Virus record (IMG/VR): IMGVR_UViG_2711768063_000002
Length of the DNA stretch: 36,452 bases
Source of the DNA: a virus
Taxonomy: Duplodnaviria > Heunggongvirae > Uroviricota > Caudoviricetes
Strand: one strand, 5' to 3'
In this document: positions 1 to 36,452 of the stretch, piece after piece
How the letters are laid out: each line of letters starts with the position of its first letter
How positions within the stretch are numbered: the stretch's first letter is position 1
The notes under the pieces: generated by a model
The model's input: only the letters and a program-made list of their open reading frames with translations
Told to the model about the DNA's origin: nothing
The model's database searches: none
Program-made: the position numbers and the translations under genes

Positions 1-1362
1 ATGTTTAAACCGGAACTCCTTTCCCCGGCGGGAACGCTGAAAAATATGCGTTACGCTTTCGCTTATGGCGCAGATGCTGTTTATGCGGGCCAGCCGCGTT
101 ATTCCCTGCGTGTGCGCAACAACGAATTCAACCACGAAAATCTTCAGCTCGGCATCAATGAAGCCCACGCGCTGGGGAAAAAGTTTTATGTCGTGGTCAA
201 CATTGCACCGCACAACGCCAAGCTGAAAACCTTTATCCGTGACCTGAAACCGGTGGTGGAAATGGGGCCGGATGCGCTGATTATGTCCGATCCAGGGCTG
301 ATTATGCTGGTGCGTGAGCACTTCCCTGAAATGCCGATCCACCTTTCGGTGCAGGCTAACGCCGTGAACTGGGCGACGGTGAAATTCTGGCAGCAAATGG
401 GCCTGACCCGCGTGATCCTCTCTCGCGAGCTGTCGCTGGAAGAGATTGAAGAGATCCGCAATCAGGTGCCGGATATGGAGATCGAGATCTTCGTTCACGG
501 CGCGCTGTGCATGGCCTACTCCGGTCGCTGCCTGCTCTCTGGCTATATCAACAAGCGCGACCCGAACCAGGGCACCTGCACCAACGCCTGCCGCTGGGAG
601 TACAACGTCCAGGAAGGGAAAGAAGATGATGTTGGCAACATCGTACACAAGTACGAGCCGATTCCGGTGCAAAATGTTGAGCCGACGCTGGGTATCGGCG
701 CACCAACCGACAAAGTGTTTATGATCGAAGAGGCCCAGCGTCCGGGCGAGTATATGACCGCGTTTGAAGATGAGCACGGCACTTACATCATGAACTCGAA
801 AGATCTGCGCGCCATCGCCCATGTAGAACGCCTGACCAAAATGGGCGTGCATTCGCTGAAAATCGAAGGTCGTACCAAATCTTTCTACTATTGTGCACGC
901 ACCGCACAGGTTTACCGCAAAGCTATCGATGACGCCGCTGCGGGAAAACCGTTCGATACCAGCCTGCTGGAAACTCTGGAAGGTCTGGCGCATCGTGGCT
1001 ATACCGAAGGTTTCCTGCGTCGTCATACTCACGACGATTATCAGAACTACGAATACGGTTATTCAGTTTCTGACCGCCAGCAGTTTGTTGGTGAGTTTAC
1101 CGGTGAGCGCAAGGGGGACCTCGCGGCGGTAACGGTGAAAAATAAATTCTCCGTTGGCGACAGCCTTGAGCTGATGACGCCGCAAGGCAACATTAATTTT
1201 ACCCTTGAGCACATGGAAAACGCCAAAGGCGAAGCTATGCCGATAGCACCAGGCGATGGTTATACTGTGTGGCTCCCGGTCCCGCAGGATCTTGAGCTCA
1301 ATTACGCGCTGCTGATGCGTAATTTCTCCGGGGAAACCACGCGTAATCCCCACGGTAAGTGA
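1..1362 (+). CDS. yegQ: Host peptidase U32-family protein YegQ (453 aa), complete
   Basis: ORF begins MFKPELLSPAGTLKNMRYAFAYGADAVYAGQPRYSLRVRNNEF, recognised as E. coli YegQ; TGA stop at 1360-1362; GC-balanced host-like codon usage. Confidence 0.9.
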   Translation: MFKPELLSPAGTLKNMRYAFAYGADAVYAGQPRYSLRVRNNEFNHENLQLGINEAHALGKKFYVVVNIAPHNAKLKTFIRDLKPVVEMGPDALIMSDPGLIMLVREHFPEMPIHLSVQANAVNWATVKFWQQMGLTRVILSRELSLEEIEEIRNQVPDMEIEIFVHGALCMAYSGRCLLSGYINKRDPNQGTCTNACRWEYNVQEGKEDDVGNIVHKYEPIPVQNVEPTLGIGAPTDKVFMIEEAQRPGEYMTAFEDEHGTYIMNSKDLRAIAHVERLTKMGVHSLKIEGRTKSFYYCARTAQVYRKAIDDAAAGKPFDTSLLETLEGLAHRGYTEGFLRRHTHDDYQNYEYGYSVSDRQQFVGEFTGERKGDLAAVTVKNKFSVGDSLELMTPQGNINFTLEHMENAKGEAMPIAPGDGYTVWLPVPQDLELNYALLMRNFSGETTRNPHGK

Positions 1363-1393
1363 TTAATTTCGATTATTTTTCCCGGATGGAAAA

Positions 1394-1446
1394 TTCTTAG
1401 AAACCGATCACATACAGCTGCATTTATTAAGGTTATCATCCGTTTC
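1394..1446 (+). promoter_or_regulatory. Candidate CRP-dependent promoter of cyaR: CRP-like site TTAGA-N6-TCACA (1397..1412) and -10 TATCAT (1434..1439)
   Basis: TCACA half-site at 1408-1412 and weaker TTAGA half at 1397-1401, centred about 42 nt upstream of the proposed sRNA 5' end; TATCAT lies 8 nt upstream of 1447. The transcription start is assumed from the known sRNA, not measured. Confidence 0.4.
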
Positions 1447-1533
1447 GCTGAAAAACATAACCCATAAAATGCTAGCTGTACCAGGAACCACCTCCTTAGC
1501 CTGTGTAATCTCCCTTACACGGGCTTATTTTTT
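1447..1533 (+). ncRNA. cyaR: Small regulatory RNA CyaR (RyeE), about 87 nt, ending in an intrinsic terminator
   Basis: Sequence GCTGAAAAACATAACCCATAAAATGCTAGCTGTACCAGGAACCACCTCCTTAGCCTGTGTAATCTCCCTTACACGGGCTTATTTTTT matches my recollection of E. coli CyaR, including the CACCTCCTT anti-SD-like seed and the terminator hairpin GTGTAA...TTACAC plus T6. Position between yegQ and ogr is as in E. coli K-12. Confidence 0.75.
1507..1533. repeat. Prophage att core, ogr-proximal copy (27 bp, AATCTCCCTTACACGGGCTTATTTTTT)
   Basis: Exact 27-bp direct repeat of 35950..35976. It is the reverse complement of the P2 att core AAAAAATAAGCCCGTGTAAGGGAGATT as I recall it, and overlaps the cyaR terminator. Confidence 0.85.
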
Positions 1534-1597
1534 ACGCGTAATTCAATGAAATAAAAGGATTTATTTCTGGTCACGTCCACACATTGACCACATCGAC

Positions 1598-1625
1598 AAA
1601 AAAGCCCCTCGACTGAGGGGCTTTC
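1598..1625 (-). terminator. Intrinsic terminator downstream of ogr
   Basis: Read on the minus strand: GCCCCTC-AGTC-GAGGGGC hairpin (7-bp GC-rich stem) followed by TTTTTTG, 10 nt after the ogr stop. Confidence 0.6.
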
Positions 1626-1634
1626 TGTTTGTAA

Positions 1635-1853
1635 TTACATCCACATAATTTGCTGCCCTGACGGTAACGGGTGCGGCCTTACGGCGTGGACTTCTCCCGG
1701 CTTCACGATGTATCTCTGTACCGACTCATAGGTGATGAACGTGGCGCTGCAATTCACGTTCTGGCACTGGTGATAACGCTCTTTTGTCGTGTCAGTGATA
1801 TAGCGGCTTGTACGCGCATGTGCGGCATGCTGGCATAAAGGACAATGAAACAT
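1635..1853 (-). CDS. ogr: Late-gene transcriptional activator Ogr (zinc-finger, 72 aa)
   Basis: MFHCPLCQHAAHARTSRYITDTTKERYHQCQNVNCSATF with the Cys4 motif; the ORF track's 93-aa frame was trimmed to the ATG at 1851-1853. Confidence 0.9.
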   Translation of the reverse strand: MFHCPLCQHAAHARTSRYITDTTKERYHQCQNVNCSATFITYESVQRYIVKPGEVHAVRPHPLPSGQQIMWM

Positions 1854-1934
1854 CGCGAGCACCTCTTCCGGTTTTGTTGATGGTGCCATTTTAGTTAATT
1901 TATCCTTATAAAACAAACAGATAAAATAAAAATA

Positions 1935-3098
1935 TCACTCATCATCTTCTGTTTCGTACTCCACATCAGAAAGCCTGACCTCAAGCTCTAAGGACGTCGT
2001 GAAGCCGCTATTATTCAGAAAATGTGTCACCTTAGTGATTGTCCAGTCCTGCTCGTCTATGACGCGCTTAAAGCCTGATACTTTAACCGGTGTTTCCGTG
2101 TAAATATCAGCCCGACCAGTAGCCAGACTGATGGAGAACTCCGCTACACCCCGTTGCAGCTTATCCCACTTCGCCTGAGCGGCGCGCATGGCCTGTGCTT
2201 TCGTGGCATATACCGTGGTCAGGGCAAAAACGTTATCAGCCTCACCGGCCATGTATTCACCTTCGCGCGCTTCCGGTACTTTTGGCGCTTTCTTCTGCGT
2301 GACCGGTTTCGCTTTCGGGTGCTCCAGTGCGCGCAGGTGTTTTTCTTTCTTTTTGCGTTTCAGTTTTACCTTCTGCTTTTGCGGCTTCGGGTCTTTGGTG
2401 TGAAGCCACTTTGCCGTTACGCCGGTATAGGCTCCACGGTCAGCAATCGCAAAATGATGACGGTCGCCGTCGCTGCGGGTGATGGTAATCTGCGGGATTT
2501 TTTTACCGCTTGCCGTCACCCCCTGCCCCGCTTTGAGAAACAACAGTTTTCCCATTTTTACCGACACCTCACCGCCGTTGCGCTCTGCAAGACGAGTCAG
2601 GAATTTCGCATCAGACTCCTGCGACTGGTCGATGTGCGGAATTTTTATTCCGGCCAGTGACGGAGCGACTCTGGCTTCCAGCCTGTTACGGGAGGCTATC
2701 GCCTCAACAATCGCACCGAGCGTGGTGTCATGCCAGGAGCCTTCACGGCGGGAATTGAGCGTCCCGCGAAAATCTGCACTCCGGGCGCGGATGGTGACCA
2801 CATCCGGTGCGCCCCGGTGTTCAACCTCATCGACGGTAAATTTCCCTTTGCATACCAGGGCAAAACCTTTCCAGCCGATATACACCGTCAGGACAGCGCC
2901 ACGAATCGGTAGTCCGACCTGCCCGTCGGCATCGTTCAGTTCAATATCAAGCTGGTCAGCCTCAAAGCCCCGGTTATCCGTCAGAGTCATGCTCATCAGA
3001 CGGTCGCTGCTATTGCCGGTAATATCCCTGCTGTCGAGCATCAGCATGTAATCCGGCGTCAGCGTACTGCCTGCATCAAATGTCAGTGCATCCAGCAT
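1935..3098 (-). CDS. D: Tail protein D (387 aa)
   Basis: 387-aa ORF beginning MLDALTFDAGSTLTPDYMLMLDSRDITGNSSDRLMSM, same length and position as P2 gpD; ATG verified at 3096-3098. Confidence 0.9.
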   Translation of the reverse strand: MLDALTFDAGSTLTPDYMLMLDSRDITGNSSDRLMSMTLTDNRGFEADQLDIELNDADGQVGLPIRGAVLTVYIGWKGFALVCKGKFTVDEVEHRGAPDVVTIRARSADFRGTLNSRREGSWHDTTLGAIVEAIASRNRLEARVAPSLAGIKIPHIDQSQESDAKFLTRLAERNGGEVSVKMGKLLFLKAGQGVTASGKKIPQITITRSDGDRHHFAIADRGAYTGVTAKWLHTKDPKPQKQKVKLKRKKKEKHLRALEHPKAKPVTQKKAPKVPEAREGEYMAGEADNVFALTTVYATKAQAMRAAQAKWDKLQRGVAEFSISLATGRADIYTETPVKVSGFKRVIDEQDWTITKVTHFLNNSGFTTSLELEVRLSDVEYETEDDE

Positions 3099-3577
3099 TA
3101 TCCCGCCCCCGTCATACCTGTGAATTTAGTCGCCATACTGCCAGCCTTACCGATGAGCGATTCCGCCTGTTTACCGATATCGCCATAAAGCGCGGCCAGT
3201 GATTCGTCAACGCGGGTGAGCGACAGCGTAAAATCAATTTTCCGGGGTGTGCCGTCTGCAAAGAAAATACTCCCTGTTTCACTCACCTTGCTGATGACAT
3301 ACATACCGTAAATCATGCCGGTGCCATCCAGCAACGGCCACGCCCGGCCTTCCTCTGCCATCAGTCTGAGCGTGGTCATCGTCAGCTTGCCGCCGGTCAG
3401 TTCGGGATAAAGCACACCGGCAAGCGTGATGTTTTCCTCGCCCACACCGAGAAACTGAAAGGCATCCCGTTTACCGATACGGGAATTTGACGGCCAGCGA
3501 TAATCTGATTCACGCTGCATGGTCTGGTGTGGCAGCGTCTGGCGCATAAAAACAAACATACCTAACGCGAGCATCAT
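3098..3577 (-). CDS. U: Tail protein U (159 aa)
   Basis: 159-aa ORF between T and D, same length as P2 gpU; its stop overlaps the D start (3098-3100). Confidence 0.85.
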   Translation of the reverse strand: MMLALGMFVFMRQTLPHQTMQRESDYRWPSNSRIGKRDAFQFLGVGEENITLAGVLYPELTGGKLTMTTLRLMAEEGRAWPLLDGTGMIYGMYVISKVSETGSIFFADGTPRKIDFTLSLTRVDESLAALYGDIGKQAESLIGKAGSMATKFTGMTGAG

Positions 3578-3591
3578 TTTTCGTCACCTCC

Positions 3592-6039
3592 TTAACCGTC
3601 ATGCATCATGCTGGCACGGGCGCGCGCACGTTTATCCCGCTCGTATTTTTCGAGCGCATCCTGTAACTGGCGGTCAAGCTGTGTCCCCGGCGCAGTACCA
3701 CCCGTCAGGCTGATGTGATATTCGTTTTTACTCTGGTCCACATAAGAGCGGCCAGCCGGTGCCGTGACCGGCTGATAAGCCTGATAGCCTGCATAAGAGC
3801 TGGTCGCCGGAATATAACCACCGGTGCCATACGTGGCGGCATGAGTTCTGGCGGCGGTCTGGTCAAGTGTGTCTGACTCTTTGTTGATAACACCGAGTTT
3901 TTCCAGTACCCAGTCAATACCGCTGCGCAGTTTGTTGAACGCATTAAGCGGCAGCATCAGCGCGTCAGCCAGTGCCTGCCCGAACATGACGCCCGTGTCA
4001 CGGCAACGGTTCAGGGTGTCCTGTGTGGCTTTAACCGGAGCAATCAGGTTTGTAAACCACTGCCACGCGGCCTGTAACTTTTCGCCCAGCCAGTCAAACA
4101 CCGGCTTAAGTGGCGTGAACAGCTCCCCCACCGGCGCAAATGCCGCTTTCAGCCCTTCAACCACACCGCCAAAGAATGCGCTGACAGGCTCCCAGTATTT
4201 ACGGATAAGCAACGCCCCGGCGACAATGGCAGCCACCACGGCCACAACCGGCCAGCTAATCGCACCGATGGCCGTCATAACGGCACTACCAACCGTCGTG
4301 AAGATTGCCCCCATTGCGCCTGCTGCCGCGATAATGGCATTGATGCCGGTGATAACCGGCCAGGCTACAAGGCCAATGGCACCGATGATGCCAGTCAGCA
4401 CCAGTGCACCGCCGGCAATGATGCCGATGGTTGACGCCAGTGATTTGTTTTTCTGTATCCAGCCGTCGAGTTTTAACACATACTTTGTGGCCGTCTGCGT
4501 GAGCTTACGCAGTGCGCCTTCCTGCTGGTCAAACAGGTCAGTCCCCACCGCCTCATAAGCGGACTGAAACTCCTTAAAGTCACCGCCGAGATTGTCCTGC
4601 ATAATATTTACCAGCTCTGAGGTCTTCCCGTCCGAGGCTTTAAACGCAGCGGTCAGTTTGTCCAGCTTTCCGGTTGAGGCGGCAGTCATCAGCACGGCGG
4701 CGGCTGAGCTGGCCTCCTCCCCGAAAATGGTTTTCATGTATTCAGCCTGCTGGGCAGTACCGAGCCGGTTTTTCTCAAAACTGGCCTGCATTTCTTTCAG
4801 AATGGTAAATACTGGCCGGGTGTTTCCCTTGCTGTCTGAGGTTTTCACTCCAAGCTCTTTGAGTGCATCCCATGCTTTTCCCGTCGGTGCCTGCAGGCGG
4901 CTTAACACGGCACGGCTTCCCGTCCCCGCCATTGAGCCTGTGATTTTTGCATCATGCAGCGCCCCGACCATTGCGGCGGTTTCTTCAATGCTGACACCGG
5001 CATTTTTTGCCACAGGTGCGGCATAGGTCAGCGCATCGCTCATACCGTCAAAATCGGCGGCGGTTTTGTTCATCGTCATGGAGAGAACATCCCCGATATG
5101 AGCAACCTTATCGTTTGAAAGCTGAAAGGCAGATTTCATCCCCATCAGCAGGGCGGCGTTTTCTTCCATCGTGCGACGGTTCGCCAGCGCCATATTCAGC
5201 GTGACCGGCGTTGCCGCCTGAATGGCATCAACATCCCCACCCGCTTTCGCGATGATTATCTGTGCACCGGCCGCATCATCCGCCGAGGCGGCGGTATTGT
5301 CGCCGAGCTGGCGCGCCTGCTTGCGTAGCGCGGCCATTTCGGCGGAGTCTTTTGCCACACCGAGCACGGCCTGTAATTCTGAGTTTTTCTGCGCAAATTC
5401 ATAACCGGGCATCAGCAACTTAACTCCGGCCATCGTTCCCGCCGCCGCAATCCCCACACCAGCAGCGCCCACTGAGGCCATATTTCCGGCCAGTTCCTTG
5501 CCTGCCTGATAACGCTGTTTTACTGCGTTAAGTTTTGCCTGTTGCGCACTGACACGCGCCAGCGCGTCACGCTGACGGTTAAGCTGTGCGGTGGTTTCAC
5601 TGATACGGTTTTTCAGTCCCTGCTCATCATGTGCAAGATTGCGGGTATTAATTCCCACAACGGCCAGTTCCCGCTGCTGGCGTTTAACGGAATCCGTCAG
5701 GCGGTTATATTTCGCCTGTAAGTCCTCCGCCGCACGCTTCGCGGATTCCAGCACTTTCGCCTGAGCACGTGTCGGACGTTCGGTGTTGTTAAACTGTGTG
5801 GCAAGGGCTTCGGCCTCCTGCCGTGCCTTTTCAAGTGCATGACCAGTCACGGCGAGCTGCGCACTGGTCTTGCGAAATCCCTCAATACGGGATGCGTGAC
5901 CGTTCAGCTCGCGCAGTGATTTTTGTGTTTCCCGGATATCCCCCGACAGCGACTTGCTCGCTGTGCGGATGGATTTAAACGGGCGGGATGCCTGGTCAAC
6001 AGCCCTGAGCAATACCTGTAATTTTACATTGTTACTCAT
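3592..6039 (-). CDS. T: Tail tape-measure protein T (815 aa)
   Basis: 815-aa ORF with N-terminal coiled-coil-like region and Gly/Ala-rich hydrophobic segments typical of tape-measure proteins; same length as P2 gpT. Confidence 0.9.
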   Translation of the reverse strand: MSNNVKLQVLLRAVDQASRPFKSIRTASKSLSGDIRETQKSLRELNGHASRIEGFRKTSAQLAVTGHALEKARQEAEALATQFNNTERPTRAQAKVLESAKRAAEDLQAKYNRLTDSVKRQQRELAVVGINTRNLAHDEQGLKNRISETTAQLNRQRDALARVSAQQAKLNAVKQRYQAGKELAGNMASVGAAGVGIAAAGTMAGVKLLMPGYEFAQKNSELQAVLGVAKDSAEMAALRKQARQLGDNTAASADDAAGAQIIIAKAGGDVDAIQAATPVTLNMALANRRTMEENAALLMGMKSAFQLSNDKVAHIGDVLSMTMNKTAADFDGMSDALTYAAPVAKNAGVSIEETAAMVGALHDAKITGSMAGTGSRAVLSRLQAPTGKAWDALKELGVKTSDSKGNTRPVFTILKEMQASFEKNRLGTAQQAEYMKTIFGEEASSAAAVLMTAASTGKLDKLTAAFKASDGKTSELVNIMQDNLGGDFKEFQSAYEAVGTDLFDQQEGALRKLTQTATKYVLKLDGWIQKNKSLASTIGIIAGGALVLTGIIGAIGLVAWPVITGINAIIAAAGAMGAIFTTVGSAVMTAIGAISWPVVAVVAAIVAGALLIRKYWEPVSAFFGGVVEGLKAAFAPVGELFTPLKPVFDWLGEKLQAAWQWFTNLIAPVKATQDTLNRCRDTGVMFGQALADALMLPLNAFNKLRSGIDWVLEKLGVINKESDTLDQTAARTHAATYGTGGYIPATSSYAGYQAYQPVTAPAGRSYVDQSKNEYHISLTGGTAPGTQLDRQLQDALEKYERDKRARARASMMHDG

Positions 6040-6459
6040 TCGTGTTTCCGCTTCGCCGGAGCGCCTTTTCGCGCCATGTGATGAGTTCGGTCAGGCTCAT
6101 GGGATACAGTTCTGATGGCGGCCAGTGAAATATCACTGCCACATCCGCCATCAGGTCATCGACCGAGAGATTTTTCGGAAACGTCACTGCACCGAGTTCG
6201 GCGACAAAAAACCGACCACCTTACCGGCCAGCGCCACAAGGTCAGGCAGTTCCAGCGCGGCGACTTCCTGCTCGGTCAGCATCGGTGCCGTCATGCGCGG
6301 CAGCACTTTAATCAGTGCATCGACTTCGGAGTTCGCGACTGCAGCCAGACTGACACCGCGCAGCGTCCCGGCATTGGGTTTCATCAGCGTGACCTGTTCG
6401 ATAACCTGCTCACCACGTTTGACCGGATTGTCCAGGGTAATGACATTTTCTTTGTTCAT
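6032..6459 (-). CDS. E': Tail assembly chaperone E+E' made by a programmed -1 ribosomal frameshift (about 142 aa)
   Basis: Slippery T6G on the minus strand at about 6205..6212. My manual translation of the -1 frame from that point is open until a TAA at 6032-6034, giving 142 aa (the length I recall for P2 E+E') and overlapping the T start by 8 nt. Confidence 0.7.
6184..6459 (-). CDS. E: Tail assembly chaperone E (91 aa)
   Basis: 91-aa ORF directly upstream of T; ends VVGFLSPNSVQ with the slippery run G GTT TTT TG in its 3' end. Confidence 0.85.
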   Translation of the reverse strand: MNKENVITLDNPVKRGEQVIEQVTLMKPNAGTLRGVSLAAVANSEVDALIKVLPRMTAPMLTEQEVAALELPDLVALAGKVVGFLSPNSVQ

Positions 6460-6515
6460 GGTTTTCTCACTTCTGAATCGGGGTTAACCGGTCAGCCTGG
6501 CTGACCGGATGAAAA

Positions 6516-7034
6516 TTACAGGCCGATATTGCGGCGGTGTTGCTCCAGCCGGTCGACGCCGTTCACCTTCTCAATCATGTTGATGGTGTCGATTTCGACC
6601 AGCTCCTTACCGTCCATCGTCAGCCGGAAATAGGTGCAGACTACGGAGATTTTCGACTCGGTGTCTTCTCCCTGTTTACCCTCGCCGGTGTCGATTTCTT
6701 TCTGACGTCCACGCATGACCACTTCAACGGCCACCGTTTCGCCGGTATCGTCGCGCTGGTAAGAGCCTGCAAAACGAATCGGTACGGCATCCACGCCGGT
6801 TGCGGCGTAAAGCTCCCAGATAACCGAATCCGGGAAGCCCCCGAGTGACCACTCCATTGACAGTGCATCGTCATCAAGGCCGAGGTCTACCGGTGCGCTG
6901 CCGTTCATCCCCGCACCGCGATAGTTTTCGAGCTTACGGGTCAGTTTTGGCAGCGTGACGGACTTTGCAACGCCCTGATAGCTGTAGCCGTTCAGAAAGA
7001 CGTTCATTAACTTGAGTTTGCGCGGCATTGCCAT
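6516..7034 (-). CDS. FII: Tail tube protein FII (172 aa)
   Basis: 172-aa ORF MAMPRKLKLMNVFLNGYSYQGVAKSVTLPKLTRKLENYRGAGMNGSAPVDL; same length and position as P2 FII. Confidence 0.9.
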   Translation of the reverse strand: MAMPRKLKLMNVFLNGYSYQGVAKSVTLPKLTRKLENYRGAGMNGSAPVDLGLDDDALSMEWSLGGFPDSVIWELYAATGVDAVPIRFAGSYQRDDTGETVAVEVVMRGRQKEIDTGEGKQGEDTESKISVVCTYFRLTMDGKELVEIDTINMIEKVNGVDRLEQHRRNIGL

Positions 7035-7046
7035 CGGTCAGGCTCC

Positions 7047-8237
7047 TTAATTGCTGTTAACCGAAGTGACCAGATTTGCCAGGTATTTATCGGTAATACG
7101 CTGGCGCAGGGTCAGGTTTTCAAGAGGAGGCACCGGTGTATAGTCGTAGTCGATATACAGTTTTCCGGCCTTGAGGGTTTCCGCATCGTTGGATTCTTCG
7201 CTGAACCAGCAGGTCGCATCCACGATATAGCCGTTTGTTTTCAGCTCACGGAATTTGGCATTGATGCCGTCAACGATGTCGCGAATCAGCGTTGCTGTGA
7301 TGGGCTTATCCACCGCCCACATATGCGCCTCAGCCATCGTGTCGGCCAGCACCTGCGCGGTGCGGGTGTAGTTTTCAAAGAGGAACAGCGGGTCATCAGA
7401 GCAGGTACGGTTACCCCAGAAGCGGAAACCGTCACGGCGAATCAGCGTTGTGACGCCTGACTCGTTAAGCAGGTCAGCATCGGTGCCGGACTCCTGCAAA
7501 TCCCAGAATACAGATGCGCTGATGCCGGTAACACCGTTTACCCCAACGTTGGACAGCGTTTTATGCCAGCCCTGCTCCTGGTCGATTTTAGCGCGCAGCC
7601 CCAGCGCACGGGCGGTGGCATACGCGGTGGCGGTGGTACTGGTGACCGTATCCCATGCGAGGAAATCCGGCCAGATAACCATCAGTTCACGCTGGCTGAA
7701 ATTCTGGCGGTAGGCTTTCACCTCGGAAATGGTCTTACAGCCCCATGCGCTGATATATCCGAAAGCGCGCAGCTTCTGACAGACTGATGCCAGTGCAACA
7801 GCCACCTCTTTGGTGTCCAGTCCAGGCACGCCGAGAATACGCGGTTTAACACCGGTTACTGACTCCGCCGCCAGCAGGGCTTTCAGTCCGGTGTACTGAC
7901 CGTTTTCGTCGGTGGTGCCGATGATATTGGAAACGGTCTGCGCGAGTTTCGTTTCCTCGTCGTCGCCGGTGCCGTCTTCCACACGCACGACAACGGTGAC
8001 CGGTTTTGACTGGTCGGCGATGGCCTGCAACGATGCCGCCAGCGTGCCTTTTTTACCGGCCTTTGCAATTGCGCTCTGCACATTGGTAATCAGCACAGGT
8101 TTATTGAGGGGGAAGGTTTCCGCATCCGCATCGCTGGCCGTGCAGACCATGCCGACAATGGCCGTGGATACGGTGGAAATGACGCGGGTGCCGTCGTTAA
8201 TCTCCAGCACCTGCACGCCGTGATGATAGTCACTCAT
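7047..8237 (-). CDS. FI: Contractile tail sheath protein FI (396 aa)
   Basis: 396-aa ORF MSDYHHGVQVLEINDGTRVISTVSTAIVGMV; same length and position as P2 FI; ATG verified at 8235-8237. Confidence 0.9.
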   Translation of the reverse strand: MSDYHHGVQVLEINDGTRVISTVSTAIVGMVCTASDADAETFPLNKPVLITNVQSAIAKAGKKGTLAASLQAIADQSKPVTVVVRVEDGTGDDEETKLAQTVSNIIGTTDENGQYTGLKALLAAESVTGVKPRILGVPGLDTKEVAVALASVCQKLRAFGYISAWGCKTISEVKAYRQNFSQRELMVIWPDFLAWDTVTSTTATAYATARALGLRAKIDQEQGWHKTLSNVGVNGVTGISASVFWDLQESGTDADLLNESGVTTLIRRDGFRFWGNRTCSDDPLFLFENYTRTAQVLADTMAEAHMWAVDKPITATLIRDIVDGINAKFRELKTNGYIVDATCWFSEESNDAETLKAGKLYIDYDYTPVPPLENLTLRQRITDKYLANLVTSVNSN

Positions 8238-8330
8238 CCGTTTAACTCCGTGGTTAATGGGTGCAACTATTTTCTGTTGTGCAGAGCATGAGACGCTATT
8301 TGACCTGGCTGGTCAGTGGATGAAACAACA

Positions 8331-8360
8331 GATAAAGAAAAGGCGGGCAATTCGCCCGCC
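8331..8360 (-). terminator. Terminator-like hairpin on the minus strand upstream of the FI late promoter region
   Basis: Minus-strand read GGCGGGC-GAATT-GCCCGCC followed by TTTTCTTTATC; no minus-strand gene ends here. Confidence 0.4.
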
Positions 8361-8532
8361 AGTCCTGATTTGTACTCACTCATTTTCCGACTGATAATTT
8401 ACTTAGCCCAAAAGCCATCAAATCTGACAGTCTGCTTTGAGCGAGGAGCGAAAGTTGGCAGCTGTTATTAATTTCACATATATCCTATTGAAAAATGCCA
8501 ATCAAAAGTAGGTCGATTCAATCAGCTATACA

Positions 8533-8565
8533 TTCACATTCTAAAAATTTGGTAATATGTGAAAT
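8533..8565 (+). promoter_or_regulatory. Candidate sigma70 promoter for the kinase gene with extended -10 (TGgTAATAT at 8550..8558)
   Basis: TG at 8550-8551 then TAATAT at 8553-8558; possible -35 TTCACA at 8533-8538 has a short 14-bp spacer, so the call rests on the extended -10. Lies about 45 nt upstream of the ATG in an A+T-rich intergenic region. Confidence 0.35.
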
Positions 8566-8601
8566 AATGATGCACTGCAAAAGGAACTTATTAACAAAAT
8601 T

Positions 8602-9912
8602 ATGGGGGAGAAAATGGTTGGTGGCGTGTGGAATGACAAATTGGATGCGAAGGCGGCAGGCTGGGTAGCGGATGGTAACAAGAAAAGCGGTGGCCAAGGC
8701 GTGGCGTGTCCAGTGGTTCGTTCTGACATGAGAGCATTTTTAAAAGTATTGAAAAGCCAGAAAGACCCTGAGCGACGAGCTCGTATGTATCGCGAAGCAG
8801 TCGCTCTCTATACCTATGAACATCCGGGAATTCCATCTCTTATAGAAAGTAATTGCCATCGTTATGAACAAATGAATTACAAACTTTACTTAGTTACAGA
8901 AATAGTTGAAGGCCCAACATTACGTGAGTACATAGAGGAAAATGGGGCTATGTCATTTCAAGATGCGGTTGATATGATAGATCGCCTGTTGGATATAGTC
9001 GAATACTATCATTCTCGTGATGGCATTCACAGAGATATCAAACCTGATAATATTATACTCCGGTGTAATAACCCGGCTGATGCTGTATTGGTAGATTTCG
9101 GTCTCGCATGGCAACCTCAAGATGAGAACGCTCATGCTACTGATAATGGCCAAGAGCTAGGCAATCGTTTCTTAAGGCTCAATGAACTTGCGCCAGACAG
9201 TCCTAATAAACGAGATCCTCGAAGCGATATTACCTTTGTAGTAGGGATTTTATTTTACGTATTAACAGGAAAAAGCCCGTATGTTTTAGAAGAATCTGAG
9301 ACTGGGCGTCGACCTCACCAACGCGATGGAGTATCGGAAAGTATTCATGCCGCTACTAATGGTTGGGCACTTTCAATGCTTGCATTGTTTGACCGTGGTT
9401 TTTCACCGCTATTGAATAGTAGATTTCAGACGGTACAAGAGTTGAGAAAGGAGTTGAAGAGGATGAGCGAAAATAAACCTACATTGGCGGATGGTGAGAT
9501 TCTTTTAGAAATCAAAAAAAGGTTGGAAGCTCAAGGTGCTGAGATAAATAGTGTTTATATGAGTAAAATCAGGGAAGCTGTAAGCGAAATAATTTCAGTT
9601 CGTAATAACATCATAGAAGAGATCGGAGGTCATCTGTCTGGAGTTGAAACTGGATACTATAAATCTGAGCCCCGTCATTCTTGGTTAAACATAGGATTTG
9701 ATACCCCTGGTACTTCGTATCCTCGTTTCCGACCTACATTTGACTTTCAAATTATTGCTGATGAACTCATCATTACTGTCTTTTCAGAAGATCGGCAGGG
9801 TGTTGCTAAAACTATCTGGCGCACGGATGTTTCAAACTCTGACTTTGGTGATATTTTCCGCCGTAAGATCAGAGAAATATTTGTCACTGGGTTGAGCGAA
9901 ATTTTTAGTTAA
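8602..9912 (+). CDS. Hanks-type (eukaryotic-like) Ser/Thr protein kinase with an uncharacterised C-terminal domain of about 150-170 aa (436 aa); candidate phage-defence cargo
   Basis: Catalytic loop HRDIKPDNIIL, DFG motif VDFGLA, Gly-rich loop region GNKKSGGQGVA, candidate beta3 lysine in AFLKVLK, APD motif in ELAPDSP. A+T-rich, opposite strand to the tail operons, at the P2 Z/fun position. An alternative ATG at 8614 has a better SD (GGGGAG). Confidence 0.8.
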   Translation: MGEKMVGGVWNDKLDAKAAGWVADGNKKSGGQGVACPVVRSDMRAFLKVLKSQKDPERRARMYREAVALYTYEHPGIPSLIESNCHRYEQMNYKLYLVTEIVEGPTLREYIEENGAMSFQDAVDMIDRLLDIVEYYHSRDGIHRDIKPDNIILRCNNPADAVLVDFGLAWQPQDENAHATDNGQELGNRFLRLNELAPDSPNKRDPRSDITFVVGILFYVLTGKSPYVLEESETGRRPHQRDGVSESIHAATNGWALSMLALFDRGFSPLLNSRFQTVQELRKELKRMSENKPTLADGEILLEIKKRLEAQGAEINSVYMSKIREAVSEIISVRNNIIEEIGGHLSGVETGYYKSEPRHSWLNIGFDTPGTSYPRFRPTFDFQIIADELIITVFSEDRQGVAKTIWRTDVSNSDFGDIFRRKIREIFVTGLSEIFS

Positions 9913-10020
9913 TAGCTTGTGCCCATTAATATTAATTTTTATTAATGCTTTAGTTAAATATGATGCTCAGCACCTTATTAATTAACACATAGTGAAGTTT
10001 ATAGGGACAGCTCTTGGCAC

Positions 10021-10040
10021 AGGGCTGCTGTTGCAGCCCT
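10021..10040. other. GC-rich hairpin between the convergent kinase and G genes (AGGGCTGC-TGTT-GCAGCCCT)
   Basis: Perfect 8-bp inverted repeat with a 4-nt loop; no U-tract on either strand, so it is not a canonical intrinsic terminator. Confidence 0.3.
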
Positions 10041-10097
10041 AACCCCCCTAGACTTCAGTGCTATAGATACGTTAGCTCACACCAGAGCTCATACAAC

Positions 10098-10625
10098 TTA
10101 TTGCGGCATTTCCGGCCATTCAGGATTTGCAGGATCCACACGACTGACCAGAACGCTGTAGCGTTCCCATGCTTCCAGTCGGCTACGCTCCTCATCTGTT
10201 GCCATGTTCAGTCTGACCGCGCGCTCCAGCGGCAAAATCACGGATTCAGCATCTGCAAGAAGTCTGGCTTTCCGGTTTTCTGCCTGCTGCTGCAATTCCT
10301 CTGCCGTATAAATGCGTTTAATCACTTTGCCGTCCTTAAACATCCAGTTCCCTGAAATGTTCGCCCGCCGGTTAGCAGTAATATCCGCCACTTCAACAAC
10401 ACTTAATCCATCCGGTCTGATAGCTGTCGCATCCTTTTCCACATAGCGGATGATATTATCTTTGTCGTACGCTATTTTTAGCGTGTCATCAGCAAAATAC
10501 TTTTGTTCTTCGTACCAGTTCTTACCATCTTCTGAAAAAAACCAGACAACATCAAAGTCTTTTGTCAATTGATATTGTTCAACCGTTTTTGGATTACCTG
10601 CCGTTATATTTATCAAATGCTGCAT
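10098..10625 (-). CDS. G: Tail fibre assembly protein G (175 aa)
   Basis: 175-aa ORF immediately downstream of H; same length and position as P2 gpG; ATG verified at 10623-10625. Confidence 0.85.
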
Positions 10626-10628
10626 AAA

Positions 10629-12947
10629 TTATACCTGCGCCACGTTATACCAAGTCCCGTTAATGTATTTCTGCACCGGTCTGTAATATACGCCACCAAT
10701 GTTATCGGCAGAGTTTGAGCCGGTATCCTGAACAATAATGCCGGAATATACACACCCGGACGGTGCCTGATGTGTCCATGTCATGCCATTGTTCGCAGGT
10801 TTGTATGTGGCAGCACCACCAAGCCGGATATCCCGGACATAGCGTGAATCAAAATTACTATAGTTAGATGGTGATACCTGCCCGTTAACAGCAAAAGTGA
10901 TGCTGTTATCTGTATTTCTCTGACTGTAAAAATGCCAGCCTGCATCATCACCTAATTCAGCCACCACAGGACGACTTGAGTTTCCCCACAAATTGAATGC
11001 GGCTTCCTTCGTGGATGTATTGCTGCTGCTGACCGTGAACTTTTTCCCGCTACCGGCACGTACTTTGGTACTTGAGACAATATCACCAGTAACACTCAGG
11101 CCATGCCCCATTGATACAGCACCCGTGGCATCATTTATAATCAGTGGTCTTAAATTATTATAAGTACCTAATCTGTCACCTGATTTAGTCAACATAAAAT
11201 AAGTGCTGCTGCCATCATTCCTGATAAAGAATCCATAATTGCCATAAGCAATGCGCAGACCATTAGCACTGAGTGATGTAATCTCACCTCTTGAACGGAG
11301 ACCATAAGCGGAGCTGAGTGATAATTCTTCCTGAGCATCAGTATTACCAGTCGCCCAGCGAACTACCCCGCCCTGTACTGTTTCATGCCAGATAGTGTCT
11401 CCTTCTCCACCACGAAACTTTCTGAGATATTTTTTGCCGCCTCTGGTGCCTGAACATAAGGCCGTAGACATATAGGCATTCTGGCTTCCGCCATCCTGAT
11501 TAATCGTTCCGGTCATTGAGTCGCCCTGACGATTCCAGTCACGACGCCAGCCGGGGGAGTAGCCGTCCCCATGATTAATGTAAGTGAATTGCGCGCTGGT
11601 TGTACCGCCACCACTTGATGTTGTCGGCGTGGTCACTCGGATAGTGATTGCAGATTTAGTTCCCATGACCTCGACGACACAACCAGCCAGGTGGATATCA
11701 CCACATCCGGTATCCGTAATGATTTTGTTATTTGCATATGACCAGGAGCCTTTGCACATCCAGTACGGATGATTAAATGCACCACGGGAATCCAGCCATT
11801 CAATAAACTGAGCGGTTGTCCAGTTTCCGGCTTCAGTGCTCAAAGCGCCGCTATAAGCACGACAGGCACCGATATTTTTCGTGAAGGTATCCTTTCCCGG
11901 AATATCCGCACCGTTCTGATCTTTCTGAAGACGTTTTTCAGCATTGTCATAGGCAGACTTCACTGCTTTTGGCGTTGCCGCGAGGGTTTCAGAATCACTG
12001 TTGGTGGCGCTACTGAGCTGGACAAGACCTTTTCGCGCCGTGGTGGCATCCTGTGCAGTGTATTTCCCGTTAGCAAGGTCATACGCTGTCTTAACCGCCT
12101 TTGGTGTTGCCGCAAGCGTTTCAGAATCGCTGTTGGTGACGCTACTGAGCTGGACAAGACCTTTTCGCGCTGTGGTGGCGTCCTGTGCAGTGTATTTCCC
12201 GTTAGCAAGGTCATACGCGGCCTTTACCGCTTTTGGTGTTGCGGCGAGCGTTTCAGACGTGCTGTTGGTGGCACTACTGAGCTGGACAAGACCTTTTCGC
12301 GCTGTGGTGGCATCCTGCGCAGTATATTTCCTGTTAGCAAGGTCATACGCGGCCTTTACCGCTTTCGGCGTTGCGGCCAGTGTTTCAGACGTGCTGTTGG
12401 TCGCACTGCTTAACTGAGTAAAACCTTTGGCGGTCAGCGAGGCGTCCGGGTGACGTCGTGACTGTTCGTGCTCTGCAATTTTGTCATCAACGTAATCCTG
12501 TGTCGCCATCACCGTTGTGGTGTCAATGGTCAGCTCCACCGAGGCCACACTGCTGACGATGATGACCATGCGACAGGTCTGCGAACGCCCTGAGCCTTCG
12601 GCAAGAGCTGGCTTATAACTTTCGGCCATGTTCGCCACGGCAATTAGCGTTCCCGCATCATCGTACAGGCCAAGTTCACGCATCCAGAAACCGCCCACCT
12701 CCGGCGGAATAACCAGCTCTGCGATAATATAATTACTGTTTCGTTTGTCCTGGCTGATTTTGTTCAGCGCATGTCGCCAGACTTCGTGGATAAGCCCGGT
12801 CTGTCCGGCATCCGGGACAGGCAATTTACCACCGCCATCCCCGACGGCCATCGTGGTAATGTTGACCTTCCGCCCTCCCGGTGCGGTTGCCGCTGCCAGC
12901 TTTGCTGCACCGGCAGTGGTGATAACGGTTTTGAATTTTGTGCTCAT
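10629..12947 (-). CDS. H: Tail fibre protein H (772 aa) with internal tandem repeats
   Basis: N-terminus MSTKFKTVITTAGAAKLAAATAPGGRKVNITTMAVGDGGGKLP as in P2-like gpH; four copies of an approximately 40-aa repeat (KGLVQLSSATNSTSETLAATPKAVKAAYDLANGKYTAQDATTAR). Confidence 0.9.
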   Translation of the reverse strand: MSTKFKTVITTAGAAKLAAATAPGGRKVNITTMAVGDGGGKLPVPDAGQTGLIHEVWRHALNKISQDKRNSNYIIAELVIPPEVGGFWMRELGLYDDAGTLIAVANMAESYKPALAEGSGRSQTCRMVIIVSSVASVELTIDTTTVMATQDYVDDKIAEHEQSRRHPDASLTAKGFTQLSSATNSTSETLAATPKAVKAAYDLANRKYTAQDATTARKGLVQLSSATNSTSETLAATPKAVKAAYDLANGKYTAQDATTARKGLVQLSSVTNSDSETLAATPKAVKTAYDLANGKYTAQDATTARKGLVQLSSATNSDSETLAATPKAVKSAYDNAEKRLQKDQNGADIPGKDTFTKNIGACRAYSGALSTEAGNWTTAQFIEWLDSRGAFNHPYWMCKGSWSYANNKIITDTGCGDIHLAGCVVEVMGTKSAITIRVTTPTTSSGGGTTSAQFTYINHGDGYSPGWRRDWNRQGDSMTGTINQDGGSQNAYMSTALCSGTRGGKKYLRKFRGGEGDTIWHETVQGGVVRWATGNTDAQEELSLSSAYGLRSRGEITSLSANGLRIAYGNYGFFIRNDGSSTYFMLTKSGDRLGTYNNLRPLIINDATGAVSMGHGLSVTGDIVSSTKVRAGSGKKFTVSSSNTSTKEAAFNLWGNSSRPVVAELGDDAGWHFYSQRNTDNSITFAVNGQVSPSNYSNFDSRYVRDIRLGGAATYKPANNGMTWTHQAPSGCVYSGIIVQDTGSNSADNIGGVYYRPVQKYINGTWYNVAQV
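11942..12431. repeat. Four tandem copies of an approximately 120-bp repeat inside the tail fibre gene H
   Basis: Near-identical DNA blocks (for example GCTACTGAGCTGGACAAGACCTTTTCGCGC recurs four times), encoding the repeated tail-fibre peptide. Confidence 0.8.
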
Positions 12948-12957
12948 TATTCCTCAC

Positions 12958-13488
12958 TTATCCGGGGTAAACCGTAATTACATCGCCGTCGTAAGCCACA
13001 CCACCGGCGAACAGGTAGCCGGGAATGTCCCGGGTAATGTTCAGGCCAATAAGATGACGGCTTGCAGGTTTGGCATCAGCAATAAGCCGTTCCATTTCCT
13101 GATACATTGCCTCTGTGATGCCGCTTTCCAGTACACCAATATCAAGCCGGAAGGTGCCTGGCGGGTCACTGTTTTCCCACCACTCCGTCACGTTGATGAG
13201 ATAGCCCAGCGGCTCCACCACACGCCGGATTGCACCTATAGTGCCTTTATGACAGTGGATGAAATAGGCATCGCGAATAACGGCGCGTTTGGTCGCTTCC
13301 GGCCACTTTTCATCCCATCTGTCGACCGAAAACGCCCACGCCAGCCACGGCAGCAGATTTGCCGGGCAGGTGTCCGGGTTCCACAGCTCACGAATACTGA
13401 CCGGCGTTTTTTCAATTTCCGCACAGGCTTTTGCAGCGGCGACTTCAAGCGGTGATGAGCCGGTCGGCAGCAGGCGCGAATCACTCAT
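12958..13488 (-). CDS. I: Baseplate protein I (176 aa)
   Basis: 176-aa ORF at the P2 gpI position with the same length. Confidence 0.85.
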   Translation of the reverse strand: MSDSRLLPTGSSPLEVAAAKACAEIEKTPVSIRELWNPDTCPANLLPWLAWAFSVDRWDEKWPEATKRAVIRDAYFIHCHKGTIGAIRRVVEPLGYLINVTEWWENSDPPGTFRLDIGVLESGITEAMYQEMERLIADAKPASRHLIGLNITRDIPGYLFAGGVAYDGDVITVYPG

Positions 13489-14389
13489 CCGAGCCTCCGG
13501 TCACGACGCGGTATTCGGTACAGAAAGACGCCTGCGTACTGTTGAGCACGATGTCGGCAAGCGGTGAAGCCAGTTCGACACGCTGCACGCCTTCCACATG
13601 CAAAGCGGCATAAATGGCAGACAGTCGGATGTCGCGCCCCAGCCGGTGCTGTGCCGTGATATACGCTTCCAGTTTTTTCACGGCGGCAGCGCGAATGGGT
13701 TCGCTTTCGGGGCCAGGGTAAAGGTAAAGCGTGGCATTTATCTGGTATTCAACGATGGCGGCAGACTGCACGGTCACACGGTCGGCCACCGGTCTGACGT
13801 CCTCGCCATTCAGGGCGTTGCGCACCACAGCCAGCAGGTCTTCAGATGCCACACCGTTATTTTCACGTGACAGCACAGAGATGGTGACACAGGCCGGAGA
13901 CGGACTGGTGACAGAGATATCCGCGACACGCCCGTCGGCACTGCGACCATGATACTGATAGGCTCCCACCGACCCGGCGACGCTTAAACCTTCAAACGCC
14001 TGCTGAATACGCAGACGATAATCCGTGTCAGATTCCATCACGGCCGGTGTCGGCGGGAGGGTCGAATCATCTGCCGGGGTGATAGTCAGACGCGTGGTGT
14101 TGTAATTGGCACCAATCACATCAAGGTCATTACCGGCGGCACAGGCCAGCATTACCGCCCGTGCGGCCTCATTCACACGCTGACGCCAGATAAGCTCACG
14201 ATAAGCATTTTCCTCCAGCAGTTTGACGAGAGGCTCGGATTCCAGCATCAGGGCGCGGGCGACCGCCTCCTGCTGGTCTTCCGGGTAAAGGGAAATCAGT
14301 GTCGCCTTGCGTTCAGCAAGAATGGTTTCAAAGTCCAGCTCCTCGACCACATCCGGTGCGGGTAGCTGGTTCAGGTCGATAATCGGCAT
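13481..14389 (-). CDS. J: Baseplate protein J (302 aa)
   Basis: 302-aa ORF at the P2 gpJ position with the same length; overlaps the I start by 8 nt. Confidence 0.85.
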   Translation of the reverse strand: MPIIDLNQLPAPDVVEELDFETILAERKATLISLYPEDQQEAVARALMLESEPLVKLLEENAYRELIWRQRVNEAARAVMLACAAGNDLDVIGANYNTTRLTITPADDSTLPPTPAVMESDTDYRLRIQQAFEGLSVAGSVGAYQYHGRSADGRVADISVTSPSPACVTISVLSRENNGVASEDLLAVVRNALNGEDVRPVADRVTVQSAAIVEYQINATLYLYPGPESEPIRAAAVKKLEAYITAQHRLGRDIRLSAIYAALHVEGVQRVELASPLADIVLNSTQASFCTEYRVVTGGSDE

Positions 14390-14393
14390 GGTT

Positions 14394-14741
14394 TCAACTC
14401 ACAGGGATGGTTAACGAAAGTGGCTGGCCGGTGTCGTTGTGCTGGCCGGTTAACGTGACCGTCATTCGCCCGTCAAAACTGCGCGCCGTGGTGACGGATG
14501 ACAGGGTGACGCGGGGTTCCCATTTCAGCACTGCCATGTAACAGGCGACTTTAATCTGCAACTCAAGCGCCGGGGTCTGCGGCTGGTCAATCATTGACGC
14601 CAGCAACGAGCCGTAATCACGACGCATCACCCGTGAGCCGACCGGTGTGCGCAGGATATCGCCGATACTCTGGCTGATATGCTCAAGGTCAGTGACAGTC
14701 AGGCCATCACTGCGATTCATTCCGAGATAACGCGCTGTCAT
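14394..14741 (-). CDS. W: Baseplate protein W (115 aa)
   Basis: 115-aa ORF at the P2 gpW position with the same length; ATGA overlap with the V stop. Confidence 0.85.
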   Translation of the reverse strand: MTARYLGMNRSDGLTVTDLEHISQSIGDILRTPVGSRVMRRDYGSLLASMIDQPQTPALELQIKVACYMAVLKWEPRVTLSSVTTARSFDGRMTVTLTGQHNDTGQPLSLTIPVS

Positions 14742-15373
14742 AGAGGTCCCCCTGTTGTGCCGCCACTGTCGCCGGGGTGTTTATGGGTATGCAGTACCTT
14801 ACCGTTTGATGAGAGTTCACCGCCGGTGTGTTCAATGTTGCCGCGCATCGTCCCGCCCTTCTGCACTTCCAGCGTGCCGGTAATCAGCCTGTTGGTGCAG
14901 ACCACCTCCGGTGTGTCCAGGGTGACGCGGGTTGATGCTTTCACCATGACCACCGGCACCGTGGCAGTAACAGAATCAGAAGCCGTCACGCTGGCCGTTT
15001 TAATTCCGCTTACCGTAAGTGCACTGGTTTCGGGTTCATACTCAATCACCGCCCCGTCAGGGAAACGGATATGCAGGGCATCCGCCGACGCAGACGGCGC
15101 GGGGTTATCGCCGGAATAAATCCCCGGCAGAACGAACGCCGTGTCGAGTTCACCGCCCACGGCCAGAATCAGCACCTGTTCCCCCACGGAAGGTGCCCAC
15201 CATGTGCGCGAACGTCCGGCGCGATGGGTCAGCCACTGAAGCCAGTCGGTGCACATGCCGCCGGTCTGCACACGGCAGCGACCGGCGTTAAGGTTGGTTT
15301 CAACGATAATGCCGGTGCGGATCATGTTGCGCAGTGCGCGCGCGAGTTCCTGAATATTTGCGAGAGTGTTCAT
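14738..15373 (-). CDS. V: Baseplate spike protein V (211 aa)
   Basis: The track ORF starts at a TTG; trimmed to ATG at 15371-15373, giving MNTLANIQELARALRNMIRTG, the gpV N-terminus. Confidence 0.85.
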   Translation of the reverse strand: MNTLANIQELARALRNMIRTGIIVETNLNAGRCRVQTGGMCTDWLQWLTHRAGRSRTWWAPSVGEQVLILAVGGELDTAFVLPGIYSGDNPAPSASADALHIRFPDGAVIEYEPETSALTVSGIKTASVTASDSVTATVPVVMVKASTRVTLDTPEVVCTNRLITGTLEVQKGGTMRGNIEHTGGELSSNGKVLHTHKHPGDSGGTTGGPL

Positions 15374-15456
15374 GCATGTGAGATTGCACAATATATAAAA
15401 GTTATGCTATCTGGATTCATTTGTAGAACCACCAGACAACATTCAAGGAGAGCGTA

Positions 15457-16242
15457 ATGGTCAGCTATAATGTGACTAATGTGTGGGAGCTAATCGTTTT
15501 GTATCTTTTGGTCTTTGCAGTATTAGCATTTTTTAGCTTTGGTAAAAGTAACCTTATGAGGCTTATTGCACATTATTTCAAATTTGGATATTCAGACAAA
15601 AAATTAAAAAGACTGGACCGCGAGTGGCGCGACATTCAACTATTTAAAACACTTAACGGAATCAATGTATCAGGCATCGAAGATGTGAGAATGATACAGC
15701 AGGGGCTGATTGATGGAAAACTAAAAACATCGGATTTTTTCCTTACTCGCTTCTGGGGAGACATAACAGAACCGCTATGCATCACAAAAACAATGAGTGC
15801 AGTCCTGGCCGGAATTCTTTATATTATCTTCGCATGTTACATACACAATGAACAATCCGCTATAGTAAGGGATGCCATAGGTATACCATATAAAAACATG
15901 ATGTACTATGTTTATAGTGACAAAGTTCTTTTATCCTTCAAAAATAAAACAGTTGAATTTAATAAAACTTATAGCCTTGCCGATTGCAAGAGTCTGCAAA
16001 ACGTATTTATAAAAGACACACTTCCTGAGATCGCCTGCAATAAGCTCTTACAGCTAAACGAGGAGGACTCCGAATGGTTAAGTCAGGAGATTAAAGATAA
16101 TAACAGCCACAGAAAAACATTATTAATAATATCCCTAACCTATTTCATTTCAGGTCTGCTTATATTCCTGTCATATGCAAAATTCCTTTACGCCAATAAG
16201 AAGGTTTTAGAATACAAAGCATCAAATAAAAACCACTCATAA
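15457..16242 (+). CDS. Predicted multi-pass membrane protein of unknown function (261 aa); cargo at the S/V (P2 orf30) position
   Basis: Strong SD AAGGAG 6 nt before the ATG; three hydrophobic helices (LIVLYLLVFAVLAFFSF, MSAVLAGILYIIFACYI, LLIISLTYFISGLLIFLSY); very A+T-rich with Lys/Asn/Ile-rich codons; opposite strand to flanking tail genes. Confidence 0.75.
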   Translation: MVSYNVTNVWELIVLYLLVFAVLAFFSFGKSNLMRLIAHYFKFGYSDKKLKRLDREWRDIQLFKTLNGINVSGIEDVRMIQQGLIDGKLKTSDFFLTRFWGDITEPLCITKTMSAVLAGILYIIFACYIHNEQSAIVRDAIGIPYKNMMYYVYSDKVLLSFKNKTVEFNKTYSLADCKSLQNVFIKDTLPEIACNKLLQLNEEDSEWLSQEIKDNNSHRKTLLIISLTYFISGLLIFLSYAKFLYANKKVLEYKASNKNHS

Positions 16243-16248
16243 ACCTCT

Positions 16249-16283
16249 AAACATTGAGCGACCAGCACGGCCGCTCAATGTTT
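16249..16283. terminator. Hairpin between the convergent membrane-protein gene and S (12-bp stem AAACATTGAGCG / CGCTCAATGTTT, 11-nt loop)
   Basis: Perfect 12-bp inverted repeat starting 7 nt after the plus-strand stop; weak U-tracts on both strands, so possibly a bidirectional terminator. Confidence 0.45.
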
Positions 16284-16313
16284 AATTGCGCATCAGCCTC
16301 TGCCTGGATAAAA

Positions 16314-16766
16314 CTAACGCTCAAGGTGAGCCAGGATAATCTCTTCAATCATCTGCACATCCTCACCGGTAAAGCCGAGCAGAGGACGCGCCGGATAATC
16401 AATTTTCTTACCGTCTTTCCGGGTTTCTTCCGACAGACCGAACTGATGCACACTGGCGATTTTCGGCGACTTCCCGCCGTAAAATTCCATTGATGCCTGT
16501 TCCGGGCTGGCGCGGATATGCAAAAAACGACTGGTGATAAGTTTCGCAAACATTTTTCGCTTAACACGACCGGTCTTTTTTCTGGCGCTCTGCTGCTGGC
16601 GTGGCGCGTAGGGTGTGCCGTCCGGGGCTTTCTGTGCCATCACCCGACGCTGCTGACTCTGCCGCAGACGCTTCGCCAGCTCTGCACTCAGCCGCCGACG
16701 CCCTGACGGTGACAGCGACTCAATCAGTCCGGTCAGCCGGTCTTCAAAACGCTTAAACTCATTCAT
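16314..16766 (-). CDS. S: Tail completion protein S (150 aa)
   Basis: 150-aa ORF MNEFKRFEDRLTGLIESLSPSGRRRLSAELAKRLRQSQQRR; same length and position as P2 gpS. Confidence 0.9.
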   Translation of the reverse strand: MNEFKRFEDRLTGLIESLSPSGRRRLSAELAKRLRQSQQRRVMAQKAPDGTPYAPRQQQSARKKTGRVKRKMFAKLITSRFLHIRASPEQASMEFYGGKSPKIASVHQFGLSEETRKDGKKIDYPARPLLGFTGEDVQMIEEIILAHLER

Positions 16767-17226
16767 CCCACTTGCTCACCAGTTCGCCATTGATATAAAG
16801 CTCCATCGGGCGGGTAACCGGCTCCGGCGGCGGGGGTTCCGGGATATTCTTCACATGCAGTGCGCCGTCCACCTCACTGACCAGCGTTCGCTCGGTCAGC
16901 ATCAGGCTGATGCTGATATCAAAGCTGCTGTCATTGTTGATGTCCGCATAAAACGTGAAGCCCTTTTTCTGGCCTGCGTCGGTGGTCATGATGTCGGGCT
17001 GATTTTCCCGCAGCCACGCCAGCACCGGCACAATGAGCAGGTCAAAATCACCGGTAAAGTCGGTCACAATCACATTGAGCGTGTAACGCTTTTCGAATGA
17101 CAGCGACGTCGCCAGTGTGGAGGCAATACTCCCGTTATCCACGAATATCCGCAGCATCTCGGGACTGGTTTTCAGCACCGTGACGGCATCAGTCAGCGCC
17201 CTGCGCAGGCTGTCGGGTTTGAGCAT
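16759..17226 (-). CDS. R: Tail completion protein R (155 aa)
   Basis: 155-aa ORF at the P2 gpR position with the same length; overlaps the S start. Confidence 0.9.
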   Translation of the reverse strand: MLKPDSLRRALTDAVTVLKTSPEMLRIFVDNGSIASTLATSLSFEKRYTLNVIVTDFTGDFDLLIVPVLAWLRENQPDIMTTDAGQKKGFTFYADINNDSSFDISISLMLTERTLVSEVDGALHVKNIPEPPPPEPVTRPMELYINGELVSKWDE

Positions 17227-17479
17227 CGTTTTCGTCCTGACAGTGTTTAATCATTTTTACCTGGCTGGCACAGCGTGCCAGCGCGTTCTCAAGCTGCCGG
17301 ATATCAGCACTTAAATCGCCGTTCGTCTGCGGGTCACTGCCCGGCATCGGGCAAAGGCTCACTTTCGGGCAGGCGTTGGCGACAATCACTGGCGTCTGCG
17401 CAGGCGGGGCGCTGGTGCAACCGGCGCACAGCATCAGGCAGGTCAGCGCCGTACCAGCGGCGAAAATCTTCGTTTTCAT
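17189..17479 (-). CDS. lysC: LysC, Rz1-like outer-membrane lipoprotein spanin (96 aa), nested out of frame in lysB and overlapping R
   Basis: ATG at 17477-17479 gives MKTKIFAAGTALTCLMLCAGCTSAPP with lipobox LCAGC and a Pro-rich mature part; embedded in the lysB 3' region as in P2. Confidence 0.7.
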   Translation of the reverse strand: MKTKIFAAGTALTCLMLCAGCTSAPPAQTPVIVANACPKVSLCPMPGSDPQTNGDLSADIRQLENALARCASQVKMIKHCQDENDAQTRQPAQGAD

Positions 17480-17759
17480 TGAGTAACCTCGTGATGGTTT
17501 TCTCGCGCTGTGCTTCACGCTTCGCGGCGTTCTCCAGTTCCTGACGCAGAGCCACCTGCGCCAGCTCGATTTTGTCTGCCCTGGTGAGCGCAACATGAAG
17601 CTGATTTTTCAGCATGGTGATGGTCGTCTGCTGTTCACTGGCGACGTTGTTCGCCCTGTCCAGCGAGGCGCGCAGGCTGGCATTTTTATGTTTCACCAGA
17701 AACAGACCGGCCACCGCCAGTGATAACAACACAACCAGCACAGTCATCAGCTTTGACAT
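17334..17759 (-). CDS. lysB: LysB, Rz-like inner-membrane spanin (141 aa)
   Basis: N-terminal TM helix (LMTVLVVLLSLAVAGLFLV) then coiled-coil region; same length and position as P2 LysB. Confidence 0.85.
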   Translation of the reverse strand: MSKLMTVLVVLLSLAVAGLFLVKHKNASLRASLDRANNVASEQQTTITMLKNQLHVALTRADKIELAQVALRQELENAAKREAQREKTITRLLNENEDFRRWYGADLPDAVRRLHQRPACADASDCRQRLPESEPLPDAGQ

Positions 17760-18172
17760 GGTTCCCGCCCCTCAAAACGCTGACGGCAGGCCGTACGTAT
17801 CAGCCGGAAGAACACCGATACCACGAGATAAATCAGCGCGGTAAAAATCCACCCGGCAGCGACCAGCGAGATAAACGTCGCCACCATCACTACCAGAGCC
17901 GCCGCCCGTCTGCGCCACGGCACCGGCTGCAAAAACAGCGACGTGACAATCTTCACGGCCAGCGATTCCGGCGGCAGCTCCCGCCAGTAGCGTTCCAGTA
18001 CATACTCCGTGGCATACACGCCGACACCACCGGCAACCACACAGACAACCGTCGCCAGAATCGCCCAGGCGGCGACAAAATTGACGGCCACGCTCTGCGG
18101 GTAAATCAGGGACAGTGCCAGCATCAGCGCCAGCGACACGTTCAGCATCAGTGAAAGGGATAATTTCTTCAT
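17747..18172 (-). CDS. lysA: LysA, membrane lysis-timing protein (141 aa)
   Basis: Multi-TM hydrophobic 141-aa ORF between K and lysB, as in P2. Confidence 0.8.
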   Translation of the reverse strand: MKKLSLSLMLNVSLALMLALSLIYPQSVAVNFVAAWAILATVVCVVAGGVGVYATEYVLERYWRELPPESLAVKIVTSLFLQPVPWRRRAAALVVMVATFISLVAAGWIFTALIYLVVSVFFRLIRTACRQRFEGREPCQS

Positions 18173-18186
18173 GGTGTTTACTCCGT

Positions 18187-18684
18187 TTAAGCCGGTACGC
18201 CGCCAGCGGTACGCCAGACGGTGACCAGTTTTTCCAGTGAATGCTCACGCTGACCGTAACCGGCACCCGGCAGGGACGCCCAGATATTGCGACAGCGTGA
18301 AATGGCGCGCTCAATGCGCCCCGCCCGGATGTCATCCAGCGCACCGCGTTCGCGGATCAACTGAATGGCGAGCCTGTCCTGTGACAACGGACTGAAATCC
18401 GGCAGGGCAAGCTGTTTGCGGTAATGCGGCCAGAACAGGTAAAGCTGCTGATAGCGACCGGAGGCCGTGGATTTTTCACCGCGACGGTTAAACACCTTCG
18501 CCGGTCGGCCATGCGCGAACGGGTGGTCACTGTAGTCGGTGAAAATTTCCGGCTTTCCGTCCAGTCCGGTGACTATCACGTCATAGCCCCGGTTTTTCGT
18601 CAGCGGATGGTTCGCCGTCCCTTCGGACACTGCCAGCATGTCGAGAAAGGCCGCGATATTCTGATGCGTGTTAATTACCGGCAT
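18187..18684 (-). CDS. K: Endolysin K (165 aa)
   Basis: 165-aa ORF MPVINTHQNIAAFLDMLAVSEGTANHPLTKNRGYDVIVTG; same length and position as P2 gpK. Confidence 0.9.
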   Translation of the reverse strand: MPVINTHQNIAAFLDMLAVSEGTANHPLTKNRGYDVIVTGLDGKPEIFTDYSDHPFAHGRPAKVFNRRGEKSTASGRYQQLYLFWPHYRKQLALPDFSPLSQDRLAIQLIRERGALDDIRAGRIERAISRCRNIWASLPGAGYGQREHSLEKLVTVWRTAGGVPA

Positions 18685-18965
18685 TACTGTTTCCCCCTGC
18701 CCTTAAAACGGCGCTGAATGGCAATCTCAATCACCTGATAACCGGCGATACCCAGCATGGAACCGATACCGCACACCGCAGGCAGTGACAGGTCAGGAAA
18801 CTGCACCAGAACAACACCGGCAACCATCGAGACAAAACCACCGAGCAACATGCGCCCGATAAACAGACGCGGGGTGATGGGTTCACCACCGGCAAGCACC
18901 TTGCCGACAACAATCAGCACCCCAATCATGAAAAGCGACAGGACGCTTTTTTCTTCTGCTGTCAT
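18684..18965 (-). CDS. Y: Holin Y (93 aa)
   Basis: 93-aa ORF with hydrophobic helices upstream of K; same length and position as P2 gpY. Confidence 0.85.
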   Translation of the reverse strand: MTAEEKSVLSLFMIGVLIVVGKVLAGGEPITPRLFIGRMLLGGFVSMVAGVVLVQFPDLSLPAVCGIGSMLGIAGYQVIEIAIQRRFKGRGKQ

Positions 18966-18968
18966 GCG

Positions 18969-19172
18969 TTACTCCCACAGATTGACAGTTTCAGCCACGG
19001 GCGCGGTCTGAACGTCGGGCAGTTCGACGGCGGTGCCGTGTGGCAGCACCGCACCCAGTTCAGCCAGTCCCGAATTTGCGGCGAGCACGGCTTCGACCAC
19101 GCCCTCAGTGCGCCCGTAATACCGGACACAGATGGCGTCGAGCGTGTCGCCCTGTAGCGCAAAGGTCTTCAT
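18969..19172 (-). CDS. X: Tail protein X (67 aa)
   Basis: Trimmed to ATG at 19170-19172: MKTFALQGDTLDAICVRYYGRTEGVVEAVLAANSGLAELGAVLPHGTAVELPDV; ATGA overlap with the L stop. Confidence 0.85.
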   Translation of the reverse strand: MKTFALQGDTLDAICVRYYGRTEGVVEAVLAANSGLAELGAVLPHGTAVELPDVQTAPVAETVNLWE

Positions 19173-19681
19173 CAGATTTGACTCACGATGCAGCGCGGCT
19201 TGTCCTGGATACGCGCCACCGCCCAGCGCATATCCCGCCACAGCTCATCAATGGTGCTGTCAATGCTGTCGGCCTTCTTGTCGCCTTTCGCACTGGCATC
19301 CACGCCGCGGTAACGCTCATAAAGCGACGCGGTCGCCATTGCACACACGGCGCGCTCGTAGTAAAAAACCTTGATGCTTTCACCGTCGATGTCGTCCGCC
19401 GGGACGTCCGCCAGACGCGTAAAACCGGCGGCAATTTTCTGTTCGCGGTACTCGTACAGCTCCGCATTCGTCTCTGCCATGCCTGACTTGATGGCCTCAC
19501 GCAGACGGGCGGGGGCGACGGTCTGCTCAAGGCGCATACGTTCCCGGACGCGCTTCGGGTCGATATCGGGAAAAAAGAACGTGTTTTTAATCACCGGCTC
19601 GTCGCCTGCCGGTTGCGGGATGACCACCGTACCCTCACCGGACACGGGAGCCTCCTTTCGCGGAATAATCAGCGTCATCAT
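19172..19681 (-). CDS. L: Capsid completion protein L (169 aa)
   Basis: Trimmed to ATG at 19679-19681 (MMTLIIPRKEAPVSGEGT), giving 169 aa as in P2 gpL. Confidence 0.85.
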   Translation of the reverse strand: MMTLIIPRKEAPVSGEGTVVIPQPAGDEPVIKNTFFFPDIDPKRVRERMRLEQTVAPARLREAIKSGMAETNAELYEYREQKIAAGFTRLADVPADDIDGESIKVFYYERAVCAMATASLYERYRGVDASAKGDKKADSIDSTIDELWRDMRWAVARIQDKPRCIVSQI

Positions 19682-19780
19682 GACTACCTCTGAAAAGTCG
19701 GGCGGTGGACGCCGGTGCAGTGTCAGGTGATTCACCCTCACTGACCGGCGTGCCGCCCTGGCGCGGGGCGCATTCGGTTG

Positions 19781-20524
19781 TTAACTGGCTTTCTTTTTCG
19801 GGCGTCCACGTTTTGCCGGTGTCACGCTCCGGGTCTTACGCGGGGCGCGGGTGGCCGCTTTGGGTTGCGGCTCCGGCTTCGGTTTCAGCTCCCGCTCCAG
19901 TCGTTCAATCTCTTTTTTGACGCCTGCCTGACAGTCGAGCTGTGTCGCACGTTGCAGGTGAGCCAGCGCACCGGCGGCATCACCACCGTCACGCAGAAAC
20001 AGACCGGTGATTTTGTGCAGCTTTGCGCGCACTTCATCAGGCATGTCAGCAGCGGCAGTCAGTTCAAGGGTCTCCGTCAGCAGGCGGGTATCCACAGACT
20101 CACCGGCCGCGTGGGCGCGCATGGCCGCGAGCGCCACCTCCTCGGTGAACATGTACGGCGGGGTGCGGCGGTGTTTACCCGGCATGGTCAGACCGTACTT
20201 CAGGGCATAACGGGCAATCTCCAGCGCACCGGCAATATCGCCGGTATCCAGACGCCACAGCATGACCGTCATCAGAATGTCATCCTGTGCACCTTTGCCC
20301 TGCTCCAGCACGCCGTTCACCCACGGCAACCAGAACGGCAGCAGTTCGCGTTTTTTCGCGGCCTTAAGCTCTTTTGAATAAATCGCTTTCAGTGTGCGCT
20401 GGTCTGCGGCCAGCTTGACCAGCATCTGCTCATAGACAGTTGCATGTCGCAGCGGGGCGGCTTCCCGCTGCGCGGTCATCGCTGCCGAGACCCGCATCAT
20501 GTGGCGCTGTGCGGGACTCGTCAT
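19781..20524 (-). CDS. M: Terminase endonuclease (small) subunit M (247 aa)
   Basis: 247-aa ORF at the P2 gpM position with the same length; basic C-terminal tail. Confidence 0.9.
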   Translation of the reverse strand: MTSPAQRHMMRVSAAMTAQREAAPLRHATVYEQMLVKLAADQRTLKAIYSKELKAAKKRELLPFWLPWVNGVLEQGKGAQDDILMTVMLWRLDTGDIAGALEIARYALKYGLTMPGKHRRTPPYMFTEEVALAAMRAHAAGESVDTRLLTETLELTAAADMPDEVRAKLHKITGLFLRDGGDAAGALAHLQRATQLDCQAGVKKEIERLERELKPKPEPQPKAATRAPRKTRSVTPAKRGRPKKKAS

Positions 20525-20527
20525 CGG

Positions 20528-21601
20528 TTACGCTCCCGGCTCTGCGGTCGCCTTAACCGGTGTGGAGAAATCACCGACCTTAATTTTTTCCACCAGACAA
20601 CCGGCGGCGTAGTCTTCCACCACGTAATCAATGTTCATTGACTCGTAGTTCTCCACGCGGTCGAGTTTCGGGTTTTCCACAATCACGCGGCGATGGCTGT
20701 CATCCATGTAGTAGATGGACAGGTTTTCCAGCTTTGTGATGAGCATCGCATCCGCCGGGAAGTACGGGACGCGTACCGCCGGCAGGTTACCGATGCGTTT
20801 CTGGCTGATGATGACGTCAGCGGCCAGCATCTCGCTGTTGTCCTGCTCCTTGTTAACGATGGGGAAATACTTGTCCGCCAGTAGCTGACGCCCCACAATC
20901 ACCACAAGGTCAGGGTCTTCCTGATACCACGGCTCAATCAGGTTGTTGGTCGCATCCATCACCAGTGCATCGAGGCTGGCATAATCACCGCCCTTACCCA
21001 CGCGGATGACTTCAGAGGTGGTGTGACCTTCCTCGTCAGTGACCTTGCTCATCACGCGCGCCGGTGCTTCATTGCGGTATTTCTGCAGCCAGCCGACCGC
21101 CACATCCTGCAGCATCGGATTACTGCTGCGGTCAGAGGTTTCGGCACGCTTCACGCCGTTAAAACCGGCCATGATGAAATCAAGGGACTGGCGTTTGATA
21201 ATGGCGTTACGGATACGGAGCTGGAAATCCTGATAACGCGCCCACAGGTCAAGCGTTTTGTAGCGGATATAAAAATCGAAGTTAATCTGGTCGCATTCGT
21301 ACTTGTTAGACGCCAGCTTCGAGAAGTCCTTCGGCTGACGCTCGGTGCCACCGGCGGTGTCGGTGGTGCTGGCGATGGAGCCGGTGACACCGATGCCAAT
21401 TTTTTCCCCTTTCATTTCGCTGACCGGCACAATATTAATGCGGGTCAGAAAATCAGAGGACTCCTGCATGGTGTTCATCAGGGTCTGGGTGACCGACGGT
21501 TCAACGGTGAATTTTTTCGACACATCACCGGCGTCGATGCCGTTCAGTTCGGCAACACGGGACAGGTAAGCATTAAATTTAAAGCGGGTTTCCTGGCGCA
21601 T
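20528..21601 (-). CDS. N: Major capsid protein N (357 aa)
   Basis: 357-aa ORF MRQETRFKFNAYLSRVAELNGIDAGDVSKKFTVEPSVTQTLMN; same length and position as P2 gpN. Confidence 0.9.
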   Translation of the reverse strand: MRQETRFKFNAYLSRVAELNGIDAGDVSKKFTVEPSVTQTLMNTMQESSDFLTRINIVPVSEMKGEKIGIGVTGSIASTTDTAGGTERQPKDFSKLASNKYECDQINFDFYIRYKTLDLWARYQDFQLRIRNAIIKRQSLDFIMAGFNGVKRAETSDRSSNPMLQDVAVGWLQKYRNEAPARVMSKVTDEEGHTTSEVIRVGKGGDYASLDALVMDATNNLIEPWYQEDPDLVVIVGRQLLADKYFPIVNKEQDNSEMLAADVIISQKRIGNLPAVRVPYFPADAMLITKLENLSIYYMDDSHRRVIVENPKLDRVENYESMNIDYVVEDYAAGCLVEKIKVGDFSTPVKATAEPGA

Positions 21602-21659
21602 AGTTTTTCCTGAAATTAAGGGTTAATCGTGAAGGTTTTCCCGGACTGACTGACGCCGG

Positions 21660-22514
21660 TCAGCAGTTCGTCATCAGGGCGTCACCGCCACCACCGGTGG
21701 CCTTGCTGCGGCGCTGCTGGGTCAGACTTTCGGTGTGGTCGAGACTGTTTTTCAGGCGGGTGAATGCCTGGCTGGTTTCATCCGCCCTGTCAGTCACCTC
21801 CTGCTTAAGTGCGGAAAAGGCGGTTTCCATCTCCGCGAGGCGCTGCTCAGTGGCGCTCAGTTTTTCCTGCACATGTTCAGCAACAGCGGTCACCGCTTCA
21901 TGCACGTCATTCAGACGGGCATCATCGCTGGCCTGTTTGCGGCCAAAAATGGATTTCACCTTTTCGGTCAGGGCGGTGAACACGGTTTCAGGCAGGTCTT
22001 CAAATTCCAGCTCAACAGGCGTTGCCACTGAAATCAGGTTTTCAGGGCTTAATTTGAAGCGGTTCAGGGGGTTGTGTTTTGCCGTGCGGCAGAATTCCAG
22101 GTATTCCGTGCCGAGGCTTGCCGGGTCATCGGTGACGGCCAGCCCCACCAGATAACATTTGCCGGTGTTGGCAAAGTTCGGCTGAATTTCCATTGAGGTG
22201 TAGACCTTCTGCGCGGCCTTGTTCATCGCGATAAGGTCATCGGTCGGGGTGATTTTCGCAAACAGCGCCCATTTGCCTTTCAGCGCCGAATCATCGTCAA
22301 TCTTTTCGGCCTTCAGTTCGACCACATCGCCATAACGCTTAAAAATACCGTCAGGCAGGATGCCGCGCAGATGTTCCAGGTTAATGCGGCAACCATAGAC
22401 TCGCGGGTCAAAGGTTTCGGCCATTTCCTGAATATCCTGCGCACTGATGACACGCCCGTCACAGGTGTCACCCTCAACGCCGATACGAAAGAATTTTGAG
22501 ACTTTTTTTGCCAT
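21660..22514 (-). CDS. O: Capsid scaffolding protein O (284 aa)
   Basis: Trimmed to ATG at 22512-22514 (MAKKVSKFFRIGVEGDTCDGRVISAQDIQEMAETFDP), giving 284 aa as in P2 gpO. Confidence 0.85.
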   Translation of the reverse strand: MAKKVSKFFRIGVEGDTCDGRVISAQDIQEMAETFDPRVYGCRINLEHLRGILPDGIFKRYGDVVELKAEKIDDDSALKGKWALFAKITPTDDLIAMNKAAQKVYTSMEIQPNFANTGKCYLVGLAVTDDPASLGTEYLEFCRTAKHNPLNRFKLSPENLISVATPVELEFEDLPETVFTALTEKVKSIFGRKQASDDARLNDVHEAVTAVAEHVQEKLSATEQRLAEMETAFSALKQEVTDRADETSQAFTRLKNSLDHTESLTQQRRSKATGGGGDALMTNC

Positions 22515-22687
22515 TGTCAGGAGTCCTGAATAGTGATTAGAGGAGTCACATGTCGGCATCAGTTTCCCGACGATACGCATCCTCCGCCATCAGTCCCGGA
22601 TGGCTTATCACTGACACAACAGCACCTTAGCGAATCGCGGGGCGCGACTCAGTAGCCTTGCCGTGTATTCATCACGGCGAGGTATTC
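22515..22687. promoter_or_regulatory. Divergent late promoter region between O and P, expected by synteny with P2
   Basis: Intergenic gap between divergent capsid/terminase genes. I looked for the Ogr-type TGT-N12-ACA dyad and found no perfect match by eye, so exact sites are not called. Confidence 0.3.
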
Positions 22688-24460
22688 ATGACCATCACCA
22701 CAGACACCACTCTTTTACACGACCCGCGTCGTCAGGCGGCGCTGCTGTACTGGCAGGGATTTTCCGTGCCGCAGATTGCCGCCATGTTGCAGATGAAACG
22801 CCCGACGGTGCAGAGCTGGAAACAGCGCGACGGCTGGGACAGCGTTGCCCCCATCAGCCGTGTCGAAATGAGTCTGGAAGCGCGACTGACCCAGCTCATC
22901 ATCAAACCGCAGAAAACCGGCGGTGACTTCAAGGAAATTGACCTGCTCGGACGCCAGATTGAACGACTGGCACGGGTCAACCGTTACAGTCAGACCGGCA
23001 ACGAGGCAGACCTTAATCCGAACGTTGCTAACCGCAACAAAGGCGGGCGGCGCAAACCGAAAAAGAATTTTTTCAGTGACGAGGCCATCGAAAAGCTGGA
23101 GCAGATTTTCTTTGAGCAGTCTTTCGACTATCAGTTGCACTGGTATCGCGCCGGGCTTGAGCACCGCATCCGCGATATCCTGAAATCCCGCCAGATTGGC
23201 GCAACGTTTTATTTTTCCCGCGAGGCGCTGCTGCGCGCCCTGAAAACCGGTCATAACCAGATTTTTCTGTCAGCCAGTAAAACGCAGGCGTATGTGTTCC
23301 GCGAATACATCATCGCCTTTGCCCGGCTGGTTGACGTTGACCTGACCGGTGACCCGATTGTCCTGGGCAATAACGGCGCAAAACTGATTTTTCTCGGCAC
23401 CAACTCCAACACCGCACAGAGCCATAACGGCGACCTGTACGTCGACGAGATTTTCTGGATCCCGAATTTTCAGGTACTGCGTAAGGTGGCATCAGGTATG
23501 GCCTCACAGAGTCACCTGCGTTCGACCTATTTCTCCACCCCGTCCACGCTGGCGCACGACGCCTACCCGTTCTGGTCGGGTGAACTGTTTAACCGGGGAC
23601 GCGCCAGCGCCGCCGAACGCGTGGAAATCGACGTCAGTCATAACGCCCTTGCCGGAGGTCTTCTCTGTGCGGACGGCCAGTGGCGGCAGATTGTCACCAT
23701 TGAGGACGCCCTGAAAGGCGGCTGCACGCTGTTCGACATTGAGCAGCTCAAACGCGAAAACAGCGCCGACGATTTTAAAAACCTGTTCATGTGTGAATTT
23801 GTTGACGACAAGGCGTCGGTGTTCCCGTTCGAGGAGCTGCAACGCTGCATGGTCGACACACTGGAAGAATGGGAAGACTATGCGCCGTTTGCCGCGAATC
23901 CGTTCGGCTCCCGCCCGGTATGGATTGGTTACGACCCGTCACACCGTGGCGACAGTGCCGGATGCGTGGTGCTGGCACCGCCGGTGGTGGCCGGTGGCAA
24001 ATTCAGAATACTTGAGCGTCACCAGTGGAAAGGCATGGACTTTGCCACCCAGGCAGAATCCATCCGCAAACTCACCGAAAAATATAACGTTGAATACATC
24101 GGGATTGATGCCACCGGCCTCGGTGTCGGTGTGTTCCAGCTCGTGCGCTCGTTTTATCCCGCCGCGCGCGATATCCGCTACACGCCGGAAATGAAAACCG
24201 CAATGGTGCTCAAGGCAAAAGACGTTATCCGTCGTGGCTGTCTGGAATATGACGTCAGCGCCACCGACATCACCAGCTCGTTTATGGCTATCCGCAAGAC
24301 CATGACCAGCAGCGGACGCAGCGCCACCTATGAGGCCAGCCGCAGCGAGGAAGCCAGCCACGCCGACCTCGCCTGGGCGACCATGCACGCCCTGTTAAAT
24401 GAGCCACTCACCGCCGGTATCAGCACTCCGCTGACATCCACCATTCTGGAGTTTTACTGA
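22688..24460 (+). CDS. P: Terminase ATPase (large) subunit P (590 aa)
   Basis: Trimmed to ATG at 22688 (MTITTDTTLLHDPRRQAALLYWQGFSVPQIAAMLQMKRPTVQSWKQRDGWDS), giving 590 aa as in P2 gpP. Confidence 0.9.
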   Translation: MTITTDTTLLHDPRRQAALLYWQGFSVPQIAAMLQMKRPTVQSWKQRDGWDSVAPISRVEMSLEARLTQLIIKPQKTGGDFKEIDLLGRQIERLARVNRYSQTGNEADLNPNVANRNKGGRRKPKKNFFSDEAIEKLEQIFFEQSFDYQLHWYRAGLEHRIRDILKSRQIGATFYFSREALLRALKTGHNQIFLSASKTQAYVFREYIIAFARLVDVDLTGDPIVLGNNGAKLIFLGTNSNTAQSHNGDLYVDEIFWIPNFQVLRKVASGMASQSHLRSTYFSTPSTLAHDAYPFWSGELFNRGRASAAERVEIDVSHNALAGGLLCADGQWRQIVTIEDALKGGCTLFDIEQLKRENSADDFKNLFMCEFVDDKASVFPFEELQRCMVDTLEEWEDYAPFAANPFGSRPVWIGYDPSHRGDSAGCVVLAPPVVAGGKFRILERHQWKGMDFATQAESIRKLTEKYNVEYIGIDATGLGVGVFQLVRSFYPAARDIRYTPEMKTAMVLKAKDVIRRGCLEYDVSATDITSSFMAIRKTMTSSGRSATYEASRSEEASHADLAWATMHALLNEPLTAGISTPLTSTILEFY

Positions 24461-25494
24461 TGAGCAAGAAAAAAGGGAAAACACCGCGACCAGCGGCAAA
24501 AACAATGACCGCCAGCGCCCCGAAAATGGAGGCATTCACCTTTGGCGAGCCGGTGCCGGTACTCGACCGCCGTGACATTCTGGATTACGTCGAGTGCATC
24601 AGTAACGGCAGATGGTATGAGCCACCAGTCAGCTTTACCGGGCTGGCAAAAAGCCTTCGTGCTGCCGTGCATCACAGCTCCCCGATTTACGTCAAACGTA
24701 ATATTCTGGCCTCAACGTTTATCCCGCACCCGTGGCTTTCGCAACAGGATTTCAGCCGCTTTGTGCTGGATTTTCTGGTGTTCGGTAATGCGTTTCTGGA
24801 AAAGCGATACAGCACCACCGGTAAGGTCATCAGACTGGAAACCTCACCGGCAAAATATACCCGCCGTGGTGTGGAGGAGGATGTTTACTGGTGGGTGCCG
24901 TCCTTCAACGAGCCGACAGCCTTCACGCCCGGCTCCGTGTTTCACCTGCTGGAGCCCGATATTAATCAGGAGCTGTACGGCCTGCCGGAATATCTCAGCG
25001 CCCTTAACTCTGCCTGGCTGAATGAGTCGGCCACGCTGTTCCGCCGCAAGTATTACGAAAACGGCGCACATGCCGGATACATCATGTACGTCACCGATGC
25101 CGTGCAGGATCGCAACGATATCGAAATGCTTCGCGAAAACATGGTGAAGTCGAAAGGCCGCAATAACTTTAAAAATCTGTTTCTCTATGCCCCACAGGGG
25201 AAAGCCGACGGCATTAAAATTATCCCGCTCAGTGAAGTGGCGACGAAGGACGATTTTTTTAATATCAAAAAAGCCAGCGCCGCTGACCTGCTGGACGCGC
25301 ACCGCATCCCCTTTCAGTTGATGGGCGGCAAGCCGGAGAACGTCGGGTCGCTGGGTGATATTGAGAAAGTGGCAAAGGTCTTTGTCCGCAATGAGCTTAT
25401 CCCGTTACAGGACAGGATCCGCGAGATAAACGGCTGGCTCGGTCAGGAGGTCATCCGCTTTAAAAACTACTCACTGGACACTGACAACGGCTGA
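24460..25494 (+). CDS. Q: Portal protein Q (344 aa)
   Basis: 344-aa ORF MSKKKGKTPRPAAKTMTASAPKMEAFTFGEPVPVLDRRDILDYVECI; start overlaps the P stop (TGATG); same length as P2 gpQ. Confidence 0.9.
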   Translation: MSKKKGKTPRPAAKTMTASAPKMEAFTFGEPVPVLDRRDILDYVECISNGRWYEPPVSFTGLAKSLRAAVHHSSPIYVKRNILASTFIPHPWLSQQDFSRFVLDFLVFGNAFLEKRYSTTGKVIRLETSPAKYTRRGVEEDVYWWVPSFNEPTAFTPGSVFHLLEPDINQELYGLPEYLSALNSAWLNESATLFRRKYYENGAHAGYIMYVTDAVQDRNDIEMLRENMVKSKGRNNFKNLFLYAPQGKADGIKIIPLSEVATKDDFFNIKKASAADLLDAHRIPFQLMGGKPENVGSLGDIEKVAKVFVRNELIPLQDRIREINGWLGQEVIRFKNYSLDTDNG

Positions 25495-25499
25495 ACATC

Positions 25500-25521
25500 G
25501 CCGCCTGCGGGCGGCTTTTTT
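25500..25521 (+). terminator. Intrinsic terminator after Q
   Basis: GCCGCC-TGCG-GGCGGC hairpin followed by TTTTTT, 6 nt after the Q stop. Confidence 0.7.
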
Positions 25522-25655
25522 ACACCCCGTCAGCACGCCCTCACACGCTCACCTCCGCGCAAAACAGCCCGCAGACACACCAACGCCTCAACGGGCAGAC
25601 TAAGCGCCGTCACGACGCGCTGAAAAAATAAAATCAGCACCACCGCCAGCGCGCA

Positions 25656-25674
25656 GTGCTTTCCCCGCCTCGCC
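25656..25674. other. cos site (19-nt cohesive-end sequence, present here as GTGCTTTCCCCGCCTCGCC)
   Basis: Reverse complement GGCGAGGCGGGGAAAGCAC matches the P2 cohesive end as I recall it; located just beyond Q, as in P2. Confidence 0.6.
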
Positions 25675-25770
25675 CGCCCGCTTCATGGGTCGGTTTTGAT
25701 GCAAATGTATAAGCCAGGCGAAAGCACGTCAGTTTTGAGCTCATTTGTATGAAAGGCCAAATAATAGCAA

Positions 25771-25800
25771 ATGCAATTTGATGCAATTTGATGCAATAAT
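25771..25800. repeat. Three tandem 10-bp repeats (ATGCAATTTG, ATGCAATTTG, ATGCAATAAT) upstream of the FRG-domain gene
   Basis: Two perfect and one imperfect direct repeat on a one-helical-turn register, about 140 bp upstream of the 25943 start. Confidence 0.5.
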
Positions 25801-25942
25801 GTACGCAAAACTACCTTCCCACAGAGTCAAACATAGACTGACAGTTTTCTCTGGTAGTGCTGAATCAGATCTGGCAATCTACATCGCCCTTACGACAACA
25901 TTAAGACAATCAATGTCATTTCTTAAGTAAAAAGGAGTTAGA

Positions 25943-36452: not shown

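Follow-up and report, generated by a model that had tools for sequence, protein, structure and literature searches.

Does a phage that integrates at the 3' end of a small RNA gene leave that gene intact, and where does each copy of the sequence repeated at the two ends of the prophage come from? We addressed these questions in a stretch of 36,452 nucleotides (IMG/VR virus record IMGVR_UViG_2711768063_000002), referred to below as the window, in which a prophage lies between bacterial genes and adjoins a sequence resembling the small RNA gene cyaR.

Identification of the small RNA gene

CyaR is a CRP-activated, Hfq-binding small RNA. In order to identify the gene we searched the whole window against Rfam and obtained a single match, CyaR_RyeE (RF00112), at positions 1445-1530 of the plus strand, with a score of 100.7 bits (gathering score 47; E 3.5e-19) and full coverage of the model (positions 1-85 of 85). 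The initial annotation had placed cyaR at 1447-1533; these bounds lie within 2-3 nt of the Rfam match and the sequence between them is base for base that of E. coli K-12, which confirms the assignment. The bacterial genes of the window are as follows.

1..1362, plus strand: yegQ/trhP, conserved bacterial gene 5' of cyaR (453-aa open reading frame, annotated so in E. coli genomes)
1447..1533, plus strand: cyaR (ryeE) sRNA gene, intact (Rfam RF00112; same as in K-12 and in the strain with an empty site)
36135..36452, minus strand: yegR, bacterial gene on the far side of the att site (105-aa open reading frame; annotation in matched genomes)

The genomic position also agrees with that of cyaR, as the gene is found directly downstream of yegQ/trhP (yegQ ends at 1362 and cyaR starts at 1447). 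A pattern scan gave 120 Enterobacterales species loci, and yegQ is located upstream of cyaR in every one of the 118 that retain upstream sequence. Over the repeated sequence described below (the att core) and the 130 nt on its 5' side there is no difference from E. coli K-12 or from the empty-site strain (100% identity). Judged from these shared 130 nt, the K-12 cyaR promoter is present. The left-hand copy of the core therefore does keep an intact sRNA, as had been proposed: both cyaR and its 130-nt upstream region are those of K-12 and of the empty site. In practical terms, cyaR should be called intact when lysogens of this kind are annotated.

The att core begins inside the terminator hairpin of CyaR

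The sequence AATCTCCCTTACACGGGCTTATTTTTTA occurs exactly twice in the window, at 1507-1534 and at 35950-35977, both on the plus strand, and no further match to it was found in the window when up to three mismatches were allowed. A chance repeat was rejected, as none of 100 shuffles gave a match even at three mismatches. The repeat is exact over 28 bp, and wider identity amounts to 33 of 35 positions (1507-1541 against 35950-35984). The first 27 nt of both copies (1507-1533 and 35950-35976) are identical at 27 of 27 positions to the attP core annotated at 24356-24382 of phage P2. The core length of 27 bp given initially is thus that of the annotated attP core of P2, while the exact repeat in the window is 28 bp.

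1498..1534, plus strand: CyaR intrinsic terminator with an 11-bp stem, a 6-nt loop and a U tract (fold and terminator scan)
1507..1534, plus strand: att core, cyaR-proximal copy, with bacterial DNA to the left and phage DNA to the right (exact 28-bp repeat)
35950..35977, plus strand: att core, int-proximal copy, with phage DNA to the left and bacterial DNA to the right (exact repeat; orphan CyaR fragment)

The CyaR hairpin consists of a 5' arm at 1498-1508, a loop at 1509-1514 and a 3' arm at 1515-1525, and is followed by UAUUUUUUA. It folds with a free energy of -15.9 kcal/mol (z -6.65), and the terminator scan agrees. The RNA thus ends in a rho-independent hairpin with a U tract (UAUUUUUU), which makes up a putative Hfq-binding 3' end. 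According to the initial annotation the core is the 3' hairpin and U tract of the sRNA. This is accurate for the loop, the whole 3' arm and the U tract; of the 5' arm, however, only the last 2 of 11 nt belong to the core. The other nine bases (1498-1506) are outside it, on the bacterial side only, and everything from 1507 on is within it. The core therefore ends inside the stem, and host and phage each supply half a hairpin.

Comparison of the junctions with an unoccupied site

As the empty-site reference we used strain 2015C-3108 (NZ_CP027307.1), and sequences were registered on the core and compared over 130 nt on each side. Gene order in this strain is yegQ-cyaR-core-yegR, with a single core. 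At the cyaR-side junction the upstream sequence is identical to the empty site at 130 of 130 positions and the downstream sequence matches P2 attP at 123 of 130; at the int-side junction the upstream sequence matches P2 (128/130) and the downstream sequence the empty site (130/130). The unoccupied site was expected to carry the core, and strain 2015C-3108 does so, in exactly one copy with flanks identical at 130 of 130 positions on each side. The same core is therefore present at both ends of the prophage and in the attP of the free phage, and the lone core of the unoccupied site has as its flanks the outer flanks of the prophage.

This junction pattern is the standard signature of conservative site-specific recombination. 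It follows that integration duplicates nothing of the host, the sRNA terminator included, contrary to what was first suggested: recombination is conservative and the second core arrives with the phage. We conclude that the window is almost certainly a complete P2 lysogen at the primary E. coli att site, between yegQ and yegR, in which the gene cyaR has been restored. Nothing in the sequence speaks against this reading.

P2 biology suggests how this would come about. P2 Int together with host IHF would recombine the attP core, situated between ogr and int, with the identical chromosomal core, which corresponds to the last 27 nt of cyaR. A base-perfect cyaR would thereby be rebuilt at the cyaR-proximal junction. 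The promoter, the seed region and the 5' stem arm of the rebuilt gene are bacterial, and its 3' portion is either bacterial or phage-derived, depending on the position of strand exchange, of which identical cores leave no trace. From established P2 biology, Cox acting with Int and IHF could reverse the integration. The sequence architecture, the empty site and the identity with the annotated Int-arm, IHF, core and Cox sites of P2 were seen directly, whereas the proteins presumed to act on them are taken from what is known of P2.

The prophage and its att system compared with phage P2

The prophage is 34.4 kb long, is bracketed by the 28-bp direct repeat and is collinear with P2 through cos. 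A blastn comparison with P2 (NC_001895) gave matches at 1507-8457, 12222-25674 and 29793-35977, with 96.6-97.4% identity. The bounds of P2 homology are the two cores, as it starts at 1507 and ends at 35977, and the prophage boundaries can be fixed to the base at 1507/1534 and 35950/35977. The genes int, cox, C and ogr and the structural genes are represented by open reading frames of P2 length.

1535..35949, unstranded: P2 prophage body (Peduovirus P2-type), collinear with P2 except for two swapped accessory loci and a diverged tail-fibre end
1635..1853, minus strand: ogr, late-gene activator and first phage gene past cyaR (72 of 72 residues identical to P2 Ogr; Pfam Ogr_Delta, E 2e-21)
34857..35870, plus strand: int, P2 tyrosine integrase, read toward the right-hand core (335 of 337 residues identical to P2 Int)
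1532..1565, unstranded: putative homologue of the P2 attP IHF region (P2 24324-24357; an alignment score of 22 corresponds to about 28 of 34 positions)
1569..1596, unstranded: putative Int arm-type site, 'P arm' in the P2 record (28 of 28 positions identical to P2 24293-24320)
1601..1624, unstranded: rho-independent terminator of the ogr/F operon (24 of 24 positions identical to P2 24265-24288)
35836..35862, unstranded: putative P' arm with sites of the Int arm type, a pair of direct TGTCCACA repeats that overlap the int end (27 of 27 positions identical to P2 24470-24496)
35860..35933, unstranded: putative Cox (excisionase) region (about 73 of 74 positions as in P2 24399-24472, alignment score 72)

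The integrase carries the Pfam domains Phage_integrase and Int_N (matches to PF00589 and PF24624), and a tyrosine integrase thus adjoins the att site. The GenBank record of P2 annotates attP with Int P-arm, IHF, Int core, Cox and Int P'-arm sites; going by the alignment, the window has candidate arm sites on both sides of the core as well as candidate IHF and Cox sites. The P-arm site holds GTCCACA and GACCACA, which are the reverse complements of TGTGGAC and TGTGGTC. The P2-type arm consensus is tgTGGaCa according to Nilsson et al. (PMC3448106), who also explain how to derive cores from attL and attR.

Altogether, the window and the attP and attB of P2 share the core, the arm sites, the Cox region, the ogr terminator, the orientation and the flanking genes, along with an integrase that is identical at 335 of 337 residues. 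The att system of the window prophage is without difference from that of reference P2, and only the accessory cargo and the tail-fibre tip differ.

Relation to known integration sites

Yu et al. (1989) and Barreiro and Haggard-Ljungquist (1992) reportedly described the 27-nt core and the K-12 remnant, and we take the yegQ-yegR site to be the locus that the latter authors (1992) called locI of E. coli C. The observation made in this window is correct and not new: this is the P2 primary att site, and cyaR/ryeE is already catalogued as a P2 target. The initial annotation saw here a phage that uses the 3' end of an sRNA as attB while restoring the gene, and this reading is supported as one more instance of an example already known. 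The relevant passage of Bobay et al. (PMC3603311), citing Wassarman et al. 2001, refers to ryeE in E. coli as 'previously known to be targeted by phages'. Table 2 of the E. coli W genome paper (PMC3032704) lists a 'cyaR RNA' insertion site that is occupied by Wphi2 (P2) in W, by ogr-D' in K-12 and by P2*B in B, and is empty in Crooks. As far as these table entries allow a comparison, Wphi2 of E. coli W and P2*B of E. coli B are prophages of the same class at the same sRNA gene, in other strains and with other cargo.

The cryptic remnant of K-12 (cyaR-ogrK-D'-yegR) has the same cyaR-core-P arm-ogr junction as the window, and in the 130 nt that follow the core 127 positions are identical. The deletion in K-12 extends from inside gene D into the start of the second core, leaving TACACGGGCTTATTTTT of this core; the window, in contrast, has the full 34-kb prophage and both cores intact.

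Integration at the 3' end of RNA genes is known from phage 186 at tRNA-Ile, from Fels-2 and SopEPhi at ssrA, and from phages at ryeB/sdsR in Salmonella (PMC3448106, PMC3603311, PMC3333887). The logic is the same in all of these, in that a phage copy of the 3' end of a structured RNA rebuilds the gene on integration. The target at cyaR differs from those of the tRNA type because it is the terminator of an Hfq-dependent sRNA and not a tRNA-like acceptor or T arm. Moreover, unlike in tRNA-type targets, the core at cyaR stops inside a stem, so that half of the hairpin is host-only and the phage half must match it. The split between core and stem, together with the stem covariation and the arm relics described below, could seed a modest study of the co-evolution of att cores and sRNA terminators.

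The int-proximal copy of the core

The second core starts 79 nt downstream of the stop codon of int (34857-35870). In its own context it has a free energy of only -3.1 kcal/mol (z -0.32), the hairpin is not formed, and the terminator scan called none at this core. The int-side core cannot form the terminator because the 5' arm is missing. We therefore rejected it both as a working terminator and as the terminator of int, given that there is neither a fold nor a scan call. The right-hand copy had been described as an orphan terminator fragment next to int; the word fragment is apt, whereas the word terminator is not. Annotators should be warned that this sequence is neither a second sRNA nor a terminator.

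Two inverted repeats were observed in this part of the window. The first, GGGCTTAT...ATAAGCCC, is an inverted repeat of 8 bp that extends across the U tract of the core (35964-35988) and belongs to attB and the int-side context, being found also in the empty-site strain NZ_CP027307.1. The corresponding hairpin has a free energy of approximately -10.5 kcal/mol, and no U run follows it on either strand, as read from the sequence. This repeat is lost at the cyaR-side junction, where the phage flank TTACGCGTAA replaces TTATGCATAA; both of these 10-mers are palindromes. The second is a long inverted repeat at 35878-35932, inside the predicted Cox-binding region between int and the core. The 120 nt at 35871-35990 fold with -34.3 kcal/mol (z -3.7), and the long inverted repeat could affect the 3' end of the int transcript.

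Downstream context of CyaR in lysogens

The first base past the 28-bp core is C at 1535 and T at 35978, and the flanks diverge from there. The sole change for CyaR would appear to be its downstream context, where the phage arm and the ogr terminator replace the yegR-side flank. The CyaR terminator is reported to be leaky, with approximately 41% intrinsic read-through in a reporter context (PMC9765468), so that lysogens and strains with an empty site should produce different longer transcripts. Read-through transcripts of the lysogen, as of K-12, would extend into the phage arm and reach the ogr terminator. In the terminator scan this element (1601-1624) also scores as a terminator on the plus strand, and as such it would stop read-through from cyaR.

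It is conceivable that integration changes the termination efficiency, the read-through products or the Hfq loading of CyaR, given the different base and diverging flanks past the core, the loss of the GGGCTTAT/ATAAGCCC inverted repeat of the attB context at the cyaR junction, and the reported leakiness of the terminator. We nevertheless regard such an effect as unlikely, because neither the mature 87-nt RNA nor its hairpin or U tract differs between the two contexts, and because in K-12, the main strain of CyaR studies, phage-type sequence already follows the gene and CyaR is described in the literature as functioning normally.

Distribution of the site in E. coli and other species

Among complete E. 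coli genomes the locus is almost universal (5424 of 5426). Counting genomes covered at 80% or more of the query, we found the int-core-yegR junction in 812 complete genomes (approximately 15%) and the cyaR-core-ogr junction in 1219, the latter figure including K-12-type remnants. At this coverage the site is contiguous or near-contiguous in approximately 4570 genomes. In the other genomes the left-junction query breaks at query position 434 or 442, which correspond to window positions 1533 and 1541, at the core end.

The terminator stem covaries among the 120 Enterobacterales species loci, in which 37 stem haplotypes occur; at 105 of the 120, all nine scored positions are paired. The exact core of P2 was found in only five of the 120, and it therefore appears that this core is specific to terminators of the E. 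coli type. A possible footprint of phage-supplied 3' arms, an asymmetry of G.U wobble pairs, was rejected, as 47 pairs with U on the 5' arm against 37 with G on the 5' arm give no clear bias.

P2-type arm sequences (GTCCACA...GACCACA, then an ogr-like terminator) directly follow cyaR in five species, namely Citrobacter sp. Awk 4, bacterium BS0013, a Buttiauxella MAG, Enterobacter sp. UNJFSC 003 and Citrobacter youngae. Near these arm-like loci we observed ogr and a D' fragment in Citrobacter youngae and a gpV fragment in Enterobacter sp. UNJFSC 003; within 6 kb of the others there are no phage genes. For the 120 loci we thus rejected the idea that other genera carry active P2-like prophages at cyaR, and the arm-like loci are relics. 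In the Buttiauxella MAG the 3' arm is mismatched to the host 5' arm (a C.A pair), at a cost of 5.4 kcal/mol relative to a perfect stem. This single MAG, which is weak evidence, suggests that rebuilding of the gene is not always perfect.

Two other features were observed in the course of these comparisons. The genome CP170191.1, labelled Enterobacter hormaechei B56, has a cyaR stem of the E. coli type and the exact P2 core, and its YegQ fragment shares 98% identity with E. coli YegQ, compared to approximately 92% for other Enterobacter species, which suggests a mislabelled genome or horizontally acquired DNA. Additionally, some E. coli strains, though not K-12, carry a ParD/ParE toxin-antitoxin pair between yegP and yegQ. 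The pair is located upstream of yegQ, beyond the window (1205-1799 of the NZ_CP027307.1 locus, and 18205-18799 of a second E. coli locus), and is another small variable insert beside this hotspot.

Excision and the origin of the repeats and of cyaR

Prophage decay is common at this site. K-12 retains only ogr, a D' fragment and a truncated core, and 5 of 120 other species keep only arm-like relics after cyaR. A prophage that is stuck, so that it no longer excises and its att sites are historical, would be in keeping with these cases. We consider this distinctly unlikely for the window, in view of two perfect cores, int, cox, C, ogr and structural open reading frames at P2 length, conservation of the annotated Int, Cox and IHF sites, and collinearity with P2 through cos.

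A further possibility is that cyaR, or its functional 3' part, is a phage-borne sRNA and not a host gene. Every P2 genome does carry the loop, the 3' arm and the U tract, and the 3' portion found in a lysogen may physically derive from the phage. However, P2 lacks the promoter, the seed and the 5' arm (1447-1506), homology to it beginning only at 1507, and the phage fragment alone does not fold. The synteny of yegQ and cyaR at all 118 species loci with upstream sequence holds with or without phage DNA downstream, and the locus is found in nearly all E. coli genomes (5424 of 5426), approximately 4570 of them without a prophage there. We can dismiss this explanation with near certainty in favor of a host gene that is rebuilt on integration.

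Direct repeats flanking an element and a single copy in the empty site would also be seen if the 28-bp repeats were a target-site duplication from a transposition-like insertion, but this is refuted, with practically no probability left to it, by the P2 record: the same 27 nt are already present in free P2 (24356-24382), located between ogr and int and annotated as attP along with Int, IHF and Cox sites, whereas a duplicated target would not belong to the element before its integration; the element, moreover, has a tyrosine integrase and no transposase. A length of 28 bp is also unusually long for a target-site duplication.

A probable arm-site relic in the bacterial flank

In the bacterial DNA beyond the int-proximal core we found a sequence resembling the P-arm site.

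35994..36023, unstranded: degenerate Int P-arm copy in bacterial DNA (27 identical positions in a 31-column alignment to 1567-1596)
36027..36036, plus strand: AATCTCCCTT, second copy of the first 10 nt of the core (exact 10-mer match, three bases past the relic; significance uncertain)

The local alignment score of the relic is 38, compared to a mean of 14.7 and a maximum of 25 for shuffled sequences, and none of 2000 shuffles reached 38. Real homology to the P-arm site is therefore quite likely. The relic starts 16 bp past the core; it is 16 bp nearer the core than the attP arm site is, and has no IHF-like spacer. The relic and the 10-mer are also present in the empty site (3452-3494 of the NZ_CP027307.1 locus) and in K-12, and so are part of the E. 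coli attB region and not of this prophage.

The resemblance to the phage arm suggests that the relic is probably the fossil of an older P2-like integration. A present function, such as recruiting the N-terminal domain of Int or making the int-side junction attP-like, is highly improbable; if real, it could bias the strong preference of P2 for this site, the excision of P2 or its secondary integrations. The 3' stem arm of the sRNA may also have been shaped by recurrent phage traffic. In each species the host-only 5' arm must pair with a 3' arm supplied by the phage. A distant-mode search of the phage collection found no donor phage for the arm-like flank. Only two records of that collection contain the flank, ON470606 and a 2.4-kb 'Phage TP' fragment, and both were rejected because they look chromosome-derived; ON470606 begins at the core and so probably includes host flank.

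Accessory cargo of the prophage

The Z/fun locus of P2 is replaced at 8458-10054 by a gene for a 436-aa Ser/Thr protein kinase (open reading frame 8602-9912, plus strand), which matches the PADLOC family PD-T4-6 (E 2e-174) and the Pfam domain Pkinase. The locus is a known cargo hotspot of P2, and the kinase gene has the appearance of a defence gene. The tin/old locus of P2 is replaced by another cassette at 25704-29792, with the following open reading frames.

25943..27298, plus strand: open reading frame of the tin/old replacement
27715..28311, minus strand: open reading frame of the tin/old replacement
28394..29149, minus strand: open reading frame of the tin/old replacement
29166..29612, plus strand: open reading frame of the tin/old replacement

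An FRG-domain protein encoded in this cassette matches the PADLOC candidate PDC-S15 (E 8e-98), and there are also uncharacterised proteins that match phrog_13799, phrog_3403 and phrog_33524. The segment 25704-29792 may be an uncharacterised defence cassette.

The tail-fibre gene H (10629-12947, minus strand) is longer than its P2 counterpart, with an open reading frame of 772 aa as against the 669 aa calculated from the P2 coordinates. Within it a 132-bp unit is repeated 3.5 times in tandem with 90% matches (11946-12401). The distal part of the gene (10684-11957) resembles P2 only in patches, which suggests that the host-range region has been swapped.

Follow-up and report, generated by a model that had tools for sequence, protein, structure and literature searches.

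A lone Hanks-type kinase gene in the Z/fun slot of a P2-like prophage is very probably the anti-phage defence gene PD-T4-6

What does a single Hanks-type Ser/Thr kinase gene do between two tail genes of a P2-like prophage? The question is raised by an open reading frame at 8602..9912 (+ strand) of the window, i.e. the whole 36,452-nt stretch of DNA analysed here. The window as a whole is a P2-like prophage that neighbours a peptidase-U32 gene and encodes an integrase at 34857..35870. The frame comprises 1311 nt, begins with ATG and encodes 436 aa plus a stop; its translation in the ORF list includes DGIHRDIKPDNIILRCNNPADAVLVDFGLAWQ. GenBank and the published work place the start at 8602, and RefSeq/PGAP places it at the second ATG (8614), which is preceded by a Shine-Dalgarno-like run, GGGGGAG, and gives a protein of 432 aa. 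A preliminary description, made from the letters of the window, had taken the frame for a lone defence kinase in the slot that P2 fills with Z/fun, and had tentatively pointed to a “PD-T4-type” system. We conclude that the gene is very probably PD-T4-6 itself, a single-gene E. coli anti-phage defence system, present here as a moron that a P2-like prophage carries in its Z/fun slot.

The slot is bounded by P2 tail genes on the − strand: the FI tail sheath gene on the left (7047..8237, 396 aa, Phage_sheath_1 Pfam families) and the G tail-fibre assembly gene on the right (10098..10625, 175 aa, Pfam Caudo_TAP), both assigned by P2 annotation and by Pfam families read from identical copies of the locus (L001-L005). 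The kinase gene runs on the opposite strand to both of them, and GC content is 0.38-0.46 over 8300..10100 vs. 0.55-0.59 in the tail genes to the left; the A+T-richness and the reversed orientation noted in the preliminary description both stand. In reference P2, fun(Z) lies between G and the pF promoter/FI on the strand opposite to the tail genes, which is the slot of the kinase gene. When the flanks are aligned to P2, homology stops at ~8456 on the FI side and at ~9997 on the G side; therefore, we take ~8457..9996 to be a foreign cargo module. Within this module the kinase gene is the sole supported open reading frame in the ORF list.

Both flanks of the module are conserved P2 sequence. The region upstream of FI (8238..8456, − strand) holds the late promoter pF region and a G+C-rich terminator-like hairpin at 8342..8360, a site on the − strand, and it aligns with P2 ~17420 to 17651, the home of the annotated Ogr activator site and of the F-operon transcription start. 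The flank downstream of G (9997..10097, no strand assigned) aligns to P2 from 15275 and contains the hairpin GGGCTGC-TGTT-GCAGCCC at 10022..10039; RNA folding returned z = −3.09 for 9905..10100. A terminator scan 3′ of the kinase gene detected no terminator, just this hairpin, which has no T-run.

Profile searches against Pfam and PADLOC, both of which had been proposed in the preliminary description, place the protein in a family. Pfam Pkinase matched with E = 3.8e-22 (79.4 bits vs. a cutoff of 31.7), so that the Hanks-type Ser/Thr kinase with intact HRD and DFG motifs, read earlier from the 436-aa translation, is borne out; absence of a Pkinase match had been named as grounds for giving that claim up. 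PADLOC model PDLC04046 (PD-T4-6) matched with E = 2e-174 and 578.7 bits, aligning residues 8-435 of the protein with positions 3-424 of the 427 in the model; this match spans both the kinase and the C-terminal regions, and the top 24 matches in the PADLOC scan are all to PD-T4-6 models. A label of this kind could in principle arise when the profile over-calls some generic Hanks kinase, as has been reported for streptococcal housekeeping kinases, or could sit on an allele that is inactive or non-defensive: PD-T4-6 profiles are known to over-call, one literature report having them match a conserved PASTA kinase in every S. thermophilus genome, and another study dropped its PD-T4-6 calls as wrong predictions. 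In the present case, however, the match is full-length and includes the family-specific C-terminal domain, the top model reaches the high score given above, and the NCBIfam scores for PASTA kinase, PglW and MAD6 fall far under their cutoffs.

The published reagents tie the window to the validated gene at the level of nucleotides. Vassallo et al. 2022, Nat Microbiol (PMC9519451), obtained PD-T4-6 by functional selection; in their Table S2 it is listed as clone T4-38 (E. coli UMB0949, contig RRWI01000019, protein RRM76169.1), with the ORF at 62620..63930 (1311 nt) and the cloned region at 62441..64162 (1722 bp). When the primers of Table S8 are mapped on the window, the gene-specific stretch of PD-T4-6-F finds an exact match at 8423..8441 (+) and that of PD-T4-6-R one at 10124..10144 (−); together they delimit a stretch equal in extent to the published functional clone (8423..10144, + strand, 1722 bp), comprising native promoter, ORF and 3′ region. 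The amplicon length of 1722 bp and the ORF offset of 179 bp are the same in the window and in the Table S2 clone, and the ORF length of 1311 nt equals that published. The 52-nt mutagenesis primer PD-T4-6_sdm-F lies on 8719..8770 with three mismatches, all within the codon of Lys48 (8743..8745, + strand), the β3 ATP-anchoring lysine, which is AAA in the window and, per the primer, GCG (Ala) in the published kinase-dead construct. Over the 92 nt of published primers, the match is thus perfect outside the engineered codon. Because the cloning and mutagenesis primers match and the clone geometry is identical, the window carries the validated locus, and the tentative mention of a PD-T4-type system can be sharpened to PD-T4-6 itself.

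One point on the side of an inactive or mislabelled allele is that RRM76169.1 does not appear with the four accessions that the exact-sequence cluster lists for the protein of the window. In the 90% cluster, the listed 436-aa E. coli alleles differ from the window protein by at most one residue (E175K or P293S), and the three such alleles differ from one another at single residues, again E175K and P293S; judged from these alleles, the window protein may be identical to the validated RRM76169.1 or within about one residue of it, for example P293S. Against this point stand the matching primers and clone geometry, and a reading frame with no frameshift or stop and with all catalytic residues intact. 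We give next to no credence to an inactive allele or an over-call at this locus. As the PD-T4-6 profiles over-call generic Hanks kinases, membership in the family should require the C-terminal domain, and we propose this as a rule for annotation.

What the gene does has in large part been reported. According to the original study (PMC9519451), the authors put each selected system, together with its native promoter, into a low-copy promoterless vector in MG1655; adsorption was unaffected by any system, and each lowered the efficiency of plating (EOP) of its selecting phage. The PD-T4-6 clone from UMB0949, carrying the gene alone, reduced T4 plaquing, which agrees with the earlier reading of a lone defence gene; and the ten T4-selected systems, as a group, were generally protective against T2 and T6 as well (PMC9519451). 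Four predicted-domain mutants, among them the PD-T4-6 construct pCV26, are reported there to abolish protection. To judge by its primer, the PD-T4-6 domain mutant is Lys48-to-Ala; Table S7 of the same paper names it “PD-T4-6B K101A”, at odds with the primer (K48A), and we treat that label as a labelling error. The β3-lysine mutant that the preliminary description had put forward as an experiment had therefore already been made, as AAA to GCG, with loss of protection. The PD-T4-6 constructs given in the paper are pCV7 and pCV26, plus pCV1-PD-T4-6 in E. coli C, and the authors report that no escape plaques were obtained (PMC9519451). DNA binding or cleavage, ascribed to PD-T4-6 in one later paper, appears to be a mis-citation of a general statement in the original paper, and we set it aside.

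Since a clone that starts at 8423 works in a promoterless vector, the promoter of the kinase gene must sit in 8457..8601 (+ strand), the cargo-specific A+T-rich upstream region that begins where P2 homology ends near 8456. A scan for consensus σ70 promoters found no site upstream of the kinase gene, with counts equal to the shuffle expectation; reading by eye, we note a candidate extended −10 element at 8550..8558 (TGGTAATAT). The kinase gene would thus have a promoter of its own and be transcribed in the opposite direction to the tail operons.

The FI/G slot is a real exchange point for cargo. The conserved FI-side flank matches 1024 of the 5426 complete E. coli genomes, and the exact protein of the window occurs in five of the 5426, always at 100% identity and always in the FI/G slot. 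Other P2-like prophages carry in the same slot an HNH endonuclease, a RES-family NAD+ phosphorylase or small hypothetical genes, and the original study named the FI/G locus the second P2 defence hotspot (PMC9519451). Together with the P2 annotation and the flank alignments, these observations uphold the earlier claim that the gene occupies the P2 Z/fun slot and that this slot holds variable anti-phage cargo. More distant homologues lie elsewhere, each as a lone gene in a defence island: the Achromobacter homologue (75% identity) adjoins GmrSD; the Aeromonas homologue (69%) has a UvrD helicase, a Fic protein and a retron-type RT plus SLATT in its vicinity; and the Paraburkholderia homologue (37%) is between a NERD helicase and Shedu SduA_C with nSTAND3. 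We found no conserved partner gene (phosphatase, antitoxin or effector) beside the kinase in the P2 contexts or in these three distant homologues, and no BREX or MADS genes near the kinase gene in the window.

These contexts bear on whether the kinase mainly serves the prophage, i.e. acts in lysogeny, in induction or in lysogenic conversion of host physiology, with phage exclusion as a side effect. The gene is carried by a temperate phage and is expressed in the lysogen, and there is a precedent in the KKP kinase-kinase-phosphatase module of Pf prophage, which is reported to control both lysogeny and defence (PMC11341870). However, the PD-T4-6 gene cloned alone protects a strain that lacks the prophage; it has neither a phosphatase nor a second kinase as a neighbour; its distant homologues are in chromosomal defence islands rather than prophages; and its slot swaps with unrelated defence-type cargo. 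We therefore consider a main role in the service of the prophage very improbable, and retain defence as the function of PD-T4-6.

The protein is divided into a kinase domain and a C-terminal domain. The Hanks-type Ser/Thr kinase domain (~residues 20-290; 8659..9471, + strand) has intact motifs: the Gly-rich loop G30-G33, the β3 Lys48, the αC Glu65, HRD at 143-145, Lys147, Asn150, DFG at 165-167, the activation-loop Thr180, Asp209 and Arg274. A database search returned 475 homologues at E ≤ 1e-5, most of them ~430 aa long, with >90% query coverage and 33-40% identity. G30, K48, E65, H143-R144-D145, K147, N150, D165, G167, D209 and R274 are invariant in all 68 aligned homologues, as is R407 in the C-terminal domain, so that the HRD and DFG residues, F166 included, survive realignment as invariant or nearly invariant positions; their loss had been named in the preliminary description as grounds for refutation. 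Thr180 is conserved in 67 of the 68. In the same 68-sequence alignment the most conserved stretch is residues 181-200 (QELGNRFLRLNELAPDS), a family-specific activation-segment/P+1 signature. As far as sequence can tell, the conservation pattern is that of a catalytically active RD-type Hanks kinase.

Conservation also bears on whether the effector step might be something other than phosphotransfer, namely sequestration of a phage factor by the protein as a scaffold or pseudokinase-like binder. In its modelled form the C-terminal domain does resemble protein-interaction folds such as the FP domain, as a binder of that sort might be expected to. Yet the published Lys-to-Ala mutant does not protect, and the full catalytic set, Asp145, Asn150 and Asp165 included, is invariant in the 68 homologues, which indicates selection for catalysis. 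We hold sequestration to be highly improbable and continue with PD-T4-6 as an active kinase.

The C-terminal domain (~residues 295-436; 9484..9909, + strand) is the divergent part of the protein. Modelled alone (~residues 295-436, pLDDT 93.1), it is predicted to adopt an α/β fold made up of two long helices, an antiparallel sheet of five strands and a helix at the C-terminus. The domain (~140 aa) is always present in the homologues, and its rate of divergence is more than double that of the kinase domain: among 61 distant homologues, mean identity to the query is 44.5% for the kinase domain and 19.8% for the C-terminal domain. A search for viral structural matches to the domain found none at E ≤ 0.001; in a sequence search of the PDB, no match extends beyond the kinase domain, and no PD-T4-6 structure was found there. 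Neither by sequence nor by structure did the domain yield a confident relative; it is probably a sensor, regulatory, interaction or oligomerisation module. A more specific proposal, namely that it is an undescribed phage-sensing module that binds a T-even component and thereby frees an autoinhibited kinase to act directly on phage proteins, is one we put forward tentatively and consider rather doubtful.

How might such a protein stop a phage? In the mechanism that we propose, the C-terminal domain would restrain the kinase or mediate oligomerisation, and would recognise an infection cue; activation would follow, probably once the near-invariant Thr180 of the activation loop is autophosphorylated; and the activated kinase would phosphorylate host and/or phage proteins, such that T-even development is stopped. 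Autophosphorylation of the activation loop is typical of RD kinases. For this sequence as a whole, from C-terminal control through activation to a phosphorylation that arrests T-even development, we put the chances at about even.

As a discovery the locus carries little weight, since the PD-T4-6 identity, the anti-T4 phenotype, the dependence on the kinase (Lys-to-Ala loss) and the FI/G hotspot were all published in 2022 (PMC9519451); the novelty implied when the gene was first called an unusual effector for this slot has to be withdrawn. The case is nevertheless a clean positive control, in that the letters alone were enough for a validated defence gene, and the cargo slot that it occupies, to be recognised correctly. 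What value remains is in the mechanism, which is undescribed in the searchable literature: we found no mechanistic PD-T4-6 study there, only surveys and prediction counts. The near-invariant Thr180, the divergent C-terminal domain and the ELGNRFLRL segment, which is specific to the family, offer experimental handles for it.

Comparison with known systems sets PD-T4-6 apart from the other kinases and from the occupant of its slot in P2. P2 Fun(Z) shares the slot and the orientation, between G and pF/FI, and according to the P2 annotation fun(Z) acts in lysogenic conversion, is non-essential and blocks phage T5; however, Fun(Z) is a protein of 528 aa that is not a kinase, and we rejected descent of PD-T4-6 from it as the two have no sequence similarity (BLASTP E = 0.2). 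Assignment to the PknB/Stk1 PASTA kinases was likewise rejected: NF033483 scored 95.8 bits vs. a cutoff of 450, with the kinase domain alone matched, and kinases of this type have a TM segment and extracellular PASTA repeats, whereas PD-T4-6 has neither and carries instead a soluble cytoplasmic α/β C-terminal domain. BREX PglW (58.9 vs. a cutoff of 990) and MADS MAD6 (58.4 vs. 460) were rejected on score; both are large multi-domain proteins within multi-gene systems, whereas PD-T4-6 is stand-alone, and use of a Hanks kinase domain in phage defence is common to all three. Bud32 and the lanthionine synthetase kinases scored far below their curated cutoffs and were rejected as well.

The best mechanistic analogue is Stk2 of Staphylococcus epidermidis/aureus, which is also a single eukaryotic-like Ser/Thr anti-phage kinase. 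In that system the phage protein PacK activates the kinase, many host proteins are phosphorylated, and abortive infection results (Depardieu et al. 2016); by analogy, the mechanism proposed here would resemble that of Stk2. The two differ in lineage and host, Stk2 being from Firmicutes, and are likened by description, with no evidence of a common accessory domain; moreover, Stk2 works together with Stk1, a PASTA kinase that has no equivalent in E. coli K-12. If the C-terminal domain were indeed a phage-sensing module that confers direct immunity without killing of the host, PD-T4-6 would be mechanistically distinct from Stk2.

The other cargo hotspot of the P2-like prophage, bordered by the portal gene Q (24460..25494) and the replication endonuclease gene A (30013..32340), carries several cargo genes of its own. 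A 451-aa FRG-domain protein is encoded there on the plus strand (25943..27298); in profile searches it matched Pfam FRG (8.9e-23) and PDC-S15, an unvalidated candidate system of the PADLOC defence-system profile set (E=7.8e-98), so that the prophage may carry another defence gene besides the kinase. Further cargo lies on the minus strand: two ORFs of 198 aa (27715..28311) and 251 aa (28394..29149), both without a Pfam or PADLOC match, and a 162-aa DUF3850/ASCH and DUF7415 protein (29561..30049).

At the P2 orf30 position, between tail genes V and S and on the strand opposite to them, a plus-strand ORF of 261 aa (15457..16242) gave no match in Pfam or PADLOC. Among the prophage loci that carry the identical kinase gene, this ORF is present in L001-L003 and missing from L004 and L005; the orf30 position therefore constitutes a third variable slot. 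The same loci differ in the tail-fibre H protein (10629..12947, minus strand in the window), which contains four tandem copies of a ~44-aa unit, ...YTAQDATTARKGLVQLSSATNS.SETLAATPKAVK.AYDLANGK...; H is 772 aa long in most kinase-carrying prophages vs. 728 aa in L004, a difference that would fit the loss of one ~44-aa unit.

The conserved flank between the stop codons of the kinase gene and the tail-fibre assembly gene G contains a G+C-rich hairpin, GGGCTGC-TGTT-GCAGCCC (10022..10039), that lacks a T-run; the segment 9905..10100 folds better than its shuffles (z=-3.09). The position of the hairpin differs from that of the annotated P2 V-operon terminator, which itself lies in P2-specific sequence.

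The start codon of the kinase gene is ambiguous: in GenBank and in the original paper, translation begins at ATG 8602 (436 aa; PMC9519451), whereas RefSeq/PGAP uses ATG 8614 (432 aa), which is preceded by GGGGGAG. As both starts are in use, residue numbers in the literature may differ by 4. Tables S7/S8 of Vassallo et al. 2022 are internally inconsistent (PMC9519451): the mutant is named "PD-T4-6B K101A" whereas the primer encodes K48A, and PD-T4-6 is a single-gene system; moreover, the PD-T4-8 cloning primers are given as the same sequences as those for PD-T4-6, which means that either PD-T4-8 is bordered by these conserved P2 sequences as well, or the entry is a copy error.

The PADLOC PD-T4-6 HMMs (n at least 24) match any Hanks kinase domain, with E-values from 1e-23 to 1e-43. 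Defence censuses that do not demand the C-terminal domain therefore probably overcount "PD-T4-6"; in S. thermophilus, published surveys call PD-T4-6 in every genome, and the real identity of the protein is a PASTA kinase.

Follow-up and report, generated by a model that had tools for sequence, protein, structure and literature searches.

Residues 297-436 of a prophage-encoded Ser/Thr kinase are predicted to form an autonomous alpha/beta-sandwich domain, one that appears to define the true PD-T4-6 family of single-gene anti-phage systems. The gene was examined within a window of 36,452 nucleotides, by which we mean the whole stretch of DNA that was analysed. The system and the type of locus were known already; the C-terminal domain, for its part, belongs to no Pfam family and has neither a solved structure nor an assigned role. 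We propose that the domain is a protein-protein interaction module gating the kinase, which would be quiet in the lysogen and switched on in infection; this reading we regard as having about an even chance of being correct.

The kinase gene, its locus and its identity

The open reading frame at 8602-9912 (+) encodes 436 amino acids when read from the ATG at 8602 and 432 when read from the ATG at 8614. The latter is probably the true start, giving a protein of 432 residues. It is the start assigned by RefSeq to the identical gene in E. coli A37, and a GGGGGAG Shine-Dalgarno sequence stands ahead of it. Residue numbers throughout refer to the 436-residue version (start 8602).

The window is a P2-like prophage in which the kinase gene lies on the strand opposite to that of the flanking tail genes (Table 1). 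GC content over the kinase slot is 0.39-0.46, compared with about 0.55 in the adjoining phage genes. The exact DNA of the kinase locus occurs in 5 of 5426 complete E. coli genomes, and its flanks are common. By its sequence, the locus is a cargo ("moron") slot. The kinase gene sits in the 'fun' hotspot of P2, a slot bordered by the sheath gene on one side and the gene for tail-fibre assembly on the other, where "fun" lies in P2. Scanned against the promoter consensus, the stretch ahead of the kinase gene had no match; four promoter-like matches all fell inside its reading frame, a count not above that in shuffled sequences.

Table 1. Features of the kinase gene, its product and the surrounding locus (positions in the window)
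Feature	Position	Strand	Basis or remark
Tail sheath gene (FI), P2-type, left border of cargo slot	7047..8237	-	RefSeq; Pfam Phage_sheath_1 (match made on an identical gene)
Hairpin GGCGGGCGAATTGCCCGCC with a T-run behind it, resembling an intrinsic terminator, upstream of the kinase gene	8341..8360	-	Terminator scan and sequence
PD-T4-6 Ser/Thr kinase gene	8602..9912	+	ORF list; PADLOC; RefSeq 'serine/threonine protein kinase'
Hanks-type kinase catalytic domain, residues about 26-290	8677..9471	+	Motifs G30-G31-Q32, K48, E65, HRD, DFG, T180
Inter-domain linker, residues 291-296	9472..9489	+	No secondary structure; columns not conserved
Helical hairpin, helices 297-310 and 313-340	9490..9621	+	DSSP of AF2 models
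Five-stranded antiparallel beta-meander, 346-356, 359-367, 379-385, 388-394, 403-409	9637..9828	+	AF2 models
A386-D387-E388, beta3-beta4 turn	9757..9765	+	Family consensus G-D-E; G 91%, E 97%
R407-T408, strand beta5	9820..9825	+	R407 100%, T408 82% in 66 sequences
C-terminal amphipathic helix 417-435, closing the domain	9850..9906	+	AF2 models
Tail-fibre assembly gene (G), P2-type, right border of cargo slot	10098..10625	-	RefSeq; Pfam Caudo_TAP
Tail-fibre gene	10629-12947	-	

The PADLOC model PDLC04046 (PD-T4-6) matched the protein end to end, beyond the kinase domain as well, with residues 8-435 aligned to profile positions 3-424 of 427 (578.7 bits, E 2e-174). The 25 PADLOC matches listed for the protein comprised PD-T4-6 models and mad6 only. 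The published prototype is an "S/T kinase" of E. coli UMB0949 (RRM76169.1, contig RRWI01000019; Vassallo et al. 2022, Nat Microbiol, PMC9519451). According to that paper, it occupies an ORF of 1311 nt (62620-63930), which was cloned alone with flanks of 179 nt upstream and 232 nt downstream. The ORF of the window is likewise 1311 nt long, and like PD-T4-6 it is a single-gene Ser/Thr kinase of E. coli located within a P2-like prophage. Compared by profile match and ORF length, the two proteins probably do not differ; within the 90% cluster of the window protein, all E. coli members lie 0-1 residue from it. To judge from these sequence data, the window gene is for practical purposes the published PD-T4-6 system, and most of the novelty at the level of the system is thereby gone. 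In the same paper, the single PD-T4-6 gene, selected on T4, protects E. coli K-12; T4-selected systems in general are protective against T2 and T6 as well; and the second P2 hotspot, the 'fun' locus, is home to three of that study's systems (PMC9519451). A literature search on the mechanism of PD-T4-6 returned no paper and nothing past 'S/T kinase'.

The surroundings of homologous genes were compared with those in the window. An Enterobacter gene, 86% identical, occupies a different cargo position of a P2-like prophage, beside ogr at the prophage end. The Achromobacter gene is flanked by a transposase gene and a GmrSD-type gene, and the Paraburkholderia gene by a NERD-helicase gene and a Shedu (SduA_C) gene, beside which stand a gene for an nSTAND3 protein and, not far off, an integrase gene. 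The metagenomic homologue is preceded by a type I restriction-modification operon and by a ParD/PIN toxin-antitoxin pair. In Methylosinus the gene stands by itself, inserted between housekeeping genes. No conserved partner gene was found across the window and these five contexts, which fits a single-gene defence system. The role of the gene in defence is supported by the PADLOC match, the ORF length of the prototype, the 'fun' hotspot and the defence-gene neighbours of the homologues.

By its catalytic residues the kinase appears intact, with a complete set of VAIK Lys, alphaC Glu, HRDxKxxN and DFG. Pfam PF00069 covers residues 42-234 at 79.4 bits, against a gathering cutoff of 31.7. In an alignment of 66 full-length homologues, K48, E65, H143-R144-D145, K147, N150 and D165-G167 are invariant, and G30, G31 and Q32 of the G-loop and activation-loop T180 are invariant or nearly so. 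Two surface motifs of the kinase, G187-N188-R189-F190 and P238-H239-Q240-R241, are invariant and specific to the family, and a conserved N-terminal extension with W10/W21 stands ahead of the kinase.

Boundaries and fold of the C-terminal domain

The preliminary description had placed after the kinase core an uncharacterised domain with no assignable motif, possibly a sensor or oligomerisation module, and had named structure prediction and a structural search as ways to check it. Translation of 9469-9912 (+) reproduces exactly the residues that it quoted (ENKPTLADGEILLEIKK...SEIFS*); the start that it gave, 9470, lies one base within codon 290. We place the end of the kinase core near residue 290 and the C-terminal domain at residues 297-436 (nt 9490-9909). 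Across the junction, over the block 291-300, the mean pLDDT of the full-length AF2 model is about 71. The domain is not a chance tail of the reading frame, as homologues of about 430 amino acids cover 93-98% of the query.

The full-length AF2 model reached a pLDDT of 87.8 and a pTM of 0.72. In a separate prediction of residues 288-436, for which 40 homologous fragments were aligned, pLDDT rose to 92.2 and pTM to 0.82, and the model, with three helices and five to six strands, contained the same elements as the full-length one. Since the region folds alone at such a pLDDT, disorder is ruled out at the level of prediction; an extension of the kinase C-lobe is ruled out as well, because solved kinases align over no more than about 257 residues. 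The separate fold thus predicted bears out the idea of a distinct non-catalytic domain, belonging to no family, on a single-protein defence kinase.

The lack of an assignable motif also held. Pfam searches with the window fragment and 40 homologous fragments gave noise only (E 0.01 or worse, with a family appearing in at most 2 members), and searches of PDB sequences by phmmer and by profile with the C-terminal domain gave nothing below E 0.49. The published HHpred table for PD-T4-6 lists kinase families only, over residues about 4-284 (PMC9519451), so that the C-terminal region is unannotated in that table as well.

A structural search of the PDB gave fold neighbours. They include the PI31 FP domain (score 7.6), CyaY/frataxin (score 7.5), Mediator Med14 and subunits of the actin-capping protein, none of which exceeds 12% identity. 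What they have in common is a sandwich of two layers, in which one or more helices at the N-terminus lead into an antiparallel sheet and a C-terminal helix packs on one face of it. The nearest folds serve as modules for protein-protein contact or dimerisation, and in several of the neighbours the domain brings about homo- or heterodimerisation. The best compact match is the FP dimerisation domain, which in Fbxo7 mediates the interaction with PI31 (bioRxiv 10.1101/2021.12.22.473884).

As far as the models go, the likeness to FP and the other neighbours is a resemblance of fold and offers no evidence for homology. The FP domain of Fbxo7/PI31 (4l9c, 4ouh) shares 5-7% identity with the window domain and has no Pfam match to it; its place is in eukaryotic proteasome/ubiquitin biology, unlike that of the window domain, which lies outside the FP sequence family. 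Frataxin/CyaY (4hs5, 4jpd) shares 9% identity, again with no Pfam match, and the window domain lies outside this sequence family too. In contrast to frataxin, it has an extra long helix forming a hairpin, and it bears no sign of an iron or Fe-S function. The fold or sequence of a KA1 domain (MARK/Chk1 type), with its basic lipid-binding surface, was not found in the C-terminal domain. Viral structural mimicry was considered and rejected, as a Foldseek search of the BFVD viral models was empty at E <=0.001 (TM <=0.45).

Conservation and distribution of the domain

Across 66 homologues, pairwise identity averages 46% in the kinase domain and 24% in the C-terminal one, and the latter is the more divergent part in 98% of pairs. 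Such faster divergence than that of the kinase would be expected of a specificity module. In a comparison with the Enterobacter homologue (Nei-Gojobori, dS about 0.4), the kinase had an omega of 0.15 and the C-terminal domain one of 0.25; inside the latter, dN was lowest in the sheet (0.064) and reached 0.13-0.16 in the helices. Synonymous sites were saturated in the comparison with the Achromobacter gene. Identity in the C-terminal domain amounts to 83% for the Enterobacter homologue, 68% for that of Achromobacter and 60% for that of Aeromonas. An omega of 0.25 indicates that the C-terminal domain is under purifying selection, somewhat relaxed, and at this pairwise value there was no bulk signal of an arms race or of positive selection in the domain. 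Between close relatives, substitutions are clustered on the long helix 313-340 and on the last helix. Among close homologues the helical hairpin is the most variable part of the domain. The best conserved part of the domain is the sheet.

R407 is the sole invariant residue of the domain, both in the 66 sequences and in a 40-sequence alignment of the domain. Apart from the residues of Table 1, conserved columns in the 66 sequences are G365 (82%), P413 (74%) and G351 (73%). At position 386, the window protein has Ala where the family consensus is Gly. Heptad-like hydrophobic columns run along the helical hairpin (301, 304, 308, 323, 326, 327, 330, 333 and 337), and the last helix has hydrophobic columns at 419, 423, 426-428, 431 and 434.

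Conserved hydrophobic residues of beta3-beta5 face the core at 380, 382, 389, 391, 393 and 405. Others occupy alternating positions (I385, V390, W406 and V410). Read together with the predicted strands, this pattern suggests that the sheet face free of helices is a second buried surface, against which the kinase, another protomer or some ligand protein would pack. By strand register, G386-D-E388 and R407-T408, the latter at the end of beta5, would come together at one end of the sheet, and Q349-T350-G351 and G365 would lie at the opposite end. The pattern as a whole (R407, E388, G386, T408, G365 and G351 with the hydrophobic positions) suggests an interface.

An exhaustive hmmsearch with a profile of the domain returned 263 clusters at E <=0.001 among 1.84 billion cluster representatives. 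In every full-length match the kinase is followed immediately by the domain, which spans about residues 285-430, and this architecture is kept in homologues from Proteobacteria and Cyanobacteria. Forms of approximately 566 and 753 amino acids carry extra sequence after the domain, which is never replaced. No convincing case of a stand-alone domain or of a fusion to something other than a kinase was seen among the 263 clusters. Short matches taken as candidate stand-alone copies begin with the tail of the kinase C-lobe (FDRxF...RF) or look like contig-end fragments. Mid-protein matches, candidates for new fusions, turned out to be N-terminally truncated copies of the 566-residue form, and three long multi-stretch matches involve the beta-hairpin region only and look spurious. 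Being always behind the kinase and never swapped, the domain is a constant, family-defining element, and by this profile search it was found only in the PD-T4-6 family.

The profile is of practical value because the PADLOC "PD-T4-6" label is far too broad. In one study it was given to the housekeeping PASTA kinase of all the S. thermophilus genomes analysed, and of 100 P. aeruginosa isolates 97 had a kinase that received it. The domain offers a precise marker by which genuine PD-T4-6 relatives can be told from ordinary Hanks kinases.

Candidate roles in the control of the kinase

The C-terminal domain has a pI of 5.1 (family median 5.35), and hydrophobicity analysis of the PD-T4-6 protein found no membrane segment (KD19 maximum 1.47). 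Both properties make protein binding likelier than nucleic-acid or lipid binding. Binding of the domain to membranes or nucleic acids was rejected, since it is acidic and no hydrophobic segment is present. The fold neighbours, the acidity and the fast divergence plausibly fit a protein-binding regulatory role, and from the models a sensor or oligomerisation function is likewise plausible.

For the proposed gating module, we infer every step of sensing, activation and target choice as follows. In the uninfected lysogen, the C-terminal domain would keep the kinase quiescent. When a T-even phage infects, the domain would bind a protein cue that derives from the phage, self-associate, or do both, probably through the conserved face and the ends of the beta-sheet. 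Dimerisation drives trans-autophosphorylation of the activation loop in PknB-type kinases, and here binding or self-association would lead to trans-autophosphorylation at T180. As in the Stk2 paradigm, the active kinase would then phosphorylate host proteins, phage proteins or both, and phage production would be stopped.

A stronger version of this proposal, which we advance tentatively, makes the domain an undescribed phage-sensor fold that directly binds a T-even structural or early protein and so switches on the kinase. Should the domain prove to be a phage sensor, the link between a eukaryotic-like kinase and bacterial immunity would be explained. PD-T4-6 would in that event do by phosphorylation what CapRel and other single-chain sensor-effectors do, and true family members would be correctly recognised by the domain and not by the kinase. 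That the domain is never swapped and is under purifying selection tips the balance somewhat in favour of a regulatory element that stays constant, at the expense of a hypervariable sensor. A constant domain with extras appended behind it suits a structural or regulatory element no less well than it suits a variable sensor.

Other readings, which overlap in part, were weighed against the same data. It is rather unlikely, in our view, that the domain does no sensing at all and is a constitutive homodimerisation or scaffold module, pairing two kinase domains or stabilising the fold. The cue would in that case be read at another place, for instance in the kinase domain or the N-terminal W10/W21 extension, or by way of the availability of substrate. 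Such a module would agree with the FP dimerisation domain as best compact structural match, with the family-wide presence of a domain that is never exchanged and has additional domains placed behind it in the 566- and 753-residue variants, with purifying selection, and with conserved hydrophobic positions on both faces of beta4 and beta5. However, a dimer interface with a purely structural task would not usually diverge at twice the rate of the kinase, as this domain does, and the similarity to FP, at 5-7% identity, is one of fold only.

The domain might instead dock substrates, binding the phage or host protein to be phosphorylated and setting target specificity rather than activation. Divergence faster than that of the catalytic domain, an acidic, soluble fold of the interaction type and a few strongly conserved polar residues (R407, E388 and T408), which could form a recognition site, are in keeping with docking. 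We nevertheless consider it an unlikely function, because it leaves unexplained why a constitutively expressed kinase is harmless in lysogens, and because the kinase motifs G187-N188-R189-F190 and P238-H239-Q240-R241 could themselves do the docking.

The domain might also act by intramolecular autoinhibition. KA1 domains of the MARK and Chk1 kinases are autoinhibitory, and a KA1-like domain packed on the catalytic domain could be freed by phosphorylation or by a cue. The extreme C-terminal place behind a short flexible linker would suit this arrangement, as would the conserved hydrophobic residues on the putative open face of the sheet and the full-length pTM of 0.72, which suggests a defined mutual arrangement of the two parts. 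The absence of a KA1 fold or sequence from the domain was noted above, and we judge this form of control quite improbable. There is scarcely any chance that the region is no separate feature at all but a disordered tail or kinase C-lobe extension, given that it folds alone, that solved kinases align over at most 257 residues, and that the architecture is conserved across Proteobacteria and Cyanobacteria homologues.

The domain is the best unexplored lead to the way in which PD-T4-6 detects infection, and it gives a defined target for work on mechanism in the boundary 296/297, R407, E388 and the sheet face. The working model for activation is Stk2 of Staphylococcus epidermidis, a kinase that is reportedly activated by a phage protein and then phosphorylates broadly. 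Likened by description, both are cytoplasmic Hanks-type kinases that act as stand-alone anti-phage systems, whereas their hosts and phages differ. Stk2 (Depardieu et al. 2016) is cited as CR20 in PMC9519451.

The window kinase was also compared with the PknB/PASTA kinases, such as M. tuberculosis PknB (1mru). The NCBIfam model NF033483 (PknB_PASTA) scored 95.8 bits against a cutoff of 450 and aligned with the kinase part only (47-294), which leaves the protein outside that family. In contrast to PknB/PASTA kinases, the window kinase has no transmembrane helix and, by Pfam, no PASTA domain, and its putative sensor region is an intracellular alpha/beta sandwich.

Conserved motifs and appended modules of the kinase family

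The longest open reading frame (ORF) of the kinase starts at ATG 8602. A Shine-Dalgarno sequence (GGGGGAG) instead stands before ATG 8614, and the 432-aa form of the kinase is used by RefSeq and most database entries. An alignment of kinase homologues revealed invariant, family-specific motifs in the kinase domain (window 8602-9471) beyond the canonical kinase signatures. Docking of substrates or regulation of the kinase may be the task of these motifs, which are also kept in P0096, a homologue that possesses an extra N-terminal domain and lacks the C-terminal domain.

Other homologues are longer: P0050 and P0046 (566 aa) and P0262 (753 aa) carry 130-320 more residues beyond the C-terminal domain. 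A Pfam search of these appended residues gave no match. In these lineages, the role of variable sensor could fall to the appended modules rather than to the constant C-terminal domain.

Features of the window and of the kinase (residues counted from ATG 8602)
Feature	Position	Strand	Evidence or remark
Peptidase U32 family host gene	1-1362	+	Left edge of window, outside prophage
Strong palindromic terminator, GGCGGGCGAATTGCCCGCC then T-run	8341-8360	-	Terminator scan; directly upstream of kinase gene
Family-specific N-terminal extension with conserved W21	Kinase residues 10-21
G187-N188-R189-F190	Kinase residues 187-190		Family-specific invariant; directly after activation loop
D205/D209	Kinase residues 205-209		Family-specific invariant
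P238-H239-Q240-R241	Kinase residues 238-241		Family-specific invariant; usual helix G region
Hypothetical protein (RefSeq), 261 aa	15457-16242	+	ORF; local GC dip 0.45
FRG-domain protein, 451 aa	25943-27298	+	PADLOC candidate PDC-S15, E 8e-98; Pfam FRG, 8.9e-23
ORF within GC trough	27715-28311	-
ORF within GC trough	28394-29149	-

Predicted transcription across the kinase gene

A terminator scan of the stretch from the tail-fibre assembly gene to the kinase stop codon detected no terminator-like site; late tail-fibre transcription would therefore cross the whole kinase gene in the antisense direction. It would end at the palindromic terminator upstream of the kinase gene. We speculate that such antisense transcription could silence the kinase during the lytic cycle of its own prophage.

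Cargo positions of P2-like prophages

In three Enterobacter loci (L004-L006), an 86%-identical kinase homologue at 8001-9302 occupies another cargo position of a P2-like prophage, past ogr at the junction between prophage and chromosome. In the window, the kinase gene resides between the genes for the tail sheath and for tail-fibre assembly; the corresponding slot of the Enterobacter loci is empty or contains only a 40-aa ORF. As the P2 cargo positions differ between the window and the Enterobacter loci, the kinase gene moves between P2 cargo slots.

The prophage that carries the kinase probably contains a second defence cargo at window 25943-29149. This region, P2 hotspot #1, is a trough of GC content (0.32-0.35) flanked by portal-side genes and a replication gene, and includes the FRG-domain protein. 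Neither of its two minus-strand ORFs was matched in Pfam or PADLOC searches. The 261-aa ORF, for which Pfam and PADLOC searches also returned no match, is set within the baseplate and tail morphogenesis block on the strand opposite to that of the block, and its site may be a further moron slot.

Follow-up and report, generated by a model that had tools for sequence, protein, structure and literature searches.

The orf30 gene of P2-like phages encodes a predicted three-pass inner-membrane protein at a late operon boundary, with a possible role in superinfection exclusion

The closest described counterparts of the gene considered here are accessory genes of phage P2. The P2 genes old, tin and fun(Z) are, like orf30, nonessential, run on the reverse strand relative to the late genes and are placed at operon or genome-end boundaries; fun is located between the V-operon terminator and the activator site of pF, and orf30 between the O-operon terminator and the activator site of pV. 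Old, Tin and Fun have been demonstrated to exclude other phages, but they are unrelated to Orf30 as proteins. The old/tin and Z/fun slots are variable and rich in defence genes (PMC9122126, PMC9519451). The position of orf30 has itself been counted among the three regions in which P2-like phages acquired genes horizontally (PMC3091744), and different genes occupy it in other members of this group (PMC6823313); recent hotspot surveys (PMC13586616, PMC9122126, PMC9519451) centre on old/tin and Z/fun and leave the S-V junction undiscussed.

The sieA gene of phage P22 offers another comparison. Like orf30, it is a reverse-strand prophage gene at the end of a virion operon, and it encodes an inner-membrane protein, as is predicted for orf30. 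The sequence types of SieA are less than 30% identical at one conserved locus, and the relatives of Orf30 (18–33% identity) are similarly diverged. However, SieA comprises 164 aa, whereas Orf30 comprises 261 aa with large soluble domains predicted on both sides of the membrane; furthermore, SieA excludes its own phage type, which Orf30 probably does not do in the case of P2-like phages. Homology between the two proteins was rejected, as the comparison of P22 SieA with the Orf30 family profile by hhalign returned a probability of 0.3%.

The window, that is, the whole stretch of 36,452 nucleotides analysed here (IMG/VR record IMGVR_UViG_2711768063_000002), holds a complete P2-like prophage (approximately 1507–35977), which is collinear with P2 and 96.6–97.4% identical to it save for the cargo regions and the tail-fibre genes. 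In its Z/fun slot (8457–10055), P2 fun(Z) is replaced by the gene of a 436-aa Ser/Thr kinase (8602–9912, + strand, the reverse strand relative to the late genes; GC about 0.40), which matches PADLOC PD-T4-6 with E = 2e-174. The old/tin slot (25674–29793) contains a 4-kb island with a GC of 0.35 in place of P2 old and tin. The ORF at 25943–27298 (+) of this island encodes a 451-aa protein with an FRG domain that matches the PADLOC candidate PDC-S15 (E = 8e-98), and its ORFs at 27715–28311 (-), 28394–29149 (-) and 29166–29612 (+) had no Pfam or PADLOC match. In the tail-fibre region (10055–12222, comprising G and the C-terminal part of H), identity to P2 is 73–88% and patchy, which implies a receptor-binding specificity differing from that of P2.

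The S-V interval and the identity of its gene

The third cargo region of the window lies between the late genes S and V and comprises the following features:

14738..15373, - strand: gpV baseplate spike gene (Pfam Phage_base_V, Phage_spike and Apex; P2 annotation)
15374..16313, strand not applicable: low-GC cargo island, the entire S-V interval (GC about 0.35–0.39 in the composition profile)
15415..15442, - strand: putative Ogr-type activator binding site belonging to the late promoter pV (carried over from the P2 annotation)
15445..15450, + strand: Shine-Dalgarno sequence AAGGAG (read directly from the sequence; spacing to the orf30 ATG of 6 nt)
15457..16242, + strand: orf30 allele, coding sequence of a predicted three-pass membrane protein (ORF list; P2 Orf30; PHROG 2407)
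16248..16284, strand not applicable: hairpin, probable bidirectional terminator between the convergent orf30 and S (fold; P2 homologue annotated)
16314..16766, - strand: gpS tail completion gene, the last of the O operon (Pfam Phage_tail_S, 4.9e-44; P2 annotation)

Judged by sequence comparison, the ORF at 15457–16242 is, with near certainty, an allele of P2 orf30. The 941-nt S-V interval matches 21 deposited phage genomes, among them the P2 reference AF063097, with 93.8% DNA identity over the full interval and a feature annotated as “orf30, nonessential.” At the protein level, BLASTP aligned the window protein with P2 Orf30 (AAD03281.1, [quoted passage not shown]) at 87% identity, without gaps, over 261/261 aa (E = 1e-172); the 35 substitutions are concentrated in the three transmembrane (TM) helices. 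Peduovirus P2 OU784750 encodes exactly this protein (100% identity), and PHROG 2407, a family of unknown function, is matched from end to end (1–261 of 261, E = 4e-140). The two alleles also agree in slot, strand, length, terminator hairpin and pV site. The original prediction had described P2 orf30 as a small ORF unrelated to the gene in the window; this has to be corrected, since both are the same gene, with 261 aa each, in the same position and on the same strand. The paper on phage R18C terms P2 ORF30 “short, 261-bp-long” (PMC6823313). The true size of the gene is 786 bp, corresponding to 261 aa, so that the published figure is a slip of units (aa, not bp), and this slip may be the source of the notion of a small ORF. 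In the literature searched (the Christie and Calendar review of P2 aside), orf30 is given no function. As an object, the gene is thus already known; what is added here is its wider family and the link to DUF6216, the conserved synteny, a model of topology and structure, the pattern of selection and counts of slot occupancy.

The gene starts with ATG, and its product of 261 aa has a computed mass of 30.3 kDa and a pI of 9.0. Several features that had been read from the sequence at first sight were confirmed, namely a 261-aa ORF, a strong Shine-Dalgarno sequence (AAGGAG, 6 nt before the ATG) and a very low GC content: the GC of orf30 is 0.354 and its GC3 is 0.38, versus 0.55–0.60 in the flanking 400-nt windows (about 0.58). 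The predicted hairpin downstream of the gene is also present, with a measured stem of 13 bp plus two inner pairs where 12 bp had been claimed. Its folding energy is -22 kcal/mol on the + strand (z = -5.6; 0 of 200 shuffled sequences were equally stable) and -31 kcal/mol for the 83-nt hairpin region on the - strand. The P2 counterpart is annotated as “putative rho-independent terminator for O operon,” and the hairpin is probably a bidirectional terminator.

According to the P2 annotation, the O-operon terminator lies on one side of orf30 and the V-operon promoter on the other. Because this terminator and the pV site flank it, the gene stands at the boundary of two late operons and interrupts neither. 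The earlier claim that the gene lies on the opposite strand within the tail/baseplate late operon was therefore right as to the strand (gpV and gpS are both on the - strand) but not as to an interrupted operon. On the V side, gpV has 211 aa and its start ATG at 15373 matches that of P2. The 83-nt spacer between V and orf30 differs from P2 by one mismatch and contains the annotated activator site of pV, which was transferred through the 93.8%-identical alignment (P2 record 10239–10266, corresponding to L001 2536–2563). Only 15 nt separate this site from the start codon of orf30, so the promoter of orf30 must overlap pV. Transcription of orf30 as a divergent twin of pV, in the manner of pP/pO, was rejected, as the symmetric start would fall about 27 nt inside the ORF. 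A sigma-70 consensus scan upstream of orf30 and of three relatives found nothing above the shuffled expectation, and a TATAAA-like element was seen by eye at 15394–15399.

Occupancy of the slot and prevalence of orf30

The contents of the slot were compared in 80 IMG/VR contigs of P2-like phages with a gpS at least 98.7% identical to that of the window. The slot is empty in 50 of them, where S is directly followed by V across a GC-rich spacer of 68 bp; 23 carry orf30, and the remaining seven carry unrelated genes. Hence, the variable slot that had been proposed is well documented by these counts, and orf30 is missing from about 62% of otherwise near-identical P2-like phages. One of the alternative cargos encodes a 357-aa protein with C-terminal TM helices (5/80; L021, L027, L038, L041 and L074; insert of 1272 bp), and the other a soluble protein of 268–278 aa (2/80; L028 and L037; insert of 1044 bp). 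Both cargos have a GC of about 0.34; no meaningful Pfam or PADLOC match was found for either, and hhalign ruled out the 357-aa protein as a homologue of Orf30. Every cargo of the slot in this sample is on the reverse strand and has a GC of 0.33–0.36.

The whole stretch between S and V, pV promoter and leader included, is different in phages with orf30 and in those with an empty slot (window 15374–15456 compared with loci such as L007 4448–4515). The leader of the empty slot, GGCATCC..CCGTT, is common to distant P2-like phages, and the P2 type is short and AT-rich. This difference by slot type suggests that the orf30 cassette brings its own version of pV.

Among the complete genomes of E. coli, 1576 carry the P2-type S gene, in 1803 places altogether. 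The orf30 gene occurs in 482 places in 464 of 5426 genomes (about 9%) from many sources, and it accompanies about 27% of the P2-type S genes; none of its places is on a plasmid. Two copies of orf30 are present in 18 genomes, compared with about 16 expected by chance, and this chance-level frequency argues against the exclusion of P2-like phages themselves by Orf30. The classical behaviour of P2 vir1 is consistent with this, and Orf30 probably does not exclude P2-like phages. The gene shows several traits of morons and of lysogenic conversion genes, being nonessential, variably present and deviant in GC, with a probable terminator of its own. By its architecture, orf30 is an ordinary moron, that is, horizontally exchangeable accessory cargo.

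The wider family and the predicted protein

A word-indexed protein search returned only four clusters, all at least 81% identical to Orf30; searches of this kind recovered few distant relatives even with a profile. When 1.84 billion cluster representatives were searched exhaustively with an HMMER profile, 42 proteins were obtained, about 25 of them full-length (249–271 aa) and collinear. In an alignment of 24 sequences, the relatives, which come from Yersinia, Enterobacter, Leclercia and Sodalis, are 18–33% identical to the window protein and retain the plan of three TM helices and a pair of cysteines. Residues G68, G87, C194 and I212 are invariant, and at least 90% of the sequences share G29, Q61, D76, C177, N247 and K254. 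Collinear matches to Pfam DUF6216 (PF19723) were found in 10 of the 24 family members. The member from a prophage of Sodalis sp. RH24 (P0023), which occupies the V-S slot, exceeds the gathering threshold (28.9 versus 27.3 bits, positions 10–265 of 270), and the other nine are below it. The window protein itself had no Pfam match at E <= 1, DUF6216 included, and its link to DUF6216 is transitive, through its relatives. DUF6216 is a family of unknown function that comes with no functional information and is mentioned in one unrelated paper.

The position of the family is conserved together with its architecture. Among nine relatives whose contigs were looked up, seven are in the V-S slot on the opposite strand; one of the other two is beside a gpR remnant, and the last is on a short contig with no visible phage genes. 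All 12 loci of relatives in IMG/VR are in the V-S slot. Four genome loci were also inspected, one each from Yersinia frederiksenii and Leclercia and two from Enterobacter. In Yersinia and at one Enterobacter locus the gene is cleanly between V and S; at the second Enterobacter locus, a rearranged MAG contig, the Orf30-family gene is flanked on either side by fragments of V. The GC of the family genes is 0.30–0.37 irrespective of their flanks (0.46–0.61). A scan of the genome contigs with the window protein and a scan of the viral contigs with the P4-associated member described below gave no match.

That member, from Leclercia adecarboxylata (L101 1385–4750), is located outside the P2 slot, in the remnant of a P4-like satellite. 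It is contained in an AT-rich island of 1.6 kb between a C-terminal fragment of a P4-type primase with crr-like TGTTCACC iterons and the host junction, and it is the last gene before the host DNA. The same remnant encodes Psu, with an HNH gene in the AT-rich region on the psu side. Hence, the family also has a member outside P2-like phages. In P4-like satellites, the site between the primase/crr region and the host junction has been reported to be a minor hotspot for defence genes (PMC13586616).

Some further observations concern these loci. Two Orf30-family genes stand in tandem beside gpV in a truncated P2-like element (L097 5001–5771 and 5900–6658), which suggests stacking or duplication of diverged paralogues. 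In another locus (L096 5877–7214, - strand, GCA_039540155.1), a 445-aa DUF4062 protein shares the slot with an Orf30-family gene. In the phages with distant relatives of Orf30 (L104–L115, L085–L098), gpS is only 43–56% identical to that of the window, and the other neighbours are closer to it (gpR 69–80%, gpV 60–85% and gpW 65–80%; R and W in L104–L115). Judging from these comparisons, the S gene itself looks like a mosaic or rapidly evolving stretch that borders the slot.

The three TM helices of the original prediction were recovered by hydropathy and appeared as long helices in the structural model. Kyte-Doolittle analysis (19-aa windows, threshold at least 1.6) delimited hydrophobic segments at aa 4–33, 106–131 and 220–242. 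AlphaFold2 (AF2) gave an unusable model with only five close homologues (pLDDT 49.8) and, with the 24-sequence alignment, a model with pLDDT 83 and pTM 0.73. The predicted parts of the protein are as follows:

15484..15540, + strand: TM1, aa 10–28, predicted N-out (hydropathy; AF2 helix 4–40; charge balance)
15541..15786, + strand: predicted cytoplasmic helical domain, aa 29–110 (alignment A3; AF2; charge +5.5)
15787..15849, + strand: TM2, aa 111–131 (hydropathy; AF2)
15850..16113, + strand: predicted periplasmic alpha/beta domain, aa 132–219 (AF2; cysteine pair; charge -0.4)
15985–15987, + strand: Cys177, present in at least 90% of family members
16036–16038, + strand: Cys194, invariant in the family
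16114..16182, + strand: TM3, aa 220–242, followed by a basic cytoplasmic tail, aa 243–261 (hydropathy; AF2; charge)

In the model, helix 4–40 comprises TM1 and an extension, helix 109–134 corresponds to TM2, and helix 202–260 comprises TM3 and the tail. Helices of the predicted cytoplasmic domain were placed at 48–67, 74–86 and 91–94 with pLDDT values of 79–94, and the loop between TM2 and TM3 was modelled with four strands (141–173) and two helices. In the family, the N-terminus has a mean net charge of -0.8, the TM1-TM2 loop one of +5.5, the TM2-TM3 loop one of -0.4 and the C-terminal tail one of +2.0; the N-out/C-in topology was assigned from this pattern of loop charges and the positive-inside rule. 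According to these predictions, Orf30 very probably crosses the inner membrane three times and has parts exposed on either face of it. A basic cytoplasmic helical domain of about 80 aa and a periplasmic alpha/beta domain of about 90 aa are well supported by the modelling. The former holds the best conserved motif of the family (Q61, G68, D76 and G87). The TM2-TM3 loop contains on average 2.0 cysteines per sequence, spaced 15–19 residues apart, and a predicted disulfide between Cys177 and Cys194 probably staples the periplasmic domain.

Comparison of the predicted fold with BFVD and PDB structures gave no significant match; the best, non-significant resemblances are to claudin/TARP-like and SURF1-like folds, which also combine TM helices with an extracytoplasmic beta-sheet. 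In PADLOC-DB v2, the window protein had 0 hits at E <= 10, and only single hits at noise level were obtained among the 24 relatives. NCBIfam and PDB sequence searches produced no meaningful match, and none of the known superinfection exclusion families in Pfam and PHROG was matched. A homology search had also been proposed at the outset, with similarity to a structural tail component as the result that would speak against a membrane cargo protein. No structural tail or baseplate family in Pfam or PHROG was matched. The candidate role of Orf30 as a part of the virion was rejected on this ground, together with the opposite strand of the gene and its absence from most close relatives.

Possible functions of Orf30

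By analogy with the systems introduced above, we tentatively propose that Orf30 may provide envelope-level superinfection exclusion of heterologous phages to the benefit of the lysogen, which we regard as quite possible, though short of probable. A role in defence is suggested by context: the likeness to old, tin and fun, the defence genes elsewhere in the window and the family member in an accessory locus of a P4-like element. Like the P2 reverse-strand cargo old, tin and fun, Orf30 would serve the lysogen and not the virion. It would act at the inner membrane or in the periplasm, where it would block genome delivery by heterologous incoming phages, in a mode resembling those of P22 SieA, T4 Imm and HK97 gp15, to none of which it is homologous. 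Contact with a component of the phage or of the host membrane would be made by the fast-evolving TM helices and the periplasmic domain, whose constant counterpart would be the conserved cytoplasmic domain.

With more reserve still, it is conceivable that the Orf30/DUF6216-like proteins form an unrecognised inner-membrane anti-phage family specific to the P2/P4 mobilome, and that the S-V junction is an overlooked defence hotspot whose cargo can move to P4-like satellites. Phage P2 is a classical model in which few genes are still unexplained; orf30 is one of these, and about 9% of complete E. coli genomes carry it. If a role in exclusion or defence holds true, a new membrane-protein family and a further hotspot, beyond old/tin and Z/fun, would be added to the P2/P4 repertoire; if there is no phage phenotype, orf30 will remain an ordinary accessory gene. 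The question can be tested directly with the help of the family alignment, the topology model and the naturally occurring relatives with an empty slot.

The contextual evidence for exclusion equally supports an abortive infection mechanism, in which Orf30 would sense a cue of infection and break down the integrity of the membrane or the proton-motive force, so that the cell dies or is arrested. Many defence effectors are small multi-TM proteins, TM effectors are found in P4/P2 hotspots (PMC9122126), and the conserved cytoplasmic domain could be the sensor. However, orf30 is alone in its slot, with no partner gene for a sensor or an antitoxin, it has no PADLOC hit, and a large structured periplasmic domain with a cysteine pair is unexpected for a simple pore-forming effector; we consider this mechanism unlikely. 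Similarly improbable, in our view, is a form of lysogenic conversion unrelated to phages, with an envelope protein that aids host fitness through tolerance of bacteriocins or membrane-active toxins, through stress responses or through host factors. The moron-like architecture and low GC of orf30, the predicted exposure of the protein to the periplasm and the occurrence of the gene in E. coli of many sources (464 of 5426 complete genomes) agree with such a role. The immunity proteins for pore-forming colicins are among the three-TM inner-membrane proteins. Nevertheless, the family is found almost exclusively in P2-like phages, apart from one P4-like element, and neither on plasmids nor beside bacteriocin genes, and it has no similarity to immunity families; the sole hit, to Colicin-K immunity in 1 of 24 members, is at noise level (E = 0.11).

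A small chance is also given to an auxiliary role centred on the phage itself, dispensable in the laboratory, for example in the timing of lysis, in membrane events during entry or exit of its own DNA, or in the interplay of helper and satellite. The place beside V has been kept while identity fell to 60–85% for V, 43–56% for S and 18–33% for Orf30, a family member is present in the P4-like remnant, and transcription from a start 15 nt from the activator site must overlap the late promoter. On the other hand, orf30 is absent from about 62% of near-identical phages and replaceable by unrelated genes; moreover, it is annotated as nonessential in P2 and lies on the strand opposite to all late genes, and a promoter symmetric to pV would start inside it. 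The exclusion of heterologous phages remains our preferred reading, and a decaying acquired ORF with no current role appears very improbable. The whole-gene dN/dS of orf30 between alleles, 0.44–0.56, is indeed high for a phage gene (0.13 for V and at most 0.05 for S in the same comparisons), and no promoter was found by the consensus scan. Against decay, all 22 complete copies in the IMG/VR sample have an intact frame of exactly 261 aa, full-length collinear relatives at 18–33% identity keep the architecture and the invariant residues, and AF2 reaches its pLDDT of 83 with their alignment. Furthermore, the soluble domains appear to be under purifying selection, with dN/dS values of 0.25–0.33 there and about 0.9–1.0 in the TM helices (small counts per region). 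This pattern of substitutions is in keeping with a functional gene whose soluble domains are conserved and whose membrane helices change rapidly.

Follow-up and report, generated by a model that had tools for sequence, protein, structure and literature searches.

Three 10-bp units stand in tandem upstream of an FRG-domain gene in a member of the Caudoviricetes (IMG/VR record IMGVR_UViG_2711768063_000002), and they raise the question of whether such repeats serve the gene that follows them or the phage in which they are found. The whole stretch of 36,452 nucleotides that was analysed is referred to here as the window. Read directly, the sequence at 25771-25800 is ATGCAATTTG ATGCAATTTG ATGCAATAAT. 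We refer to these units as box 1 (ATGCAATTTG, 25771..25780), box 2 (ATGCAATTTG, 25781..25790) and box 3 (ATGCAATAAT, 25791..25800), all on the + strand. Tandem Repeats Finder reports the array at 25771-25800 with a period of 10, 2.7 copies, 100% matches and a score of 54, and just six arrays of the 36-kb window, this one among them, reach a score of 40. Thus, direct reading and repeat finding both confirm the tandem 10-bp repeats described in an earlier note on this DNA. The distances given there, about 100 nt beyond the cohesive-end site (cos) and about 140 nt before the FRG gene, are also right: the repeats begin at the 97th nucleotide past the 19-nt cos (96 nt between) and lie 143 nt 5' of the gene. 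Elsewhere in the prophage, at 11946-12401, there is a 132-bp tandem repeat (3.5 copies, 90% matches, score 688).

By counts made within the window, the motif is not in excess over chance. ATGCAAT is confined to the repeats (3 matches observed vs 9.5 expected), and ATGCA-N5-ATGCA with at most one mismatch occurs twice in the whole window, against 4.9 expected. Because these counts are not above chance, the argument that the repeats are non-random is made from their positional conservation across relatives.

The window is a P2-like prophage, with its genes in the opposite order to the P2 map. The 19-nt cohesive-end site GTGCTTTCCCCGCCTCGCC (25656..25674) is the exact reverse complement of annotated P2 cosL, GGCGAGGCGGGGAAAGCAC, and P2, 186 and P4 have a cohesive-end sequence identical to that of the window. 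Positions preceded by a plus sign are counted from the end of cos, with +1 at 25675, so that the ATGCA cores of boxes 1, 2 and 3 are at +97, +107 and +117. A cos-proximal conserved core on the right-end side (25675..25710, + strand) holds another ATGCA, box 0, at 25699-25703 (+25). On the opposite side of cos is the portal gene Q (24460..25494, +), a backbone gene identified from the ORF list and the RefSeq annotation of identical prophages, with its terminator hairpin at 25500-25515 in a terminator scan. We identified genes for both terminase subunits. The large subunit gpP (22688..24460, +) has Pfam matches to Terminase_6N, Terminase_6C, Terminase_5 and HTH_23, and the small subunit gpM is encoded at 19781..20524 (-; PF05944 Phage_term_smal, E = 6e-48). 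Either is a candidate for the protein that reads the boxes.

Past cos begins a low-GC island (about 25.7-29.3 kb) in which GC content is about 0.33, down from about 0.54. Its first gene is the FRG-domain cargo gene (25943..27298, +; PF08867, E = 9e-23), which also matches PDC-S15, a PADLOC candidate defence family (E = 8e-98). The FRG gene is accompanied by two ORFs of 198 aa and 251 aa (27715-29149, -), for which no Pfam or PADLOC match was found. In the FRG leader, GCTGAATCAGATCT (25859-25872) looks, by eye, like the left and conserved part of a possible Cra (FruR) site, GCTGAAnCGnTTCA. The replication endonuclease gene comes after the island. The island sits where P2 has its old/tin defence hotspot (PMC9122126), and the cos region of the window lies, as in P2, between portal gene Q and an old/tin-type hotspot. 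The window has these features of a P2-type cos region: the 19-nt cos, its place between Q with its terminator and the hotspot, the +25 core, and the boxes at +97 and +107.

Alignment methods pass over the boxes. In BLAST comparisons against phage genomes, homology of the window to P2-like phages stops at about 25703-25733, and a search with 25690-25945 against the phage collection found no homologue past the cos core. The boxes were found only by anchoring on cos, because they are too short for BLAST. When P2 is read inward from cos at its right end, the sequence is ...ATGCAATCTC ATGCACCCTTGA ATGCAAC..., with motifs at +97, +107 and +119. All ATGCA positions are +25/+97/+107/+117 in the window, +25/+97/+107/+119 in P2, +25/+97/+107/+120 in both P4 and 186, and +25/+97/+107/+116 in PSP3. 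P2, 186 and P4 are thus like the window in having the +25 core, the boxes at +97 and +107 and a third box at about +117-120; the third box is optional and variably placed.

To this comparison we added 80 loci from IMG/VR collected via the portal protein, 80 from different GTDB species (portal identity 67-99%) and 80 P4-like loci collected via Psu, all anchored on cos. Dereplication of the P2-like flanks from IMG/VR and the different GTDB species, at less than 30% shared 12-mers beyond +40, left 124 (portal identity 67-100%) that are unrelated to one another past about +45. ATGCA is present at +25 in 118 of these 124 flanks, at +96-98 (box 1) in 93 and at +106-108 (box 2) in 91. The interval +115-121 holds 86 ATGCA starts, some of them as overlapping ATGCATGCA pairs. 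The background rate farther out is 0.06 per 39 nt. A step of 10 nt between successive boxes was counted in 84 cases, and the number of exact boxes is two in 60 flanks and three in 38.

The same motif emerges from the flanks in other ways. The top 5-mer in +85..+135 is ATGCA, present in 54/55 flanks, and the consensus around box 1 is (C/A)ATGCAA(A/T)(T/A)T(C). In the 94 flanks anchored on box 1 only, the nucleotides 10-14 nt downstream are A in 94, T in 87, G in 84, C in 94 and A in 83. The positions of box 2 in these flanks carry 1.4-2.0 bits of information, vs about 0.1-0.4 bits at neighbouring positions. Exact ATGCA is absent at box 1 or box 2 in about one quarter of the flanks, where versions with one mismatch are usual; thus none of the boxes is indispensable by itself. 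Between box 0 and box 1, many P2-like phages (for example 186, PSP3, and loci L007 and L180) and P4 have a semi-conserved palindrome, CGCGCCAGCnCTGGCG, at +48..+66. This palindrome is absent from the spacer of the window.

Conservation of the boxes does not depend on the cargo. The orientation of the cargo was judged by the first ORF of at least 100 codons after the boxes. Where this ORF faces away from cos, 55 of 58 flanks have box 1 or box 2 in exact form; where it faces towards cos, 55 of 60 do. Across the 124 P2-like flanks, the 3' ends of inward-facing cargo ORFs cluster at +124 to +135. Thus, variable DNA begins right past box 3, which gives the hotspot a sharp inner edge. Homologues of the FRG protein (59-62% identity) are encoded in lambdoid prophages and, in Klebsiella, beside colicin genes (a colicin island); no relatives were found in IMG/VR, and one homologue was traced to no contig. 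The 300 nt upstream of FRG homologues outside P2-like phages contain no ATGCA.

The P4-like satellites provide a separate view of the boxes. P4 has only the cos region in common with P2 and relies on the P2 terminase for its packaging (PMC9122126, PMC9594776). Its boxes sit between psu and cos, and its hotspot (gop, beta, cII) is on the opposite side of cos (PMC9122126). We identified 73 P4-like loci with boxes between psu and cos, in which the spacer from +35 to +95 diverges, and boxes are kept even where Psu is only 62-64% identical and cos is the variant ATGCTCTCCCCGCCACGCC. A short motif that stays equally far from the nick site in P2 and in P4 is therefore best explained as belonging to the signal that the packaging machinery reads. 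P4 itself (locus L086, 11497-11530) has a hairpin, GCCATGCA-N8-TGCATGGC, with box 2 as one arm, box 3 as the other and a run of T after it. The P4 packaging boxes may thus double as a terminator downstream of psu.

The layout extends to distant phages of the family. Ralstonia phage RSA1 keeps it, with ATGCA at +25/+96/+106/+125. Pseudomonas phage phiCTX has CTGCA or CTGCG, one base changed, at +24/+33/+79/+95/+105. The GenBank record of phiCTX (NC_003278) annotates repeats R3-R6 and IHF sites around cos. Like the window, phiCTX is a P2-family phage with repeats flanking cos and the same right-end layout; its box and cos sequences, however, differ from those of the window. The terminase subunits of the window are 59% (gpP) and 49% (gpM) identical to those of RSA1, which has ATGCA, and 59% and 46% identical to those of phiCTX. 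The box sequence could be tied to neither gpP nor gpM, because the distances to RSA1 and phiCTX are equal.

Other arrangements were seen around cos in other loci. The end region of HP1 has no ATGCA boxes; at its right end (L249, reverse strand), TTTCCGTG is repeated at about +8, +37 and +103 from the end of the record, and these repeats may be a lineage-specific counterpart of the ATGCA boxes. In several species (P2-like loci L171, L173, L176, L198, L199 and L242 from GTDB), cos is 1.5-4 kb downstream of Q rather than about 160 nt. Cargo also occurs between cosL and Q, in RSA1 (L258; PAAR, DUF4123 and immunity genes) and in phiCTX (L259; the ctx toxin). This looks like a second cargo hotspot across cos, on the side used by P4.

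We conclude that the three units are probably boxes 1-3 of an extended cos (packaging) region common to P2-family phages and P4-like satellites, most likely sub-sites for terminase. The ATGCA motif, its fixed distance from cos and its 10-nt phasing are found irrespective of the cargo and are present in P4. From this conservation alone (the fixed cos distance and the sharing with P4), we infer that terminase binds the boxes and that they are required for packaging. The proposed region would consist of the 19-nt cos, a core with ATGCA at +25, a variable spacer of about 70 bp, the boxes at +97 and +107 and usually a third box at +116 to +120. An oligomeric P2 terminase would bind the boxes, which lie on the same face of the helix, together with the box at +25. 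The boxes could be read by gpM, the small subunit, or by the helix-turn-helix at the N terminus of gpP (residues 12-69, encoded at 22688-22900; PF06056, HTH_23), which is a possible sequence-reading module on the large, not the small, terminase subunit. Binding would wrap, bend or loop the spacer of about 70 bp and place the nuclease at cos, a role like that of the R sites in lambda cosB.

The lambda system offers a functional model. Lambda cosB consists of R3, I1, R2 and R1, with the R sites bound by the small terminase subunit gpNu1 and an IHF bend between them (PMC4669245). It resembles the boxes of the window in having several short repeats on one side of the nick, within about 120 bp, with a spacer before the cut site. 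This suggests that the boxes anchor terminase in an analogous way, as a functional analogue and not a homologue of cosB. There is no sequence similarity between the two, and the P2-family boxes differ from cosB in their 5-bp cores, their direct orientation, their 10-bp pitch and the lack of an IHF consensus in the window. The P2-family boxes are, moreover, at the right end of the mature chromosome, and P2 reportedly packages circular monomers, in contrast to lambda. The boxes may be an initiation (cosB-like) sub-site or a termination sub-site.

There is also a published effect for which a larger signal would be suitable. With longer cos flanks, the transduction of P2 cosmids rose more than 1000-fold, an increase left unexplained (PMC9594776). 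This gain fits a signal larger than the 55-bp core that is usually cited. Two cosmid papers give no sequences for the short and long cos fragments. For the distal ATGCA boxes, we found no description in the accessible literature, which covers the 55-bp core only. Outside that scope is a deletion analysis of P2 and P4 cos, reportedly made by Ziermann and Calendar in 1990. A bolder proposal is that the boxes at +25, +97, +107 and about +117-120 are previously undescribed, essential terminase sub-sites, that the packaging signal is about 145 bp rather than 55 bp long, and that it both fixes the edge of the hotspot at about +124 and supplies a -35 element. We put this forward tentatively and think it somewhat doubtful. 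The feature in the window is a set of ordinary cos accessory repeats; the family-wide box map is sharper than any found in the accessible literature, and novelty is not claimed.

The source of transcription of the cargo bears on two other readings of the repeats. The best candidate for a sigma-70 promoter of the FRG gene is weak and lies at 25788..25817 (+), with -35 TTGATG (25788-25793, +114..+119, overlapping box 3), an 18-nt spacer and -10 TACCTT (25812-25817); transcription is predicted to start at about 25824-25826 (about +150). TTGATG-18-TACCTT came top in a rough weight-matrix scan with a score of 8.94, against a median of 7.41 for the best hits of random windows, a score no better than the random-window best. 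The same scheme scored the inferred hexamers of P2 Pold just as weakly. A consensus promoter scan of 25400-26100 found no promoter. In P2, the annotated old-tin transcript starts are at +149/+151, and the inferred -35, TTGAAT at +115..+120, overlaps box 3. The P2 old-tin promoter is thus like the window candidate in its distance from cos, in a -35 that lies over box 3 and in transcription away from cos into the first hotspot gene; past the boxes the two sequences are unrelated, and the promoter of the window is only predicted, and weakly. A cargo promoter abutting or overlapping box 3, as in the P2 old promoter, is plausible. That occupancy of the boxes late in infection also affects transcription of the cargo is speculation.

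The main reading of the earlier note was that a regulator, either repressor or activator, binds the repeats and could in this way set how the FRG cargo is expressed. This idea draws on direct repeats phased at one helical turn upstream of the gene and on a best candidate promoter that overlaps box 3. We consider it highly unlikely, as the boxes keep the same distance from cos beside many unrelated cargoes in both orientations, P4 has them on the non-hotspot side of cos, and FRG homologues elsewhere lack them. The motif is found nowhere else in the prophage of the window, and the cargo island has no evident regulator gene, its other two proteins being without Pfam or PADLOC match. Motif and position are conserved in P2-like phages without FRG cargo, which the note itself had named as counter-evidence. 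The fixed cos distance across relatives supports the alternative that the note offered, in which the repeats belong to the packaging region, and the comparison with the P2 cos flank that it had proposed for telling backbone from cargo assigns them to the phage backbone. The boxes might instead be primarily a conserved promoter module (a -35 or upstream element) for whatever cargo occupies the hotspot. In addition to the TTGAAT implied by the P2 old-tin starts and the TTGATG of the window, with its possible -10 and start near +150, a TGcAATAAT extended -10-like sequence can be seen by eye in box 3. Against such a module, the boxes are kept in the half of the flanks where the cargo runs towards them and ends at +124 to +135. 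In P4 the boxes are downstream of psu and directed away from the hotspot, a promoter has no need of an exact distance from the cos nick, and the promoter scores of the window are not above background. We therefore give little credence to promoter function as the primary role of the boxes.

Another reader of the boxes could be a host nucleoid or architectural protein that bends cos, with terminase reading the 55-bp core only. The spacers between the boxes are A/T-rich and phased at 10 nt, and IHF sites are annotated near phiCTX cos, which would suit such a protein. No IHF consensus (at most one mismatch) is present between cos and the boxes in the window, and we know of no enterobacterial nucleoid-protein consensus that ATGCA matches. 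The layout also persists in Ralstonia and is base-changed in Pseudomonas, for which a co-evolving phage protein is a better fit, and binding by a host protein in place of terminase is accordingly improbable. The perfect 10-bp units, and the presence of two or three units in otherwise identical E. coli prophages, could point to a functionless slippage product (a mini-VNTR); this, or a role as replication iterons, seems very improbable. The ATGCA cores are conserved in position in more than 100 independent flanks in which the surrounding bases are randomised, and slippage accounts for the identical spacers and the change in copy number, not for the boxes themselves. A replication origin was rejected as well: in P2 the annotated origin is a nick site within gene A, the homologue of this gene in the window is about 4 kb away, and the repeats track cos, not gene A. 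The nature of the P2 origin also makes the term iteron-like, used in the earlier note, inapt.

Slippage has probably a more limited part, in the number and uniformity of the units. The region 25690-25945 matches only 7/5426 complete E. coli genomes, all of which carry the same FRG cargo; with no match in the phage records either, the repeats could initially be taken for cargo DNA. The 198-aa and 251-aa ORFs accompany the FRG gene in all seven of these E. coli prophages. One 10-bp unit is missing in three of the seven prophages, which have two boxes; the other intergenic sequence is identical in all seven. The window lineage is unlike P2, 186 and P4 in that its inter-box spacers are identical (ATTTG) and its unit number is polymorphic. 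The repeat is a perfect tandem in this lineage because the spacers, too, are identical. The perfect tandem form and the polymorphism of two versus three units look like the result of replication slippage between boxes. Both alleles keep the +97 and +107 boxes, and both are within the normal range of box number for the family. Because slippage removes one whole unit, the +97/+107 register is unharmed.

The repeats are thus placed in the phage backbone as part of cos, and the tempting reading as a switch for the cargo is removed. If the packaging signal is in fact about 145 bp long, its conservation would reach from phages of enterobacteria to those of Ralstonia and, with a single base change, of Pseudomonas. 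The -35 within the boxes would then serve hotspot promoters such as Pold, and transcription of the cargo would be coupled to occupancy by terminase. The comparison anchored on cos yields a precise map of the P2/P4 packaging signal, with the +25 core, the +97/+107 pair and an optional third box. This map serves those who build P2/P4 cosmids and transducing particles, and it helps to delimit the defence hotspots of P2-like prophages and to study how satellites copy the packaging signal of their helper.
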